A DNA stretch of 64,000 nt from positions 39,354 through 103,353 of the IMG/VR virus record IMGVR_UViG_3300032291_001296; one strand, given 5' to 3'. Position numbers and translations under genes: made by a program. The notes beneath the pieces are model-generated. The model was given only the letters and a program-made list of their open reading frames with translations, was not told the origin of the DNA and made no database searches. This DNA is from a virus. Positions 1 to 64,000 of this stretch are shown one piece after another. Each line of letters opens with the position of its first letter. Position 1 is the stretch's first letter.

Positions 1-2843
1 CCAAGAATATTAGATGTGTTTCCAAACTTCTCTAATGTAGTAGCTTCTATTAATGGGAAGAACGATATAGATTTGTTTTGAAGATAACCTAATTGTTTAC
101 CTTTCTCATTCAATGCTGTTAAGAACTTCCACATATTTAATGCAGCTTCATTCTTAGCCATGTTCTCATATTCTTTAGAATAATGCCCTTCTTCAATCAT
201 TGCTTGATTAAACAATCTATTGAAATTATAATCATTGTACCCATTGAACTTTTCTCTATTAATATCAATAGAGTTTCTAAGATTTGATTTATGCATTTCT
301 TTTAAACGAACATTCTCTTCATTGTCTAAAGAATATACAGTGTTATTTATTACTTGTAAGTTTTTATCAATGTATTCTTTTGCTAATGTATTGAACTTAT
401 CCATGTCCATTACAGACATAAGAAAACCTTTATCTTTATCTGTCTTAGCTTCTTTCACTTCATCTAAGAAGTCTTTATCTATCTTCTTAATTAACTCAGG
501 TCCAGATGGTGTCATCTTACCTATTAAATCAAATGCATTTTTACCTTGCTGACGTGCTGATTGTTCTAATGGAATAAGTAAGTCACCAAATGTTTTTATT
601 TGTTTAGATGCTTCTCTATTAACCATAGATGCAGCATTCATCAATAAGTTAGAAGCAAGCTTAACTAATTTTGCAGAAAGCTTTGTTCCCTCAGCCCATG
701 TTTTAGCCCAAGCACTTATTTGTGCTTCAGCTTCTGTAACACTCATCTTATTTGTTTCAGAAACAATACCTTGTTTAACAGCAAGATTAGCTGTATAGAT
801 TTTCATTAAATCAAGTATCTTCTCTTGCATTCTTGCAGTGCTCTTAGTAATATCTTCAAGTCCAGCAAGTACTTTCTTGTTCTCTTCTGTCATACCTTGT
901 TTAGGGTATTGAGAAAGAAACACTTCATCCATAGAAGCAAACTTGTTTGCACTCTTTTGGTATTCTAATAACTCTTTTAATCCTTGTTTAAGAGCTGCTT
1001 CATCTAAGTTATTGTAATCTAGTTTTTCAAAATCAGCAATAGTGGTCTTAGCATTGTCTAAGAATGTCTTAGCAACATTATATAAAGGTTCGAAGTTTAA
1101 CTTAACATGTAAGTTACGTATAGCTCTACTAAGTTGTTCAAGCTGTTGTCTTCTAGCAAATTCTTTTTCTTCTGCTCCACCTTTCTTATATAGCTTCTCA
1201 TAGTGACTTTGTAATGAGTTTACAAGACTATCTACTTGTGAATTACCTGTACTCTCAGCTAATGAAGGAACAGGAAGCAAATACATATTTGTTTCTTTCA
1301 CTGCATCAAGCTTACCTATCTCAATACTTGTTGGAACAAGTGGAGATTTTTTATCTGATGGTACAGAGTTTTCATAGTTTAATATGAAAGGAATCATTCT
1401 AGCTTTACCTATCTGATCTCTTCTAAGTCCATAGTTTTGATCAATAGTGGTGTACTCAGCCATTTGAGGAACCCACTCTCTAATCTTAAACCAAGATAGG
1501 TCAGCGTTTTCTTTACTCTTATCTACAGTGGTGAATTTCCAGTCAAGTGTATCCACTTTGAAATCTTGTGTACCATCACTTTTTTTAACAGGATATACAG
1601 CTTTGAAATCCACTGCAGAAGCAATCATACCTTTCACTTTAGTATTAACCACTTTTTTCTCTATAAGAAATCTAGTTCCTTCTGGGTAGGAGTTAATTAA
1701 TGTTTGTGCAAATTCTCCAAGTTTAATTTGAAGACCTGCACTAAGTTTAGATGAAATAGGAGTGCTACCAAATTCATCTCTTATGTATCCATCTTTATCT
1801 ATAAGATTAGTAAGAATATATTGTTCTATGAATCTATGTCCTTCTGATCCCCAATCTCTTTTTTGTTCATCTACAAGTTTTTCAGCATCTGTTCTTTCAA
1901 ACTTCTTATTGAATAGAGCTTTAACTTTCTCTGTTACAGATTGAGCCACTCTTGTTCCTTGATATTTGTAATGTCGTTTATCTTCAACTGAATCAGGGAA
2001 TAACTCAAGACTATCATTATGTTCATTAACTGTATTAACATAATCATCCATTCTTTTCTTAACATCATCATCTATGTTAAAGAATATTCCCTTTTCTTTT
2101 ATATCAGCAAATGTACCAATCACTTTACCATCTACAATTGTATAAGCTGCAGTGTTGAATATATCAATATTAGATTTGCTATACACTCCTCTAATATAAT
2201 CAAGAATAGTTTCCCACCATCTTTGAATCATTGATCTAGTTTCTTCTTGCATTAAATCTGAAGAAGTATTTGGATCTCCAGGAGTATAATCAAGTACTTG
2301 AGCTATAAGTTGGTCAACAGCTTCTTTTTTAATCTTACGAATGTTTGGTTTACCATCAGGTAGTTGATATTCTTTTATTCCTTTATATTTATCAAAAACT
2401 TGTTTGTAGATTTTGAATCTATCTATCTTACTAATAAGTTCTGTTATAAGTCTTGGATTAGTTTGTTCTAGAATAGCTGTAGCAACGTGAATGATCTCTT
2501 GTGATACAACTACATCTTCCACTCCTTGTGCAACAGCTATCACTCCTTTAACAAGATCAGAAAGTCCAGTTACACCTTTTAAATCTATATCTGGATTATG
2601 TTTAGCATAATCGTCTAATGATACAAAGTCTATGCCCATTTCTTTAGCAGAAGCTTTTAAAACATCTAGCGTTTGCTTTGATGATTTATCTTCTTTGACA
2701 ATATCTGATAGCTTAGGAAAGTTATCTAAACCATTAGATTCCTGCCACAAAGAAACCTTTGCAGCAAGAACTATTGGATTGATATTAGATTGTTCAGCTA
2801 GTGCTTTGAACTCTGGTGAGTTTTTATTTATGCAATGTGCCAT
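1..2843 (-). CDS. Large virion cargo-type protein, 3'-truncated by the window edge, with a degenerate zincin-like motif and a RecB/Cas4-like PD-(D/E)xK nuclease domain
   Basis: Absent from the ORF track, consistent with no stop inside the window. ATG at 2843 gives MAHCINKNSPEFKALAEQSNINP. Hand-translated portions give SQEIIHVATAILEQ (2487-2501) and RHYKY..SVT..WGSEGH..FLIEKKV..IASAVD..LDWKF..PQMAEY (about 1990-1450). Lies directly downstream of the RNAP gene. Confidence 0.85.
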   Translation of the reverse strand, partial: MAHCINKNSPEFKALAEQSNINPIVLAAKVSLWQESNGLDNFPKLSDIVKEDKSSKQTLDVLKASAKEMGIDFVSLDDYAKHNPDIDLKGVTGLSDLVKGVIAVAQGVEDVVVSQEIIHVATAILEQTNPRLITELISKIDRFKIYKQVFDKYKGIKEYQLPDGKPNIRKIKKEAVDQLIAQVLDYTPGDPNTSSDLMQEETRSMIQRWWETILDYIRGVYSKSNIDIFNTAAYTIVDGKVIGTFADIKEKGIFFNIDDDVKKRMDDYVNTVNEHNDSLELFPDSVEDKRHYKYQGTRVAQSVTEKVKALFNKKFERTDAEKLVDEQKRDWGSEGHRFIEQYILTNLIDKDGYIRDEFGSTPISSKLSAGLQIKLGEFAQTLINSYPEGTRFLIEKKVVNTKVKGMIASAVDFKAVYPVKKSDGTQDFKVDTLDWKFTTVDKSKENADLSWFKIREWVPQMAEYTTIDQNYGLRRDQIGKARMIPFILNYENSVPSDKKSPLVPTSIEIGKLDAVKETNMYLLPVPSLAESTGNSQVDSLVNSLQSHYEKLYKKGGAEEKEFARRQQLEQLSRAIRNLHVKLNFEPLYNVAKTFLDNAKTTIADFEKLDYNNLDEAALKQGLKELLEYQKSANKFASMDEVFLSQYPKQGMTEENKKVLAGLEDITKSTARMQEKILDLMKIYTANLAVKQGIVSETNKMSVTEAEAQISAWAKTWAEGTKLSAKLVKLASNLLMNAASMVNREASKQIKTFGDLLIPLEQSARQQGKNAFDLIGKMTPSGPELIKKIDKDFLDEVKEAKTDKDKGFLMSVMDMDKFNTLAKEYIDKNLQVINNTVYSLDNEENVRLKEMHKSNLRNSIDINREKFNGYNDYNFNRLFNQAMIEEGHYSKEYENMAKNEAALNMWKFLTALNEKGKQLGYLQNKSISFFPLIEATTLEKFGNTSNIL

Positions 2844-2852
2844 TTGATATTA

Positions 2853-5800
2853 TTATTGATTACAACCTTGATCTTCTTGGTCTTTTATAGTTTTCTTTTC
2901 TTCAGGAGTTGTAGCATCCCATTCTTCTTGTGTTACACTATCAGGTTTTTCACTTACAGTTTCTGTAGGTTCAACTATCACTTCAGAAATACCTTGATAT
3001 ATCATTACAACATCATTGTCACTCACCTCACCTGATTTGATTTGTTTACCTTGAGCATCTGTAGCTTTCTCTACTTTCTCATATCCATTATCTAATACAG
3101 ATGATCTTTCGTAATCATAATATTCCTGAGCTCTGAATGAATCTCCCCATGCGTTGATAGCTTTGAAGATGTGTTTCACATACACCTTTCCATTTTTTTC
3201 AGTTACATCAACCAATGGAATTGGATTACCTTTCTCGTCTTTTGTATATACTTTTTGTAATAACACTTTATGTATGTGAGAGTAGTCTCCATTTTTCTTT
3301 CTTTTCATTCTTTCTGCATAAGGAATAGAATCTTCCCAGCTATATGTAATGAAATCATTTCTTCCATCACCAAAAGGACTAATACCTATCACCATTGGAA
3401 GAGCTCCATTATTCATAGCTTTCTTCAATTGTCCAGGTGTAAAGTATTGATTAGGATCATATAAGTTAGCACCTCTTCCATAATTAGATTTATTCAATAG
3501 CATCTTAGCTTTCATAAATGGAATGATGGTATAATTATTCCAGTTATTTCTTTCAAAAACACGTAGCTTTTGGAAGTCAGCTAAGTTAGGCATATTTTCT
3601 AAATTAGACAATGTTTGATTATATATTTCTTTGAAATCTTTATAAGGAAGAAGGTTAGTGAAAGCAATAGGAGAATTAGTAAGTCCTGATTGAATTACAG
3701 CAAGTCTTACAAGTTTTCCATAAAGATCTTTTCCTTCACCATCTAAATACTTTTTCAATTCTTCAAATCCATATATGATAAGGTTTTGATCATACACTTT
3801 ATTATCTCTTCCTGCAATATATAGATTATCAGCTTTACCTTCTTTAATACCAGCTTCCATCTTAATAGAGTTAAGAATGATGTTATTGAATAATGGATGA
3901 TCCTCTTTAGGAGCAATTCCTTTGTGTTTGTTTCCTAATATAGAATCTCTGAAGTTAATGATCTGTTGAGCAGCACTTTCTTTTGTACTGGTTCCTAATA
4001 ATATATTTGCAACATTAATATTAATGTTTCTATCAGTTTGTACAGCCCAGTCAAAAAGATCATTCACTGCTTTCTGACTCACCTTAACAAACTCTCTATC
4101 ACTTAGTTTCACATAAGGAGTTAACACTTCTTCCATTACAGATCTTACATTAACTTTATCAGATATAAGGATTTCAGAAAACGCATCTCTTACATTAAAT
4201 ATAGTGTCTTTAAGAACTCCTTTAAATGAACTACTTAATAGTTTATCTACAGAAGAGATGATAGATTTTCTAGCTTTCTCTAATTGAAGTCTTTTCTTAA
4301 ATACTATATATGGATCATTGATTACAGCAGTATCAAAGTTAGATCCTTGTACTACATCAAACAATTGAGATGCCATTTTAGAATACTTGATAAACTCTTT
4401 TAGTATGTATTGCTGTTGTAGTTTTTGAATACCATCCATTTCATTTTTCATTCCAGCTTTATTATACTTAAGCATTTTAAATAGATCAGCTTCTGATGGA
4501 ATTCCAGAAATAGTAGGTCTTTGTTTAACAGGTATAGATGATTCATATGCCTCTAATGTAGAGTTCATTATACCATCATTAAATAACCACGTGTATCCAT
4601 TGTTATCTAATGAACGTAGGTAGTCTTTAATGATAGGTTGGTTCATGAAATACGCAACAGTATTTACAGGTACACCAACTTTAATTAAGAATAACCAAGT
4701 GGAAGCTACGTTTTGTGTAGCACCAAGTCTCATAATCCATGGACCCTTAGAGATATCCACATATCCATCTATGAACTGTCCAATGATATCAGATATATAT
4801 TTACCAGCTTTGTTCTTAATTAATGATAGAGTAGGTCTTATTTTACCATCAACTACAATTGTATTATACTCTTCAAAGTTAATATTTGGATCAGTAGCAA
4901 ATGTATTTGAAAGTGGATTACCACCTAGTATTTCTCTATCTACAGGGTCAACATCTTTTAATTTATCAAAATCAATATATGTTGCAACACGTTGATTATC
5001 AGCATTGTTAGTTTGACCAGTAGCAGCAATACCAATTGCATATTTACCAGATACAAACGCTTGTCTTAAAGCAGACATAAATGTTCTACTTAACATGTTT
5101 CCTACATTACCATAGTCAATCTCTGGATTACCCATCTCTTCATTAATCTCTATAGATAGATTCTTCATCTCATCTGCAGAGTTAGGTTTGATTAAGTTTT
5201 CAAAGTTTGATTCATGACTAACTAAGTTCTGTAATGATTGAATATATGCATTCTCAAGAGATTGTTTATACCATACCTCTGCTTGTTGTTCTGCCCAAAC
5301 TTCAGTTAATGCTTCATCTGTAAGCTTTTCTAATTTTCCTTGTTTCTCTTGGATAGTTTTAATTAATTGAGCTTGTACCTCATCAGCATCTAATTGACCA
5401 TCTTGAACTTGTTCTGGGAACCAATCAGTGATGATAGGTAACCATTTGTTTCTAGTGTAGTCATCAGCTGTACTATCTATAATATTTTGGAATATTTCAT
5501 AAGTACCTTTAGATGAGTTTACAGATTTTGCTTGTTTGTAGATTTCTGCATTATTATTTTCAATAGCTATAGCTTTGAATTTATCAATAGCTTGTTGACC
5601 ATATCCTAAGAAAGGAACCATTCTTAATTTTCCTGAAGCATCAGAATATACATTCTTTAAGTAGATCGATAATTTATCGATATCAAAATCCGATCCAACC
5701 TTCTTAACAAGAGCTGAAGGAACAACAACGTTATCACCAAAGTCTTTTGGTAAGAATTGTTTGATAACAAAACTATCAATAGAGTTTTGTTTCTGTGTAG

Positions 5801-8800
5801 GAATACGATATCCAATACCAGATAATATAGACTTACCTTCGTCTGTATCGTTTAGATAATCAAGAAGTTCTTTATCTGACATGTTTCTAGTTTGAGCATT
5901 GTCAAACCATCTAGAAATCATTATCTCACATACACGCTCACCATCTGCATTTTTATAAAACTTAAGTATATCAGATGTATAGCTGTATTTAACATTTCCT
6001 TTCTTGTCTTTGAATTCTTTTCCTTGAATACGATTAGACTCAAGAAGTGTAGAAGGAATCTGTACCTTCATACCTCCTGTTATTTTTTGAGAAGCAATGT
6101 TTTTATCAGCAATAGAATAAAGAATATTTCTAATTTGTTGGTATGCAGGAGTAGCTTCTAATACAACATCACCAGATTTAAATCCTTCAAGAGCGTCAGT
6201 GATATTATCATTCACCTCTCTCTTCAATATCTCATCACTTAATGTTTTGATCAGTTTGTCTTTATCTAATATGGTGAATGTAGCTTTACCATTTTCATCA
6301 ACTCCTTGTGTAATACCAAGTTTTTTCAATAGAGTTTTATATCCTTCCTCTATCTTAGCTTCAAGAAGTCTTTGGTTGTTTGCTATCTCTTTGTATAATG
6401 GAGAAGCTTTTTCTTTTTCTGCTTCTGTTTTAAGCTCACCCCATGCAACAAAACGTTCATTGATATCTTCAATAACATTTCCTTTCTTATCTTTAATCTC
6501 AAAGTCAATTGGTACACCAGCATCCATGAAGTCCATGGTTACAAGTTTTGTAATCTGAGATCCTTGAGTTACTACTGGGTTATCTTTAGAAGGAACCTCA
6601 GTTTGTAATCCCATAATAGAGAATGGAATGTTATTTAACTCTTTAAAAGAAGCTTCATTGAATTCTCCTGAAGGAAGATAAAGAGGAGTAGCTTCACCAG
6701 CTCCCACTTTTCTACCTGATGCATATACAGCATAATCTGCATTCTCTCTTTGCATTTTATTATACATCTTAATTGCATTTGAATCAGGATTTAATTCATG
6801 CATTATTCTAAATGATAATGGAACCAAAGCGAACTTATCTAATACAACATCATTGTAGTTTTGTCCATCCACTTTATTTCCTGATACAATAGGTTTAATA
6901 GCAGTGTAAAGACTTCTTATGTTAGGATTTTTTCCAACGTATCTAACTTCACCAGATGAGTCAGTTGTCTTTTTAATATTAAATGCTTTCTCCTCATCAG
7001 TAAGAACAAGTCCTTGATTTCTTTTTTCTTCTTCTGTTAACCCTTCGCCTTTAACAACTTTCTCATATGCTATATCATATCTATATTGTTTCTCTTTAGC
7101 ATCATTCCATTGACCTGTACGAAGAAGGAATACACGAGTTGCTTTCAATGAAATCAATCCACCACCATCTGTTTCTTCATATGCTTTCATGTATTCTTCA
7201 AAGTCTGCAGTAGAGAATACATCATCAATCACTGTAGATACAAAATGATCTACATTCATATCTGTATATCCTATATCTCCAGGAGCAAACCCTTTATTGT
7301 ATTGCTCATTTAATGCAGAATTAACTTTGTTAGAACCATATAATAAAGCTTGTCTAGGTGAGTTAAAGTTTTTAATACGTTTCAACTCATCATTATATTG
7401 ATAAGGATCTGAATAAACAAGTTTATGCATCTCTATATTAGCTATCATATAGTTAGTAGATAACACTTTCAACTTGTTCTCATATTCTTCTTTTGATAAA
7501 ACATCATCTTCAGAGAATGATAATCCTTCAGTTTCTACTCCTTCAGCAGTCGTGTATACAGCACCAAATTCTCTAAGTACTCTATCTGTAGTTGATGCAT
7601 CTTGAGCTATGAAACTATTAACAGCAGCGTTTATTTCTTTCTTATTATCTTCATATAGTTTTTCTGCAGATTTTTTAGAATTAGTTTTAGACATAATCTG
7701 ATTATGTAGCTTATCTCCTAGAATAGATTTGAAGAAACGTAAGTCTGTTGATTTTCTATCACCAACTACTTTTCTTCCATCTCTAGCAAGTGCCACTTCA
7801 GCCATAAAATAATTTCTAAAAATCTCTAAGTGCTTACCATTTTTAAATGCTTCTTCTGTAACAAATGGATCATCCTCATTATGCATCTTAATAGCATGCT
7901 CAATAGAAGCATCTCCTGGTACAAGGTTCTCATATATACCTCCTAGGTTAAGATTGATTCCTTGTAAGAATCTTTGTTTAGCAGAAAGCTTAGAACTCTC
8001 TTTCTTGTTACCAGTTTGTTCATTAACTGTTCCATCAATGAACACAGGTTTCATAAGATCTTCTGTACCAGCAATACGTCCACCATCACCATCTTCTGCT
8101 AAGTCAAACATCTTATTTAACATCACGCTACTATCTTTAGCAAATACGTCTGTTAATAAATAGCTGTATGAAGAGAACCCTTTAGTTGCATCATTTAACT
8201 GTCTGATGTTACTTAATTTAGAAAGTACATCATGAATAGAACTAATAGCATTAGTTCCAATAAATGATTGTGTACGCTCTCCATTGATATTGAAATATGT
8301 ACTTTCAAAATCAGGGTTTTCAAGAATAGCTTTTATAGTTCCTAATTGAGTAAGACGTTTATCTATATCCAATGTCTTAGCACTAAGTGTAGCAACATCT
8401 TCTAATCCAGCTAAACTTTTTTGAATTCCTTCTACAGCTTTTCTAAATAATCTAAGTTGATCAGGATTCAAACTATTTTTAATTTGGTCTCCAGTCATTG
8501 GTTTTTTAGAATCTCCTATGATAAAGTTTATTCCCATACCTTGCAAGAATGCAACATATTGATCTAATTGACCTGAATTAAATTTAATGTTTTTAGTAAT
8601 TGTTTTAGGATTGTATTTTTGTGTTTTAGTGTTGTAGAATAAATAATCATTGTTATCTGTTCTAGTTGCTTCAATGATGTTATTAATCATCTCACGCTTA
8701 GCTTGTCTAGCAGCTCCACTTAATACAGAGTTACCAATCACCACTTCACCTGAAGGAAGAATAAACACTGTAACAACATCTGCATTCTGTTTCTTCATTG

Positions 8801-11800
8801 CGTTCCAGAAAGCTGTCATTAATTGAAGATCATGTTGTTTCAATGAATCCCAATTAATTTTTTCTTTAATAGAACTTCCTCCTGTTAAACGTCTATATAA
8901 AACTTCAAAGTTTGGATTAGCTTTAGCCATTGCTCTAAGTCTCTCAAACATCTCATCAACATTTACAGAATCATGTAATGAATTCATTAATGTAACAAAT
9001 GCTTGATCTGCAGGCATTAATACAACACCACCAACTGTAGAGATTTCAGGAATAATTTCACCTTTAACTATTTTAGTTTTAGGAAGTGTAGCTAATAAAA
9101 GTTTTACTACACGGTTTGCTTTTCTGAAAGAGTCAATCTTTCTAGCATCCATGTAATCTGATTTACCAGAATTGTCTTCATCGTTTAAGTTAAGCTCATC
9201 GTTCTCATCAAACTCAATAGCATAAGACTTAAGATGCTCTTCGTGTTTCTCAACAATAGCAGGCCAATCTTTTTTGATGTTATCAAATAAATCTTTTAAA
9301 GCATTGATCTCTGGAGTGATCTCTTTTTCTGTTTTTGTTTTATCATCTACTTGTGCATATAACTGATCTCTAAGTTCAAGAACACAATCTTCTAAAATCT
9401 CTTGTTTAAGTCTAGCATATAGCTGAGCTTTCTTAGGTTTCTCCACTTCAAAAAGACTTTGACTAGTTTGAGATAGATAAGACAATGTACTGTATGTCAT
9501 GTGTTGAATAATATCATGCAATTGTGTAGCAGGGATATTTTTCACTTTAAGTCTGAACTCAGACGTTTCATCACCTTCAGCAGATTCTATATCTTGAATA
9601 CCTTTATTAGCATAAGATAGTTTTGTTTCAAATGGATTGTATTGTGCATAGTATCCATTACCTATCTTAGCAAATAACTCTTTTGTATTTGTTTGAGCTT
9701 TTTCTCCTGTAAAGAAACCTTTAATGAAGTCAATCAACTCAGAGAACATTCTACCAATTAATCCTTTTGATGCCATTGGTTTACCTAACTTATCAGCAAG
9801 AACAGCATCTCTGAATTCCTCAGCAAGTTGTTCTTTAATTTGATCAGCTATAGCATATTTATATTCAACTCTTTCACCAGTCTCTCTATCTATAAATGAT
9901 CCTTTTCTTTTTCTGAACTCATCAAGAATAGCTTGTTTCTCTTCAGGACCAGCAAACATTTTCCATACAGCTTCAAACACCTCATGATAAGCAGTACCTA
10001 TCTCAGCATTTTCATATACGTATATAGCAGCATTATGAAACATACCCCAAGCTTCTCTACCATTAGTAGCTTGAATGATATTCTTCACTCTATATATAGG
10101 AACATTTGGCATCACCTTTTTAATAAACTCTCCCACCTTATTCCAGTTCTCTGGAACAATAGTATCCATTTTATTTGTGATAGCTAGTCTATATAGTTTT
10201 CTTGATCCTTTTGATTTAGGTTTAGCAGGTGTATTCCAGGTAACATCATCATCCTCTTCTATTTGTTCAGGAGTTATTTCTTCTTTACCTTCTATATCAG
10301 AAACTTCTTCTTCTACTACAGGAGCTGGATCAGCAACTGGAGGAAGATTTGGAACTTGTTGTTGTACAAGTTGTGGAGCTATTTTCTTTTCAATAGCTTT
10401 AATTAAAATGTTAGCTGCTTTGTTATGATCTACTTTCTTTTGTTCAGCTAAGTTAATAATAGCATCTGCAGACTCATCTAGATTGATATCCACTTCACCT
10501 TGCTCATTAGCAAAGTACATAACTGTTCCATAGTCAGTTTCTAATATATTAGGAGTGGCATCATCAAAATTAACAACTTCATCACTCACTGCAGCAGCTG
10601 GTTTAGCTACAGGAGCAGGTGCAACAGGTGCAGGTTCTGTAGCAGTTTGTGTAGCTGCAGGTTTATTAATTTTATTCTCAACAGCTTTTATTAAGTTACT
10701 AATTGCCCAGTTTTGAGCTTCCTCATCTGATTTTCCAACAGCAGTCTTTTTCTTTGCTAATTCAAGAATAGCATCTTCAGAAGCTTCTAAATCAAGTCCT
10801 ACGTTACCTTCTTCATCTACAGTGAATACGATATCTCCTAGATCAGGATTGTTAATTGTATTAGGTGTAATACCATCAAATGCAAATTCTTCTTTAGCTG
10901 TAGACTTATCTTGTGAAATAACTGGTTGAACAGCAACTACAGCTGGTTCTGGTTTAACATATGTTCTACCTGTACTATTCAATGTGAAATAGATTCCATC
11001 TCTATTAGTAGGTTGACTTTCTGTAATAGGTCTAAACTGTGTAGCTAATGGAAGTTCTTTATTATCTCTAGCTATAGTTAATTTACCATTAGCATCAGGA
11101 GCTTTATCTGATAATAAATAAGTTTGGTAGTTAGGCCATTCTCTATTTATAGGATTTCCTTCAGAGTCAATGCCTGTGATTTCATAGTATGGATTATTCC
11201 ATCCATCACTGTTCACTCTTAAAGAGTCTGTATTATTATACATCTCTTTAAGTAATGAAATGATAGCATCTTTATTATTTTGTAATGATGTAGGTGTAAA
11301 GTCAAAGTATTCTTTTGAATCTTTAGCAAGACCAGACATAAATAATTTTACAACTGGTTCACCATTATCATCTTTAACTGTTTCAAACCAGATGTTGTTA
11401 TATCCTGCAGGTTTTCTTTTTCCACTTTGATCTTTTGCAATACCCCAATAAACTACAGATTTTAACCAATTGAATAAGTCTTTAGAACTATCATTTATTT
11501 CACCATCTCTTAAAGCATTCTTTGTAATCTGATGCATTACATCAAATATAGTATTAGCTTCTTTGTCAGTGAATTTTCTATTGAATAATTTAGCTAGTCC
11601 TCTTCCAGGTATTCTTAAGAACACTCTACCAGTAGGAGTTGCAAAAGTTACTGATCCTTCAGATACAGATTCACCTGTTGTAGCCACCTCAACTACAGGA
11701 GATTTTCTTAATCCTGATTGAGTTACAAGACCTGCAGCTTGTGCAGAAGTTCTTGCTGCTTTATTTGTAACTTCATTTCCTGCTTGATCTTTATATGTAA

Positions 11801-14800
11801 CAAGTTGTGGTTGACCAAATGAAGCAGAGAAATCTTGCATATCATCTGCAGTTAACTCCACTTTAGATAATTGATCAGCAGACCATTCTTTATATTGTTG
11901 TTTTAATGATTCTTGTTCTTCAGTTAATGAACCATCTTCAGTTTCTTTTCTAAACATAGAATAAGTCTCACCATCATATGTAGCTGTAAGATCTGTGTTT
12001 GGAAATACTTGATAGATAGCATTGTTGATTTTATCTTCATCATTAAGAATAGGTTGACCATTTTGATCTACTACAGAGAAAGATCCATCTAGGTTATCTT
12101 GTACTACAACCATGTAGATGATTTCAGCTTTAGCTCTTTCTTTTCTTTCTCCCTCTGCCATATCTTGAAGGAAGTTTTCTGTAAGCCCAGGAAGAATATC
12201 ATCTTCAGTTTTAGTTGTAACAATCATTCCTTTAAGTTGATTCTTATTAGGGAATGTTTCTAACTTATTACCAAAGAAGTTTACTCTCTGTTGATGAGGA
12301 ACTAAATCATTAGTTGGTTTTGTTCCACCTACTACTGAAAAGTTATCTTTCTTAGCCATAGGCTCATAAGATTCTTTACCAAAGAAGTTTTGAATAGCAG
12401 TGGTAAGTGTACCAAGAAGATTCTTTTTCAACGTTTCATTATCACGCATTCTCTTCTCTTCAGCTTCTCTAGCTTTCTCATCTTCAGCAAATTGTTGGAA
12501 TGTATCCAATATCTTAGCTTTAGCCATTTGCTCAGCAATAAGATTGTCTAATCCAATTTTAAGATCTGCTATTTCTTTAACAAGACTTTCTGCTTGTTTA
12601 GAAAGCTCAGGAATCTTTAACTCATCTGCAAAGTCATTTATATCAGACTCTAGTTGTATAACCTTCTCTGTGAATCCTTGTCTATTTTCAATAAACATTC
12701 TTGCTCCTTCTTCTCCTAAGAATCTTTCTACATTAGCTTGTAGATCCTCAAGGAACAATGGAACATTAGGATTTTCTTCTTTTAATCTTTTAATATAGTC
12801 ATCAAATATAGATAATGCTTTTTGTAGCATATCATCTATTTGTTGCAATAACTTATCACTTGATTTGATAGACTCATTTGTTATATCAATAAAGTCTTCT
12901 AATGCATTGATGTCTTCTTTTAATTGTTTAATCATCTTCACACTATTCTGTGGAAGAGTCTCCATATTATCTAAGAATTCTTTAAAGAAAGGAAGTGTAG
13001 CTTCTAATTCTGCTTTCTCTTCTCTTAATGCAATGTTTTCTTTCTCAACTGTATCACGTAAGTTAGCCAGTGTATTAGTTAATTGTTTAAGAATAGTGGT
13101 AGGTCTTTTACGAACTTTACCTGCTTTAGTAAGACTTTCTTTAGCTATCTCAGCTTCTAAACGTTCTTGTTCTTTCTGAACAGCTTCTTTACTATTCTCT
13201 AACTTCTTATTGATTTCCTCAAGACGTTTAACAGTGTTCTCATATAAATCAGTGATGATTCTGTTTCTTGTTTGAAGCTTTTGTGATATGGTGGTTTCAG
13301 CACTAACAAACTCATCCATAGCTTTTTGCTGTACAGCAGTTAGATTACCAATAGGTCTGATACTAGCTCCAGAATATCCTTCTGCAGCAACAAACATTGT
13401 ATTCCAAACTTCTGTTCTTTGCACTTTACCATTCTCATCTACATATACAAATGTAAGTTTGTCTTTCTTATTGTTGTATTCTAACCTACCTTCAACTGGA
13501 TCACCATTTGATTTCTTAATATTATAGTTTCTGAATACAGTGTTCTGATGTTTCTCAAAGTAATTAAACTTCTTATCAGTCAACATCAAACTAGCTGGTG
13601 TTAAGCTATAACTTTCAAACTCTTCAGCAGATACATCTCTAACATTACCATTAGAAGCTTTAATCTTAATGGTACCATCTTCATTAATTCCTAATACAGT
13701 TAATCTAGGTTGACGATAAACTTCTTTACCACCTGCAGAATACTCAGTCACTTTACCAAGTACATACTCTGTACCTATCTCAATGTCTCTATTACCATTT
13801 TTAGTTTTAATTGTAATAGTTTCTTTAGGACCTTCATCAATTGTTTCTAACTCTACTGGTTGTTCTTTATAGTTTTCTGGATTCTTTTTAATCTCATCAT
13901 ACTCTTTTACAAACATTCCTCTCTTAAGAGTCATCAATGCTGAATCATCAAGAGCTTGAATTAAATCTTCTTTTTGATCACTAGTAAGTTTACTATCTGC
14001 TTTTATTTTAGCTAAAGCTTCTTCATAGCTTTCTTTCTTCCCTTCAGATATATCTGAAAGAATTTGATCTAAATTATCAACGTTACCAATAAGCTTCTCA
14101 GAAACTCTAGCAATTCGTTTATCATAGTCTGCAAGTTTAGTACCAGCATAGATTAATTTATCAATCACTGCAGGTGGATACATTTGTGAACCATCTTCAT
14201 TAACTTTACCTCCATAACGTAAGCTAAGAGATTGATACATTGTTTTTACATTGTTAGCTGTTTCTTCGAAGTTAGCTAACCTAGCCAAGTATGCTTCTTT
14301 TGTATCTGTAGCAAGAGCTTTACCTTCAGCTTGTAATTGAGAGAATCCTTCATCTGTACTAGCTAATGTTCTTTGATCATTTATATCAGCTCTAACAAGA
14401 TCAAATCTACCATATTTAATACGAGGTGTTAGGTAGTTGATAATGTAATCTGTTTCTTTATCTTTACTCTCAGTTAAGTTTCCTTGTTTTAAAAGTCTTT
14501 CTCTTTCTTCTTGAAGAGCGGTTCCTCTATTTACAGAATCAATAGTTTCTTTAGTGAAGTCTGAAAATCTGTATTGATTAAATTGCTCAACAGCTTTAGC
14601 TGTATTTGCAGCTTTTTCTTTGGCCTCCATATAATTACCTCTAGCCATCATTATAGATCCAGATAATCCACCAATAAGAACATTCTTAGCTCCTTCATCA
14701 GAAGTAAATCCTTCTTTTATACCAACACCTATAGACTCTAACCAATCAGTAGCTTTACCATCATATTTTTTATTATAATAGTCTTGTGTACCCATTTGGA

Positions 14801-16145
14801 CAGCATACTGAGCACCCTCTTCAAATCCTTCAGATGGAGAGAATAAATATGGTCTTACTTTATTTAATGTAGATAACACTTTATTCTTAGGAACTACTGC
14901 AGCATATTTACCAGCAGCATCTACTGGAATGTCTCCTATTTCTCTAGTAACATTGTTCATTATTCCTTTTTCAGCAGAATATGAACTTCCTAATATTTTA
15001 GGGAACTGAATGTAGTTAGTAGCACTTAATAAAGCAACGTTAGCTGCAAATGATGAGTTACCTACAGCATCAGCATCAGCATTAATCTTTTCAAGATCAG
15101 CACCTACTGGGTCTAATCCATTGTGATTATCTTTATACTCTTGTATTTTTTTATTTCTAAAATCATTAAGATTTGTATATGCTTCAAATCCTGCTTCACC
15201 ACTTGTAGATAAACCAGCAACAACAGCTCTATGTCCTTTCTCAAGAACATTATATTTTCTTAAGAAAGCATCATTTAATCCTTTTATTTCTTTGTATGCT
15301 GTAGAAGATGCATCAAGACCAATCATAGCTTCTTCTGATGCAGCTAATGCTTCAGCAGCTTGACCCATAGATAATAATCTAGCAGCACCTGGAAGTGCAG
15401 AAAGTCCTTTTAATGCAGCAGAATAAACTCCTCCTGTTAAATAAGCACCAGCAGCAAATCCCATATTCTTAACAACACCATCCCATAAGAAGTTACCTGT
15501 CATGAAATAATCAGGAGAATACCATTTACCATTCTTCTCTTTATCTGTATAATAGTTTGGAAGAATATCTTCTGCTTTTCTATTCATTTCATCTAACTGT
15601 CTGTTAAATTCATTATCATAGAATGATGCAAATCTACCATCTGCTCCCCATCTAGCTAATCCATTAACTAACCCAACTGTACCTTGTAAGAATGTTGTAC
15701 CTGTAAGTAAAAGTCCTTTACCTACACCATTAACCATTTTAGAAGGCCAACCTTGTCCTTGAGCATACGCATCCTCATTATTATAATCACCAGGAACAAA
15801 GTTATCATATCTGTTAGATGACACTTCATCAAGAGTTCTCATTACACTTCCTCCATCTTTAGTAGGAGTTGGTGTAAGTAAAAAGTTCTCTAATGATTTT
15901 AAATCACCAGTTTCACCATCTCCAGTAATAAGTGGTAGAGTATTTGGTGGAGTGTATACATTTGGTTTACCTGCATAATTAGGAAGTGGCTCTTGAGGTG
16001 TTGGAGCTTTATATCCACCAAAAGCATGTTCCATATACATTCTATCTAACATAGGAGTTTCTACATTCAATTGTGTAGGAACAGGGTTAACTGGTGCTGC
16101 ACCATTCTGAGCGATGTCAATTGATTCTAGATTTTTTTCTGACAT
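2853..16145 (-). CDS. Virion-associated DNA-dependent RNA polymerase polyprotein (crAss-like, phi14:2 gp66 type), 4430 aa
   Basis: Catalytic DxDxD motif in GYRIPTQKQNS...KKVGSDFDIDKL (about 5670-5700). Gly/Ala-rich hydrophobic N-terminal region, coiled coils, and a zincin-like AYHEVFEAVW...EQLAEEF. Its position in the virion module is typical of crAss-like phages. Confidence 0.9.
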   Translation of the reverse strand: MSEKNLESIDIAQNGAAPVNPVPTQLNVETPMLDRMYMEHAFGGYKAPTPQEPLPNYAGKPNVYTPPNTLPLITGDGETGDLKSLENFLLTPTPTKDGGSVMRTLDEVSSNRYDNFVPGDYNNEDAYAQGQGWPSKMVNGVGKGLLLTGTTFLQGTVGLVNGLARWGADGRFASFYDNEFNRQLDEMNRKAEDILPNYYTDKEKNGKWYSPDYFMTGNFLWDGVVKNMGFAAGAYLTGGVYSAALKGLSALPGAARLLSMGQAAEALAASEEAMIGLDASSTAYKEIKGLNDAFLRKYNVLEKGHRAVVAGLSTSGEAGFEAYTNLNDFRNKKIQEYKDNHNGLDPVGADLEKINADADAVGNSSFAANVALLSATNYIQFPKILGSSYSAEKGIMNNVTREIGDIPVDAAGKYAAVVPKNKVLSTLNKVRPYLFSPSEGFEEGAQYAVQMGTQDYYNKKYDGKATDWLESIGVGIKEGFTSDEGAKNVLIGGLSGSIMMARGNYMEAKEKAANTAKAVEQFNQYRFSDFTKETIDSVNRGTALQEERERLLKQGNLTESKDKETDYIINYLTPRIKYGRFDLVRADINDQRTLASTDEGFSQLQAEGKALATDTKEAYLARLANFEETANNVKTMYQSLSLRYGGKVNEDGSQMYPPAVIDKLIYAGTKLADYDKRIARVSEKLIGNVDNLDQILSDISEGKKESYEEALAKIKADSKLTSDQKEDLIQALDDSALMTLKRGMFVKEYDEIKKNPENYKEQPVELETIDEGPKETITIKTKNGNRDIEIGTEYVLGKVTEYSAGGKEVYRQPRLTVLGINEDGTIKIKASNGNVRDVSAEEFESYSLTPASLMLTDKKFNYFEKHQNTVFRNYNIKKSNGDPVEGRLEYNNKKDKLTFVYVDENGKVQRTEVWNTMFVAAEGYSGASIRPIGNLTAVQQKAMDEFVSAETTISQKLQTRNRIITDLYENTVKRLEEINKKLENSKEAVQKEQERLEAEIAKESLTKAGKVRKRPTTILKQLTNTLANLRDTVEKENIALREEKAELEATLPFFKEFLDNMETLPQNSVKMIKQLKEDINALEDFIDITNESIKSSDKLLQQIDDMLQKALSIFDDYIKRLKEENPNVPLFLEDLQANVERFLGEEGARMFIENRQGFTEKVIQLESDINDFADELKIPELSKQAESLVKEIADLKIGLDNLIAEQMAKAKILDTFQQFAEDEKAREAEEKRMRDNETLKKNLLGTLTTAIQNFFGKESYEPMAKKDNFSVVGGTKPTNDLVPHQQRVNFFGNKLETFPNKNQLKGMIVTTKTEDDILPGLTENFLQDMAEGERKERAKAEIIYMVVVQDNLDGSFSVVDQNGQPILNDEDKINNAIYQVFPNTDLTATYDGETYSMFRKETEDGSLTEEQESLKQQYKEWSADQLSKVELTADDMQDFSASFGQPQLVTYKDQAGNEVTNKAARTSAQAAGLVTQSGLRKSPVVEVATTGESVSEGSVTFATPTGRVFLRIPGRGLAKLFNRKFTDKEANTIFDVMHQITKNALRDGEINDSSKDLFNWLKSVVYWGIAKDQSGKRKPAGYNNIWFETVKDDNGEPVVKLFMSGLAKDSKEYFDFTPTSLQNNKDAIISLLKEMYNNTDSLRVNSDGWNNPYYEITGIDSEGNPINREWPNYQTYLLSDKAPDANGKLTIARDNKELPLATQFRPITESQPTNRDGIYFTLNSTGRTYVKPEPAVVAVQPVISQDKSTAKEEFAFDGITPNTINNPDLGDIVFTVDEEGNVGLDLEASEDAILELAKKKTAVGKSDEEAQNWAISNLIKAVENKINKPAATQTATEPAPVAPAPVAKPAAAVSDEVVNFDDATPNILETDYGTVMYFANEQGEVDINLDESADAIINLAEQKKVDHNKAANILIKAIEKKIAPQLVQQQVPNLPPVADPAPVVEEEVSDIEGKEEITPEQIEEDDDVTWNTPAKPKSKGSRKLYRLAITNKMDTIVPENWNKVGEFIKKVMPNVPIYRVKNIIQATNGREAWGMFHNAAIYVYENAEIGTAYHEVFEAVWKMFAGPEEKQAILDEFRKRKGSFIDRETGERVEYKYAIADQIKEQLAEEFRDAVLADKLGKPMASKGLIGRMFSELIDFIKGFFTGEKAQTNTKELFAKIGNGYYAQYNPFETKLSYANKGIQDIESAEGDETSEFRLKVKNIPATQLHDIIQHMTYSTLSYLSQTSQSLFEVEKPKKAQLYARLKQEILEDCVLELRDQLYAQVDDKTKTEKEITPEINALKDLFDNIKKDWPAIVEKHEEHLKSYAIEFDENDELNLNDEDNSGKSDYMDARKIDSFRKANRVVKLLLATLPKTKIVKGEIIPEISTVGGVVLMPADQAFVTLMNSLHDSVNVDEMFERLRAMAKANPNFEVLYRRLTGGSSIKEKINWDSLKQHDLQLMTAFWNAMKKQNADVVTVFILPSGEVVIGNSVLSGAARQAKREMINNIIEATRTDNNDYLFYNTKTQKYNPKTITKNIKFNSGQLDQYVAFLQGMGINFIIGDSKKPMTGDQIKNSLNPDQLRLFRKAVEGIQKSLAGLEDVATLSAKTLDIDKRLTQLGTIKAILENPDFESTYFNINGERTQSFIGTNAISSIHDVLSKLSNIRQLNDATKGFSSYSYLLTDVFAKDSSVMLNKMFDLAEDGDGGRIAGTEDLMKPVFIDGTVNEQTGNKKESSKLSAKQRFLQGINLNLGGIYENLVPGDASIEHAIKMHNEDDPFVTEEAFKNGKHLEIFRNYFMAEVALARDGRKVVGDRKSTDLRFFKSILGDKLHNQIMSKTNSKKSAEKLYEDNKKEINAAVNSFIAQDASTTDRVLREFGAVYTTAEGVETEGLSFSEDDVLSKEEYENKLKVLSTNYMIANIEMHKLVYSDPYQYNDELKRIKNFNSPRQALLYGSNKVNSALNEQYNKGFAPGDIGYTDMNVDHFVSTVIDDVFSTADFEEYMKAYEETDGGGLISLKATRVFLLRTGQWNDAKEKQYRYDIAYEKVVKGEGLTEEEKRNQGLVLTDEEKAFNIKKTTDSSGEVRYVGKNPNIRSLYTAIKPIVSGNKVDGQNYNDVVLDKFALVPLSFRIMHELNPDSNAIKMYNKMQRENADYAVYASGRKVGAGEATPLYLPSGEFNEASFKELNNIPFSIMGLQTEVPSKDNPVVTQGSQITKLVTMDFMDAGVPIDFEIKDKKGNVIEDINERFVAWGELKTEAEKEKASPLYKEIANNQRLLEAKIEEGYKTLLKKLGITQGVDENGKATFTILDKDKLIKTLSDEILKREVNDNITDALEGFKSGDVVLEATPAYQQIRNILYSIADKNIASQKITGGMKVQIPSTLLESNRIQGKEFKDKKGNVKYSYTSDILKFYKNADGERVCEIMISRWFDNAQTRNMSDKELLDYLNDTDEGKSILSGIGYRIPTQKQNSIDSFVIKQFLPKDFGDNVVVPSALVKKVGSDFDIDKLSIYLKNVYSDASGKLRMVPFLGYGQQAIDKFKAIAIENNNAEIYKQAKSVNSSKGTYEIFQNIIDSTADDYTRNKWLPIITDWFPEQVQDGQLDADEVQAQLIKTIQEKQGKLEKLTDEALTEVWAEQQAEVWYKQSLENAYIQSLQNLVSHESNFENLIKPNSADEMKNLSIEINEEMGNPEIDYGNVGNMLSRTFMSALRQAFVSGKYAIGIAATGQTNNADNQRVATYIDFDKLKDVDPVDREILGGNPLSNTFATDPNINFEEYNTIVVDGKIRPTLSLIKNKAGKYISDIIGQFIDGYVDISKGPWIMRLGATQNVASTWLFLIKVGVPVNTVAYFMNQPIIKDYLRSLDNNGYTWLFNDGIMNSTLEAYESSIPVKQRPTISGIPSEADLFKMLKYNKAGMKNEMDGIQKLQQQYILKEFIKYSKMASQLFDVVQGSNFDTAVINDPYIVFKKRLQLEKARKSIISSVDKLLSSSFKGVLKDTIFNVRDAFSEILISDKVNVRSVMEEVLTPYVKLSDREFVKVSQKAVNDLFDWAVQTDRNININVANILLGTSTKESAAQQIINFRDSILGNKHKGIAPKEDHPLFNNIILNSIKMEAGIKEGKADNLYIAGRDNKVYDQNLIIYGFEELKKYLDGEGKDLYGKLVRLAVIQSGLTNSPIAFTNLLPYKDFKEIYNQTLSNLENMPNLADFQKLRVFERNNWNNYTIIPFMKAKMLLNKSNYGRGANLYDPNQYFTPGQLKKAMNNGALPMVIGISPFGDGRNDFITYSWEDSIPYAERMKRKKNGDYSHIHKVLLQKVYTKDEKGNPIPLVDVTEKNGKVYVKHIFKAINAWGDSFRAQEYYDYERSSVLDNGYEKVEKATDAQGKQIKSGEVSDNDVVMIYQGISEVIVEPTETVSEKPDSVTQEEWDATTPEEKKTIKDQEDQGCNQ

Positions 16146-16164
16146 TATTATAGGTTTTAAATCC

Positions 16165-18753
16165 TTATTGTTGTAATTGTTTTAATTCTTCAAGAGTAGG
16201 TTTTCTATTATACAACATTTCAAATATTACTTCATCTGTTAGTCCTTTCATTGCAGAGTTTATTTTATTTTTTGCAACAAGTCCTCCTTTAGGATATGCA
16301 AGATTTTCTTGTATTATTTGTCCAGTGTATGGATCTGTAACATTAAGTCTTAATGATGACATTCCATTTTGATTAGTTACTACATTTCCTGAAACTCCAT
16401 AGTGACGAACATTTATAAAGTTTAATGCATTACCCATGAAAGCATTTGAAATGTTTGTTTTTTTACCATCAAGTGCAGTGGTAAATCCACCTGCTCTTTT
16501 TTGTTGTGCTTCTAAATCACGAATTGCTGCAATTTCTGGATCAGGATCAAACTTACCTTTAGTTACAGCATAATATTGTTCAGGAGTAATATTGAATTGT
16601 ACAGTGTTTCCTTTTTTATCTGCAGCTGTAATTTTATATCTTGCTGGAGCAAACTCAGTTGCTTCAATCACTCTTATGTTAGCATTCTGAATATCTGGTG
16701 CTATTGTTCTTAATTGTTCTGAAGTGGCACCTGGAGAAAGTGCTAATACTCCAGATTGACTATCTGCAAGATCTGCAAAGCTTTGAAGAACATTTCCAAA
16801 TGAAGTTTTCTGAGATTCATTATTTAATGTAATACCATACTCAACTCCTTGCATAGCTACCACTCTACCTTGAATTAATTTATTTTCTTCATTAACTCTT
16901 GCTTCTACAACTTTTTTATAAGGTTGATTTACCTTTTGATTATAGTTTTGTAGATTAGCAACTAATAACTTTTGTACATCAGTTTTTTGATTTTTATATG
17001 CTTGATATAAATAATAGTCTTTTGGAGAAAGTTCTGCTTTTGCTTTTGCATCATTGTATGTAATTCCTCCACCTCCACCTCCAGTACCACCTCCACTATA
17101 AACATTAACGTAGTCTTTAATTTTTTCATTAAATTCTACAAAGTCTTTAGGAGTGTAAGTAATAGTTGAATTAGGAAAAGTAACTTTAATTGGTTGACCA
17201 TCTTTTGGAATATACTTTTCAATAGATCCATATTTTTTATCCATCTCACTAGCAATTCCTGCAATCATTGCTTGATTAGCTGCAATGTCTCTTCGTTTTT
17301 CTTCTGTTTGTACAAAGTGAGCAGCTATAATAGGATCAACAGATGCTGGATTTTTTTGCCATGATAGTAGTTGCTGTCTTAACCAAGATGTATTTCCTTC
17401 TTTATCATAAGATGCCATTAATGCAGCATCACTTTTATCAATAGAAGATTTATCTTGTTCAATCTTAAAAGCAACTCTACTAGCTGTAACTTCAGGAAGT
17501 TCATTTTGAGGAACATCTACAGGAAGTCCTCCCCATGTAAATGCTTCAGCAGCTGCTTTATCTTGGTCTATTTTAAGTTTAGCTTTATCTATTTTTAGAT
17601 CTTCAGCTTTATAATAAAGGTCAGCTTGTTTAAATCTTTCATTTTGTTCAAATGTAGCTTTCCATTTATCATATTCAATCTGTTTAGTTTCTCTAAACTG
17701 TAAAGGTTGTTGAAATGCATTAGTTTCATAACTTGTAACATCTGATAAACTAGCAAATGTTTGAGAAAAGTTATTAATCCATTTAGTACTATAATATCTT
17801 GCCTTAGCAGATTCTGCATCACCTTGTTCAAATGTTTTAGCAACACTTGAATATTCTTCTTGTACTTCTCTTAATGACTTATCTAATGAATCAACTTGTT
17901 GTTGTAGTTTATATTTCTGAGGTGCAGAGTTAGTTGAATCAATAGCGTTCAATGTCTTTTCTCTTAAGCTTTTTAATCTTTCATAATCTGAAGTGTATGA
18001 TTTGTTTATATCGCTAACAAATTGTTCAGCATCAGAATTAGCGTAATTATATCTACCATCAATTTGCATTGATTGAAAATCATTAGGACTTAAACCAACC
18101 ATCAATGCTGATTTAATTCTCTCAGGAGTGATACCAGAAACTCTAGTACGTGTAATAGCATCTAAGACAATCATGTTACCATTCTTGTCATATTCAAATG
18201 CTACATCTCTACCAGTTTCATTCTTTACTAATCCTTTAATAACTTCTTCTGCATTCTTTTGATATGGAGAATATTGTTTGTATCCACCATTAAAAGTTTT
18301 ATTGATGTCTTGATTATTTAACCATTCACCAGCTTCTGTTCTAAATAACCAATCATGAGAAGCAGCTCCTTTACCTGCTTTGTTAGCAGCATCCATATCT
18401 TCTAATCCTTTTCTATAAGTCTTAGCAGATGTTATAGCATTTACAACATTAGGATCTCTAGCTATCTGATTAGTCATTCCGTTAACAGAGTTGACCAACT
18501 GAAAATTAGAAAAATCTCCAGCAGCCACTGTAGCAAGATTGTTACCAAGTTGATTAAGTTTAGATTGTAGATAGGCTTTATCTACATCTCTAATAACATC
18601 CAATCCAGCAATATTATCAATGTTAGTCTGTATTTTCTGTATCCCCTCATCATACTTCTGTTGTTTATATATACCAACCTTAACCATCTCATCAACTGGG
18701 ATAGTTTGTACATAGGGATTGAACTTAGGGACTGTGTCTGTGTATGAAGCCAT
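16165..18753 (-). CDS. Putative virion cargo/ejection protein, 862 aa
   Basis: Long helical/coiled-coil ORF next to the RNAP gene, starting MASYTDTVPKFNPYV. Assigned from gene order. Confidence 0.65.
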   Translation of the reverse strand: MASYTDTVPKFNPYVQTIPVDEMVKVGIYKQQKYDEGIQKIQTNIDNIAGLDVIRDVDKAYLQSKLNQLGNNLATVAAGDFSNFQLVNSVNGMTNQIARDPNVVNAITSAKTYRKGLEDMDAANKAGKGAASHDWLFRTEAGEWLNNQDINKTFNGGYKQYSPYQKNAEEVIKGLVKNETGRDVAFEYDKNGNMIVLDAITRTRVSGITPERIKSALMVGLSPNDFQSMQIDGRYNYANSDAEQFVSDINKSYTSDYERLKSLREKTLNAIDSTNSAPQKYKLQQQVDSLDKSLREVQEEYSSVAKTFEQGDAESAKARYYSTKWINNFSQTFASLSDVTSYETNAFQQPLQFRETKQIEYDKWKATFEQNERFKQADLYYKAEDLKIDKAKLKIDQDKAAAEAFTWGGLPVDVPQNELPEVTASRVAFKIEQDKSSIDKSDAALMASYDKEGNTSWLRQQLLSWQKNPASVDPIIAAHFVQTEEKRRDIAANQAMIAGIASEMDKKYGSIEKYIPKDGQPIKVTFPNSTITYTPKDFVEFNEKIKDYVNVYSGGGTGGGGGGITYNDAKAKAELSPKDYYLYQAYKNQKTDVQKLLVANLQNYNQKVNQPYKKVVEARVNEENKLIQGRVVAMQGVEYGITLNNESQKTSFGNVLQSFADLADSQSGVLALSPGATSEQLRTIAPDIQNANIRVIEATEFAPARYKITAADKKGNTVQFNITPEQYYAVTKGKFDPDPEIAAIRDLEAQQKRAGGFTTALDGKKTNISNAFMGNALNFINVRHYGVSGNVVTNQNGMSSLRLNVTDPYTGQIIQENLAYPKGGLVAKNKINSAMKGLTDEVIFEMLYNRKPTLEELKQLQQ

Positions 18754-18760
18754 AATTAAG

Positions 18761-18792
18761 CAAATGTAATATGAATTATTAAATTATCCAAA
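18761..18792 (-). promoter_or_regulatory. Bacteroidota sigma-A-type promoter
   Basis: Minus strand TTTG (18792-18789), 20 nt spacer, TACATTTG (18768-18761), just upstream of the ATG at 18753. Confidence 0.7.
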
Positions 18793-18832
18793 ATTAATAA
18801 TCAATTCTGGTAATTCTTTATAATTAGATTAG

Positions 18833-21800
18833 TTATAAATTTTTAAGTGCTCTTACAATAGAGCTATTTTTATTATTCTTTTTAGATACCTTTCCACCAT
18901 TTTTTGCAGCAATCATTCCTGAAGCAATTATACCTGGTGTTGCATATAGTGGAGATGTTGTTCCACCTGCTTCTTGCATTTTATAATATTTTAATTTACC
19001 ATCAGCATCATAAACAGGAACTTCTTCTATTGTAGACTTACCACCATATATCTGTGGAATAGCTGGTCTATACCCAGGACCTTGAGTATGTATACCGTAT
19101 GATTGATCATATCCAAATTTTGGAAATAAATTACTACTAGCTAAGTATTTATTTTTAGTAGACTCAAATTGTAAATACTTATCAGCAATAGAAGCAACAG
19201 CAGCCTGTTGAGTTTCTTTTGTTCTAGATTTAGCTAATGCTTGTTTATTCATTTGATCAGCATACAATTGTATATTTGCTAAACGTTCTTGATTAACTTT
19301 ATTTCTATTACCACCAAATATCTTATCTTCAATAGCTTGGTTAGTTCTAAACTCTTCAGCATTCACTGCATTGTTTGCTAGGTATTTCTTACCTAATAAT
19401 CCTGCCATTGCTGCTGGGTTATATCCAAGACTTCTTTCAGCATCTCTAAAGTCTGCTGTGTTTTGATCTCTTACATTCTGATAGCTTACACGATATATAG
19501 GATCTAGATCATATCTCATAGTTTGAACTGGTACAGGCTCTTCTTGATTTTGAGCTATAGACATATATTCTCCTGCAAGCTGACGTGGATCAAATTCAAA
19601 AGGAAATCTATTTCTATTTAATTGACTAAGCATACCAAATATATCTAATGCTGTGTTTCCCTTATAAGGAACTACACCTATTTGAGATTTGTTTGCATTA
19701 ATTCCTTTATTACCTGTTGCTGTACCTAGAGTATTTAATTTTAAATCTGGTGCATTTTTGAAATGACTTCTAACACTAGCCATATACTGATCTGTTCTAG
19801 GACCATGGTATTCATCTTCATTACTTTGTAATATTTTTGCTACATCCTTACCTTCTAGAATATCTTGTACAGTAAGACCCATTTCTTTTGCTTTATTACT
19901 AAGACCATTTTCTCTAGTGGTTTTTTGAATTGCAGCAAGAGCTTCTTGAGGAAATGATTGATGATATAATTTTTGAAAACCAAGGGTAGATTTATTTTTC
20001 TTACCTTTTGTAGCTTGACTTTCATTATATAACTTTATGAAGTTATTATATTGCTCTTCTGTAATACTACCATCTGCAGGAGTAACAGTTGCACTATTCT
20101 GAGCTTTTCTTAAATAAGCACCAGACTTACCAACATATGGATTTTCTATTTCAGCATCTTTAGTAATAGGATCATAGTCATCTACTATCTTACCCTTACC
20201 TAATTCTTCAGCACTAATATTTTTTCCTCTAAGATATGACGCTTCTTTTTTAACCTCTTGTGTAGCATTCTGTAAGTCAGCCATTTTCTTTATGTAGTTT
20301 GCAAATTGCTGTTGTGTATCATCTGCACCTTGTCCCATTGCTTGAGCAGTGTTCAATAATAGCTTACCCCATTTATTATTAGGATCTGCTTTTTCTGCTA
20401 GTTCAGCAGCTTTAAGTTTAGTCTTAGCTGCTTTGTTTTGTGGTGCAGCAAAGCTAGCTATTATCTTTTTATAAGTTTGACCATCTTTTTCTTTAGCAAG
20501 TTTTATAAGATCTGCATCTCCTGTAGCTTCTGCTACATGTTTACTAAATGGTATGTTACCAAATATTACAGCTTCTGTAGATGGTTTACCTGTTTTAGGA
20601 TCTACTGATCCACCACTAGCTAATTGTACAACAGGTTCTTTTGTTTCAGCTTCTACCTGTGCTTTCATATGTGCACCACTAGCAGCTTGTCCTTCATAGT
20701 CTCCTTCTTCATTACCACCATAGCTAATACCAACACCACCTTTATCATGAGGTTTACCATGTATCATTACTATCTCACCAGATTCTGGTAAATAAGGATT
20801 TTGAGCTATAGTTTCAAGATGTCCACCCCAATGAGTTTGAAGTTGTCCACCCATAGCATAAGAAGACATTTCTCCACCATTCTCATATGTTTCCATAGCT
20901 CTTGCACTAGGAGGAGTGTACTCTCTTAAGTGTCCACCAGCTCTTAGCATATCAGCATCATGAGGAGGTTTTAATAAGTCTTTCACTTTGTGTTCACCAA
21001 ATGTAGCAATCACTTGTGGTTGCCAATCATTACTTACCCATCCACTATCTAAGTTTGCTCCATTCTCACCAACATGCATTGCATTTAATCCACTAGCAAA
21101 ACGATTACCAGTACTTAATCTTGAAATATATGAATTGTTTGCACCTATTCTACTTTTTTGGAAAGCTTGCTTACCTGGTTCTTTATCAAAGTAACCACCA
21201 ATCATTGTACCAGCCAATGATCCTACTGGTCCAAATAAACTACCAAGAGAACCACCAATTTGACTTCCTGCATTATTTCCAAATTGTCCACCTATAAAAG
21301 AATCAAAAGGGCTACCTTGTCCCATGTTACCCATGAAGCTTGTATCACCACTTCCACTTAATCCAGAATTAGCTTGTCCCCACCATTGTCCAAATCCACC
21401 ACCATTTGCATATGCTTTAACTTCATTAGGATCTTCTAGATCTGTATATGCAGTGTAATCAGGAGCATAAGTATTTTGTATTTCTGTTGGATTACCACCA
21501 ACCTTTGCACCATTTTGTCCAAAAAATACATCTGTACCTCTTCCTTGAGTATAACTTAGTTCATTAGCATTTTTAATATTCCTTCTAGCATCTACTCTAT
21601 TATATGTATTTTTTGGTTTTTCAGCAAATGCATCTGATACAGCAGCATCTTTAATCTTATCACTAACGTTAGCCCAAGTTTCTAATTTTCCAGTTAATTC
21701 TTTTTCTGCACTAAGATTTTGTAATCCTTTAACTGTACCAAAAAATACATTTCCAAAACCTTGTGTATTAAATCCTTGACCTTTATTTTGAGAAGCCCCA

Positions 21801-22210
21801 CCATTTGAATCTAAACCAAAAACACCATTGGAAAATTGTGAATTAGGATTGTTAGCTGGTATTGGATTTTGTTGTGCCCATTGATTGCCATAGTTTTGCA
21901 TAGCAAATGGATCACTATTTTGAAACCCACCCATATAATTTAATGAAGGATTGGAAACATTATAAGCACCAGGTGCAAAATTGTTACTAGGAGCAAAAGT
22001 ATTTTGGTATTGAGACTGTGGGTTCATTCCCCATTCTTGTACAAACCCAGGAGTAGAATAGCCAGTCTGTGCTTTACTAATTGCATGCTTTGTTTGCACA
22101 CCTTTGAATGCTTCAGGATGAGCTTTTTTAAATGCTGCTTCTGTAGGATACTTCTTGTAGAACTCCTTTTCAGATTTAACTCCTGCGATTTTTAAGATTT
22201 CTGATTTCAT
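18833..22210 (-). CDS. Putative virion cargo protein with repeated xxxGG motifs, 1125 aa
   Basis: Gly/Gln/Asn-rich. Contains HGKPHDKGGV...VEAE, a hydrophobic Gly-rich segment (GGSLGSLFGPVGSLAGTMIGG) and recurrent YANGG/LRAGG/YENGG/YAMGG/LASGG/AKNGG. Confidence 0.7.
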   Translation of the reverse strand: MKSEILKIAGVKSEKEFYKKYPTEAAFKKAHPEAFKGVQTKHAISKAQTGYSTPGFVQEWGMNPQSQYQNTFAPSNNFAPGAYNVSNPSLNYMGGFQNSDPFAMQNYGNQWAQQNPIPANNPNSQFSNGVFGLDSNGGASQNKGQGFNTQGFGNVFFGTVKGLQNLSAEKELTGKLETWANVSDKIKDAAVSDAFAEKPKNTYNRVDARRNIKNANELSYTQGRGTDVFFGQNGAKVGGNPTEIQNTYAPDYTAYTDLEDPNEVKAYANGGGFGQWWGQANSGLSGSGDTSFMGNMGQGSPFDSFIGGQFGNNAGSQIGGSLGSLFGPVGSLAGTMIGGYFDKEPGKQAFQKSRIGANNSYISRLSTGNRFASGLNAMHVGENGANLDSGWVSNDWQPQVIATFGEHKVKDLLKPPHDADMLRAGGHLREYTPPSARAMETYENGGEMSSYAMGGQLQTHWGGHLETIAQNPYLPESGEIVMIHGKPHDKGGVGISYGGNEEGDYEGQAASGAHMKAQVEAETKEPVVQLASGGSVDPKTGKPSTEAVIFGNIPFSKHVAEATGDADLIKLAKEKDGQTYKKIIASFAAPQNKAAKTKLKAAELAEKADPNNKWGKLLLNTAQAMGQGADDTQQQFANYIKKMADLQNATQEVKKEASYLRGKNISAEELGKGKIVDDYDPITKDAEIENPYVGKSGAYLRKAQNSATVTPADGSITEEQYNNFIKLYNESQATKGKKNKSTLGFQKLYHQSFPQEALAAIQKTTRENGLSNKAKEMGLTVQDILEGKDVAKILQSNEDEYHGPRTDQYMASVRSHFKNAPDLKLNTLGTATGNKGINANKSQIGVVPYKGNTALDIFGMLSQLNRNRFPFEFDPRQLAGEYMSIAQNQEEPVPVQTMRYDLDPIYRVSYQNVRDQNTADFRDAERSLGYNPAAMAGLLGKKYLANNAVNAEEFRTNQAIEDKIFGGNRNKVNQERLANIQLYADQMNKQALAKSRTKETQQAAVASIADKYLQFESTKNKYLASSNLFPKFGYDQSYGIHTQGPGYRPAIPQIYGGKSTIEEVPVYDADGKLKYYKMQEAGGTTSPLYATPGIIASGMIAAKNGGKVSKKNNKNSSIVRALKNL

Positions 22211-22211
22211 A

Positions 22212-25200
22212 TTAATTATAATTATCTAACCAGCCTCCTGGTTGTTTGGTGTTATAGTTTGTAAAATTAGTTAATTGGTTTAACTTAACCAACTGATTTC
22301 CATCTTTTGCTTTGGTGACTTTACCACCATTTTGTTTAGAAGAGTTCTCTCTTATAGCTGATCTTCTAGCCCATTCAAAATTTTTCTGATACTCTTTATT
22401 AATTCTTTCGTTTTCTTTATATCCATATACACTTAATGCAGATATTGCAGAACCACCTCCACCAAGAACCAATGCAGTTTTCATTTTATCTTGAAGTTGT
22501 CTTAGATGATATTTTCTATCAATTAGCTCTAGTCTCATTTGAGTCATATCATCTACTTCTTTATCTAATTTTGCTTTAAACTCATCAAGTCTATTTATTT
22601 CATCTTTATATTTTTTATTATAAGCTTTTTCTGATAAAGCATCTATATCTTCAATTATTTTTTTTCTTTGCATTGATATTTCAGAAAGACGTTTAGTGGC
22701 TCTATCTATACCACCTTCTACATATCCTTTAATAGCTCTGAATTGTTTTGGTAAAAGTTCTAGATCAGAATTAATTTTTTTACTATTTAATACTTGTTCA
22801 GCTGCATCAGATCTTTGTTTAAAAGATTTTATTACATTTCTTGAATTTGATATTTTATATTGCATAGCATCTATTGCTTCATCAAAATCTCTAAGTGTTG
22901 ATGCATAAGTAGAATTACCATATCTACTAAATCTAGCATCTTTTTTTGCTACAGTTCTACCAGTCTCTTTTGCAAATTTATATAATGCTTCTTTACCTTC
23001 TTCACTATATGGAAGATTTTCAATTAACTGTGATGTATTTTCACTTGTGTTAGCTGCATCTTTAAGATGATCATCCATTTTTACATCGGATAGAATATCA
23101 CTTAATATTTTTCTTTCTTCTTCGGTGAAAAGCTTTTCTCCAGATACATTATGTTCAATAGAATTAATATATGACATTGGATCTGATATATCTAAATTCA
23201 TTCCAAGTTGCTTCATTGAAACAATATTATTATCTCCATGAAATGGATGTCCTAACATTACATGGTTTTGTCCTATACCATTGATAGCTCCACCACCAGC
23301 ACCAGGATGATATTCTTTAATTGCTGCTTCTATTTTATCAATTTTTCCTTTATCTACTTGTCTAGTTAATATAGAATTATTGATGTAGTAATCATTAATA
23401 GCAAGTTGCATTCTTTCTGGATCAGCTGCTACTAATGCTTTATTACCAATGAAATTAATTTTATCTAATATCTCTTTATTTGTTTCAACATTAGATAACT
23501 GTTCTAATGGAAACTGATGTCCAATAGATCCTTTACTTCCTACTAAAGATTTAACAAACTGTTCTTGTCCTTGAGAAACAACACTTGGTTTACCATAGTT
23601 AATTAATGCATCTATCTTATTTATATGGTGATCTTTAGTAGATTCATATGCATCAACAACTGACTTAGTAGTAGGGTTAGTCATGTCAACTAATTCTTGA
23701 GATGAATAAGGAATCTTTAATTCAGATTTACTCTTTATTGATTTTCTAACTGCTGCATAATATTCATCTGGAGCAACTTGTTTAAATAATTCTTCAGCTC
23801 TTTCTCCTATAGCTTTACCACCTTTTTCTTGAATAACATTTATATCAATTGGTGCAACTCCTTCAGCTGCTCCAGGAATGTTATGAAGATCTGCAAGTCC
23901 TTTGTTTCCTACTGGAGGATTAGCTTTAGCAAATTTATCATATTGAGATTGACTCATAATCACATCATAGTCACCAATTATATGAGGAACATTTGTTTCA
24001 GCAACATTCTTAGCACTACCAAATACTTTAGCTCCAGGGATTTGAGTTTCTATAAAATCAATATTCTTTTTAACAGTAGAAACATATTCAGGAGTAGCTT
24101 CAGGTAACACTGCGTTATCTACAGTTTTTACAACTTTATCTCCTTCTACTGTATGTATAATATTTTCATTAGGAACAGATGTAGATATAGGAAACTTTTC
24201 TCCTGTTGCTAAATCCGTAATGTCTGTACTACCTGTTCTTAATCCTAGAGATGTATCTTTTCCACTTTGAACAAGACCTTCACCATTCACTCTAAACTGA
24301 CCTGCAACATCTATTCTTTTTTGAAGTTTATTTATTCTATCATTCAATTGATTAAGTTCATCAATTGATGCTTTTGTTTTTAATTTATTAGCTTTTGCTT
24401 CTATGGCCCATTTTTTCTGACGAAGTTTTCCAACTTCTTCACTATACTTTGCATATTCTGGACCTGTATATAAAGCCCTCTCAGCAACTTCAACAGCATC
24501 TATTTTAGGCTGTATACTTTTTATCTCACCTGATATTACAGCACCCATATCATTAACTAAAGTTTTACCTTTAGTTAAAATAGGAGCAGTAACTTCACTA
24601 GCTTTAGCTAAAGCTTGACTACCTTTATTTGCAACATATCCAAGTCCTTCTCCTACACCTTTTGAAATAGGTCCTGCAGCAGGTAGTATTTCTAATGCAT
24701 CCATTCCTACTGATTCAGCTCCTTCCCAAGTTGGTCTATTTGCCCAGTTTGCTACATCAGGTCCAATATTCATTAAACCATGTGTAGCAAATCCTGCATT
24801 GATTGCATTACCTAAATTTAATCCAGCAATAGTATTTCCTCCTATCACTGCATCAGCTGCAAGAGAATTACCTATCATTGTTGCATATGGTGCAGCAGCA
24901 GATATTCCAGCAGGAATTAATGGTGCAGCTGCATATCCAAGTGTACCTAAATAAGCAGCATCATATGGATTTGCTGATTTAGGATTGTTGATTACACTTT
25001 GTAATAAGTTATCTCTCACCTCACCTTTTTGATATAAGTCTGTTAAAGCAGTAAAAGGAGTAAGTGCAGATTGACCAAGTTTACTTAATGTTGAATCAGG
25101 AGTGTATTGGCTAATTGCTCCATGCTGTTGATTATACTGATCATACAATATACGTTCTTGTTCTTCTTTAGGAAGAGCATTGAATTTCTTTTGTGCTTCA

Positions 25201-27497
25201 GCTTCAGCTTTTGCTTTTTCAGCAGCCACCTTGTTTGAATATTTTACATCTTTAACTATTGCCTCATCTCCTTTAGCTGCCATTTTACTAGCATTAGGAA
25301 TAACATCATTTACAATAGTATTAGGAGTTTCACGTATGTTAACTTTTTTACTTCTAGCTTCAGTATCATTTTTCAACTTATCTAAAAATGCTATATGTTC
25401 AGGAGAAATATTAATTTTAGGATTTTCTTGTTGTTGATTTTTAAAATTATCAATAAAGTTACCTCTACTTCTATTTTTATTTCCTGGACTCCATGGATAA
25501 GTAGTTTCATCTGTAGTGGTTTGCATACCATTAGCAGCTACAGGATATTCTGTAAACTTAGTTGCTCCTGGGAATACATGTGTTCCTGTATTAGGATAAA
25601 CCATTCTTGGATGTCCTTTATCTGGAACTACATATAATGGTATATCACCATATCCATGAGTAGCCATTGTGTTTCCTGATATTTCTGTATCTTGCCATGG
25701 ATAAGCCCATTGTCCTCTATCATCTTTGATAGGTCCTCCATCTTTATTCAATGGGATATCACCAATATTTGGTTTCCAGTTTTGATTTTTATACATTTTG
25801 TTGAAGCTATTACTAGCATCTTGTCCCATGTCTCTCAACATAGCTTCTCTATCAAATCTATTTCCAGGAAGAGTAAATTTAGGATCCCCCATATAATCAT
25901 CTACATCTGAGATGTATCCTTCAGCATTTGGTCTAGTTCCTTTATATTCTTGTACACCATACCATTGTTCAGGTTGTTTTTCTCCAAATTTTTGTAACTC
26001 TTCTTTACCTAAACCTTCTTTACCTGCATAATAAACAAGTTCATCTTTACTGTTATTGAAGAACTCAGGATTAGTTTTTATTCCAGCTTCTTGTGAAATC
26101 AAATACTTATCCCATTCTTGTTTAGCACTTTCTGCTTTTTTTGCAGAATTAGCAATTTCTTCATCACTGTATTTCCAACGTTCACCGTAGTCTTCTATAT
26201 CTTTCATCAAGTTTTGATGACGTTTTGATTCTAATTTTGCAAGATCTTTATAGATATTATTTTCATCTATAACTTTAATATAATCTTTTGTTGCTTTATT
26301 AAAATCAGACATTGGAAGATCAGCATCAGTAACTAATTTATAATTAGGTCCTTGGAACTTTGGTTTTCTTTTAAAGAAATTAAAAAATCCTTGCTCATGC
26401 AATCCTTGTCTTAATTCAGGAGCTACACTTGTTTTTATACTTCTTAGTTCTGGACCAAACTCTGCTACTGCTGGTAACATACTTAATGCATCTAATCCAG
26501 CACCTACATAATTACCTTCATATAAATCAGGACCCATTTTTGTTGCACCTTGCATTGCACCTATTATTGCACCTTCAGGAGTAAATAATCCTGGAGACAT
26601 TAATGGAGATCTATAAGCTTCTTGCATACTATTCTGTACCCAATCTTTAGCAGCTTGTTCTTCTGATTGTTTTTGAGCTAATTCATTTTGTTGTTTACCA
26701 GATAGTTTTTTAATTTCTTTAAGTGTAGAAGTTTTTGTATTATCTTTTTCTACAGTTTTAACTTCTTTACCTTTACCTTTAGATTGAATCTTACGATTCA
26801 TTGTATCATTAATAAGACTTCTTACAGAAGGAAGATTTTCACCTTGTTGACTAATAGTCTTAGGTCTCCAATCTAATCCATTCTGATAGTATCTCATCTC
26901 TTCACCATTCTGTGCACTAGCTTTTGTTTTCTTTCCACCAGGTCCATTATAAGGAGCAGGATTAATTGTACGTGCATATGTAAACCCTGGAGTTCCTGGA
27001 ATAGAACCACCCATTCGCATTGCATCAGGATTATCATCAACACCTACTACTTCCCAATTATCATTAAAGACAATTAAACTACCATGTTTAGTTTTTACCT
27101 TCTTTGCTCCAATTTTTTTAGCTTGAGCAGTTATAGTTTTCCAATCAGGAACCCAGCGACCTTCTTTATTATAGTTTCCAGCATCATCTATTACTGGAGT
27201 AGAAGAATTTACTTTACCACCTCCTTGAAATCTTCCACCCCATGCAGGAGAATAATCTCTACCTTTAGTGTTATATCCTTCTCCTACATATCCTTCTGGT
27301 AAAGATACAGAAGTATCATTATAGTTCTCTTGGTATTCTTGCATTGTTCCACCATCAGCGTATTGATCTAACCAACCACCATTCTTCATATTAACATCAC
27401 TCTTTCCACAATTGTGGCATACGTGCATATCTTTTTGACTAGAATCAGATTTGTTCCAACTCCATCCACAACTTGGACATGTTACTTTTCCTTTCAT
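22212..27497 (-). CDS. Modular virion protein, 1761 aa: N-terminal Zn ribbon, xxGG-punctuated scaffold, putative Pol-beta-superfamily nucleotidyltransferase domain
   Basis: CPSC...CHNC at the N-terminus. GGWLDQY near the start and GGWLDNY at the end. VFGS-x14-DYD plus a downstream PIDINV (about 24030-23840). Confidence 0.7.
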   Translation of the reverse strand: MKGKVTCPSCGWSWNKSDSSQKDMHVCHNCGKSDVNMKNGGWLDQYADGGTMQEYQENYNDTSVSLPEGYVGEGYNTKGRDYSPAWGGRFQGGGKVNSSTPVIDDAGNYNKEGRWVPDWKTITAQAKKIGAKKVKTKHGSLIVFNDNWEVVGVDDNPDAMRMGGSIPGTPGFTYARTINPAPYNGPGGKKTKASAQNGEEMRYYQNGLDWRPKTISQQGENLPSVRSLINDTMNRKIQSKGKGKEVKTVEKDNTKTSTLKEIKKLSGKQQNELAQKQSEEQAAKDWVQNSMQEAYRSPLMSPGLFTPEGAIIGAMQGATKMGPDLYEGNYVGAGLDALSMLPAVAEFGPELRSIKTSVAPELRQGLHEQGFFNFFKRKPKFQGPNYKLVTDADLPMSDFNKATKDYIKVIDENNIYKDLAKLESKRHQNLMKDIEDYGERWKYSDEEIANSAKKAESAKQEWDKYLISQEAGIKTNPEFFNNSKDELVYYAGKEGLGKEELQKFGEKQPEQWYGVQEYKGTRPNAEGYISDVDDYMGDPKFTLPGNRFDREAMLRDMGQDASNSFNKMYKNQNWKPNIGDIPLNKDGGPIKDDRGQWAYPWQDTEISGNTMATHGYGDIPLYVVPDKGHPRMVYPNTGTHVFPGATKFTEYPVAANGMQTTTDETTYPWSPGNKNRSRGNFIDNFKNQQQENPKINISPEHIAFLDKLKNDTEARSKKVNIRETPNTIVNDVIPNASKMAAKGDEAIVKDVKYSNKVAAEKAKAEAEAQKKFNALPKEEQERILYDQYNQQHGAISQYTPDSTLSKLGQSALTPFTALTDLYQKGEVRDNLLQSVINNPKSANPYDAAYLGTLGYAAAPLIPAGISAAAPYATMIGNSLAADAVIGGNTIAGLNLGNAINAGFATHGLMNIGPDVANWANRPTWEGAESVGMDALEILPAAGPISKGVGEGLGYVANKGSQALAKASEVTAPILTKGKTLVNDMGAVISGEIKSIQPKIDAVEVAERALYTGPEYAKYSEEVGKLRQKKWAIEAKANKLKTKASIDELNQLNDRINKLQKRIDVAGQFRVNGEGLVQSGKDTSLGLRTGSTDITDLATGEKFPISTSVPNENIIHTVEGDKVVKTVDNAVLPEATPEYVSTVKKNIDFIETQIPGAKVFGSAKNVAETNVPHIIGDYDVIMSQSQYDKFAKANPPVGNKGLADLHNIPGAAEGVAPIDINVIQEKGGKAIGERAEELFKQVAPDEYYAAVRKSIKSKSELKIPYSSQELVDMTNPTTKSVVDAYESTKDHHINKIDALINYGKPSVVSQGQEQFVKSLVGSKGSIGHQFPLEQLSNVETNKEILDKINFIGNKALVAADPERMQLAINDYYINNSILTRQVDKGKIDKIEAAIKEYHPGAGGGAINGIGQNHVMLGHPFHGDNNIVSMKQLGMNLDISDPMSYINSIEHNVSGEKLFTEEERKILSDILSDVKMDDHLKDAANTSENTSQLIENLPYSEEGKEALYKFAKETGRTVAKKDARFSRYGNSTYASTLRDFDEAIDAMQYKISNSRNVIKSFKQRSDAAEQVLNSKKINSDLELLPKQFRAIKGYVEGGIDRATKRLSEISMQRKKIIEDIDALSEKAYNKKYKDEINRLDEFKAKLDKEVDDMTQMRLELIDRKYHLRQLQDKMKTALVLGGGGSAISALSVYGYKENERINKEYQKNFEWARRSAIRENSSKQNGGKVTKAKDGNQLVKLNQLTNFTNYNTKQPGGWLDNYN

Positions 27498-28363
27498 TAT
27501 TTGTAAGAGATTTGTGCAGGAGCCACTAAGAATTGACTCACTAAATGCGTTGTACTACTATTATCAAGAATGTGTCTTATCTTTAATTCTTTTGCTCTTA
27601 GCGTTGCTTTCTTAAAGCTTCTAGGACCATAGTCCATATTAGCTTGATTGATCACTTTATCTATTGAAAGACTCTCGCATGATGTATTGAATAATGGAAC
27701 TTGAGAGCTTATCTCTGCAGCCCAGAATGTATTATACTGATAGAAGTTATCACTCTTAGTATAAGTGATAGTTTTACTTTCGGTGTTAAAGATAGGATAT
27801 TTATTGTAAGCTTGCAAATTATGTAATGGTTTTGCTACAAGTTCTAATACACCAGAACTCTGTTGTCCATTATATAGAATAGCTTTATTAAACCATTTAT
27901 CGTTTGTTTCTATTCTAGCATTATCATTAAATACACCATCAGGTATAGGAAGATATTCATATGCTTTAGTATAGTCTTGTACATTCTGAAGAATTTCATC
28001 TTGATACTTATACGCAAATGGATATTCAATAATGTATGGCTCTATTGTTCCATAGAATATATTATATATCTGTGTATTAGTTAGATGTCTCCATAGACAT
28101 CCTGTAACAGACTGTGTGTATTTTATACTTGCATATTCTGTAATATTGAAATCTTTTAGTTTTATTGTAAATGAATTATTACACTTACCTGTAGATTTTA
28201 ATATCACTGCATATAAACTATCATCAACAGTATAACTCACTCCTTGAATTAATGCTTTCTTAGGAACATTCTCAGCTATAATGTTTCCATAGATATCCGT
28301 AATGGTAAATGGTCCAACATTTGGTCCAGTCTGTACTAATTTTATGGTTATAACTTTTGTCAT
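27497..28363 (-). CDS. C-terminal part of tail stabilization (muzzle) protein with an added N-terminal small beta-module
   Basis: LWRH..YNxFYG..PYIIEY..FNKAILYNGQQSSG resembles the C-terminus of crAss-like stabilization proteins. The first ~65 aa align by eye with the 103-aa ORF at 38062-38373. Confidence 0.65.
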   Translation of the reverse strand: MTKVITIKLVQTGPNVGPFTITDIYGNIIAENVPKKALIQGVSYTVDDSLYAVILKSTGKCNNSFTIKLKDFNITEYASIKYTQSVTGCLWRHLTNTQIYNIFYGTIEPYIIEYPFAYKYQDEILQNVQDYTKAYEYLPIPDGVFNDNARIETNDKWFNKAILYNGQQSSGVLELVAKPLHNLQAYNKYPIFNTESKTITYTKSDNFYQYNTFWAAEISSQVPLFNTSCESLSIDKVINQANMDYGPRSFKKATLRAKELKIRHILDNSSTTHLVSQFLVAPAQISYK

Positions 28364-28364
28364 A

Positions 28365-29927
28365 TTAAGGAGTGGTTGTAGTAGTGGTTGTAGTAGAAGA
28401 ACTTGATGTACTAGTAGTAGTTGTAGTTCCAGTAATTGAACTAACTACGCAACTACCTACTTGAGTTGCAGAACTTATAGGTAATATATCAATATTTATT
28501 CCTAAATCAAGTAATACATACGGATAAATTTTAATAACTGTATATAGATTTCCAAGTTCATCAGTTACGTATATTTCACAATTACATTCATATAATGATC
28601 TAGCTGCTACAGTTCCAATATTAAGATCAATCTCTATTGTTCCTGTTGCATACTCATATTGTGTTATATAATAATCTGATGTAATTCCATCTTGAGTAAC
28701 TACAATAAGTTTACCATCTGTTGTATATAACATGTTAGTTGTAGAAATTCTATCAGCTTGTAAACTAAATACAGTTGTATCAACTGCTGTTCCTCCTGTT
28801 ACATCTAATTCATTTACAGTGTTTGGAGATACAGAAGTGTCTGTTGAAATTAATATACCATCATTCTTAGCAACTATTCCATATCCTGGAGTGTATCCTA
28901 CAGGTAAAGCAATTGTTCCACTAGATGTTGCACTAAATGGAGATAGATCTATAGTCCATTTTTTTATGTTAGTATCAATACTCCATAAGTAGTTAGCAGT
29001 CATTGCTATTCCTAATGATGAAACATATCCTGGTACATTTAGTTCGTTGGATTGAGGTATAAATAATGGATTAGAATAGTATATACTATCATCTGATGAG
29101 AATAAAATTCCACAACATTTAGGTACATCTGGTACTAATGTAGTGGTAGTGGTAGTTGTTCCACAATCACAATTTATTATATTTACAATTACTCCTCCTG
29201 AAATTTCATAAACATAAGTTAATAATGGAGAATATGCAAAATAGAAACCATCAGGAACAAATGTACAATCTGTTCCATCACCATAATAAACTATATTACC
29301 AATTTGTAATTCATCAATTGTAATATTATTAGCATAACCATTAAATATAGTTAATGTACTATCATCTTCATTACTTGGACTATTTATATAAGTTATAACA
29401 GGAATTGCATCACATGCTTCTTGTTCACTACCAGAAAATATTACTTCTGGATCTGTTCCTAATGTATATCCTTCTACAAATACAAATGGTGTTAATAAAC
29501 TAGAAGGTCTTTGACATATTGTTGTTGTTGTAGTAGCAGGAACTGTAATTACTGCTGTACCATCTAAACTACAATCTGTTATAATAATTGTTCCATCTAT
29601 ACCACAACCTAATGTTGTTGTACTTGTAGTTGTTCTAGGAGAAGGATAAAATGTTGTTGTAGAAGTAGTTGTAGGAGGTGTTTTATCCATCACTCCAGCA
29701 ATAGCTTGAAATCCACCAGCTTGAGTATCATCACAACATCCATTAAGTCCTGAATAAAAGAAATTATTTTCTCCTATATAGAAATTAGGTAGATAACTAT
29801 GATAACTTATCCATTTTCTAGTATTTAAATTATATGACATAGTCCAACTCTTATTACAGAAATAATCTGGATCATTGAGATAAACCTGAGTACGTATAAC
29901 TGTTTTTATTTTATTATCTTCAGCCAT
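28365..29927 (-). CDS. Middle part of tail stabilization protein fused to Thr-linked Cys-rich modules and a propeller-like domain
   Basis: Begins RTQVYLNDPDYFCNKSWTMSYNLNTRKWISYHSYLPNFY, a muzzle-like blade. Several poly-Thr tracts follow, and it ends TTTTTTTTP. Confidence 0.65.
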   Translation of the reverse strand: MAEDNKIKTVIRTQVYLNDPDYFCNKSWTMSYNLNTRKWISYHSYLPNFYIGENNFFYSGLNGCCDDTQAGGFQAIAGVMDKTPPTTTSTTTFYPSPRTTTSTTTLGCGIDGTIIITDCSLDGTAVITVPATTTTTICQRPSSLLTPFVFVEGYTLGTDPEVIFSGSEQEACDAIPVITYINSPSNEDDSTLTIFNGYANNITIDELQIGNIVYYGDGTDCTFVPDGFYFAYSPLLTYVYEISGGVIVNIINCDCGTTTTTTTLVPDVPKCCGILFSSDDSIYYSNPLFIPQSNELNVPGYVSSLGIAMTANYLWSIDTNIKKWTIDLSPFSATSSGTIALPVGYTPGYGIVAKNDGILISTDTSVSPNTVNELDVTGGTAVDTTVFSLQADRISTTNMLYTTDGKLIVVTQDGITSDYYITQYEYATGTIEIDLNIGTVAARSLYECNCEIYVTDELGNLYTVIKIYPYVLLDLGINIDILPISSATQVGSCVVSSITGTTTTTSTSSSSTTTTTTTTP

Positions 29928-29938
29928 TGTATTAATCT

Positions 29939-32900
29939 TTATGAAGTAGTGGTAGTTGTTGTTGTAGGAGCAATCATTTCATAAACTGTCTCAACATAGA
30001 ACTCTTTTGTTATAGGATCATATTTAACATCTTTGTCAATAGGAATATAATCTAGTTTAGTAATAATAACTCTTTCGAATTTACTATCATATACTCCATG
30101 TAATCCAATACCATTAAAGTTATTATCTGTATCAACTTCTGGAAAATATCTTAATATTTCAAACGATAAGTGGTCTGTCATAAATCTATTTACACCAGAT
30201 CCAAATCCACCTATCTCTGCCACTTTAGTTCCTTCAATTAAGAATATCTGTCCTCTCTTAGCATCTATTGTTACTTGTCCTTGTGGAATCTTTAATAACA
30301 TCTTATTCTGACTTCCTACATATCCAAGATCTGTTTCAGCAAAATCAATTGGTGTAGTAGAGAATAATGCAGGAGCACCAAGAAAAGCAGCTTGTGGATT
30401 ACTAGTATCCATTGTCAATAAGTTATTGTACATCAATGTCTTATTTTCAAATCTAGCAAGTATAGCTTTGTTCTGAATACCATCTAATGATACAAGCTTT
30501 CCATAATTTTGAGGAAAATCGTATAGAGATAGTGGAGCATAGCTTAACCAGTTATTTACTCTTACATCAGCATTATTTGATTGTGGATCAGAATACACCA
30601 CCCTAAATGGATAGTGTGTAAAACATAATTGATCATTCCAATCTGCTGGTAAATGCGAGAATGAATTTTCTGTATTCTGTCTAGAAAATGTTACATTATA
30701 ATAATATGTATTATCATAAGATATTGATGTAAACTCTTGCTGTAACCAATCATCAGGAATACCTGTAGATACGTGTGGCCAGAAGTTTCCTTCTCTATCA
30801 TTAAATGCTTGTCTAAGATCTACATTATAATTAGACTCACAATAGAAACTAGGAATACCATATGCAAATAGATAAAACTTACCATCATAGAAAGTTCTTA
30901 ATGTTCCAGCTATAGGATCTACTTGAGCTGGTATTTTTGCAGGATCATTATAACAATCAAAACTATGTGCTTTAATTGATATAATATTTATCATATTATG
31001 ATAACTATTCAAAATAGATCTAGCAGAGTGCCAGAATTTTGGATAACCAACATTACCTATCTCATCATAGAATATATCACTATCATCAGGAGCATTCACT
31101 CTATTATCTAAAAAGAATGGAAGTTTTGTTTTGTATGCAAACTTATTTATAAATGTATCACCACCAAATGCAACATCGTTAGTATAAGAACTTACATTAA
31201 ACATTCTTTGGAATCCTGTATCAATTGTCTCATAAGAATATATTTGTCCCCATTGACCAGGGAATATATTTTTTAATGATGCATAATAAGATACCACTTT
31301 AATATCTCTTTCTTTCTCTGGAGTATTACAATAATTTAATTTAGTATCTGGTGTAATATTAGTATCACATGTACCAGCTCCTCCAATAATAAATCTTGAA
31401 TATTCAGAAATTAAAGAATCACCATTACTATCTAAAAGACTTTCTGTTTTATTAGGAAATGGAAGAGGTTCTACTGTAAGAGTATTTCTTTTATCTATTG
31501 TTTTTGTATATACAGATGATTCTCTTTGATAATTATTTATATTTTTATCATCTCCAATGTTTTGAACACCAGGAATTAAATATGCTTTTAAATCAAGTGC
31601 TCTTTGTTTAATACCAGTTAGATTTCCTATTGTAACATTATTACCAATTGGTGCAGAATAATTATAACTAGCTACAGAGTTATATGAGTATGCATAATTT
31701 TTTCTTGTAATACCATTAATATAAATAGTTAAGTATGCTTGGTATGCTGTAAATACAGCTGTTATATCTGAACCTCCAATATTAAATGAAGCATCTAATG
31801 CATCTTGTTGAGCTTCTCTAGAAAGAAGTCTGTATTTAGCATTTCCTTTAACAGGAACAAAATGAGCTTTTCCTCCACCAAACATTACATTTTCTAACTT
31901 AAGAATATCTCCTAAGAAAGGTTGTGAGAATGATGTATCAGGAGAATTAAATACTTGTCTATACGCAGATTCAGGTTTATCAATAGCTGGTAATGGTATA
32001 TTTCCACCACAAATATTTGCTATCTTAGATCTTCTACTCCATGCATTACATGGAGGAGAAAGACCAACATTAACAAATTTTGGAGGAAGTTCTCCAAGAG
32101 CTTGTGGACCAGTCCACACAGGTGCTATAGAACAGTCACTTTGTGCACTTCCAGCATAATCACCAGTTGAGTCATTTAAATAATATGGCCATGTTCCAAT
32201 AGTAAGTTTTTGAACTACAATACCACCACAAGCATCACTTTGAGGAGAATTACATAAACTACATGTTCCATATGGAGAATAAGGAACTCTTCCAAATTTT
32301 AATGTTGTTAATGAAGCATTATCGCATGACCATTCTGTATCAGCCCACATTTTAAAAATATCTATTGGTGCATTTCTATTATATAATATAGTATTGTATT
32401 CACCAGGACCTATACATGCTTTACCAGTTAAATACTTTGGTCTTGTTAAAGAACAAAACTCATAGTTTTGACCAGCAACCATAGGAACACAACTAACCAC
32501 CTTTCCTGTTATAGCATCTGTATATTCATATGTACCTGTTTCTTTACATTGTACTATCCAAACTCTAGATTGACCTAATACAGTGTATGAATTAGAACTT
32601 GTATTTATAAAAGGATCTTCATTAAGATCATTGTATGGATAGTTTGGATAATAAAGAGTTTGATCTTCTCTTGTATATGTTCCTACATTACGTAACATCC
32701 CTTTACCTACAATAGATTTATTTGTATTTCTATTACCTCTTACAATTTTAAATCCAGCTATATTATCTTTCTGCTCTTGTGTTAGAGAAGAAGTTTGTAT
32801 TAGAGATTGTACCTGAGCTATATTCACTTTAACACCAATTGGATATACAGCATTACTTTGAATATCAGGATCAGGTTCAAATCCTGGAGTGAGTGCATAC

Positions 32901-34471
32901 ACTGGACTCTCAAATATAGGACTTACAAGAACATCTGGAAACTTATGATGTCTAATAGGTTGACCTGCTAAGTCTCCCCATACATCTACATTACAAGGAT
33001 AAGTTTCGGTTGATTCCCAATAAGCAAATTCACCATACTGATGTGGTGTAGCATTACCTATAGCATCTCCTTGAGCTTGTCCTAATACTGTTGCTGTATT
33101 ATATATCTTCCAATAAGGACTATATCCAATTCCTGATGAAGGATCAATGTATGTAGGTTCACCTATAAAGTCAGCATTTGTATCTGGAATATCTGGATAT
33201 TGTGTATCATTATAACTTAATACTCTTCCAGGAATATGAAAACCATCTGTTTGTTTTCCATTCTTTAATAGGAATACAATTTCAAATGCATACACTTCAT
33301 CACGTAGATATCCACGTAGGTTTGTAGCATTAAATTCATTAGCATAGTTTTCTGTAGAAGGGATTCTATATGTTTCCCATAAAAGATCTACTTTAGATGC
33401 TATTTGCTGATAATTAATTCTATCTATAGATGTAAGATTGTCCCACATAAGCACATCTTGTGCTGCAGTAAGATCTTGAGCTATATCATAATATGGATAC
33501 TTCTCAAATATATCCGAGATAGATAATTTAATTGCTGTTTGATTTTGTCCTGTATATGTTATAGTGTCAACTTGATTCTCAATTGAATATGTACCAACTA
33601 GTTCTACAGATGTAATAGCATTGACTGTTTTAATAACAGCTACATTATAATAGGTAAATAATCCTGATGTATCTAAATTAGTAATAGTTAACTGAATAGA
33701 TCTACCCACCTTATAGTCAAATAGAGCAGTGGTTAACTGCGTATCAGCCATAGGTGTAGGATTGGTAACAGAATAATATGATGTATAAGGATTACCAGAT
33801 GCATCAGAATATTGTATAGCAAACTGATAAGTACCTGCAGTAACATCTCCACCAGTGAATATATCAGTTACTTCAAGTTGAGGTATATTAAAGTTAGGTT
33901 GTATTTTAAGTTGATTACAATCTAATTCATCTGTATATAAAGGATTACAAGAATCAGAGTAAACAGATTGTACATAAGGAATGTTTTCAATATCTAGATA
34001 TCTTCTAGAGTTATATCCATCTGTCCAATATATTTGTGTAGTACAATTTCCAATCTTATGTACTACTTTTGGTATAGGATGATTTATATTAAAATTTAAA
34101 CATACAGCATTAACTAATGTATGATAGATACAATCATTATTATCCATATATCCTATTTCTGAGCCACCTGTAGTAGGATTAGCTAAGAAAAATATATGTT
34201 TATTTTTTTCATTAATAAAATGAGTACCTATTAAAGAATATCCTGGAGGGAACTGTACACAGAACTCATTACCTTGTTCATTCTGATAGTTAACAGAACT
34301 AGAATCAAAGTTTTCTAAAGCAGCATTTAATGCATAGGTTAGTTCTCCTGGCTTAACTTGGTTTAATGTATTATCCATGTTAAGTCCAGAAACAGCAACA
34401 TTGTATTCTGGTTTAATGTTACTTTGATTTACCCCAAGTATATTTTTAATTTGATTTAATTCGTCTGCCAT
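29939..34471 (-). CDS. Tail stabilization (muzzle) protein, main part, 1510 aa
   Basis: GLNMD..YALNA, IYWTDG.N, GTYQFAIQY, RGYLRDEVYAFEIV, IRHHKFP, FGGDTFI, GVYDSKFERVIITK, all resembling the crAss-like stabilization protein. Follows the tail tubular gene. Confidence 0.8.
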   Translation of the reverse strand: MADELNQIKNILGVNQSNIKPEYNVAVSGLNMDNTLNQVKPGELTYALNAALENFDSSSVNYQNEQGNEFCVQFPPGYSLIGTHFINEKNKHIFFLANPTTGGSEIGYMDNNDCIYHTLVNAVCLNFNINHPIPKVVHKIGNCTTQIYWTDGYNSRRYLDIENIPYVQSVYSDSCNPLYTDELDCNQLKIQPNFNIPQLEVTDIFTGGDVTAGTYQFAIQYSDASGNPYTSYYSVTNPTPMADTQLTTALFDYKVGRSIQLTITNLDTSGLFTYYNVAVIKTVNAITSVELVGTYSIENQVDTITYTGQNQTAIKLSISDIFEKYPYYDIAQDLTAAQDVLMWDNLTSIDRINYQQIASKVDLLWETYRIPSTENYANEFNATNLRGYLRDEVYAFEIVFLLKNGKQTDGFHIPGRVLSYNDTQYPDIPDTNADFIGEPTYIDPSSGIGYSPYWKIYNTATVLGQAQGDAIGNATPHQYGEFAYWESTETYPCNVDVWGDLAGQPIRHHKFPDVLVSPIFESPVYALTPGFEPDPDIQSNAVYPIGVKVNIAQVQSLIQTSSLTQEQKDNIAGFKIVRGNRNTNKSIVGKGMLRNVGTYTREDQTLYYPNYPYNDLNEDPFINTSSNSYTVLGQSRVWIVQCKETGTYEYTDAITGKVVSCVPMVAGQNYEFCSLTRPKYLTGKACIGPGEYNTILYNRNAPIDIFKMWADTEWSCDNASLTTLKFGRVPYSPYGTCSLCNSPQSDACGGIVVQKLTIGTWPYYLNDSTGDYAGSAQSDCSIAPVWTGPQALGELPPKFVNVGLSPPCNAWSRRSKIANICGGNIPLPAIDKPESAYRQVFNSPDTSFSQPFLGDILKLENVMFGGGKAHFVPVKGNAKYRLLSREAQQDALDASFNIGGSDITAVFTAYQAYLTIYINGITRKNYAYSYNSVASYNYSAPIGNNVTIGNLTGIKQRALDLKAYLIPGVQNIGDDKNINNYQRESSVYTKTIDKRNTLTVEPLPFPNKTESLLDSNGDSLISEYSRFIIGGAGTCDTNITPDTKLNYCNTPEKERDIKVVSYYASLKNIFPGQWGQIYSYETIDTGFQRMFNVSSYTNDVAFGGDTFINKFAYKTKLPFFLDNRVNAPDDSDIFYDEIGNVGYPKFWHSARSILNSYHNMINIISIKAHSFDCYNDPAKIPAQVDPIAGTLRTFYDGKFYLFAYGIPSFYCESNYNVDLRQAFNDREGNFWPHVSTGIPDDWLQQEFTSISYDNTYYYNVTFSRQNTENSFSHLPADWNDQLCFTHYPFRVVYSDPQSNNADVRVNNWLSYAPLSLYDFPQNYGKLVSLDGIQNKAILARFENKTLMYNNLLTMDTSNPQAAFLGAPALFSTTPIDFAETDLGYVGSQNKMLLKIPQGQVTIDAKRGQIFLIEGTKVAEIGGFGSGVNRFMTDHLSFEILRYFPEVDTDNNFNGIGLHGVYDSKFERVIITKLDYIPIDKDVKYDPITKEFYVETVYEMIAPTTTTTTTS

Positions 34472-34476
34472 AATGA

Positions 34477-35451
34477 TTAGTTATTACGTCTTCTACCATA
34501 TCTATTAGTACGGTTAGGAAGCTCATACATATTAAATCTATTAAGATCGTTTTTAATTCTTCTTTGTTTCTCCCAAGGAGTTTGTTTTTTAACTTCAATC
34601 TCAGCCATGATGTAAAATTCTTCATACATTTGTTTGTAATACATCAGCTTTTGTTGTAACTGATTGAAAGTTTCATCATTAGTTTGATTTGTAAGAGTTT
34701 CAAATATCTTAAATTTAAGAAACGCTTCTACATACTCTCTAACACGATAGTTATCAGGAATCATTTGGTTTCCTATTTCATCATACTCTGTAGCATAAAA
34801 TATTAAATGTACAACACCATTTCTGAAGTTGGTTACAAACTTATTATCTCGTACATCAAATGAATCATAACTAGCAGCTCCAGGAGTGAACTCATGAATA
34901 GGAGGAGCTTCTGCATAGAAGTCCCAAGCATTAGTATACTCCACTCCACAGTTTTGTCTTGCAGATATATTTCCAGGTCTAAGTAAATATTCGTGAGTAT
35001 ATTGTCTAGGTGTGCTATTATTTGTTTTGTAAACAGCTTGTACTAATTCTGGCATACATGTGCCATTACAAGCTGGATCTTGACAACCAGGTCTATTACA
35101 AGGAGTTCCTCCAATAGTTAATGGAGAGACTTGTATAGTGGTTGCATTAGCTGCTTGTGAGTAAAATGAATTAGCTGTTTGATATGGATAACCAGCCACT
35201 GCTGTACACATCCAAGCCTCTCTAACAGCATAGAAGTTATCAGGAAGTCTAGCTTCAAAATCTTCTATGTAAAGAATCTCTTCGCTTATTACAAAAGATG
35301 TTCTACCTAACTTCTTTAGAGCTTTATCTAAATAAGTAGGAAATAAAAGATCATCTACAGCTCCAGTATCAAAATAGCTTTTAAGCTCTTCTTTAACAGT
35401 TGCATATACAGGCTCAGGCGATACAAAATTATATTTATAGTAGTAACTCAT
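34477..35451 (-). CDS. Tail tubular/ring protein, 324 aa
   Basis: Lies between the IHF-like and stabilization genes. TNFRNGVVHLIFYA...DEIGNQMIPD motif is typical of crAss-like tail tubular proteins. Confidence 0.65.
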   Translation of the reverse strand: MSYYYKYNFVSPEPVYATVKEELKSYFDTGAVDDLLFPTYLDKALKKLGRTSFVISEEILYIEDFEARLPDNFYAVREAWMCTAVAGYPYQTANSFYSQAANATTIQVSPLTIGGTPCNRPGCQDPACNGTCMPELVQAVYKTNNSTPRQYTHEYLLRPGNISARQNCGVEYTNAWDFYAEAPPIHEFTPGAASYDSFDVRDNKFVTNFRNGVVHLIFYATEYDEIGNQMIPDNYRVREYVEAFLKFKIFETLTNQTNDETFNQLQQKLMYYKQMYEEFYIMAEIEVKKQTPWEKQRRIKNDLNRFNMYELPNRTNRYGRRRNN

Positions 35452-35454
35452 AAT

Positions 35455-35934
35455 TTATGATTTCCATTGTTTATAAATGTGTTGATACTTATCGCTGGTT
35501 TTTAAGTAATGTGACAGTAGTCTTGATGTAAGTCTAGAAGGTTTGAAATACCAAAGATCAGAGTGTTTGAATCTTGCTGTGTTTTTGAACCACATCCATC
35601 CAAAGAAATATCCTTCTGTATGATAATTAAAGTTGTAGATAACCTTTCCTTTCTCTTTAGTTTTTTGCCAATCTATTGGAAGATTAATAAATTCTTTTCC
35701 ATCAGCTTGAGTAACCTTCTTTCTTTTCTTTTTGTTTATAGAGAACTCTCCAAAGCCATAAGGAAGTTTTGCTTTATCACCTGTCTCTAATATATATTCT
35801 TTGAATGATTCATTATAGGTGTAGATAATGTTTCTCCATTCATCATATGTAAGTTTTATAGATGGATGTTTCTTACAAAACAAATTGTAATTATCCTTAC
35901 TTGAACTTCTCCAATCTATTTTAACTCTTGCCAT
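35455..35934 (-). CDS. IHF/HU-like DNA-binding protein (crAss-like tail-module IHF)
   Basis: Probable start MARVKIDW at 35934; the track's 35970 start overlaps the upstream gene. Basic protein with KLPYGFGEFSINKKKRK and IDWQKTK...N.HT.GY. Confidence 0.65.
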   Translation of the reverse strand: MARVKIDWRSSSKDNYNLFCKKHPSIKLTYDEWRNIIYTYNESFKEYILETGDKAKLPYGFGEFSINKKKRKKVTQADGKEFINLPIDWQKTKEKGKVIYNFNYHTEGYFFGWMWFKNTARFKHSDLWYFKPSRLTSRLLSHYLKTSDKYQHIYKQWKS

Positions 35935-35935
35935 A

Positions 35936-36664
35936 TTATGCGGTTGCTGGAGAATTAGGTGCTTGTCCATCTAATCCTTGTTGACCTTGATCAGTTTTAA
36001 TATTGAAATATGTAGATAGTAATTTCTTAGATGTTAATTCAAGAGTTTGTTGTTCTAAATATCCAGGAAGAGCAAACTCTTTATCTAATGGATTTTTACA
36101 GATTTCATCTAATGTATATTCTGGAGTTCCACATCCACATTCTGGATACATGATTTCATTTATTACATCTTCTTCAAATAATGCTACAAATCTAATAGAT
36201 CTAATCATTGGATTGTTGACATAAAGATATCCATTAGATATCCAGAAGTATTCTTCTTTTTTAATGATAGGAAGTTTCAATAGATTGATATATCTATTTA
36301 CTGTAATCTCTTTTAATTTCTTTCCTGTACCACCTAATGCATTAATAGAATAAACTCCTTGTATTACATATTGGTAATTACCTTCTGATATACGTGGGAG
36401 TTTAAGTTTTGTTCTAGCAATAGTACATTCATCTACATAATCACAACATTCAGAGATAGGTACTTCCACCATCTCTAAACAAGGAATAGTAGTGAATAAT
36501 GTATCAGTTGCCCAAAGTTTTCTTAAATTGGTTTCTCTCTTTATAAGTAATAGAGCATTGTTTCTGATTTCAGAAGCAATAGCTCTATCGGTAATAAGAC
36601 TATCTGTAGAAAGTATCTTGTGGACACTTCTAACATCTGATACTAATTTTCTTAATGTTGCCAT
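35936..36664 (-). CDS. Tail ring/structural protein, 242 aa
   Basis: QT-like TTIPCLEMVEV..ECC and YFWISNGYLY..FEE pattern. Assigned from synteny with crAss-like ring proteins. Confidence 0.55.
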   Translation of the reverse strand: MATLRKLVSDVRSVHKILSTDSLITDRAIASEIRNNALLLIKRETNLRKLWATDTLFTTIPCLEMVEVPISECCDYVDECTIARTKLKLPRISEGNYQYVIQGVYSINALGGTGKKLKEITVNRYINLLKLPIIKKEEYFWISNGYLYVNNPMIRSIRFVALFEEDVINEIMYPECGCGTPEYTLDEICKNPLDKEFALPGYLEQQTLELTSKKLLSTYFNIKTDQGQQGLDGQAPNSPATA

Positions 36665-36666
36665 AA

Positions 36667-37881
36667 TTATATTCGAGTTTCAAACTCTGCTATCTTACCT
36701 AGATTAAGATCATAGACTAAAGCAAGAGCTGCACGTACTGAATGTACGAAGTTATTATCTAAGTGCCATCTGTCAGTTCCTGACAAGCTAGGCATTTGTT
36801 GTATTCTTACTCCCTTAACCTCTTTAGCCATATAGTGATGTTTATCACCTGTATGTACTTCTCTATAAACAGCATTACCAAATTGATAACAATATTCTGG
36901 ATGTGTTGCAAATAATAATGGTAAATCTTCTAACTTACAGTTACCATGGTGCCATCCAATAAATGTATTTCCTAATGTTAATCCTTTAACAACAGAATGT
37001 TCTCTTATAAATTGTACATCTAATTCATCTCTAAAGAATATATCTAATGCGTGAGCTAGATAAAAAGATTTAGTTCTGTCATGATTTCCTTGTACAAGAA
37101 CAACAATTACAGTGCTAGAATGTTGTCTTAACATATTGATTGTATCTACAAGAACACCAAATCCTACCTCATACTCATGAGCATAATCCATTATAGTATC
37201 TTGTGGAGTACCGTTTGTAGTTTGATGTTGATAGTTATCTGTATGAAAGAAATCATTTGATATAGGTAACACTACAGTGTTTATATTGTAATTAGCTTCC
37301 ACTTTGTTGATCAAAGATTGAGCCACATTCATATATCTTAAAGCTCTAGTTGTTGGATCATTATCACCATCTACAGTTTTCTTAGCTAAATGATAATCAG
37401 CTATAGAGATTTCTACATCTACATAATCTTTATGATTTGATGGATTTAATTTTTTAATCTCTACATTATTTGGTTTGTAGTTTTCTAAAAACTTAGCAAA
37501 GTCTTCAGGAGAGTAATCTTTTGCTTCTTTTCTTTTTGAGAATACAGAGGAAGTAAACTTCCCACTTGGTAACATCTTAGACCAGTAATTTGTAATTACA
37601 TACTTATCTAAGTTTATCTTATGTAACTTAGCTAATTCAAGATCATCTTTAGGTTCAAAGTCTGTGACTATTGTACTTTCTATTGTACCTCTCTCAACAT
37701 TCACTTTACGTTCTTCTGTAAAGTTTCTTATTACTGATTCATTATCTTTTTCTTTAAGCTCCTTCATGAGCTCATTGACTTCATATTCACTTATTCCTAG
37801 TTTCTCAGCATAGAATTTTTTACTTTTCTTCTGACTTAATAACTCTTCTAATCTGTTTAATAAGCTTTGGTTTTCAGACAT
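36667..37881 (-). CDS. HTH-fused calcineurin-like metallophosphoesterase, 404 aa
   Basis: N-terminal YAEKLGISEYEV helix-turn-helix. Metal-binding motifs ADYH, NDFFH, GNHD, HHG, HTGDKHH. Confidence 0.85.
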   Translation of the reverse strand: MSENQSLLNRLEELLSQKKSKKFYAEKLGISEYEVNELMKELKEKDNESVIRNFTEERKVNVERGTIESTIVTDFEPKDDLELAKLHKINLDKYVITNYWSKMLPSGKFTSSVFSKRKEAKDYSPEDFAKFLENYKPNNVEIKKLNPSNHKDYVDVEISIADYHLAKKTVDGDNDPTTRALRYMNVAQSLINKVEANYNINTVVLPISNDFFHTDNYQHQTTNGTPQDTIMDYAHEYEVGFGVLVDTINMLRQHSSTVIVVLVQGNHDRTKSFYLAHALDIFFRDELDVQFIREHSVVKGLTLGNTFIGWHHGNCKLEDLPLLFATHPEYCYQFGNAVYREVHTGDKHHYMAKEVKGVRIQQMPSLSGTDRWHLDNNFVHSVRAALALVYDLNLGKIAEFETRI

Positions 37882-37909
37882 ATGTACTCATGTTAGTTAA
37901 AAAATATTG

Positions 37910-37942
37910 TAAAGATAAAGAATTGTTTTTATATATTCCAAA
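37910..37942 (-). promoter_or_regulatory. Bacteroidota sigma-A-type promoter
   Basis: Minus strand TTTG (37942-37939), 21 nt spacer, TATCTTTA (37917-37910), upstream of the ATG at 37881. Confidence 0.55.
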
Positions 37943-37994
37943 TAATTTTAGTTAGAGATGTAATTATTTATAACTAAAATAGTTATAAATAAAA

Positions 37995-38054
37995 ACTCCC
38001 CAAGAAAAATCTTGAGGAGAAATTCCTGTAAAACCAACAAAACAGGATTTTTTT
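37995..38054 (-). terminator. Tandem stem-loops downstream of the 103-aa gene (putative terminator)
   Basis: CTCCCCAAGA-AAAA-TCTTGAGGAG, which is followed by a T run on the minus strand, and TCCTGT..ACAGGA. Confidence 0.5.
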
Positions 38055-38061
38055 AAAATTA

Positions 38062-38373
38062 TTAACGAGGTGTTGTAGTGGTAGTTGTAGTAGTACTACT
38101 ACTTGATGTACTAGTAGTAGAAGTTGAACTAGAACTTGTAGTAGTGGTAGTTGGTTCACTTAACACTATATCAAAGTAATTAGTACACTCTCCAGTAGAA
38201 AGTAATCTAATAGTTGTTGTACCATCAGGAACTAAATCTGAAGCATATCCTGCAAGCAATATAGCTGAACTTACTCCTGACTCAAATGCTGTTGTATATC
38301 CATCTATATTTGAATATAGATTGAATGGACCTACATTAGCTCCAGCTAACGTTAATGTTATGAATACTGTCAT
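38062..38373 (-). CDS. Small beta-module protein with Thr/Ser tail, 103 aa
   Basis: AGANVGPFNLYS...STGECTNY followed by about 28 Thr/Ser residues. Confidence 0.75.
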   Translation of the reverse strand: MTVFITLTLAGANVGPFNLYSNIDGYTTAFESGVSSAILLAGYASDLVPDGTTTIRLLSTGECTNYFDIVLSEPTTTTTSSSSTSTTSTSSSSTTTTTTTTPR

Positions 38374-38393
38374 TTTATTTTATTTTATTGATT

Positions 38394-39839
38394 TTAACCG
38401 AATATATAAACTTCTCCATCACCTTCACCTACACTAATTGTTTGTGATGCATAGAATTGACCACTTCCAATTGAACGAACTGCTGACCAATCAACATCAT
38501 CATCACAACTAATTTCAACAAATGTAGTTGTACCTGCATATATTATCCATATACCTCCAGCATATCCTGGTTGTTTTTCACCAACACATATAATGTCTCC
38601 ATTAGAAGCTGCTGATATACTAGTCCAATATCCTGGTGATGTAGGTAATGAAACAAAAGATCCAGTTCCTCCAGTTTGTTTCCAAACATTAGATGGACCA
38701 CAAATATACACATCTCCATTAGGAGCTACAGTGATATCTCTTGCTCCTGAACTAGGTGTTGCTCCATGGTATGTAAATCCACTTGCAGATACCGCTCTTG
38801 TGTAAACAGCACCAGCATTATCAACTGTCCATAAAGTATCATCTTGATCTACATATAATCCTCTCCAAGAATCATTTCCTGCAAATGGAATAATAGGAGT
38901 AAATGTAGATGAACTAAAAGGTTTTACATATAATGTACCACCATTAACTGCACCATATACATTACCAGAAGAATCTGCTGCAAGAGCTGCATTAATTGCA
39001 CCTGAACTAGCAACAGTAGACCAAGGACCTCCTACAGGATATTTATAAACAACTCCACTAAGAGTACATCCATATATAGTTCCATCAGGAGCAGTAGTTA
39101 ATGCTGACCATTGTTGAGCATTTGTTGATACTATAGAACTAGGACAATAATCATAAACTGTAGTTGTTGTAGTTGTAGTACTAGATGTACTAGATGTGCT
39201 AGTAGTTGATGTACTACTAGTACTAGTTGTAGATGTACTAGAACTACTTGTAGTAGTAGTTGTTGGTGGTGTAGTAGTAGTTGTAGTGGTGGTTGATGGA
39301 CAAACCCCTGAAATACAAGCACCACCTGTCGTAACTGTTACTAAAGGAGCATGTGTAACTCCACAACATCCACAATAACTATTAGTAGCATTTGGTTGTA
39401 TTATAGTGTACTGAGTAACTCCTGAACAATCATTATATTCTATTTCTTGTATTGTTGGTTCTCCATTATAGAAAATTATACAATTACAAGGTATAGCTGT
39501 TGTAGTGGTAGTTGTAGTAGGTCTAGCTGTTGTACTAGTACTAGTTGTTGTAGGAACAGCTGTAGTAGTGGTAGTTGTTGTAGGACAACATATATTAAGC
39601 TGCTCATTAATGTTAATTATATCTTCTGAAATAAGCATTAACTCTTCAGTAAGATTTGTCACATCATCTGTAAGGTCACTTACACTACTATTTACATCAC
39701 ATATAACAGCATCGAATTTAGCAAGAACTGTATTTAAGTTATCACAAGTATCTACATCTGTACAAGGAAGTGGAGTGCCATCATATGTGATAGCACTCGT
39801 TCCTTTTATTGTTGTATTATTTATATTTGAGCAAGCCAT
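38394..39839 (-). CDS. Fibre/decoration-like protein: coiled coil, Cys-rich module, Thr linkers and C-terminal beta-propeller
   Basis: Probable start MACSNINN at 39839. About six repeats (WSALTTAPDGTIYG, ALAADSSGNVYG, GLYVDQDDTLW, DITVAPNGDVY, SISAASNGDII, AVRSIGSGQFY). Confidence 0.7.
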   Translation of the reverse strand: MACSNINNTTIKGTSAITYDGTPLPCTDVDTCDNLNTVLAKFDAVICDVNSSVSDLTDDVTNLTEELMLISEDIININEQLNICCPTTTTTTTAVPTTTSTSTTARPTTTTTTTAIPCNCIIFYNGEPTIQEIEYNDCSGVTQYTIIQPNATNSYCGCCGVTHAPLVTVTTGGACISGVCPSTTTTTTTTPPTTTTTSSSSTSTTSTSSTSTTSTSSTSSTTTTTTTVYDYCPSSIVSTNAQQWSALTTAPDGTIYGCTLSGVVYKYPVGGPWSTVASSGAINAALAADSSGNVYGAVNGGTLYVKPFSSSTFTPIIPFAGNDSWRGLYVDQDDTLWTVDNAGAVYTRAVSASGFTYHGATPSSGARDITVAPNGDVYICGPSNVWKQTGGTGSFVSLPTSPGYWTSISAASNGDIICVGEKQPGYAGGIWIIYAGTTTFVEISCDDDVDWSAVRSIGSGQFYASQTISVGEGDGEVYIFG

Positions 39840-39840
39840 A

Positions 39841-41352
39841 TTATGCTGTAGTAGTTGTGGTTGTTGTTGTACAAGGTGTAGAAGTTTTAATATATGCATT
39901 ATCTAAAACTAACGTTGCTGCATTCATACATCCTGTTTCATCTGTAGATCCTCCTGCAACTGTTCCAGATACAGGGCTTCCATTACAATCAAGTCCTTCC
40001 CATGTTCCTGATGGAGCAAGTCCTTGTACTAAGTAATTAATACAGTCTACAACAGTTGTAGTGGTAGTAGTTGTTGGTGTACAAGTAGGGAAAGCTACTA
40101 TTACACTATTTACAATTTGAACTACAACCCATATACCATCATAATTAATTTGGAAATATCCATCATATCCTGTAAGACCTAATGTACATCCAGTTGATCC
40201 TGCATAAGCTATATCACCTATTCCTGGATATTCAACATTCCAATATGTTGATACAGATGATGTCACTGTACAACTAGCATCTTGTAAACATTCAATTGCA
40301 GCACATGCATCTACCAAGAAACTATTTGAGTCAGGAACAGTATTTGTACCATTCACAACTGTAATATTAAATGGATGAGGAGTAGCAGGGTTACATGTAG
40401 TAGTAGAAGTTGTTGTACTTGTACTAGATGTAGAAGTTGTACTAGTTGTACTAGTTGATGTTGATGTAGAAGTTGAAGTTGTACTAGTTGAACTAGAAGT
40501 AGTTGTTGTAGTTATAGGATTTGGACATACTCCATCAATACAATTTGCACCAATATTAATAGTTACAAATGGATCACTAGCTTCTGCACAACATCCACAA
40601 TATTGTAATGTTTGATGTGATAGAATTGGTATTGGTCTACTAGTGCTACCGCTACAATCTATATAAGTTATAATATGTGTATCAACATCTGAATTATAAA
40701 ATGTTAAACATTCACAAGGAATTGCTGATGTTGTTGTAGATGTAGTAGTAGGTGCTGCAGTGGTGGTAGTTGTGGTAGTTCCACAAGGACCATTTGGTAC
40801 TGCAATCACTCCACCTGGAATATTTAAAGGACTGTCTGTCACAACACAAATATTTGTATCTCCTGGCATTAACACTATAGCTTCTGGTATTTGTGTATCA
40901 CAATCAGTAATGATTATGGCTACTGGATTTTCTCCTGTATTAGTTAATGAGAAGCTTTCACAAAGAATTGGTGCCACAGTAGTAGTACTTGTTGTAGTAG
41001 CACTACAGCAAACATCTAATACATTGTATATATCAGTTATCTCACCATTTATATACAACACTTGTGTATTAATATTAGTAATTTGATTATTTAATGTATT
41101 TATTTGTGTAAGTAAATTACAAATGATTTCATCAATCTTTTGTAATATAACATTTAGTGTATCACATGGTTCAGCTGTTGTACAAGTTAAGGCAGGACCA
41201 TCATAAACAATAGTACTAGAAGCAGTTAAATGCGTTGAACATGGATCATTAGTGTTACAACCACTATTAGTGATTGTAGAACTACATCCACAAGGAGTAT
41301 TTAGAACTACGTCTGTACAGCAAGGATTTACTGGTAAATATGGATATGACAT
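39841..41352 (-). CDS. Fibre/decoration-like protein with coiled coil and four Cys-rich modules joined by poly-Thr, 503 aa
   Basis: YDGPALTC..CDTLNVILQKIDEIIC head shared with neighbours, heptad repeat, five Thr/Ser tracts. Confidence 0.7.
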   Translation of the reverse strand: MSYPYLPVNPCCTDVVLNTPCGCSSTITNSGCNTNDPCSTHLTASSTIVYDGPALTCTTAEPCDTLNVILQKIDEIICNLLTQINTLNNQITNINTQVLYINGEITDIYNVLDVCCSATTTSTTTVAPILCESFSLTNTGENPVAIIITDCDTQIPEAIVLMPGDTNICVVTDSPLNIPGGVIAVPNGPCGTTTTTTTAAPTTTSTTTSAIPCECLTFYNSDVDTHIITYIDCSGSTSRPIPILSHQTLQYCGCCAEASDPFVTINIGANCIDGVCPNPITTTTTSSSTSTTSTSTSTSTSTTSTTSTSSTSTTTSTTTCNPATPHPFNITVVNGTNTVPDSNSFLVDACAAIECLQDASCTVTSSVSTYWNVEYPGIGDIAYAGSTGCTLGLTGYDGYFQINYDGIWVVVQIVNSVIVAFPTCTPTTTTTTTVVDCINYLVQGLAPSGTWEGLDCNGSPVSGTVAGGSTDETGCMNAATLVLDNAYIKTSTPCTTTTTTTTA

Positions 41353-41364
41353 CTTTTTAATTTA

Positions 41365-42453
41365 TTAAACTGGTCTATATTGAATATAATAACAAGCCAC
41401 TACTGGTTGTATATTTGCGTGAGGAAGTCCTCCGCCTGTATTTGGATTATTAGTTAGTGAAACTGTAATACCTGTACTACTGCTACTAGTAGTATAAGTT
41501 GTAGGTGCTGATGTAGTACCAATATATCCAGCACCAGTAAAACCATAAGATGATTGTACTTGATATGTATGTGTATGTTCAGGATCGTTAAAATTTAATA
41601 CATTAGGATGTACGTGTGCAGGAATCTGTGTAGATGTAAGTGTTATTTGATTTGCACCAGCAGCATCACCTAAAGAATAATTTGGATTAGCTCCACTAAC
41701 AGCAGGATCAACTACAGGATTCATTGATGGTCCAGGAACACCATTGATAACACCTGTTAAAGCTCTACCTCTTAAATCAGGAGTTCCATTATTTCCATTA
41801 CATAAAAATATTCTATTCCAATCACCTGTACCTGCTCCAGACGAATCAAAGAATCCTGATATAGGTCCAAAGTAAGGAAGTACAGCGTAAGGAACCATTC
41901 TATTACTAATCAATCCAGATGTTGAACTGTCTAAATATGCTTGAATTAAAACATCAAGTTGACTAAGTTGTACATATGTATTAGGAAGATCAATTAGCAA
42001 TTGTGAAAACTGACTATCTAATGCACAAAGTTTATTTATTACAGCTTGTAATATGTCGTGTGTATCTGAAGAAGCTGTAACATCTGCTAAACAATCTTCT
42101 GGTAACGTGTAATCAGCATTTAATTCAGCAAGTTCTGCTACAACAACATCAATTTGTTCTTGAAGAGTACAAGCAGCTTGTGTAAGAGCTGATAATATAT
42201 TATTTAATGTAAGAGCTCCACAGTCTGGTAAATACTGTTTTACGACATTACAAATTATAGTGTTATCTATAATTGGTATAATTCCGGTACCATCTAATGT
42301 AGATGTAAGGAATGTAATAAGAGCTTGTTCTACAAAAGATAAAGAATCTCCTGTTTGGATCCCTAAGACAGGAACATCTATTCCTGTATATTTAACACAT
42401 CTGTCAGAGACAATCTCTGTACATCCGTTATAACAATTTGAGCAATTGGACAT
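41365..42453 (-). CDS. Tail fibre-like protein with phage tail collar domain
   Basis: Probable start MSNCSNC at 42453. FLCNGNNGTPDLRGR...ITLTSTQIPAHVH...GGGLPHANIQP is the tail-collar signature. Confidence 0.8.
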   Translation of the reverse strand: MSNCSNCYNGCTEIVSDRCVKYTGIDVPVLGIQTGDSLSFVEQALITFLTSTLDGTGIIPIIDNTIICNVVKQYLPDCGALTLNNILSALTQAACTLQEQIDVVVAELAELNADYTLPEDCLADVTASSDTHDILQAVINKLCALDSQFSQLLIDLPNTYVQLSQLDVLIQAYLDSSTSGLISNRMVPYAVLPYFGPISGFFDSSGAGTGDWNRIFLCNGNNGTPDLRGRALTGVINGVPGPSMNPVVDPAVSGANPNYSLGDAAGANQITLTSTQIPAHVHPNVLNFNDPEHTHTYQVQSSYGFTGAGYIGTTSAPTTYTTSSSSTGITVSLTNNPNTGGGLPHANIQPVVACYYIQYRPV

Positions 42454-42472
42454 ATTATTTATTTTAAAAGGT

Positions 42473-42835
42473 TTAAGCTGTTGTAGTAGTTGTTGTTGTA
42501 GGATTTGGTACAATTGTAATATCACAAGGAATCTCTACACAAGGTTCTGGAGTATTACATCTACTAACGCATCCCACTGTAAGACGAATCACTCTACTAG
42601 CTATCATCTGTACAGAGTATTTACTAACATAATCAGGATTACAATACTTATGAGTTAGTATCCTTCTATATGCTATTAATTGAAGTATGTCACCAGCAGG
42701 TATAGGTTTGTTCAACATATATGAAATATTGTTGTACAAATTATTACCAAGCTCTGCTAACTTGCAATCTATTTTTTTAAGTAAAGAAGGAATGTTAGCA
42801 CATTCTGGGCAATCAGTTAATCTTGGTGATAACAT
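42473..42835 (-). CDS. Hypothetical structural protein with Cys pairs and Thr tail, 120 aa
   Basis: ORF track; in operon; ends PNPTTTTTTTA. Confidence 0.7.
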   Translation of the reverse strand: MLSPRLTDCPECANIPSLLKKIDCKLAELGNNLYNNISYMLNKPIPAGDILQLIAYRRILTHKYCNPDYVSKYSVQMIASRVIRLTVGCVSRCNTPEPCVEIPCDITIVPNPTTTTTTTA

Positions 42836-42847
42836 AATGTCTATATT

Positions 42848-42943
42848 TTATTTGTTTACTTTAGCTGCACAGGTGCCACATAGTCCATTTTTCAATTGAC
42901 ATCCACACCCCACTTTAGCTCCACATGAATTACATTGTGCCAT
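42848..42943 (-). CDS. 31-aa Cys-rich mini-protein
   Basis: Hand translation gives MAQCNSCGAKVGCGCQLKNGLCGTCAAKVNK*. It fills the gap between two operon genes. Confidence 0.7.
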   Translation of the reverse strand: MAQCNSCGAKVGCGCQLKNGLCGTCAAKVNK

Positions 42944-42945
42944 AA

Positions 42946-43509
42946 TTAATAAAAGTTTAGTAAGTAGTTACTACCAGAGCAACCACAGTTTGATCTTAAA
43001 AAGTTGTTTAACATATTATCTGCTTGAGCATATAATCTGTTTGATTCATATTCTGCACAGTTATTAGCTGCTGCAATCGCTCCTTGAATAAAGAAGTTGA
43101 TTGTATTTAAATCTACACTAGATTGTGTTTTAAGTGCTCTATCGCACTCCATCATATTTAATTGTAAAAACGCATTGTCAAACTTCTCTTGAAGTCTGTC
43201 AACACGTAGTATTGTTTTTTCTACATAGTTTGCATATGCAGGAGCAACAGAATATTTAATTCTATACACTCCATCAGGAAGAGGTTGATTACAACCTACT
43301 TCTGTTATCCCTAAATTAGATGATGTGAATACATTGGTTTCATTAGGAACAAAAGGTAATATCTTGGTTCCAAATCCTGGTATATCAATCTCAATAGATG
43401 GTGCAGAAACCACTGGAGGATTTGTAGGATATACAGATGCATCTGTAACACCAAGTGTAAGTACACTATAAGTAGGAACTACTAATATATCTAATTGTAA
43501 GTTTGCCAT
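42946..43509 (-). CDS. Structural protein (putative tail hub/collar-associated), 187 aa
   Basis: LPDGVYRIKYSVAP motif and a Cys-containing helical C-terminus. Position in the structural operon. Confidence 0.6.
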   Translation of the reverse strand: MANLQLDILVVPTYSVLTLGVTDASVYPTNPPVVSAPSIEIDIPGFGTKILPFVPNETNVFTSSNLGITEVGCNQPLPDGVYRIKYSVAPAYANYVEKTILRVDRLQEKFDNAFLQLNMMECDRALKTQSSVDLNTINFFIQGAIAAANNCAEYESNRLYAQADNMLNNFLRSNCGCSGSNYLLNFY

Positions 43510-43525
43510 GTTTGTTTTAAATAAA

Positions 43526-43566
43526 TATGCCAGAGGAATATGAGTTATCCTCTTTCCCCTGGCATA
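43526..43566 (-). terminator. Intergenic stem-loop
   Basis: TATGCCAG..CTGGCATA inverted repeat between the 397-aa and 187-aa genes. Confidence 0.45.
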
Positions 43567-43596
43567 GGTTATTATTAATTTACTCTTCTTTTATTC

Positions 43597-44790
43597 TTAA
43601 GGAATAAGAGTAGAAGTAGATGTTGTTGTAGTTGCAGGAGCACTAGAAGTAGTAGTTGTTGTAGTGATACAAGCATTGTCATCAACTACAGTACCTAAAG
43701 CACCTTCTAAAATTGCTTGGAACTCATCTGTAAGATCGTAACCACCTTGAGGAACAGCAAGAATTACTGTAGAGTCTTCCATGATGTAATCACCCCATTG
43801 GTAAGCAGCTTTATCATACTCATTGAATTTGATATAGAATGTGTTGTAAGTAGCACCATCAGATACCCAAGACTCAAAGTTCTCGTTGTATCCATTCATT
43901 CTATATAAATGTTTCAAGTAACCAGCTTGGTAGCTGTAGAAGTTTTTCTCTAATTGAGCAATCTCTGCAGATGTACCACTAGCATAAGAAGCTCGTTGAG
44001 TAACAACAGGAGTAGCAACATAGTTACAAGCATCAGCAACGATAAAGTCAGCAGTTGTAGCAGGACCAGAGTAAACAAAAGTTCTAAACCACATTCTGTC
44101 ATATTCAAATGGGAACGCTGCTACATCACAAGGTTGACCATATTTAGTTAATGGTTTTCCTGTAATACGTAAGGTAGTTCCACCTACATTTTCAAATGTA
44201 AAGAATGTAGAGAAAGAAATGTTGTCAGGGTTGTTTCCTGGAGCTTTTAAGTTTAATTGATAGATCAATTCATCGATGATAGTGTTGTCACTTACATCAG
44301 CACATGGATTAGAATCACACTCACAACATGGAGCTTGGATAGTTACTGAACGAGTGAAACCATTGAAATACAATGTATCAATATAAGAAGAGTGAGCACG
44401 TAAAGTTAACGTGATAACTTCTCCACATTGTACAGTGAAATTAGTTACATCAGTAATTTGATTAGCAGCAGTTGGACATCCTGTAACTTTGTACCATTCT
44501 GTTACATTAGAATTTTTTGTTGTGATTGTTTGAGCATTACCTGTTAATGCAGTTGTTTGAACTCCAATCTTGTCAGATCTTTTAGATCCTTGTAAATAAG
44601 TGTTTGTTCTACCTTGTGCAATGTAAAAATACGGAGCACTTTTAATAGTCGTACTAGTTACAGCATTATACACATTGTTAAAGATTCCCACAATACCTTG
44701 ATCTAGGTCTTGTGTTGATGTACCAGGACTAGGGACAGCATCTTGCCCTACTGGAACCACGAATAACGTGGTTAATGAAAAATCAGCCAT
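43597..44790 (-). CDS. Structural protein (capsid auxiliary/decoration-like), 397 aa with Thr tail
   Basis: Beta-rich ORF downstream of the capsid module; C-terminal ITTTTTTSSAPATTTTSTSTLIP. Confidence 0.6.
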   Translation of the reverse strand: MADFSLTTLFVVPVGQDAVPSPGTSTQDLDQGIVGIFNNVYNAVTSTTIKSAPYFYIAQGRTNTYLQGSKRSDKIGVQTTALTGNAQTITTKNSNVTEWYKVTGCPTAANQITDVTNFTVQCGEVITLTLRAHSSYIDTLYFNGFTRSVTIQAPCCECDSNPCADVSDNTIIDELIYQLNLKAPGNNPDNISFSTFFTFENVGGTTLRITGKPLTKYGQPCDVAAFPFEYDRMWFRTFVYSGPATTADFIVADACNYVATPVVTQRASYASGTSAEIAQLEKNFYSYQAGYLKHLYRMNGYNENFESWVSDGATYNTFYIKFNEYDKAAYQWGDYIMEDSTVILAVPQGGYDLTDEFQAILEGALGTVVDDNACITTTTTTSSAPATTTTSTSTLIP

Positions 44791-44818
44791 TTTAATTTAT
44801 TTTAAATGTTAATAAAGT

Positions 44819-45550
44819 TTATTCGTTTGTTTGTATTCTGTAGGCTGCACTTTGTACTGCAGATTGGTTTTCAGTATACATTGCTAGATTCTGCACTGTT
44901 AAATCTAAAAGTTCATCTTCTAAATAAGTTTCAAGCTCACAATCAGCATCATAAGATGGCTCACCATCTAACATGATATATCCTGTTTTATTTATGTACA
45001 CTGGATATCTCATGTACATTATCTGTATATTCTTAGGGGTAAAAGTACCATCAGTGAATATACTTATTTCATCAGAAGCAAGAAAGTTAAATGTTTCTTG
45101 GTATTCAAATGAAGGTTTGTAATGATCGTTATTCATAATGAACTGAAGATCACCATGTTTAGCAAGATCTCTGTTAATCCAGATTCTTCTATCTTTACAT
45201 CTTCCTTTGTCTGCTATCACATAGCTATCAACATAGAACATATATTTTGGTTCAAGTAGATGAACATTAGCAGACCATTGATTTAAGTCAGGATCTTTTA
45301 ATGTTAATGTTAATGGTTGATGGTTATAATCTAATACAAGACTTTGTAAGTCTTCATATCGTTTCTTAAAAGAATCCATTCCCATACCATTTGCAACACT
45401 TATGCCATCAACTTTTTGTTTTATCAACTTAATCTGAGCCTCATTCAAAGCTAAGATCTTATCTTCTAACTGAATCTGTTGATGCTCATTAGTTGATAGC
45501 TTATTCAATCTTTGGTCAATCTTGTATAATAAACTATCTACTGGTATCAT
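44819..45550 (-). CDS. Head-tail ring/adaptor protein, 243 aa
   Basis: LNEAQIKLIKQ..RYEDLQSL..YMRYP..CEL...DELLDLTV pattern seen in crAss-like ring proteins. Confidence 0.65.
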   Translation of the reverse strand: MIPVDSLLYKIDQRLNKLSTNEHQQIQLEDKILALNEAQIKLIKQKVDGISVANGMGMDSFKKRYEDLQSLVLDYNHQPLTLTLKDPDLNQWSANVHLLEPKYMFYVDSYVIADKGRCKDRRIWINRDLAKHGDLQFIMNNDHYKPSFEYQETFNFLASDEISIFTDGTFTPKNIQIMYMRYPVYINKTGYIMLDGEPSYDADCELETYLEDELLDLTVQNLAMYTENQSAVQSAAYRIQTNE

Positions 45551-45579
45551 ATATTTTTATATTTTTAAAAACTAGCCTC

Positions 45580-46548
45580 TTAAATAGAAGCTAGTTTTTT
45601 AGTTTTTAGTTTGCCTTCTAATATTAATAACTCATCTTGGTTATCATCATCAACAAGGAATTTAATTAAATCTTGCTCATCTTTAGCTATTTCAAACTCA
45701 CCTTCATAAACTTTACCATTTGGTTTAACTCGGTAAACTGAATGTGCAATTGCTTGTTTAACTAAATCTTGTATATGGAGTAAATCTTCTTTCATGTCAG
45801 CAAATCTATTGAACACTTCAACTGGATTCAATCCTGAATATTTACCATTCTTGAATTCTGTTTGTTTCAATACATTATCTACTTGATTGTAAACAACTTC
45901 TTCTTTAGTATCCTCTGAAACTGGAAGTCCTAAAAGTCTTGCAACTTTACGTTTCTTATCAGGAGTCATACTATCAAATTTAACAATTGCTTTATTGATC
46001 AATTGTTTTTTCTTGAAGATCACTGCATTTTCAATCTCATCATCAACAATATAAAATTGTGTATCTGCTGGATAATCTCCTCTTTCCCATGCTTGGTAAG
46101 AAGATGCAATAGTAGGATGTACTCTTAACCATGAAAAGGCTATCTCTTGGAAAGGAACTGATAGATCAAAGAAATTATCACCATCTAGTAACTTAACTGG
46201 TTGTACGTGTGTTACATCATCTGTAGAAGTTGATAACCCATAGTTCCAAAACTTAGAACGAGGTCCTAAATCAATATCACCTAATTCATTTTCAAGTTTT
46301 GTTCTAAGAGCAGTTACTCTTTCTATTTCTAACTCTTTTTCAAGTGGATCTGAAATTCTTTTGATGTAAGTAGCATCTGGATCTAATCCTGTTCTATATT
46401 TACCATCTAATTCTTTGTAAGGATATTTAAAAACTCCTGTTCCAGGAATTCTTGTCATACCTTTTTGCGAAAGTCCACTGTCCATTGTTTGCAGTTGAGA
46501 ACTGTTATACTCACGTTTTATCGTAGAGATTTTGCCTGTTTTACCCAT
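45580..46548 (-). CDS. Conserved crAss-like protein downstream of MCP, 322 aa
   Basis: Synteny; YRTGLD, FDLS.P...WL..HP.IA.S motifs. Confidence 0.65.
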   Translation of the reverse strand: MGKTGKISTIKREYNSSQLQTMDSGLSQKGMTRIPGTGVFKYPYKELDGKYRTGLDPDATYIKRISDPLEKELEIERVTALRTKLENELGDIDLGPRSKFWNYGLSTSTDDVTHVQPVKLLDGDNFFDLSVPFQEIAFSWLRVHPTIASSYQAWERGDYPADTQFYIVDDEIENAVIFKKKQLINKAIVKFDSMTPDKKRKVARLLGLPVSEDTKEEVVYNQVDNVLKQTEFKNGKYSGLNPVEVFNRFADMKEDLLHIQDLVKQAIAHSVYRVKPNGKVYEGEFEIAKDEQDLIKFLVDDDNQDELLILEGKLKTKKLASI

Positions 46549-46583
46549 AATGTAGTTATTTAATAATATTTGGTTTAATTAGT

Positions 46584-46781
46584 AGAGTGATCCCATTGAA
46601 GGGAACAGCGACCAGGGACACCCCAATCCATCACTCTTTCACTTAGTTACATTGCTATGCAAGAGGCTTTACTAAGCAGAATCTTTTTTTAAAGTGCAGG
46701 TGCTAAGGCAAATGCTTAGTTAGGCACTAGGGTTGAGAATCATCCCCTCTAGGAGGGAGAGGAGGTGAGGGGATTCTTCTC
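46584..46781 (-). promoter_or_regulatory. Structured intergenic element after the MCP gene
   Basis: Three GC-rich stem-loops: AGAGTGAT/ATCACTCT (46584-46637), GTGC..CTAAG/CTTAG..GCAC (46694-46727), ATCCCCTC/GAGGGGAT within 46735-46781. Confidence 0.55.
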
Positions 46782-46793
46782 GGAATTTTATTA

Positions 46794-48356
46794 TTAGAAT
46801 TGTGGCATTTCCTCAATCAACACAGTTCTAGAAAGATCTTCGATAAATACATCACATCTGTCTTTCATCCAGATTTCGTATCCTGGGAATTTGTTAGCAG
46901 AACTCATACCTTGAGATTTAGCAAAACCTAAGTGGTGACGAGTACCATCAATATAACCCCATGTCATAGAAGGAGCACCTTTCATACGTACTTCTCTAAT
47001 GTTGTTTACCATTGAACCATCAGACATTGGAGAAACATCAAACACCATAAATACTGGAGTAGATTTTTTGTTTTGTCCAAACTCTAAGTTAGTTTGTGGT
47101 AAATCTAATTCTTTTAAGTGAATCAATTCAACACGTCCAGTCTCACGAGTTACCATTGCATCAAATGCAAAGTTGTAAGTGATGTGTTGTCCTTCTCCTT
47201 GCATATATCTGTTTCCAGAATCAGCCATGAAAGTAAGACCTGAATTTAATGCATCAGTTTTTAAAGCTTGTTGGAATACATCGAATCCAGCCTCATTAGT
47301 ATACATTTTAACACGTCTATCTTTCACATCCACTCTTCTGTAGAATAAATCTCCAAATACAGAACGGATTAAGTTAGCAGAGAATTCACCTCTATTATAT
47401 TGTACTAAGTTACCATTGTTTCTCATTCTGTGGTAAACACCAGCAGATGTACGTTTCAATTCTTGTTTAGAACCGTTAGTTTTAACTGTACCTGGTTTAG
47501 CCCAGATCATACGTTTAACTTTTAATTCTAACATAGATTTACGCATCCAGAACTCAATAAACGGTTCCCATTTAACATCGTTACGAGTTAAAGGTAATTG
47601 GTTTCTTCTTTGTGGAGCATATACTAAGATATCTAATGGCTTACCAGCAGAATCTCTCATCATTTTGTCATCAGCCCACTCAGTGATTTTGTGCTCATAT
47701 CCATATGCAGAACCTAAAGATTCGAACATAGTGATTTGCTCACCTAATCTTGGAAGACCTAATAAGTCTTGATCAAACTCACCAATAGCAGCATCAACTA
47801 ATTCTAGCTCAACTCCATATTGTAAGAAAATAGGGTTTACAAAGTCAACTGTTGGATTATCAGTTACTAATGTAAATGAATACAAGAATCCCATATTCCA
47901 AGGCACTGGATCTTTGATTACATAGAATCTAGGACCATACTGACGTGTACCTACAGAGACGATAGCATTTTTAGAGAATTCATTAGTATCTAATACTAAA
48001 GTAAATTCTTGACCATCAATACCTGTTTTACCAGCATCAATTAAATCTTGTGTAGATGTAGGGATGTCAATGATTTTTGGGAATTTGTAAGGAACAGCGA
48101 TTTGCCATTTCCAAGCATCACTATTATTATCGATGTAATAAGGTGTGCTTTTGTTGATCATGTCCAAAAAGTCATTACTGTACAATGAGCTCTGAGTATA
48201 TAAAGAGATAATCTTTTTATCATAATCTGCAGGCTCAGTAGAGTGAAAACTCTCTAAGTGGTTAGAGTCTGTAAGCTTACCAACAGCACGTTTGTCCATA
48301 GACGCTACACGAGCATAAGTAAAACCTGTTAACCCTGGGATTGTTTGAATTGCCAT
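46794..48356 (-). CDS. Major capsid protein, 520 aa
   Basis: Size and position in the portal - acidic protein - MCP order. MYTNEAGFDVFQ and YIDGTRHHLG motifs resemble crAss-like MCPs. Confidence 0.85.
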   Translation of the reverse strand: MAIQTIPGLTGFTYARVASMDKRAVGKLTDSNHLESFHSTEPADYDKKIISLYTQSSLYSNDFLDMINKSTPYYIDNNSDAWKWQIAVPYKFPKIIDIPTSTQDLIDAGKTGIDGQEFTLVLDTNEFSKNAIVSVGTRQYGPRFYVIKDPVPWNMGFLYSFTLVTDNPTVDFVNPIFLQYGVELELVDAAIGEFDQDLLGLPRLGEQITMFESLGSAYGYEHKITEWADDKMMRDSAGKPLDILVYAPQRRNQLPLTRNDVKWEPFIEFWMRKSMLELKVKRMIWAKPGTVKTNGSKQELKRTSAGVYHRMRNNGNLVQYNRGEFSANLIRSVFGDLFYRRVDVKDRRVKMYTNEAGFDVFQQALKTDALNSGLTFMADSGNRYMQGEGQHITYNFAFDAMVTRETGRVELIHLKELDLPQTNLEFGQNKKSTPVFMVFDVSPMSDGSMVNNIREVRMKGAPSMTWGYIDGTRHHLGFAKSQGMSSANKFPGYEIWMKDRCDVFIEDLSRTVLIEEMPQF

Positions 48357-48393
48357 TGTTATTTGTTTTTGTTAATTATTAAATTATTTTTTG

Positions 48394-49650
48394 TTATAAA
48401 AACCATGAATTAGGTTTAGCTCCTGAACCACCAGCTGTTTTAGCTTTGGTAACTTGTCTTGCAACTTCTCCAAACAGTTCGTTAGATTTCTTCGTAACAC
48501 CTGTTCTTTGTATAGTTGATAATGTAGGATCTTTCTCTAACATTTTAAGTAGAAGTCCAATCTTAACTTTTTGTTCATGGTTTTCTGGTCTCTTCAAATC
48601 AAGAATAGCACGATCAAAATCTGTAAGGGTTTCTCCTGTAGGAGTTTTCCATTTATCGACTAATAAGAAGTCTTGTAGTTCTGTTGCTAATTTTGGATTG
48701 ATAGGAATACCATCAAACTCTTTTGCTTTCACCTTATCTTGTAAGATGGATTGCACATTATTTATGTACTGATTTTTAATAGCTTGTTTTTGTTGTAACT
48801 CTTGTTGAGCATTAGCTTCCATTTGTTGCAACTTAGCTGCTTCTTTTTTAACCAGCACTTTATGATGTTTTGTAGCTACATTTTCAAGATCACCATAATT
48901 CTGAAGTCTTTCGATCTCTGAATCAATATCATCATGGTCAAAACCTTGATCAGCTAACGCTTGTTTCATTATTCTCACTTGATTACTTTCATCAGAAAGA
49001 TCCATCTCAGCGAAGTTAACTACTTGGTTGTATGTACCAAAGTAATCTTTAGGATTAACTCCTTTTACAAATATGGCTTCAAAAGCTTCTTGGTAATCTT
49101 CTCCAAATTGTCCTATGAAATTTTGTACCATCTCAGAGGCACCTTTTTTCTTTTCTGTTTCAAAACGTTCTAAGAACTCTTCTGCAGTGGTTACTGGTTG
49201 TGGATCTTCATCATCAGCAGTGAATACTCCTAGTTTATAAAGATCATTTGCAAGAGCAGTAAATTGAGTTCCTTGTGGTTCATCATCATCATCATCTGCA
49301 TTATCATCAGTAGCTACTGGTGCTTTTGCTTTTGCTGGTGCTGGTGGTGTGTCATCATCATCTTCTTCTTCATCAGTATTATCACCTAAGAAGTTCGATA
49401 TTAAAGATTGTCCTTTTTCTTTGTCATCAGCATCATCATCAACTGGTGCCACCTCTTTACCTTTTGGTACTGCTGGTTTAGCAGCAGGTGTAGCAGGCTC
49501 TGCTTCTTTAATAATTGGTTGAACATCCTCTGGATTAGAAGATGCTGTCTCAGGAGAAAACAAGTCATTCAATAGTTCTTGGTTACCCATCCCCATTTCC
49601 ATAGTATCCTGGATACTAAAGTTTCCCATAGTTTCTAAATTATCAGCCAT
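48394..49650 (-). CDS. Acidic protein between portal and MCP (putative scaffold), 418 aa
   Basis: Asp/Glu/Pro-rich N-terminal half and helical C-terminal half; conserved crAss-like position. Confidence 0.7.
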   Translation of the reverse strand: MADNLETMGNFSIQDTMEMGMGNQELLNDLFSPETASSNPEDVQPIIKEAEPATPAAKPAVPKGKEVAPVDDDADDKEKGQSLISNFLGDNTDEEEDDDDTPPAPAKAKAPVATDDNADDDDDEPQGTQFTALANDLYKLGVFTADDEDPQPVTTAEEFLERFETEKKKGASEMVQNFIGQFGEDYQEAFEAIFVKGVNPKDYFGTYNQVVNFAEMDLSDESNQVRIMKQALADQGFDHDDIDSEIERLQNYGDLENVATKHHKVLVKKEAAKLQQMEANAQQELQQKQAIKNQYINNVQSILQDKVKAKEFDGIPINPKLATELQDFLLVDKWKTPTGETLTDFDRAILDLKRPENHEQKVKIGLLLKMLEKDPTLSTIQRTGVTKKSNELFGEVARQVTKAKTAGGSGAKPNSWFL

Positions 49651-49681
49651 ATGTAGTTGTATTTATTTTGGTTTATTTATG

Positions 49682-49712
49682 TAAAAGTAGAACAACACTA
49701 TTTAATATCAAA
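49682..49712 (-). promoter_or_regulatory. Bacteroidota sigma-A-type promoter for the scaffold/MCP unit
   Basis: Minus strand TTTG (49712-49709), 19 nt spacer, TACTTTTA (49689-49682). Confidence 0.5.
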
Positions 49713-49766
49713 GTGTTATTGATCTATATGATCCAATTTTCCAGATAATATAGCATTATTATTTTT

Positions 49767-49786
49767 TTCTCCCCCGAAGAGGAGAA
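49767..49786. terminator. Hairpin just downstream of the portal stop
   Basis: Minus strand TTCTCCTC-TTCG-GGGGAGAA (cUUCGg tetraloop). The T run follows it on the plus strand. Confidence 0.5.
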
Positions 49787-49791
49787 GTTTT

Positions 49792-52377
49792 TTAACCTTT
49801 TTTGTTATTTCTGCCCTTAGCATTCTCTTTAGCAACAGCTAAATCATTTGCCATATTCTCTCTAGCCACTTTGATTTTTTCTTTCTCTATAGCCATTTTA
49901 TCAGCAGATTGTCTATTCTTATTTTGTAGATCAGCCATCTTTAAACTATAGTCTTTAGCAGCTTTATCTTGGTCATTACTTAATCTACTCATTTCTAGTA
50001 CATCAGGAACCTCATTAGCATTAACATCTTCACTTTCCACTTTACCATAACCTGTAGCTTGAATGATGGCAATCTTCTCTTTAGATAATCTATCAAGTTC
50101 TTTTTGGTAATCATCATGAGCCATTTGTTCTTGATGTTGTTGAATAGCAAACTGTTGTGCTGCTTGAGCTTGTTGCTCTTGAGCTTGCTGTTGTTTCTGA
50201 GCAAGCTCTTGTTGCTGTTGTTGTTGAGACATTTGTTGATCTCTAAGATCTTTGAAGACTTTCTTCATTTCTCTCATAGACTTAGTGCTATACAATTCTA
50301 TTACATCATAAAGCGTGCCACCATTTTGAATAATAGCTTGAGAAAGTTGTCTAAGTTCATTAAACATCTGAGTATCTTCAGGTCTGTTAGTTAAGAACAC
50401 TTTCAAATCACGTAATGAAAGGTCTGTTCCATTCACTTGTACAAATGCAGATTCTCCTTCATCTGTTATATATGATAATGTACTTTCTGGTTTACTACTC
50501 TCTATATATAATGATGCATCAACTATACCTTGATACAATTGTCCTAATACATACTCGTGAGCTATAAATAAAGGCTCTGTTTGAGAATAACTTTGTTGCA
50601 TAGCTGTGTTAGTACCTGTAGCACTTTCAGAGGCAGATATAGACCCCATACGCTGTCTAGACATACCTACAAGCTCCCAACACTCAGCTTTAAGTTGTTG
50701 AGCTAATGTATATCTTGCTTGTATCTCTTGTGTTCTAGTAAGATCTAGAGATGTAAATTGATTGAATGAACTAGGTGCTTTTAAGTTCTCTGGAGAGTCA
50801 TCAATAAATACCACTCCTCTATTACGTGCTTCCATTTCCCAAATATCAAGAGCATCTTGTGCATCTCCATCTTTAGGAATAGGTACATGTCTTAATGACA
50901 TAAGTTGAACCTTACCTACTTCTTTCTCTAGAAGTTTGTACAATTGGTTCATACATACATTATATAACACTTGGAAAGGTTTCATTAAGTCTACTAGAGA
51001 TTTAGCCTCTGTATTCTTAACTTCGTATGTTGTTCCTATAATAGGACAATAATTTAATAACTTAAATGGTTTAATATGATAGATATCTGGACCAATCTTA
51101 GTTCCTTGATACCATTGGTTAATCCATCCCCACTCTAACGATTGTTGTGAAGGCATAGTTCCTGATTTGTAATTCTCATCAACTAGCACTGATTGTTCAT
51201 TACCAAACTCATCTAAATAGATTAATTTACCAATTTTCTTTTTAGAGATCCAATAACTTCTAACAACAACATACTTATATCCAAAGCTACTAACATTATT
51301 AGTTAATCCTAAGAAGTCTTTAAGTCCATCATTGTTCTCTTTCATCTCAGACTCAATAATCATTCTTGTTTGTAATACTAATGGATCGTATGTGTCATAC
51401 ATTACAGAGTCTTGTCCAGGAATAGCATCTGGATTACCTAAGTTTGATTCACGTACATTAATTAATCCATAGTCTTGTAACGATGAGCGTAAGTGATCAA
51501 TCTCCTCTTTCGTAAGATCTGGTATGCTTTCAATGATCTCTGATAGCTCCATAACCTGTACTGTCCCTGCAGCATAAGCTCCTTGAGCTCTTCCTGTCGG
51601 ATCTGATATAAATTTTCTATCAGGAGTAGTGAGAAACCAAGTGTTCTTTGGGTTAGCCACTTCAATGTTAAATCCAAGTTTTGAGTTGTCTTCATATATA
51701 TGATAAAATTCTCTTCCTGAAATGCAAAGATCTCTAAAAGCATCTTCGCTTTTTTCTTTCATATTGAACTCAGCTTTATTGCATGTAAGAACATGATTAC
51801 CCCATTTCTCAGCAACAGATGTATAGCTATCTAGCTGATCCTTAACTTGTTCCATTGTCATTTCTTGCAATTGCTCAGGATCAATTTCTTCTCCTGCCAT
51901 AATAGATTTTAGAGCAAGTTGTTTTTGCACTTGACTGATTACATACTGTTGTAATGTATCTGTCTTGAATTGCAACTCTTCTGCTTTACTATCATCATCA
52001 AAAGCTTTCACTCTAAATGTATCTGGACGTTTAGATATTTCTCCTACTAACTCATTTACAGGAGTGGTAATAATAGAATACATTTTTACATATGCAGGAA
52101 GTTCTAGATCTGCTGTAAGTATGTCTGTAAAACTTCTTACCTCTGGTTCTTGGTAGAAATCCTCCATACGTAAGATTCCTTTCATAAGATCATAATTCTT
52201 AACAAATGTATCTCTGTTCTTTACATACTCAGCATAAGCTTTGTTTGCAAAATAGTCCATCGTATTCTTGATCCAGCTTTCATCTTCTTTTTCTTTCTCT
52301 GTTTTAAACTGATCAGGGAAGATGTTTAAGTATGCATACCTAATAGTAGCATCTTTGGTATATCTAATTATTGCCAT
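49792..52377 (-). CDS. Portal protein, 861 aa
   Basis: YSIITTPVNELVGEISKRP, WINQWYQGTKIG, SLVDLMKPFQVLYN, GMSRQRMG and a Gln-rich C-terminal coil. Follows terminase. Confidence 0.9.
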   Translation of the reverse strand: MAIIRYTKDATIRYAYLNIFPDQFKTEKEKEDESWIKNTMDYFANKAYAEYVKNRDTFVKNYDLMKGILRMEDFYQEPEVRSFTDILTADLELPAYVKMYSIITTPVNELVGEISKRPDTFRVKAFDDDSKAEELQFKTDTLQQYVISQVQKQLALKSIMAGEEIDPEQLQEMTMEQVKDQLDSYTSVAEKWGNHVLTCNKAEFNMKEKSEDAFRDLCISGREFYHIYEDNSKLGFNIEVANPKNTWFLTTPDRKFISDPTGRAQGAYAAGTVQVMELSEIIESIPDLTKEEIDHLRSSLQDYGLINVRESNLGNPDAIPGQDSVMYDTYDPLVLQTRMIIESEMKENNDGLKDFLGLTNNVSSFGYKYVVVRSYWISKKKIGKLIYLDEFGNEQSVLVDENYKSGTMPSQQSLEWGWINQWYQGTKIGPDIYHIKPFKLLNYCPIIGTTYEVKNTEAKSLVDLMKPFQVLYNVCMNQLYKLLEKEVGKVQLMSLRHVPIPKDGDAQDALDIWEMEARNRGVVFIDDSPENLKAPSSFNQFTSLDLTRTQEIQARYTLAQQLKAECWELVGMSRQRMGSISASESATGTNTAMQQSYSQTEPLFIAHEYVLGQLYQGIVDASLYIESSKPESTLSYITDEGESAFVQVNGTDLSLRDLKVFLTNRPEDTQMFNELRQLSQAIIQNGGTLYDVIELYSTKSMREMKKVFKDLRDQQMSQQQQQQELAQKQQQAQEQQAQAAQQFAIQQHQEQMAHDDYQKELDRLSKEKIAIIQATGYGKVESEDVNANEVPDVLEMSRLSNDQDKAAKDYSLKMADLQNKNRQSADKMAIEKEKIKVARENMANDLAVAKENAKGRNNKKG

Positions 52378-52529
52378 TTAACTATTTTTTTAAATCTGTT
52401 AATTATTTTTTGAAGAAGAGTTTCTGTATATAAAAAATTATACACATCTTTTGAACCATGCTTCTGTTGAAATTCTCTATCTAACATAGATGGATCATCT
52501 TCATTTAAAAAATCATCTATAATTGCCAT
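52368..52529 (-). CDS. Small hypothetical protein, 53 aa
   Basis: Hand translation gives MAIIDDFLNEDDPSMLDREFQQKHGSKDVYNFLYTETLLQKIINRFKKIVKWQ*. Its start overlaps the terminase stop (TAATG) and its end overlaps the portal start. Confidence 0.55.
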   Translation of the reverse strand: MAIIDDFLNEDDPSMLDREFQQKHGSKDVYNFLYTETLLQKIINRFKKIVKWQ

Positions 52530-54550
52530 TATCTAAACAATTTATTTTTTGGTGTGTTAAACATTGTTCTGCTTTCTGTAAACAGAGTATTTTTTTTGTT
52601 CTTTGTGAACATTGATTTGATCCTTACATCTTGTTCTCCTCCTATTTTACCCATTACAGGATCTAACTTCATAGCTAATGCCACAGCTAATTCTGCAGCA
52701 ATAATACGGTCAAAGTTACCTTGCTCATTATACTGTATCATTTCTTCTAATAATACAGGATCAAATATCTTTGACATTCCTTTTATTTCTGATATGATGT
52801 TTCCATCATCATCTTTCTCTACATGTATAGCTTCTTCTGTATACTTCTTAAGACATCCATGTAAGAAGTCTCGTATTTTCTCAGATGATCTATGTATTCC
52901 ATAATCCCTTCTAACTGTGGTGTTTGGAACTATTTCTTTCAACCAATCAGGTTGTTTCTCTAGGTAATGTGCATCTCCTTTAGCTATCATATAGTCTATA
53001 AAAGAGATCTCATCATTCTCACATAGAGCTCTAGCATTATAATACTTAATAAGATAGCGAGCTTGCTCTTCCCATGTTTCTTTTTTATCTGGTCTAGCAC
53101 AATAGCTAGCTACAAACATATCCTGATACTTCTCTCCAGAAATAGCATGCATACGTTTGTATATATAGACAGATCCTAATGAGCTTGAGTATGCAGACTT
53201 ACCTTGTCTATAAGGGTCAATCCCTGCAACATATAATCCATATGGAGGAGCTTCAATTGGAAACTCATATATCACTACAGGAGCATCTTTTGCATCTGTA
53301 TTTTTCAATGGAAAATTTGATATAGGAAGCTTATCTGTAAACTCATGTTTCACTCCATTACCATCATCATATAAAACAACAGGTGTTCCTGTTCTCTCTT
53401 GAGCTAATAGTCTGGTTTTCTGACGTTTAGCTGCTTCAATATCAAATATGTTTGTATCTTCATTCAAGAATATGTCATCCACTTCTTGTGGATAGTACAT
53501 CTTCTCTTTTAGATAGGCCATTCTATCTCCAGCTTTTTTAAGCTTTTCTAGATTGTTATTGGTAATCTCTGTAGCTTTCTCTTCATTAGACACCATCATC
53601 TTCACTTGGTATAATGAAGAACCTGCTGGTTTCTCTAAGAATGCACCTAAAGAACTTTCTTCTTTAGCTTCCATTCTATACTTATGTGATATAAACAATC
53701 CATGCACTCTCTTATCATCCTTTGCATTATTGTATTCTAGGAAGTTGAAGTTCTCAACATCGAACATTAAGCTCTTTGCATCCATGAACATCTTCATATC
53801 TCCACCTGTACCAGTCAGAATAGGACTACATCCCCAACCAAATGGTGTTGTAAAACCAGGAATAGCAGCTTGTAATCCACGTAAGAATGATCCCTTACCT
53901 ATCTCATCAATGATTAGCCTTCTAGGTTTTGTACCTGCAATAGCCTCTTCATTGTTACCACCATCTAAGTTTCTTATAAGAATCTGAGAGAAGGGTATTC
54001 TCTCTCCTGACTTAGTTTTAATACCTAATGTAACTTGGTTCTTCCAGTTATCCTCTACCCTCTGCCATCTCCAAGCTTTAGGTAGGAAGTTTAATCCTTT
54101 GTCAATCTTATCTGTAATCAGCTTTATATCGGGAGCATTCAGCCCTGCAATAATGTTCTGACTATTCTCATCAAATGTAGCTCCTTGACCTATGTAGGAG
54201 GCCTCTATTACAGACTTAGCGAAACGTCTAATACCAAGTATTACCAATCCTTTTTTCTCTCTGTGTGCTCTGTCTATTTCGTTTGTAACCAACCATTCAT
54301 TATCACGAAGAAGTGGATTAGCATACTTCTGGTTGATACGTCCATATTCATCAAGAACATCCACCTCTGTATGCCATATATTTAAGTGCCAATATAGAAA
54401 TGGATTTATGTATTGTCCATCCATCATAGCTCCATTCATACAAAGTTCTTTATGGAAATTAAAGAACGCTTTGTATTCATCAGACATTTCATCTGGAATA
54501 CGCTTTTGATTTAAGAACCAATCTTTATATTCTATATTATGTAAATTCAT
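52529..54550 (-). CDS. terL: Terminase large subunit, 673 aa
   Basis: Walker A-like GIRRFAKS, Walker B LIIDEIGK, coupling TGTGG, nuclease YVAGIDPY and C-terminal GNFDRI. Confidence 0.93.
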   Translation of the reverse strand: MNLHNIEYKDWFLNQKRIPDEMSDEYKAFFNFHKELCMNGAMMDGQYINPFLYWHLNIWHTEVDVLDEYGRINQKYANPLLRDNEWLVTNEIDRAHREKKGLVILGIRRFAKSVIEASYIGQGATFDENSQNIIAGLNAPDIKLITDKIDKGLNFLPKAWRWQRVEDNWKNQVTLGIKTKSGERIPFSQILIRNLDGGNNEEAIAGTKPRRLIIDEIGKGSFLRGLQAAIPGFTTPFGWGCSPILTGTGGDMKMFMDAKSLMFDVENFNFLEYNNAKDDKRVHGLFISHKYRMEAKEESSLGAFLEKPAGSSLYQVKMMVSNEEKATEITNNNLEKLKKAGDRMAYLKEKMYYPQEVDDIFLNEDTNIFDIEAAKRQKTRLLAQERTGTPVVLYDDGNGVKHEFTDKLPISNFPLKNTDAKDAPVVIYEFPIEAPPYGLYVAGIDPYRQGKSAYSSSLGSVYIYKRMHAISGEKYQDMFVASYCARPDKKETWEEQARYLIKYYNARALCENDEISFIDYMIAKGDAHYLEKQPDWLKEIVPNTTVRRDYGIHRSSEKIRDFLHGCLKKYTEEAIHVEKDDDGNIISEIKGMSKIFDPVLLEEMIQYNEQGNFDRIIAAELAVALAMKLDPVMGKIGGEQDVRIKSMFTKNKKNTLFTESRTMFNTPKNKLFR

Positions 54551-54882
54551 TATCCTCTACCTTTTAAAAATTCTTCTGCCATAGAACCTAGTTCCTGACC
54601 ACCACGTGTTTCAATCTTCTTAGCTTCTTCTTTCTCACGTAACTTGTCTACTTGCTCTAATAAGGCTAGGTAGTTTTTCATTGTTTCTTGTACAAACTTT
54701 CCTTGTGATTCAATAGAAGCTATCACCATAGGAAGCATTCCTCCTTTAGCTGTAGGCTTCCATTCTATTCTATCTTTCAATAGATGTAATGGGTTTGCAT
54801 CAACATATTCCTTCCATGAGGAAAGCTGTTGTTCTGCCCAATCAAGTTCTGCAGAAACATATGTATTCTTTTTTACTGCCAT
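54550..54882 (-). CDS. Hypothetical protein coupled to terminase (possible small terminase subunit), 110 aa
   Basis: Stop overlaps the terL start; helical with a C-terminal RGG. Function inferred from position only. Confidence 0.55.
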   Translation of the reverse strand: MAVKKNTYVSAELDWAEQQLSSWKEYVDANPLHLLKDRIEWKPTAKGGMLPMVIASIESQGKFVQETMKNYLALLEQVDKLREKEEAKKIETRGGQELGSMAEEFLKGRG

Positions 54883-54905
54883 TATGTAGTTAGTCTTTGT
54901 TATTA

Positions 54906-55181
54906 TTAATCTTCCTCTTCATCAAGGAACATCCTCTCCAAATTCATGCCATCTTTTATTATCTTATCTATCTCTTGATCATCTATATGATCTACATCCA
55001 TATTGAGCTCTATCTCATACTTCTGTAGGGCAAATAAGAATTCTTTATCAGTCACTCCCCATAAATCTACATATCCATCTAATGCAGTGGAAATATGCCT
55101 ACCTATATTATATGTAGGATGAGCCTTTTGTAAACGCTCTAGTGCCTTGATTATTTGGCGATAATAATTAGGTTGTTTCAT
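54906..55181 (-). CDS. Hypothetical protein, 91 aa
   Basis: ORF track; overlapping operon arrangement. Confidence 0.7.
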   Translation of the reverse strand: MKQPNYYRQIIKALERLQKAHPTYNIGRHISTALDGYVDLWGVTDKEFLFALQKYEIELNMDVDHIDDQEIDKIIKDGMNLERMFLDEEED

Positions 55182-55450
55182 ATCAAATCATTTATATCTT
55201 CATCAGAAAGACTTGTAGGTGGTTCAAGATCATCAGAGAAATCCATCTCTATCTCTTGCTCTAACTCCACTGTATCATCTTCATTATGATCTATCAAGTA
55301 TTCAGGTTTAACAGTGATCTTGATTGTGTCTCTAGGAGTTTCACTATCATCATCATTACTTCCTGATATATCTATATAATCAGCCCCATTATCAAACAGT
55401 TCTTGAAGAATTTCTATAATAGGCCCTAAAGGTATTTTACGTAACATCAT
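55178..55450 (-). CDS. Acidic hypothetical protein, 90 aa
   Basis: ORF track; overlapping operon arrangement. Confidence 0.7.
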   Translation of the reverse strand: MMLRKIPLGPIIEILQELFDNGADYIDISGSNDDDSETPRDTIKITVKPEYLIDHNEDDTVELEQEIEMDFSDDLEPPTSLSDEDINDLI

Positions 55451-55709
55451 CTGGAATAGGTTGAGGAAGCCATTTCTTTAATGGGCATTCACATGTTAAA
55501 CATTTTGTTTTTGCAGCTAATGTACATCCACAATTAGTGCAATGTGCATCACGTCTAAATGACGTATAATCTTTCTTATTAGAAGAATGCTCTTCACAAG
55601 CTTCACATATAGCCAATCTCTCTTGACTAACATGTTCTATAAAAGCTTTTGTTCTTTCCTCAGGTAGAAGATGATTCTTCCATCCCTCATATATTTGTCC
55701 CAGACTCAT
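55437..55709 (-). CDS. Small Cys-rich Zn-binding protein, 90 aa
   Basis: RLAICEAC...CTNCGC.L.AKT....CECPLKKW. Confidence 0.75.
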   Translation of the reverse strand: MSLGQIYEGWKNHLLPEERTKAFIEHVSQERLAICEACEEHSSNKKDYTSFRRDAHCTNCGCTLAAKTKCLTCECPLKKWLPQPIPDDVT

Positions 55710-56049
55710 TTATCTTTGGTTTTAAGGTTTTAATACTGGATTCAATGATTTGTAATTTTAGTTCTACAGAGTTTTTCTTTGTATCTGTAATGTTCTCATC
55801 TAATAACATGTTATCATATGCCTTCTGTATAGCCAACAACTTGTTATATTGTGTAAGAGCTTTCTTCTGGTTAAATAAAAACTTCCCAAATCCAGAGATC
55901 TCTACACTCTTATATATATTCACTGCATCATTAGCACTATCAAACTGATGTGTAATAACAGCATCAAGTGTCTTCTCTGATATCACCATACCAATAGACA
56001 TCCTCTTAATGATCCATTCTTTAACAGACATTGATGTTGGCTTATTCAT
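55687..56049 (-). CDS. HU/IHF-like DNA-binding protein, 120 aa
   Basis: SVEISGFGKF motif after an N-terminal helical pair. Confidence 0.7.
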   Translation of the reverse strand: MNKPTSMSVKEWIIKRMSIGMVISEKTLDAVITHQFDSANDAVNIYKSVEISGFGKFLFNQKKALTQYNKLLAIQKAYDNMLLDENITDTKKNSVELKLQIIESSIKTLKPKINESGTNI

Positions 56050-56395
56050 GTACTAGCTTTATTTCTAATGTTACATCATTCTTGAAATCAATGGAAATGA
56101 TAGGGTTCACCTTCACCTTACCATTCTCCTTGATGAATATACCTATTTTCTTAAGTTTGGAGATGATGTTGTTTATAGAAGGAGATGTACTATTATATGT
56201 TTTACAAAACTCCTCTCTTACATTAGCATATGTAATGTTTCCTTTAATAGCTGTAAAAGCTACTAACTGTATTTCTCTCTCTGTAAGATGAAGATTATTT
56301 ATAGCAGATAGAATGGAATAGTATTTCATGGCTAATTCCATGTCTGTAGGTACACCTTTCTTTAGTCTTTGTACTATAATCTTTGTTGGTTCCAT
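56042..56395 (-). CDS. RepL-like winged-HTH protein, 117 aa
   Basis: LTEREIQL...SINNIISKLKKIGIFIK...VNP pattern. Confidence 0.65.
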   Translation of the reverse strand: MEPTKIIVQRLKKGVPTDMELAMKYYSILSAINNLHLTEREIQLVAFTAIKGNITYANVREEFCKTYNSTSPSINNIISKLKKIGIFIKENGKVKVNPIISIDFKNDVTLEIKLVHE

Positions 56396-56419
56396 AATTT
56401 AGTTTTGACATTCTATGGA

Positions 56420-56450
56420 CAAAGATATATAATAAAAACTTACAATCAAC
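56420..56450 (-). promoter_or_regulatory. Bacteroidota sigma-A-type promoter for the leftward operon
   Basis: Minus strand GTTG (56450-56447), 19 nt spacer, TATCTTTG (56427-56420), upstream of the ATG at 56395. Confidence 0.6.
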
Positions 56451-56561
56451 ATATAAAGAAAAAAATATTTACATTCCTATGCTATATTATGAAAACAAAT
56501 ACATATATAGACATATAGAGAACAACATATAACCTCTATTAGAACAAACCCACCCACCCGC

Positions 56562-56594
56562 CAAAGGTAGAATATAATTCTTACATTCTCCAAA
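56562..56594 (-). promoter_or_regulatory. Second upstream sigma-A-type leftward promoter
   Basis: Minus strand TTTG (56594-56591), 21 nt spacer, TACCTTTG (56569-56562). Confidence 0.6.
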
Positions 56595-56739
56595 CTTTTT
56601 TAAAAAATTTTTTTTCCAACTACTACACCCCCCATGTGTGTGACAGTTTAGACCCATCCCAACAAGCTACCCCACCTATTTTCTAGCGGTTGGGGATAGC
56701 CCCCAATCATAATTAATAACCATTAAAAAAACAGAACAA

Positions 56740-57105
56740 ATGGAAAATTTAAATTTTGAAAGAGTAGGGACATTAGGTGACTTTGTAAAAGGAGCGGAAG
56801 AATTAGGTACTGATCCACTTAATTTAGCAGATGTTGAAAAACAAATTTACATTAAATTTAAAATTAAGGGTCAAAAGGAGACTGCTACAGCAATCTTATC
56901 TATGCCTATTAGCAAACTGCTACGCAGTAAAAGAATTGCTTTGGGTAATATCTTTGACTATCCAATGTCTAAAAGAGAAGACCAAGACAATGTTTATTCT
57001 ATCCACATGGAAGAAAGAGATATCGTTTGGACTAAACGTAACAAACTTACTGTTATGAAAATAACTAAAGTGGAAGTTACTGATGAAGAAACAATAGTGC
57101 TATAA
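56740..57105 (+). CDS. Hypothetical protein, first gene of the rightward unit, 121 aa
   Basis: ORF track; A-rich leader. Confidence 0.75.
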   Translation: MENLNFERVGTLGDFVKGAEELGTDPLNLADVEKQIYIKFKIKGQKETATAILSMPISKLLRSKRIALGNIFDYPMSKREDQDNVYSIHMEERDIVWTKRNKLTVMKITKVEVTDEETIVL

Positions 57106-57329
57106 GCACTATTGGTTTCTCATATATAGGGTGGGAAAGAACAGGGCTGGGTATAAAAACCCGAACTAATAACAACTCTCACCTTATATATATGTATAAA
57201 AACTTTTTTTCTCTATATATAGAAAACTTTTTGTGCATGTAATGAAAAGAGTGTGGGTACATACACACTATAATAAGTGCTAAACAACAAACAACAAACA
57301 TCACTAGATAACAGAATATATATAGCATT

Positions 57330-57461
57330 ATGAATGTAGAACTAACCAAAGAAGAGATACAAGAGTTATTATATACTTTTATTGTATATATATTTGAATC
57401 AGGTAATGAATCAGAAAACATCTTATTACTTAGAGATAAACTTTCTTCTTATATAGAATAA
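57330..57461 (+). CDS. Small hypothetical protein, 43 aa
   Basis: Hand translation gives MNVELTKEEIQELLYTFIVYIFESGNESENILLLRDKLSSYIE*. Confidence 0.5.
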   Translation: MNVELTKEEIQELLYTFIVYIFESGNESENILLLRDKLSSYIE

Positions 57462-57693
57462 CAATCATTAGCTCTTCAACGGGCTTAACAATCTCCCCTG
57501 AATAAAAAACTCAATAACCTTCCAAGATGTTGAGGACACCAGTTTCTTTGATAGAAAACTAATCACCATTTTATATTTAAGTCTTAAGACCAGTGATGAG
57601 CTGTATATATTATGTTTATTCAATATAAAGAGAAGGATTAGACTCTCTTGATATATCAAAGTTTTAGGTGTAAAACACAAACAATTAATAACT

Positions 57694-57984
57694 ATGAAAA
57701 TATATACAGCACATTGGAAAGAATACACAGATGATTATTATGCTCCTCACAATAGAAGAATGTTTCTATATAGAGAAGATGCAGATAAGTTCTTAGACAA
57801 TCTAATTAACTATGAAGGCATAGATAGTAGATATTACATACTAGAAGAAACTGTCTTTGATCAATATTCTCCTATAAATCATATAATGGAGAGTGATTGG
57901 GAATGTGAACATGGTACATTACATGGCTATAATGAAGCTTGTCATTGTGATGATTATCCTTGTGATATAATAAACGAATTTTAA
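57694..57984 (+). CDS. Hypothetical protein with Cys/His-rich C-terminus, 96 aa
   Basis: ORF track; CEHG..CHCDDYPC. Confidence 0.7.
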   Translation: MKIYTAHWKEYTDDYYAPHNRRMFLYREDADKFLDNLINYEGIDSRYYILEETVFDQYSPINHIMESDWECEHGTLHGYNEACHCDDYPCDIINEF

Positions 57985-57987
57985 AAC

Positions 57988-57998
57988 TCCTTAATAAC
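57988..57998 (+). promoter_or_regulatory. TCCTTAATAAC pre-start motif (further copies at 58278, 59725, 60527, 63967)
   Basis: The same 10-11-mer begins 18, 18, 18, 24 and 19 nt upstream of ATGs at 58006, 58296, 59743, 60551 and 63986. Confidence 0.7.
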
Positions 57999-58005
57999 AA
58001 ATAAC

Positions 58006-58284
58006 ATGAGCAATTTATTAAACGGTGCACCTCTGTATTATCCAAGTGCAAAAGAATGGATGTGGAACTATTGCATCTATTTAGGTCCATTCACTGATGA
58101 TGAAGGAGATAACTATGATCTTGGATTAGTAATCTTTCAAGATGGTGATATATCTAATGCTACAGTGTATGGTGATACACCTGGAAACTATTTATCTGGT
58201 TCATTATATCCAAGAGTTGATTTTGATAATGAAATCACTCAGGAAGTGATACGTAGAGCAAAAGAATTAAAACTAATTCCTTAA
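58006..58284 (+). CDS. Hypothetical protein, 92 aa
   Basis: ORF track; preceded by the TCCTTAATAAC motif. Confidence 0.75.
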   Translation: MSNLLNGAPLYYPSAKEWMWNYCIYLGPFTDDEGDNYDLGLVIFQDGDISNATVYGDTPGNYLSGSLYPRVDFDNEITQEVIRRAKELKLIP

Positions 58285-58295
58285 TAACAAACACT

Positions 58296-58688
58296 ATGAA
58301 AGAAACATTTATCAGTACTGTAGCGTACGCTGAAGATTTTAAAACAATTGGTAGAACTGGTTGGGGTTGTGGATATGTACATATTCCTAAAGAACATCCA
58401 ATATTAGTTAAACTAATAGGTAATGAAGGTTGGGGAGATTATCTACAACCTGATGATTGTCCTGAAGAGATAACATACTCTCGATGGGACAAAGAGGACG
58501 AGTATTATGTAATAGGTTTTGATACAGCTCATTCATATAACAATGATTCACATGATGAAGCATATGTTACAGAACAAGCTAATGCTATCAAACTATTAGT
58601 TGATGCTTATACAGCTGAAGATGCAAGTCAATATGCTGGTGAACAAGTAAGTTTAGTTATAAACAAATATTCTAAATATATATTATAA
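58296..58688 (+). CDS. Hypothetical phage protein, 130 aa
   Basis: GWGCGYVHIP..HP and IGFDTAH motifs, seen in many small phage proteins; preceded by the motif. Confidence 0.75.
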   Translation: MKETFISTVAYAEDFKTIGRTGWGCGYVHIPKEHPILVKLIGNEGWGDYLQPDDCPEEITYSRWDKEDEYYVIGFDTAHSYNNDSHDEAYVTEQANAIKLLVDAYTAEDASQYAGEQVSLVINKYSKYIL

Positions 58689-58879
58689 TGAGAACAGAAG
58701 AAATTCAACAACGGTTACAAGATATCAGAATGGAGATACATTCATTGGATAGTCTTAAAGAATGTAATGATGATGTAAACATACACATCATTGAAGAACG
58801 CATTAATGAGTTACAACAAGAGAAGTATAACCTTCAAGACCTATTAGATAGTTGTTTTGATCAAATCATTGGATTATGA
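58688..58879 (+). CDS. Small coiled-coil protein, 63 aa
   Basis: ORF track; start overlaps the upstream stop. Confidence 0.7.
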   Translation: MRTEEIQQRLQDIRMEIHSLDSLKECNDDVNIHIIEERINELQQEKYNLQDLLDSCFDQIIGL

Positions 58880-59040
58880 GAAATTTGTTAATTGTACTAT
58901 TAGGTATGCAAATAGCTTTAATAGGTTGGGGTGTATATGATATTATAATAGGTCATTTATCTAATGGACTATTTCACATCATATTAAACTTTTTAGCTGG
59001 TCTATTGAATATAAGAACCATTAAACAGATGAACAGATGA
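58876..59040 (+). CDS. Small membrane protein, 54 aa
   Basis: MRNLLIVLLGMQIALIGWGVYDIIIGHLSNGLFHIILNFLAGLLNIRTIKQMNR*; ATGA overlap. Confidence 0.6.
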   Translation: MRNLLIVLLGMQIALIGWGVYDIIIGHLSNGLFHIILNFLAGLLNIRTIKQMNR

Positions 59041-59150
59041 TAACATTATGCGTGATGCCAAACTTAGTTGGCTCAACAGGAGATAAAATCAAGGCACTAA
59101 TAGTGTGCCTTGTTTTAGATAGTATTTACATTGTCCCATTTTTAATCTAA
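59037..59150 (+). CDS. Small hydrophobic protein, 37 aa
   Basis: MITLCVMPNLVGSTGDKIKALIVCLVLDSIYIVPFLI*; ATGA overlap. Confidence 0.5.
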   Translation: MITLCVMPNLVGSTGDKIKALIVCLVLDSIYIVPFLI

Positions 59151-59155
59151 ACATT

Positions 59156-59323
59156 ATGATACCATACATCATTCTTTCATACCTACTAACAGCAGGTATG
59201 TTAATCGAGTCTTATGCAAAAAAGAGTGTTCCATTAGAAGCTTGGTTTGTTTGGGCTCTTAGTCCAATTACATGTCCAATCATTATTGGAATGTCAATCA
59301 GTGAGAAATCTAACAAACAATAA
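59156..59323 (+). CDS. Small membrane protein, 55 aa
   Basis: MIPYIILSYLLTAGMLIESYAKKSVPLEAWFVWALSPITCPIIIGMSISEKSNKQ*. Confidence 0.6.
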   Translation: MIPYIILSYLLTAGMLIESYAKKSVPLEAWFVWALSPITCPIIIGMSISEKSNKQ

Positions 59324-59327
59324 AGCT

Positions 59328-59567
59328 ATGAAAAAACCAGAACAAGATTTAATCTACAAGGTAGAGCTATTAGAAGGACTAATAGAAAGACAACAAGGCT
59401 TAATAGAAACATCTAATCGAATCATTGATATGAAGACTCGATTAGTTGAGCTATGTGAAGAAGAAACAGCAATATACAGAAGAGAGAACGCAACACTCAA
59501 AGTGATGTGTGTTGGAGCTTTCATCACTGTTATTGCAATGTGCATTGTAACATTATTCTGTAATTGA
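59328..59567 (+). CDS. Coiled-coil protein with C-terminal membrane anchor
   Basis: Probable start MKKPEQDL at 59328; the track start of 59247 overlaps the upstream ORF. Confidence 0.65.
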   Translation: MKKPEQDLIYKVELLEGLIERQQGLIETSNRIIDMKTRLVELCEEETAIYRRENATLKVMCVGAFITVIAMCIVTLFCN

Positions 59568-59568
59568 T

Positions 59569-59724
59569 ATGAGACGTAGAATATACAAAGGTACATTGGT
59601 AGCATCAACTAATCCTCTTAGAAAAATACAAGCTAGGAGGTTAGTTGTTGAAGTGTTATATAATTTCAGATATGGAATTATAAAAGAAACAACAAAAGGT
59701 TCAAGACAAACAATAGAACAATAA
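59569..59724 (+). CDS. Small basic protein, 51 aa
   Basis: MRRRIYKGTLVASTNPLRKIQARRLVVEVLYNFRYGIIKETTKGSRQTIEQ*. Confidence 0.55.
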   Translation: MRRRIYKGTLVASTNPLRKIQARRLVVEVLYNFRYGIIKETTKGSRQTIEQ

Positions 59725-59742
59725 TCCTTAATAACAGAAAAA

Positions 59743-60219
59743 ATGAGTACAACAACGACAGGTGGTATATTCACCTTTGACCATGGTCAGAAAAAACTAC
59801 ATCATGCAATTGGTGTGAATGAAGAATACATGGATGATCTTCATGATCAAATTAAAGAAACACTAAAAGACTTTGTGTTTGATAGTGATAGAGAAGTGAG
59901 AGATGATATGTCACCAAGTAGATTGGTAGAGATATGTGCTACAGAATTTAGCTATTCTCAATTAGTATTGATGTCATCATTCTTCTTACAAGACAAACTT
60001 GATGGTTTTGCTGAAAAGATAGAGAAAGCTAGTTCTAAAATGGGAGGAATAGCATTAGATAGTGATGATATTCCTGAAGATATCAAAGAAATGCTTGATA
60101 AACTAGCTCAAGAAAAAGGTGAAGGTAATCCAATTGATAGTGATGAAGTAGCACCTGAACTTAGAGATTTCTTAATAAAATTGATTAAACGTCAATTGGA
60201 TGAAGAAAACGAAGATTAA
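59743..60219 (+). CDS. Acidic hypothetical protein, 158 aa
   Basis: ORF track; preceded by the motif. Confidence 0.75.
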   Translation: MSTTTTGGIFTFDHGQKKLHHAIGVNEEYMDDLHDQIKETLKDFVFDSDREVRDDMSPSRLVEICATEFSYSQLVLMSSFFLQDKLDGFAEKIEKASSKMGGIALDSDDIPEDIKEMLDKLAQEKGEGNPIDSDEVAPELRDFLIKLIKRQLDEENED

Positions 60220-60226
60220 ATCAATA

Positions 60227-60251
60227 GGAGAGCTGTAATGGCTCTCCTTTT
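60227..60251 (+). terminator. Rho-independent terminator-like hairpin
   Basis: AGGAGAGCT-GTAAT-GGCTCTCCT followed by TTT. Confidence 0.6.
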
Positions 60252-60262
60252 ATATCAAAGCT

Positions 60263-61570
60263 ATGGGTAAATACAGATTTAAAACAGAAGAAGAGTTTAA
60301 GAGTGATGATCTTTGGAATTATGAATACAATTGTCCAAAAGGTTGGAATGATTTAGGTAGAATGAATCATTTCTTTGGTCAAGATGTTCCTGATCAACAT
60401 GACGAAACAATTGATAAAGGTCATGGATTTATATTCGAAGGTTGGACAATCGCTGCTTGTGAATGTACAATCAAAGAAGAAGAACCAATAGATCTCTTAA
60501 ACGTATTAGAGCACATTAATAAAAATTCCTTAATAACAAAAAAGAAAACAATGAGAAAAGAAGCAAAGATTACAGTGGAAAACACAACACAGAAGTTCGT
60601 ATTCATGGACAAAACTATCAACATCCTAAATGTAGGACTTGCAACAAGCAAGAATGTTGTATTATATGGTCCAGGTGGGCATGGTAAATCAGAGATCACA
60701 TTAGATTTCTTAAAATCAAGAGGTATAGATCCTTACATCATTACAATGGGTACAGGTATGACTACAGACAGATTGTTTGGTGGTCTAGATATTCCTACAT
60801 TTGAGAAGACAGGTAAGATTGAATACCTAGTAGATAATTCATTCATGAATCATGAGTATGTTATCTTCGAGGAGTTGTTTGATGCACCAGATTTCATATT
60901 AGAGCAACTAAAAGATATTTTATCTAGTGGTACATTCAGAAATGGTACACAGATATATGATATCAAAACCAAGTTTATTGTGTGTTGTACTAACAGAACT
61001 CGTGATGAATTCTCTAAGAATATGTCATTGAAAGCATTAATGGAGAGATTCCCTCTTGAGCTTAATGTAATATGGGACAATTACACAGAGATTACATACA
61101 ACAAATTGTTAGAATCTAAGTTTGGTGAAGATAATGTGGATCCAGTGATTCCATACTTATTACAAGAGTATGCTAAGAATGGAGTGACCATTTCACCTCG
61201 TGTTGCTGTAACAGCATATCAAGTGTATGATGAATGTGGTCCTGATGCATTAGCATTCATTGCAGAGTTTGCAAAGAAACCATCATTAATTGCTGAAGCT
61301 ATCAAGAAATTTGAATCTACACTTAAGTTTAGAGATCTTGCAGCTAGTCTAACAGAATGTGTTAATATATTGAGCAGTCTTCCATTAGCTACAAGAGATG
61401 ATGAGAAGGTGTATAAAGCTCAAATGAAGAAACTTGAACACCAAATCAAAGACATCAAAGGATTAACTGTTAGCGATGATCTTGCTTCTACACATGCAGA
61501 GCTAATGAAAGGTGCTACACAGATGTTGGATAAAGCTAATAAAGAACTAACAATAGTTTCATTCTTATAA
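60263..61570 (+). CDS. MoxR/RavA-like AAA+ ATPase (possible second start at 60551)
   Basis: Walker A GPGGHGKS, Walker B VIFEELFD, sensor CCTNR, arginine finger ALMERF, ISPR. Confidence 0.9.
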   Translation: MGKYRFKTEEEFKSDDLWNYEYNCPKGWNDLGRMNHFFGQDVPDQHDETIDKGHGFIFEGWTIAACECTIKEEEPIDLLNVLEHINKNSLITKKKTMRKEAKITVENTTQKFVFMDKTINILNVGLATSKNVVLYGPGGHGKSEITLDFLKSRGIDPYIITMGTGMTTDRLFGGLDIPTFEKTGKIEYLVDNSFMNHEYVIFEELFDAPDFILEQLKDILSSGTFRNGTQIYDIKTKFIVCCTNRTRDEFSKNMSLKALMERFPLELNVIWDNYTEITYNKLLESKFGEDNVDPVIPYLLQEYAKNGVTISPRVAVTAYQVYDECGPDALAFIAEFAKKPSLIAEAIKKFESTLKFRDLAASLTECVNILSSLPLATRDDEKVYKAQMKKLEHQIKDIKGLTVSDDLASTHAELMKGATQMLDKANKELTIVSFL

Positions 61571-62958
61571 TGGCAAGTATATGGGGAGATGGGTATGATG
61601 ATTGGTATGGCGATTATTATACCCCAACCTATACTCCTAAGAAGAGTAAAGGTGGTTGGAAGAGTAAATATAGTGGTGGTTGGTCAAAGACTTGGTCATC
61701 ATTCTCATTTACTGCAGAGCTAGGTGATGACAACAGTGATTTGTTTGTTAAAGATCCTGTAAGCTACATTACACCAACAGCTAAAGAGATTAAGAAGAAG
61801 GTGACTGCTACAAAGCAAACATCTATTGATACAATCAAAGAATTAGCTCGTGTATGCTATCTAAAGATGATAGAGGATAAAGATTATATAGCAGAGAAAT
61901 TTGTTGATTATGACAATCTAGAAGAAGCTGAACAAAACACATACAATCAGAAGAAAGGATTGTATGATGATATATTTGATCAGTATATTCCTGGATTCAC
62001 ACCATTGGAACAAGCTATTTCTATCTATCTGAAGATAAGAACCACACTCACTGATGAATATGGTGATCCAATTGAGGATGATGAAGAAAAACTTGAAATG
62101 AAGAATCCATTGGATTTTGATAGAAAGATATATTCTGATCCTAACATCAATGAGCAACTAGAACTAAATGATCTAAGTAAGAATAGAAAGATGGAAATAC
62201 TAAATCATTTATCTCTTGTTGGTGCATTTGGATCTGAGTTCAAAGTGGAAAAAGAAATCTCTGAGAAGATTGTTAGTAACTCTGATGAGTATGCTAAGAT
62301 GATTATGAGAGATTATGCACAGTTTCACATGATTGATCTATATCAGAAGATGTTCCCTAACTTCGCAACAAAGTTCTTAACTAAAGATTTGACAGTAAAT
62401 GTACCTGTTGATAGAAAAGAACAAATCCAAAAGATCATCATCATTCTAGATTATTCTGGAAGTATGGATGACACTGAGAAACAAATTTGGGTCAATGCTA
62501 TATTAATAGACAGATTCAAATATGTTATGCAAGGTGAAGCTGAAGTGTTCTTTAGTTATTTTGTTGATGAAGTGGAAGATCTTAACTTCAGACACATTAA
62601 AGATAGAGAAGATGTAATAAACTTCTGGAGAACATTCTCTAATAGTCCAAATGGTGGTATGACAGAAGTAGGATTAATGGTTGAACATATTGCTAGTGAA
62701 ATAGCAATGGGAAAACTATGTAACTTACAGGTTGATCTTTCACAAGAGAAGCCAGAGATATTAGTCATCAATGATGGCCAAGATGAAATTGGTACAGAGC
62801 AATTCCCTTACAAAGTGAATGCTGTGTCACTAATGGAGTTTAGTAACGAACTTAAAGACCTTTGTAATGCTACAGGTGGTAAACAAATCGAAGTTGATTA
62901 CAATGGAGATGTGTATAGTCATTCTGCAGAGCTTGGTGCTCAGCTTATAAAGATTTAG
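61570..62958 (+). CDS. von Willebrand factor A domain protein, partner of the AAA+ ATPase, 462 aa
   Basis: MIDAS motif DYSGSM...GGMTE...INDGQD. Translationally coupled to the ATPase. Confidence 0.88.
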   Translation: MASIWGDGYDDWYGDYYTPTYTPKKSKGGWKSKYSGGWSKTWSSFSFTAELGDDNSDLFVKDPVSYITPTAKEIKKKVTATKQTSIDTIKELARVCYLKMIEDKDYIAEKFVDYDNLEEAEQNTYNQKKGLYDDIFDQYIPGFTPLEQAISIYLKIRTTLTDEYGDPIEDDEEKLEMKNPLDFDRKIYSDPNINEQLELNDLSKNRKMEILNHLSLVGAFGSEFKVEKEISEKIVSNSDEYAKMIMRDYAQFHMIDLYQKMFPNFATKFLTKDLTVNVPVDRKEQIQKIIIILDYSGSMDDTEKQIWVNAILIDRFKYVMQGEAEVFFSYFVDEVEDLNFRHIKDREDVINFWRTFSNSPNGGMTEVGLMVEHIASEIAMGKLCNLQVDLSQEKPEILVINDGQDEIGTEQFPYKVNAVSLMEFSNELKDLCNATGGKQIEVDYNGDVYSHSAELGAQLIKI

Positions 62959-62979
62959 GTTTAATTGTTTGTTTTATTT

Positions 62980-63031
62980 ATCCCTGTGAAGTATATTTGC
63001 AGGGATTTAGGTTAAACATTGAATACCTTTG
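62980..63031 (+). promoter_or_regulatory. Hairpin after the VWA gene with two TAnnTTTG -7 boxes upstream of the RNA cluster
   Basis: ATCCCTG..CAGGGAT stem (62980-63006); TATATTTG (62992-62999) and TACCTTTG (63024-63031). Confidence 0.45.
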
Positions 63032-63063
63032 TAAATTATGCTGAATTAAGCTCAATAGTAGTT

Positions 63064-63205
63064 TACATAAAGATACTATCAGTAATGGTAGATGTGTTGT
63101 TCCCTTGAGAAAGGAATATATCCCTGACGTAGGTATAACGGAAGGCTAAATACTGGAAACTATGAATTAGCAATATACACAACACAAATGAGTTCTCAGC
63201 AAGTA
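63064..63205 (+). ncRNA. Unassigned structured RNA with a probable pseudoknot
   Basis: CTATCA-GTAA-TGGTAG hairpin; TGTGTTGT (63093-63100) pairs with ACAACACA (63179-63186); loop TGAGAA (63106-63111) is complementary to TTCTCA (63193-63198). Confidence 0.5.
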
Positions 63206-63323
63206 GTTAAGAGGTATGAGTTTTCCAAGATTCAAGAATTAACTACGTGACCCTACTCTTGTCAATTAAGAAAAAGGGTGCTAAAATTGTTACATATTCT
63301 CTTGTATTTCTAGGAATACAGTT

Positions 63324-63397
63324 AGTCAGGTGGCGGAATTGGTAGACGCAATCTGTGTAGTGGGCTAAAGTTACAGGTTCGAATCCTGTTCTGACTA
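63324..63397 (+). tRNA. tRNA-like RNA (Leu-type D-arm) with a non-pairing anticodon arm
   Basis: Acceptor AGTCAGG/TCTGACT+A, D-arm GCGGAATTGGTAGACGC, T-arm ACAGG-TTCGAAT-CCTGT. The intervening 22 nt form no anticodon stem (nominal anticodon TAG). Confidence 0.7.
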
Positions 63398-63400
63398 CAA

Positions 63401-63480
63401 GGAGTTTCAATCTCAAGTGCTGGGTAGCTATGCTATCAGATGAGCCCATCAAAATTGATGACAGTTAGGAAAGACTAGCA
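63401..63480 (+). ncRNA. Small structured RNA between the tRNA-like element and tmRNA
   Basis: CTCA..GGTAGC-TAT-GCTATC..TGAG stem, CATCAA-AA-TTGATG palindrome, GTTAG-GAAAGA-CTAGC terminal hairpin. Confidence 0.45.
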
Positions 63481-63483
63481 ATT

Positions 63484-63831
63484 GGGGATGACATGGAATT
63501 GATTGAATATGTTATTCGTTAATGTTCAGCCAGAGAGATAACTGTAAACTAAGGTGAATTGATTAAATGGCAAAAACACAAGTCGTGTAGTGTCTCTAGG
63601 AGATAACGCACAAGTAGAAGCTAACATGAACAAAGTATTCTCTTTAATTAGAGAAGAAGTTGCTGTAGCAGCCTAAACATTCAAAGATTTCTCTGTTAGA
63701 TTAAACAGAGTGGTGGATTCGTTAAGCTAAGCTTGACCCCTTCTAGCGTAAAGAGTTTAAAGAAACGTGAAGCTGTATAAAACATTGATGATCAAGTATT
63801 TAAGACCTGAGTTCGAGTCTCAGCATCTCCA
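63484..63831 (+). ncRNA. ssrA: tmRNA
   Basis: GGGGATG/CATCTCC+A acceptor stem with G3:U70, 5' GGAATTGA loop, 3' GAC-CTGAG-TTCGAGT-CTCAG T-arm. Tag ORF 63569-63676 ends in VAVAA*. Confidence 0.92.
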
Positions 63832-63834
63832 CAA

Positions 63835-63924
63835 GATCTGAAGGTCATTGTAGCTAATGGCACCTAATTAAAGGGAGAACCCTCATTGTTTAGGAGATTG
63901 CAGGTGCAAATCCTGTTCAGATCA
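63835..63924 (+). tRNA. tRNA-like RNA with an expanded anticodon loop
   Basis: Acceptor GATCTGA/TCAGATC+A, 6-bp D stem GTCATT/AATGGC, CCTAA/TTAGG stem enclosing 22 nt with an internal AGGG-AGAA-CCCT hairpin, T-arm GCAGG-TGCAAAT-CCTGT. Confidence 0.65.
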
Positions 63925-63928
63925 CAAC

Positions 63929-63954
63929 AAAGCCTCTATTACAGAGGCTTTTTT
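63929..63954 (+). terminator. Rho-independent terminator closing the RNA cluster
   Basis: AAAGCCTCT-ATTAC-AGAGGCTTT followed by a T run. Confidence 0.85.
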
Positions 63955-63985
63955 ATTTTGTATTAATCCTTAATAATTATAAAAC

Positions 63986-64000
63986 ATGAAAACAATCACA
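63986..64000 (+). CDS. Start of the next gene (truncated)
   Basis: ATG AAA ACA ATC ACA, 19 nt after a TCCTTAATAA motif. Confidence 0.45.

Follow-up and report, generated by a model that had tools for sequence, protein, structure and literature searches.

Exchangeable inserts in a five-block scaffold protein of a crAss-like phage, with a putative Pol-beta-type nucleotidyltransferase payload

The genome of an uncultured crAss-like phage contains one open frame (22212-27497, minus strand) with a 1761-aa product, P0001. Positions refer to the window, i.e. the whole 64,000-nt stretch of DNA that was analysed. The first-pass annotation had described P0001 as a carrier in which short conserved blocks flank large inserts, one of them bearing a nucleotidyltransferase (NTase). 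The gene encodes a scaffold whose relatives hold other enzymes at the same positions (slots); it therefore probably serves to load exchangeable enzymes into the virion, from which they would be injected.

Genomic position and the five-block scaffold

The window carries, on the same strand, the hallmark genes of crAss-like phages: those encoding the muzzle of the tail tip (PF25731), ring proteins 1 and 2, the major capsid protein (PF23898) and a P22-like portal. It also contains a 4430-aa ORF with the motif DFDID at residue 3486, which we take to be the signature of the crAss-like virion RNA polymerase. The P0001 gene is flanked by fixed neighbours (Table 1): the upstream 288-aa gene hardly varies in size (287-290 aa across 68 related loci), and the downstream gene starts 1 nt past the stop of P0001. 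The gene order found in 80 IMG/VR loci is muzzle, 288-aa gene, scaffold gene, two cargo-like genes (1125-like and 862-like) and RNAP-like gene, with outer genes missing from those loci that run into a contig end. In all 80 loci, the scaffold gene is flanked at a distance by the muzzle gene on one side and the virion RNA polymerase gene on the other, and its product ranges from 173 to 1896 aa. From gene position alone, we infer that P0001 is packaged into the virion.

The P0001-type scaffold family was found in one environmental clade only, for which Sediminibacterium and other freshwater Bacteroidota are candidate hosts. A tblastn search of 50,697 GenBank phage records with P0001 returned no match, and thus no cultured relative, and two distant relatives of its NTase-bearing unit yielded nothing usable in the same records. 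Sequence searches of P0001 against Pfam, PHROGs and PDB chains also gave nothing usable.

Mapping of 119 homologues on P0001 bore out the proposal that short conserved blocks flank big inserts. Approximately 100 of the 119 cover residues 1-100, 161-220, 581-660 and 1721-1761, whereas 18-47 cover the regions between; because coverage peaks at the blocks and drops between them, the scaffold motifs are not due to chance. All of the motifs on which the proposal was based are located in P0001 where they had been placed: GGWLDQY at residue 40, RDYSPAWGG at residues 80-88, GFTYART at residue 171, DDRGQWAYP at residue 592 and GGWLDNY at residue 1754. Across 240 relatives, five blocks of 35-80 aa retain the same order, namely a zinc ribbon (block A), GGWLDxY..RDYSPAWGG (B), IPGxxGFTYAR (C), DDRGQW..TEYP (D) and a C-terminal GGWLDxY (E). 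Blocks B, C, D and E are all present in 211 of these relatives, and the observed orders are collinear. A GGWLDxY-type motif is located within the final 14 aa of 213 of the 240 family members, the number of its copies (2-3) is independent of protein length or insert number, and the motif occurs in no other protein of the 103-kb genome. The IPGxxGFTYAR motif of block C recurs right at the N-terminus of the major capsid protein, which matched no crAss001 capsid chain in a phmmer search of the PDB.

Some relatives are bare scaffolds of 226-300 aa without inserts, for which a largely disordered chain is predicted. The AF2 model of one such scaffold (pLDDT 43) shows partial structure in block D alone, and this block is the sole part of the scaffold with predicted (beta) structure. 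P0001, in which three of the four gaps are filled, is approximately seven times the size of this small, mostly disordered basic form, and the growth consists of inserts.

Table 1. Positions of P0001, its neighbouring genes and its blocks, inserts and domains in the window
Feature	Position	Strand	Residues	Remarks
Whole gene P0001	22212..27497	-		1761 aa; 1-nt overlap between its start and the stop of the upstream 288-aa gene
Upstream 288-aa gene	27497..28363	-		Fixed left neighbour; matches the C-terminal end of muzzle proteins
Downstream 1125-aa cargo-like gene	18833..22210	-		Fixed right neighbour; most conserved part is the first ~45 aa
Block A	27390..27497	-	1-36	Four-Cys zinc-ribbon-like, CPSCG..CHNCG; absent from some relatives
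Block B	27225..27386	-	38-91	GGWLDQY ... RDYSPAWGG; block HMM E 1e-30
Slot B/C insert	27015..27224	-	92-161	Small module, common to few relatives (P0142, P0138, P0189)
Blocks C and C2	26850..27014	-	162-216	SIPGTPGFTYART ... YYQNGLDWRPKTIS
Pre-module segment	26472..26702	-	266-342	Conserved; ends in GLDALSMLP (junction 1)
Slot C/D variable domain	25740..26471	-	343-586	Family shared by 8 of 37 proteins with the pre-module segment
Block D	25539..25739	-	587-653	DDRGQWAYP ... FPGATKFTEYP
Gly/Ala-rich uncharged stretch	24759..24959	-	847-913	Single Asp; moderately hydrophobic
GMDALEILP (junction 2)	24681..24707	-	931-939	N-terminal edge of the conserved NTase-bearing unit
Conserved unit of ~770 aa	22398..24698	-	~934-1700	Within the largest insert of P0001, slot D/E
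NTase core, Pol-beta type	23718..24086	-	1138-1260	G1160-S1161 24015-24020; D1176/D1178 23964-23972; D1218 23844-23846
Second folded domain, ART-like fold	22827..23390	-	1370-1557	AF2 model, structure search
Helical/coiled-coil and hydrophobic tail	22422..22751	-	1583-1692	Helical/coiled-coil 1583-1670, then Gly-rich moderately hydrophobic 1674-1692
Block E, C-terminal tag	22215..22292	-	1736-1761	LTNFTNYNTKQPGGWLDNYN

Exchange of inserts and the DAL..LP junctions

Of the outcomes named beforehand as refuting the proposal, neither a missing Pol-beta fold nor a uniform length of the homologues was observed. The homologues are far from uniform in length: their slots span 0 to ~1360 aa, the four inter-block gaps measuring 0-804, 0-847, 0-1360 and 0-1184 aa in the 240 relatives. 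It had also been anticipated that homologues gathered by their blocks would contain differing enzymes at the same slots, and several Pfam enzymes could indeed be assigned by slot in the relatives. These are ADPrib_exo_Tox upstream of the main block B, DUF6973 in slot B/C, ART-PolyVal and the DUF6782 metallopeptidase in slot C/D, YkuD between blocks B and D, and LysM+Amidase_2 after block E; PG_binding_1 is also among the payloads, and one relative (P0003) carries a metallopeptidase-like insert. The presence of peptidoglycan-acting payloads suggests that some inserts act in the envelope, not in the cytoplasm.

Clustering at 60% reciprocal coverage produced approximately 93 insert clusters, 62 of which are singletons and several of which are present in more than one slot; single linkage merged all inserts into one cluster via shared short motifs. 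The variation occurs among otherwise similar genomes. At one locus (L039), the neighbouring genes are 49-80% identical to those of the window and the scaffold gene encodes 226 aa; at another (L063), the scaffold protein is 1896 aa long. Five genomes that have differing forms of the scaffold gene share 93-97% identity in the major capsid protein. An origin of the inserts from inteins or homing elements was not supported, as no Hint or endonuclease domain was detected with Pfam.

Two inserts of P0001 had been described as starting with a hydrophobic Gly/Ala stretch that ends in a DAL..LP motif. The second motif is at the N-terminal edge of the slot D/E unit. The first, GLDALSMLP (residues 334-342, 26472-26498), does not start an insert: it ends a conserved 78-aa segment inside the slot C/D insert. 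The domain that follows it matched no Pfam family (residues 343-586), and an ESM Atlas search with residues 346-585 returned no usable match. When pairs of proteins were compared at DAL..LP, all 1332 pairs were alike upstream and 174 were alike downstream. Among stand-alone NTase relatives, the motif is present in 13 of 116 (5 expected) and is thus not conserved. The suggestion that DAL..LP is a pre-toxin translocation motif found no support, since no Pfam PT domain (PT-VENN, PT-HINT, PT-TG etc.) was matched; DAL..LP is a sharp conserved-to-variable junction of the recombination type, not a known domain. The hydrophobic Gly/Ala stretch and the TM-like tail that had been noticed are both uncharged and only moderately hydrophobic, below the threshold for a membrane helix: the Kyte-Doolittle 19-aa means of residues 847-913 and 1674-1692 are 1.2-1.3, against a usual cut-off of 1.6.

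The nucleotidyltransferase-bearing unit in slot D/E

The unit in slot D/E consists, in order, of a coil, a beta subdomain, the NTase, a helical region, an ART-like domain, a coil and a hydrophobic tail. It recurs in 142 further proteins, most of which are scaffold-free. Within the scaffold family, the NTase module occupies slot D/E in 23 proteins and slot C/D in three. A library of 1.84 billion proteins contains 173 representatives of the module at 50% identity; among the 150 matches listed, which include short fragments, the full-length ones have the module within proteins of ~790-3260 aa. An HMM of the unit had no match in the 10 kb to either side of 80 scaffold loci, so the unit does not universally neighbour the scaffold gene.

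The proposal of a Pol-beta NTase payload is backed by an AF2 model, by a fold search dominated by NTases and by the conservation of catalytic residues. The model of residues 1040-1600 (pLDDT 84.5, pTM 0.83; pLDDT >90 in the NTase core region) contains a Pol-beta core whose elements are, in model numbering, helix 97-113, strand 118-120, helix 122-129, strand 139-143, helix 144-153 and further strands. The Foldseek list of PDB matches consists mostly of Pol-beta NTases, with MenT1 first (probability 0.97-0.99). The nearest solved folds to residues ~1090-1370 are those of MenT/AbiEii (DUF1814) and ANT(2'')-Ia (PDB 8an4, 8an5, 4xje and 5cfu) and of JHP933 (4ok0), with Z of 5.0-6.2, 136-157 aligned residues and 8-13% identity. 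With VIA-align, Z was 6.0-6.2 for MenT1 (155 aa, rmsd 4.0-4.3), 5.5-5.8 for ANT(2'')-Ia and 5.0 for JHP933. Because every Z is below 8, a range that VIA-align flags as possibly reflecting a mere common arrangement, the support for the NTase fold is moderate.

The Pol-beta signature, hG[GS] followed by [DE]h[DE]h 9-14 residues on, is present in P0001 as KVFGS (1157-1161)-x14-DYDV (1176-1179), the VFGS-x14-DYDV segment spanning residues 1158-1179. A third carboxylate, D1218, is located in PIDINV (1216-1221) on a predicted strand (178-183 of the model). Over 175 sequences, whose overall identity falls to ~25% and whose column occupancy at the catalytic positions is 93%, G1160 is conserved in 93%, S1161 in 91%, D1176 in 93%, D1178 in 91% and D1218 in 87% (Asp in 152 of the 175 sequences, Glu in 6). 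Further invariant polar residues, D1282, K1288 and K1290/H1291, are found in the helical region. Like MenT/AbiEii/ANT(2''), the domain combines hG[GS] and DxD with a third Asp located on the next strand. It has no PF08843 match, so that the likeness is structural only; unlike MenT/AbiEii, it has no toxin-antitoxin partner, and it sits in a ~770-aa unit together with an extra beta subdomain and the ART-like domain. Neither P0001 nor any of 34 diverse family members matched a Pfam NTase family, PF08843 included, at E<=1, and searches of Pfam and PHROGs with nine relatives of the unit gave nothing usable. The module, which matches no Pfam or PHROG family, is a candidate for a new enzyme family in phage-host conflict.

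An ADP-ribosyltransferase (ART)-like domain follows the NTase and had been overlooked in the first-pass annotation. The ranked matches over model residues 331-518 are mostly ART-fold proteins with uniformly weak scores: the RES toxin VPA0770 (Z 5.4), diphtheria-toxin homologues (Z 5.0-5.2) and the anti-CRISPR protein 6kyf (Z 5.1), along with MbcT, ParT, Tpt1 and PARPs. ART-PolyVal-like proteins in BFVD also match weakly (E 0.045-0.23). The best structural match is a chain segment of the cyanophage A4 pre-ejectosome (9k3a_B, Z 6.3, 138 aa, rmsd 4.2). Arg1379 on the first strand is 93% conserved and a Gly-rich loop is present at residues 1402-1416; no Glu or Gln is conserved at >=80% (Q1430 74%, E1461 56%), so that a conserved counterpart of the catalytic Glu in the ART triad (R-S-E or H-Y-E) is lacking. 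In hhalign, the domain showed no relation to the ART-PolyVal domains of the relatives (probability 0.4%), and an ESM Atlas search with residues 1365-1560 returned no usable match.

Relation to known systems, proposed role and alternatives

Polyvalent proteins are large multidomain proteins that are encoded beside virion genes and presumably reach the host cell together with the DNA; their effector domains include ARTs (ART-PolyVal among them), zincin peptidases, GNATs, Pol-beta NTases and lysozymes (Iyer et al. 2017, PMC5512222). P0001 resembles them in combining at least two effector-type domains (the NTase and the ART-like fold) with two further inserts, and ART-PolyVal itself is found in its relatives. 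It differs in its carrier, which is a short disordered chain of five blocks that offers internal slots at defined places, whereas the carriers of polyvalent proteins are MuF, portal or DarA, and in having an NTase unit without a Pfam family match. In crAss001, the genes that follow the muzzle gene encode cargo proteins (gp45, gp46, gp47, gp49 and gp50) that mass spectrometry detected; part of C1 (gp45) has an extended conformation, and its short structured segments dock on the portal, on the tail rings and, probably, on the muzzle (Bayfield et al. 2023, PMC10172136). The P0001 gene occupies the same place as those of C1 and C2 (gp46), following directly on the muzzle gene and preceding those for the virion RNA polymerase, and the docked segments of C1 match the short conserved blocks in the disordered chain of P0001. 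Unlike P0001, neither enzymes nor variable inserts are reported for C1 and C2, and no similarity to gp45 or gp46 was detected via Pfam, PHROG or PDB sequence for P0001, the bare scaffolds or the module alignment. Because phage polyvalent proteins (ART, peptidase, NTase; PMC5512222) and crAss cargo proteins (PMC10172136) have already been published, the first-pass annotation overstated the case in proposing this as a candidate for an undescribed system; P0001 is a variant of the phage polyvalent/cargo effector proteins.

P0001 also resembles polymorphic toxins (CdiA, Rhs and MuF-type), in which a conserved segment and a sharp motif are followed by unrelated domains. Unlike in these toxins, the variable parts are internal and do not form the C-terminal tip, the context is a phage virion module with conserved cargo genes as neighbours, and neither an immunity gene nor a Pfam pre-toxin domain is present. 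The internal proteins and Alt of phage T4 are packed in the head and injected, their locus varies among related phages, and a short peptide serves as the address. The candidate address of P0001 differs in consisting of several internal and terminal blocks, compared with an N-terminal decapeptide in T4, and the payloads of P0001 are inserted within one polypeptide.

The interpretation that we favour, with moderate confidence, is that P0001 belongs to a lineage-specific family of crAss-like cargo proteins whose disordered five-block scaffold accepts exchangeable enzymes in its slots, the payload here being an ejected NTase. The conserved blocks would be the parts required for packing into the particle and for threading out through the tail, and foreign domains would enter the four gaps and be swapped between phages through recombination. 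The slot D/E unit, elsewhere part of other large proteins, would supply an enzyme with an intact GS/DxD/D site, flanked by coiled coils and uncharged Gly/Ala-rich stretches. P0001 would be packed in the virion and ejected before or with the DNA, like C1, C2 and the virion RNA polymerase of crAss001, and the NTase would transfer a nucleotide to a target in the host as soon as infection begins. If MenT/AbiEii-type NTases, its nearest structural neighbours, are a guide, this target would most likely be an RNA 3' end, e.g. that of tRNA, or else a protein or small molecule, and host translation or defence may be blunted as a result.

A broader version, which we advance only tentatively, is that the blocks are a general, portable address system of the crAss-type particle and that the NTase and ART-like unit represents a new two-enzyme effector family that marks host RNA or protein. 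The GGWLDxY motifs at both ends, the IPGxxGFTYAR motif shared with or copied from the capsid protein, and the beta unit would then dock the unfolded chain in head and tail, so that any enzyme set between the tags would be packed and injected and the marking would take place in the first seconds of infection.

It is unlikely, in our view, that P0001 is mainly a structural ejection protein (ejectosome or channel) whose blocks, coils and Gly/Ala stretches build or line a trans-envelope conduit, as T7 gp14-16 or cyanophage A4 gp26-29 do, with enzyme domains that aid envelope penetration or are incidental and are not cytoplasmic effectors. Several observations are consistent with such a role. In the structural study of crAss001, gp45 and gp46 are expected to make up the transmembrane channel (PMC10172136), P0001 has long helices along with its uncharged stretches, its relatives contain cell-wall enzymes (LysM+Amidase_2, YkuD and PG_binding_1), as does A4 gp28 (PMC12002296), and the second domain is most similar to the A4 pre-ejectosome segment. 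However, bare forms of 226-300 aa that have no helical or hydrophobic elements hold the same position in otherwise similar phages, so that ejection does not require these elements. Furthermore, ARTs and an NTase with a conserved site have no obvious role in the envelope, and the hydrophobic stretches do not reach the membrane-helix threshold.

Another explanation is that P0001 is a polyprotein cut by a maturation protease at its blocks (GGWLDxY, xxGG and IPGxxGFTYAR), which would free the inserts before or after packaging. In T4, a single protease processes the capsid protein and also removes the peptides that target the internal proteins, and the sharing of IPGxxGFTYAR between block C and the capsid protein N-terminus would fit a similar arrangement, as would the flanking of every insert by blocks and the metallopeptidase-like insert of P0003. 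Proteolytic processing has also been proposed for polyvalent proteins (Iyer et al., PMC5512222). We nevertheless consider this quite unlikely, as the blocks are 35-80 aa long and hold their fixed order even in bare forms with nothing to free, the GGWLDxY copies remain at 2-3 whatever the number of inserts, and a protease sought among the window genes was not identified.

That P0001 is a late intracellular protein that is not packaged, e.g. an assembly factor or a superinfection/defence modulator in a structural operon, would agree with the lack of detectable similarity of its scaffold to crAss001 C1, C2 or any virion protein family. It is very improbable given the invariant position in 80 of 80 loci, the tight coupling to the muzzle fragment and the cargo-like genes upstream of the virion RNA polymerase, the disorder and motif richness that suit passage through a narrow tail channel, and the ART-PolyVal and cell-wall hydrolase payloads, which are typical of packaged proteins (PMC5512222). 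Equally improbable is a catalytically dead NTase-like domain with a structural or binding role, which the absence of a sequence family match and the Z of just 5-6 might suggest, but which conflicts with the 87-93% conservation of five catalytic positions over 175 sequences and with the additional invariant polar residues.

The favoured interpretation, that of a cargo scaffold with exchangeable payloads, bears on a very abundant group of phages, the crAss-like phages, of whose injected material little is known beyond DNA and RNA polymerase. At a single hot spot, phages whose capsid proteins are 93-97% identical have anything from a bare 226-aa scaffold to proteins of 1761 aa (in the window) and 1896 aa (L063), and the payloads are cell-wall enzymes, ADP-ribosyltransferases, peptidases or, in P0001, an unclassified nucleotidyltransferase. 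Should the blocks serve as loading tags, a testable rule would follow for which proteins are packed into a podovirus-like particle, and the family would represent a natural catalogue of early-acting effectors, most of which belong to no known family.

Conserved scaffold and variable inserts

P0001 (Table) was searched against 5.8 billion proteins; 160 relatives are of comparable length and 692 are shorter, and they typically overlap just 3-7% of the query at 60-80% identity. Approximately 100 of 119 proteins retain four sharply bounded regions (residues 1-100, 161-220, 581-660, and 1721-1761), and the intervening stretches are common to 18-47 of the same 119. Some complete proteins have only 226-300 aa, with the blocks directly adjoining one another, and block HMMs were built from these bare proteins. 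The blocks, namely a Zn ribbon (A), GGWLDxY..RDYSPAWGG (B), the IPGxxGFTYAR region (C and C2), DDRGQW..TEYP (D), and a C-terminal GGWLDxY (E), are collinear in the order A, B, C, C2, D, E, and 211 of 240 proteins contain B, C, D, and E. The gaps A-B, B-C, C-D, and D-E range over 0-804, 0-847, 0-1360, and 0-1184 aa, respectively, and measure 1, 70, 388, and 1082 aa in P0001. GGWLDxY ends 213 of the 240 proteins and is present in two to three copies regardless of protein length, indicating that it is part of the frame and not a delimiter of each insert. A model of the bare scaffold (21 sequences; pLDDT 43) is predicted to be disordered almost throughout, with some beta structure in block D alone.

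Clustering of the 362 inserts of at least 80 aa under a 60% reciprocal-coverage rule yielded about 93 clusters, including 62 singletons, and members of several clusters are found in two or more slots. The nucleotidyltransferase (NTase) unit that fills slot D-E of P0001 is found in this slot in 23 proteins and in slot C-D in three (e.g. P0019 and P0041). Other relatives carry ADPrib_exo_Tox upstream of the main block B, DUF6973 in slot B-C, ART-PolyVal and the metallopeptidase-like domain DUF6782 in slot C-D, YkuD between B and D, and LysM+Amidase_2 after E. Precomputed Pfam annotations in the database add PG_binding_1 (PF01471) and PF14542, the latter named a GNAT acetyltransferase by their source. 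This catalogue of different enzymatic domains in different slots bears out the proposal of the first-pass annotation that a conserved scaffold carries swappable inserts, and the homologues are far from uniform in length (173 to 1896 aa across 80 loci). Each motif that the annotation had quoted for P0001 is present in its place.

The annotation had also likened two DAL..LP motifs to the pre-toxin translocation motifs of polymorphic toxins. GLDALSMLP (residues 334-342) forms the end of a conserved segment of 78 aa that 38 proteins have in common. Upstream of it, all 1332 of 1332 pairs are alike (mean identity, 72%), and the 150 aa downstream are alike in 174 of 1332 pairs and fall into at least six families. 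The motif thus marks a genuine conserved-to-variable junction, of the same kind as that in polymorphic toxins. At GMDALEILP (931-939), homology to other NTase-unit proteins starts. Although the junction stands, the kinship to pre-toxin domains is unsupported, because P0001 matches no Pfam pre-toxin domain and a relaxed DAL..LP motif occurs in 13 of 116 NTase-unit relatives against 5 expected by chance (these relatives were obtained from a representative-library search, and most have no scaffold blocks).

Nucleotidyltransferase unit and second domain

The AF2 model of residues 1040-1600 (28-sequence alignment; pLDDT 84.5, pTM 0.83) has the helix-strand-helix-strand-helix order of a Pol-beta core at residues ~1138-1260, where GS follows strand 1, strand 2 carries DxD, and a third Asp is located on a later strand. 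Pol-beta NTases (MenT1, CCA-adding enzymes, CdnD, CutA, ANT, Cid1, OAS1, and TUT7) make up most of the Foldseek PDB list, in which the best E-value is 9e-3 and MenT1 has a probability of 0.97-0.99. VIA-align gave Z-scores of 6.0-6.2 for MenT1 (155 aa, rmsd 4.0-4.3), 5.5-5.8 for ANT(2'')-Ia, 5.0 for JHP933, 4.7 for LnuA, and 4.5 for TglT, a range (4.5-6.2) that is too low for a fold to be assigned safely from these scores alone. G1160, S1161, D1176, D1178, and D1218 are kept in 87-93% of 175 sequences with identities down to about 25% (column occupancy, 93%), and H1172, D1282, K1288, and K1290/H1291 are conserved too. At the level of sequence, this conservation argues for an NTase independently of the structural scores. 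The Pol-beta payload suggested earlier is therefore upheld; we regard the NTase fold as highly probable and catalytic competence as likely, with a dead enzyme as the rival explanation. Pfam NTase models matched none of 34 members even at E<=1, so that by sequence this is an unclassified family.

In 1.84 billion proteins, the 471-aa NTase core has 173 representatives at 50% identity; the 150 of these that were listed include short fragments, and in the full-length entries the core lies within proteins of about 790-3260 aa. Only 18 of 142 NTase-unit proteins (matches listed) contain any scaffold block, and homology among them covers P0001 residues ~934-1700, which indicates that the D-E insert is a complete unit of ~770 aa. 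This unit also occurs in many other large proteins that do not have the P0001 scaffold. No copy was found in 50,697 GenBank phage records.

The NTase is followed by a second domain, putatively ADP-ribosyltransferase (ART)-like in fold. A search independent of Foldseek returned mostly ART-fold proteins, including the RES toxin VPA0770 (Z 5.4), diphtheria-toxin homologues (Z 5.0-5.2), the anti-CRISPR 6kyf (Z 5.1), and, also ranked, MbcT, ParT, Tpt1, PARPs, and pertussis toxin; BFVD matches include ART-PolyVal-like proteins. Arg1379 and a Gly-rich loop are conserved, no conserved acidic catalytic residue was detected, and no relation to the ART-PolyVal domains found in relatives emerged from profile comparison. 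The top match (Z 6.3, 6% identity) is to residues 1419-1605 of chain B of 9k3a, the cyanophage A4 pre-ejectosome, and the domain may be common to podovirus ejection proteins. A mainly structural role as part of an ejectosome is a rival explanation for P0001.

Position in the cargo block

Features of the window and of P0001
Feature	Window position	Strand	Details
P0001 gene	22212-27497	minus	one open reading frame, 1761 aa
Second domain of P0001			residues 1370-1557, after the NTase; not in the first-pass annotation
Top match in second domain	~22845-23390		P0001 residues 1370-1551
Split muzzle gene	27497-34471	minus	three ORFs: 1510, 520, 288 aa
1125-aa neighbour	18833-22210	minus	N-terminal ~45 aa (first ~45 codons, about 22076-22210)
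4430-aa ORF	2853-16145	minus	DFDID at residue 3486, HEVFE at 2054
IPGxxGFTYAR in major capsid protein	48309-48341	minus	residues 6-16 (ORF 46794-48356)

The phage is crAss-like, and its source record is a 103,353-bp IMG/VR virus of 89% completeness (CheckV). The strand of P0001 also encodes the muzzle protein (PF25731, E 6e-36), tail ring proteins 1 and 2, the Crassvirus major capsid protein (PF23898), and a P22-like portal. The 520- and 288-aa ORFs align to the C-terminal end of PHROG profiles for full-length muzzle proteins. Many related loci have the first two muzzle pieces fused; the third stands alone in every case and keeps its length (287-290 aa in 68 loci). The P0001 start and the stop of the preceding 288-aa gene share one base, and the following gene begins one base past the P0001 stop. 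Downstream lie ORFs of 1125, 862, 4430, and >947 aa. The N-terminal ~45 aa of the first are its best conserved part (0.8 versus 0.25-0.7 elsewhere; 26 relatives). The 4430-aa ORF has no Pfam match; it contains DFDID, the catalytic motif in the virion RNA polymerases of crAss-like phages, and presumably encodes a fused virion RNA polymerase (RNAP) approximately twice the size of phi14:2 gp66. In crAss001, genes for two cargo proteins (C1 and C2) and for the polymerase subunits follow the muzzle gene; mass spectrometry detected all of these proteins in virions, and C1 threads from the capsid via the portal into the tail (PMC10172136). P0001 is assigned to the cargo block on this basis. An unpackaged late protein is a rival explanation.

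The order muzzle, 288-aa gene, scaffold gene, 1125-like, 862-like, RNAP-like was found in all 80 loci fetched out of 328 IMG/VR relatives, the outer genes being cut off where a locus reaches the contig end. In locus L039 the neighbours are 49-80% identical to those in the window, yet the scaffold is 226 aa and has no Zn ribbon. Across five genomes (L084-L088 versus L001, L003, L039, L011, and L023), the major capsid protein is 93-97% identical, and the scaffold family therefore varies within a narrow clade as judged by the capsid; muzzle proteins are 57-76% and cargo and polymerase proteins 25-71% identical, so that evolution is far more rapid in the cargo block than in the shell. Scaffold and 1125-like cargo gene form a single ORF (1160-1389 aa) in six loci (L029, L032-L035, and L041). 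In its own genome, P0001 is the sole scaffold copy and the sole protein with GGWLDxY. Scaffold matches in 185,579 species genomes were confined to two Sediminibacterium sp. MAG contigs (L089 and L090; 59 and 112 kb). These probably belong to phages and were binned together with a freshwater Bacteroidota host; this binning weakly associates Sediminibacterium (Bacteroidota) as host.

The major capsid protein begins MAIQTIPGLTGFTYARVAS, and shares IPGxxGFTYAR with scaffold block C (SIPGTPGFTYART). In the capsid protein, the motif precedes the Pfam match, which covers residue 25 onwards, and five related genomes carry the motif unchanged. The shared motif may reflect a common partner or a common protease, as a docking or processing signal; a processed polyprotein is a further rival explanation.

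A candidate carrier of enzymes

P0001 is best read as a carrier protein that would be packaged and then ejected, with conserved blocks that would serve loading and ejection and slots that would hold exchangeable enzymes; packaging, ejection, and the target of the enzyme are what we infer here. On the same best reading, P0001 would be a polyvalent protein as described by Iyer et al. (PMC5512222), in a form belonging to the crAss lineage. These authors reported Pol-beta NTase domains only in the polyvalent proteins of conjugative elements, and a phage-borne NTase would thus extend that picture.
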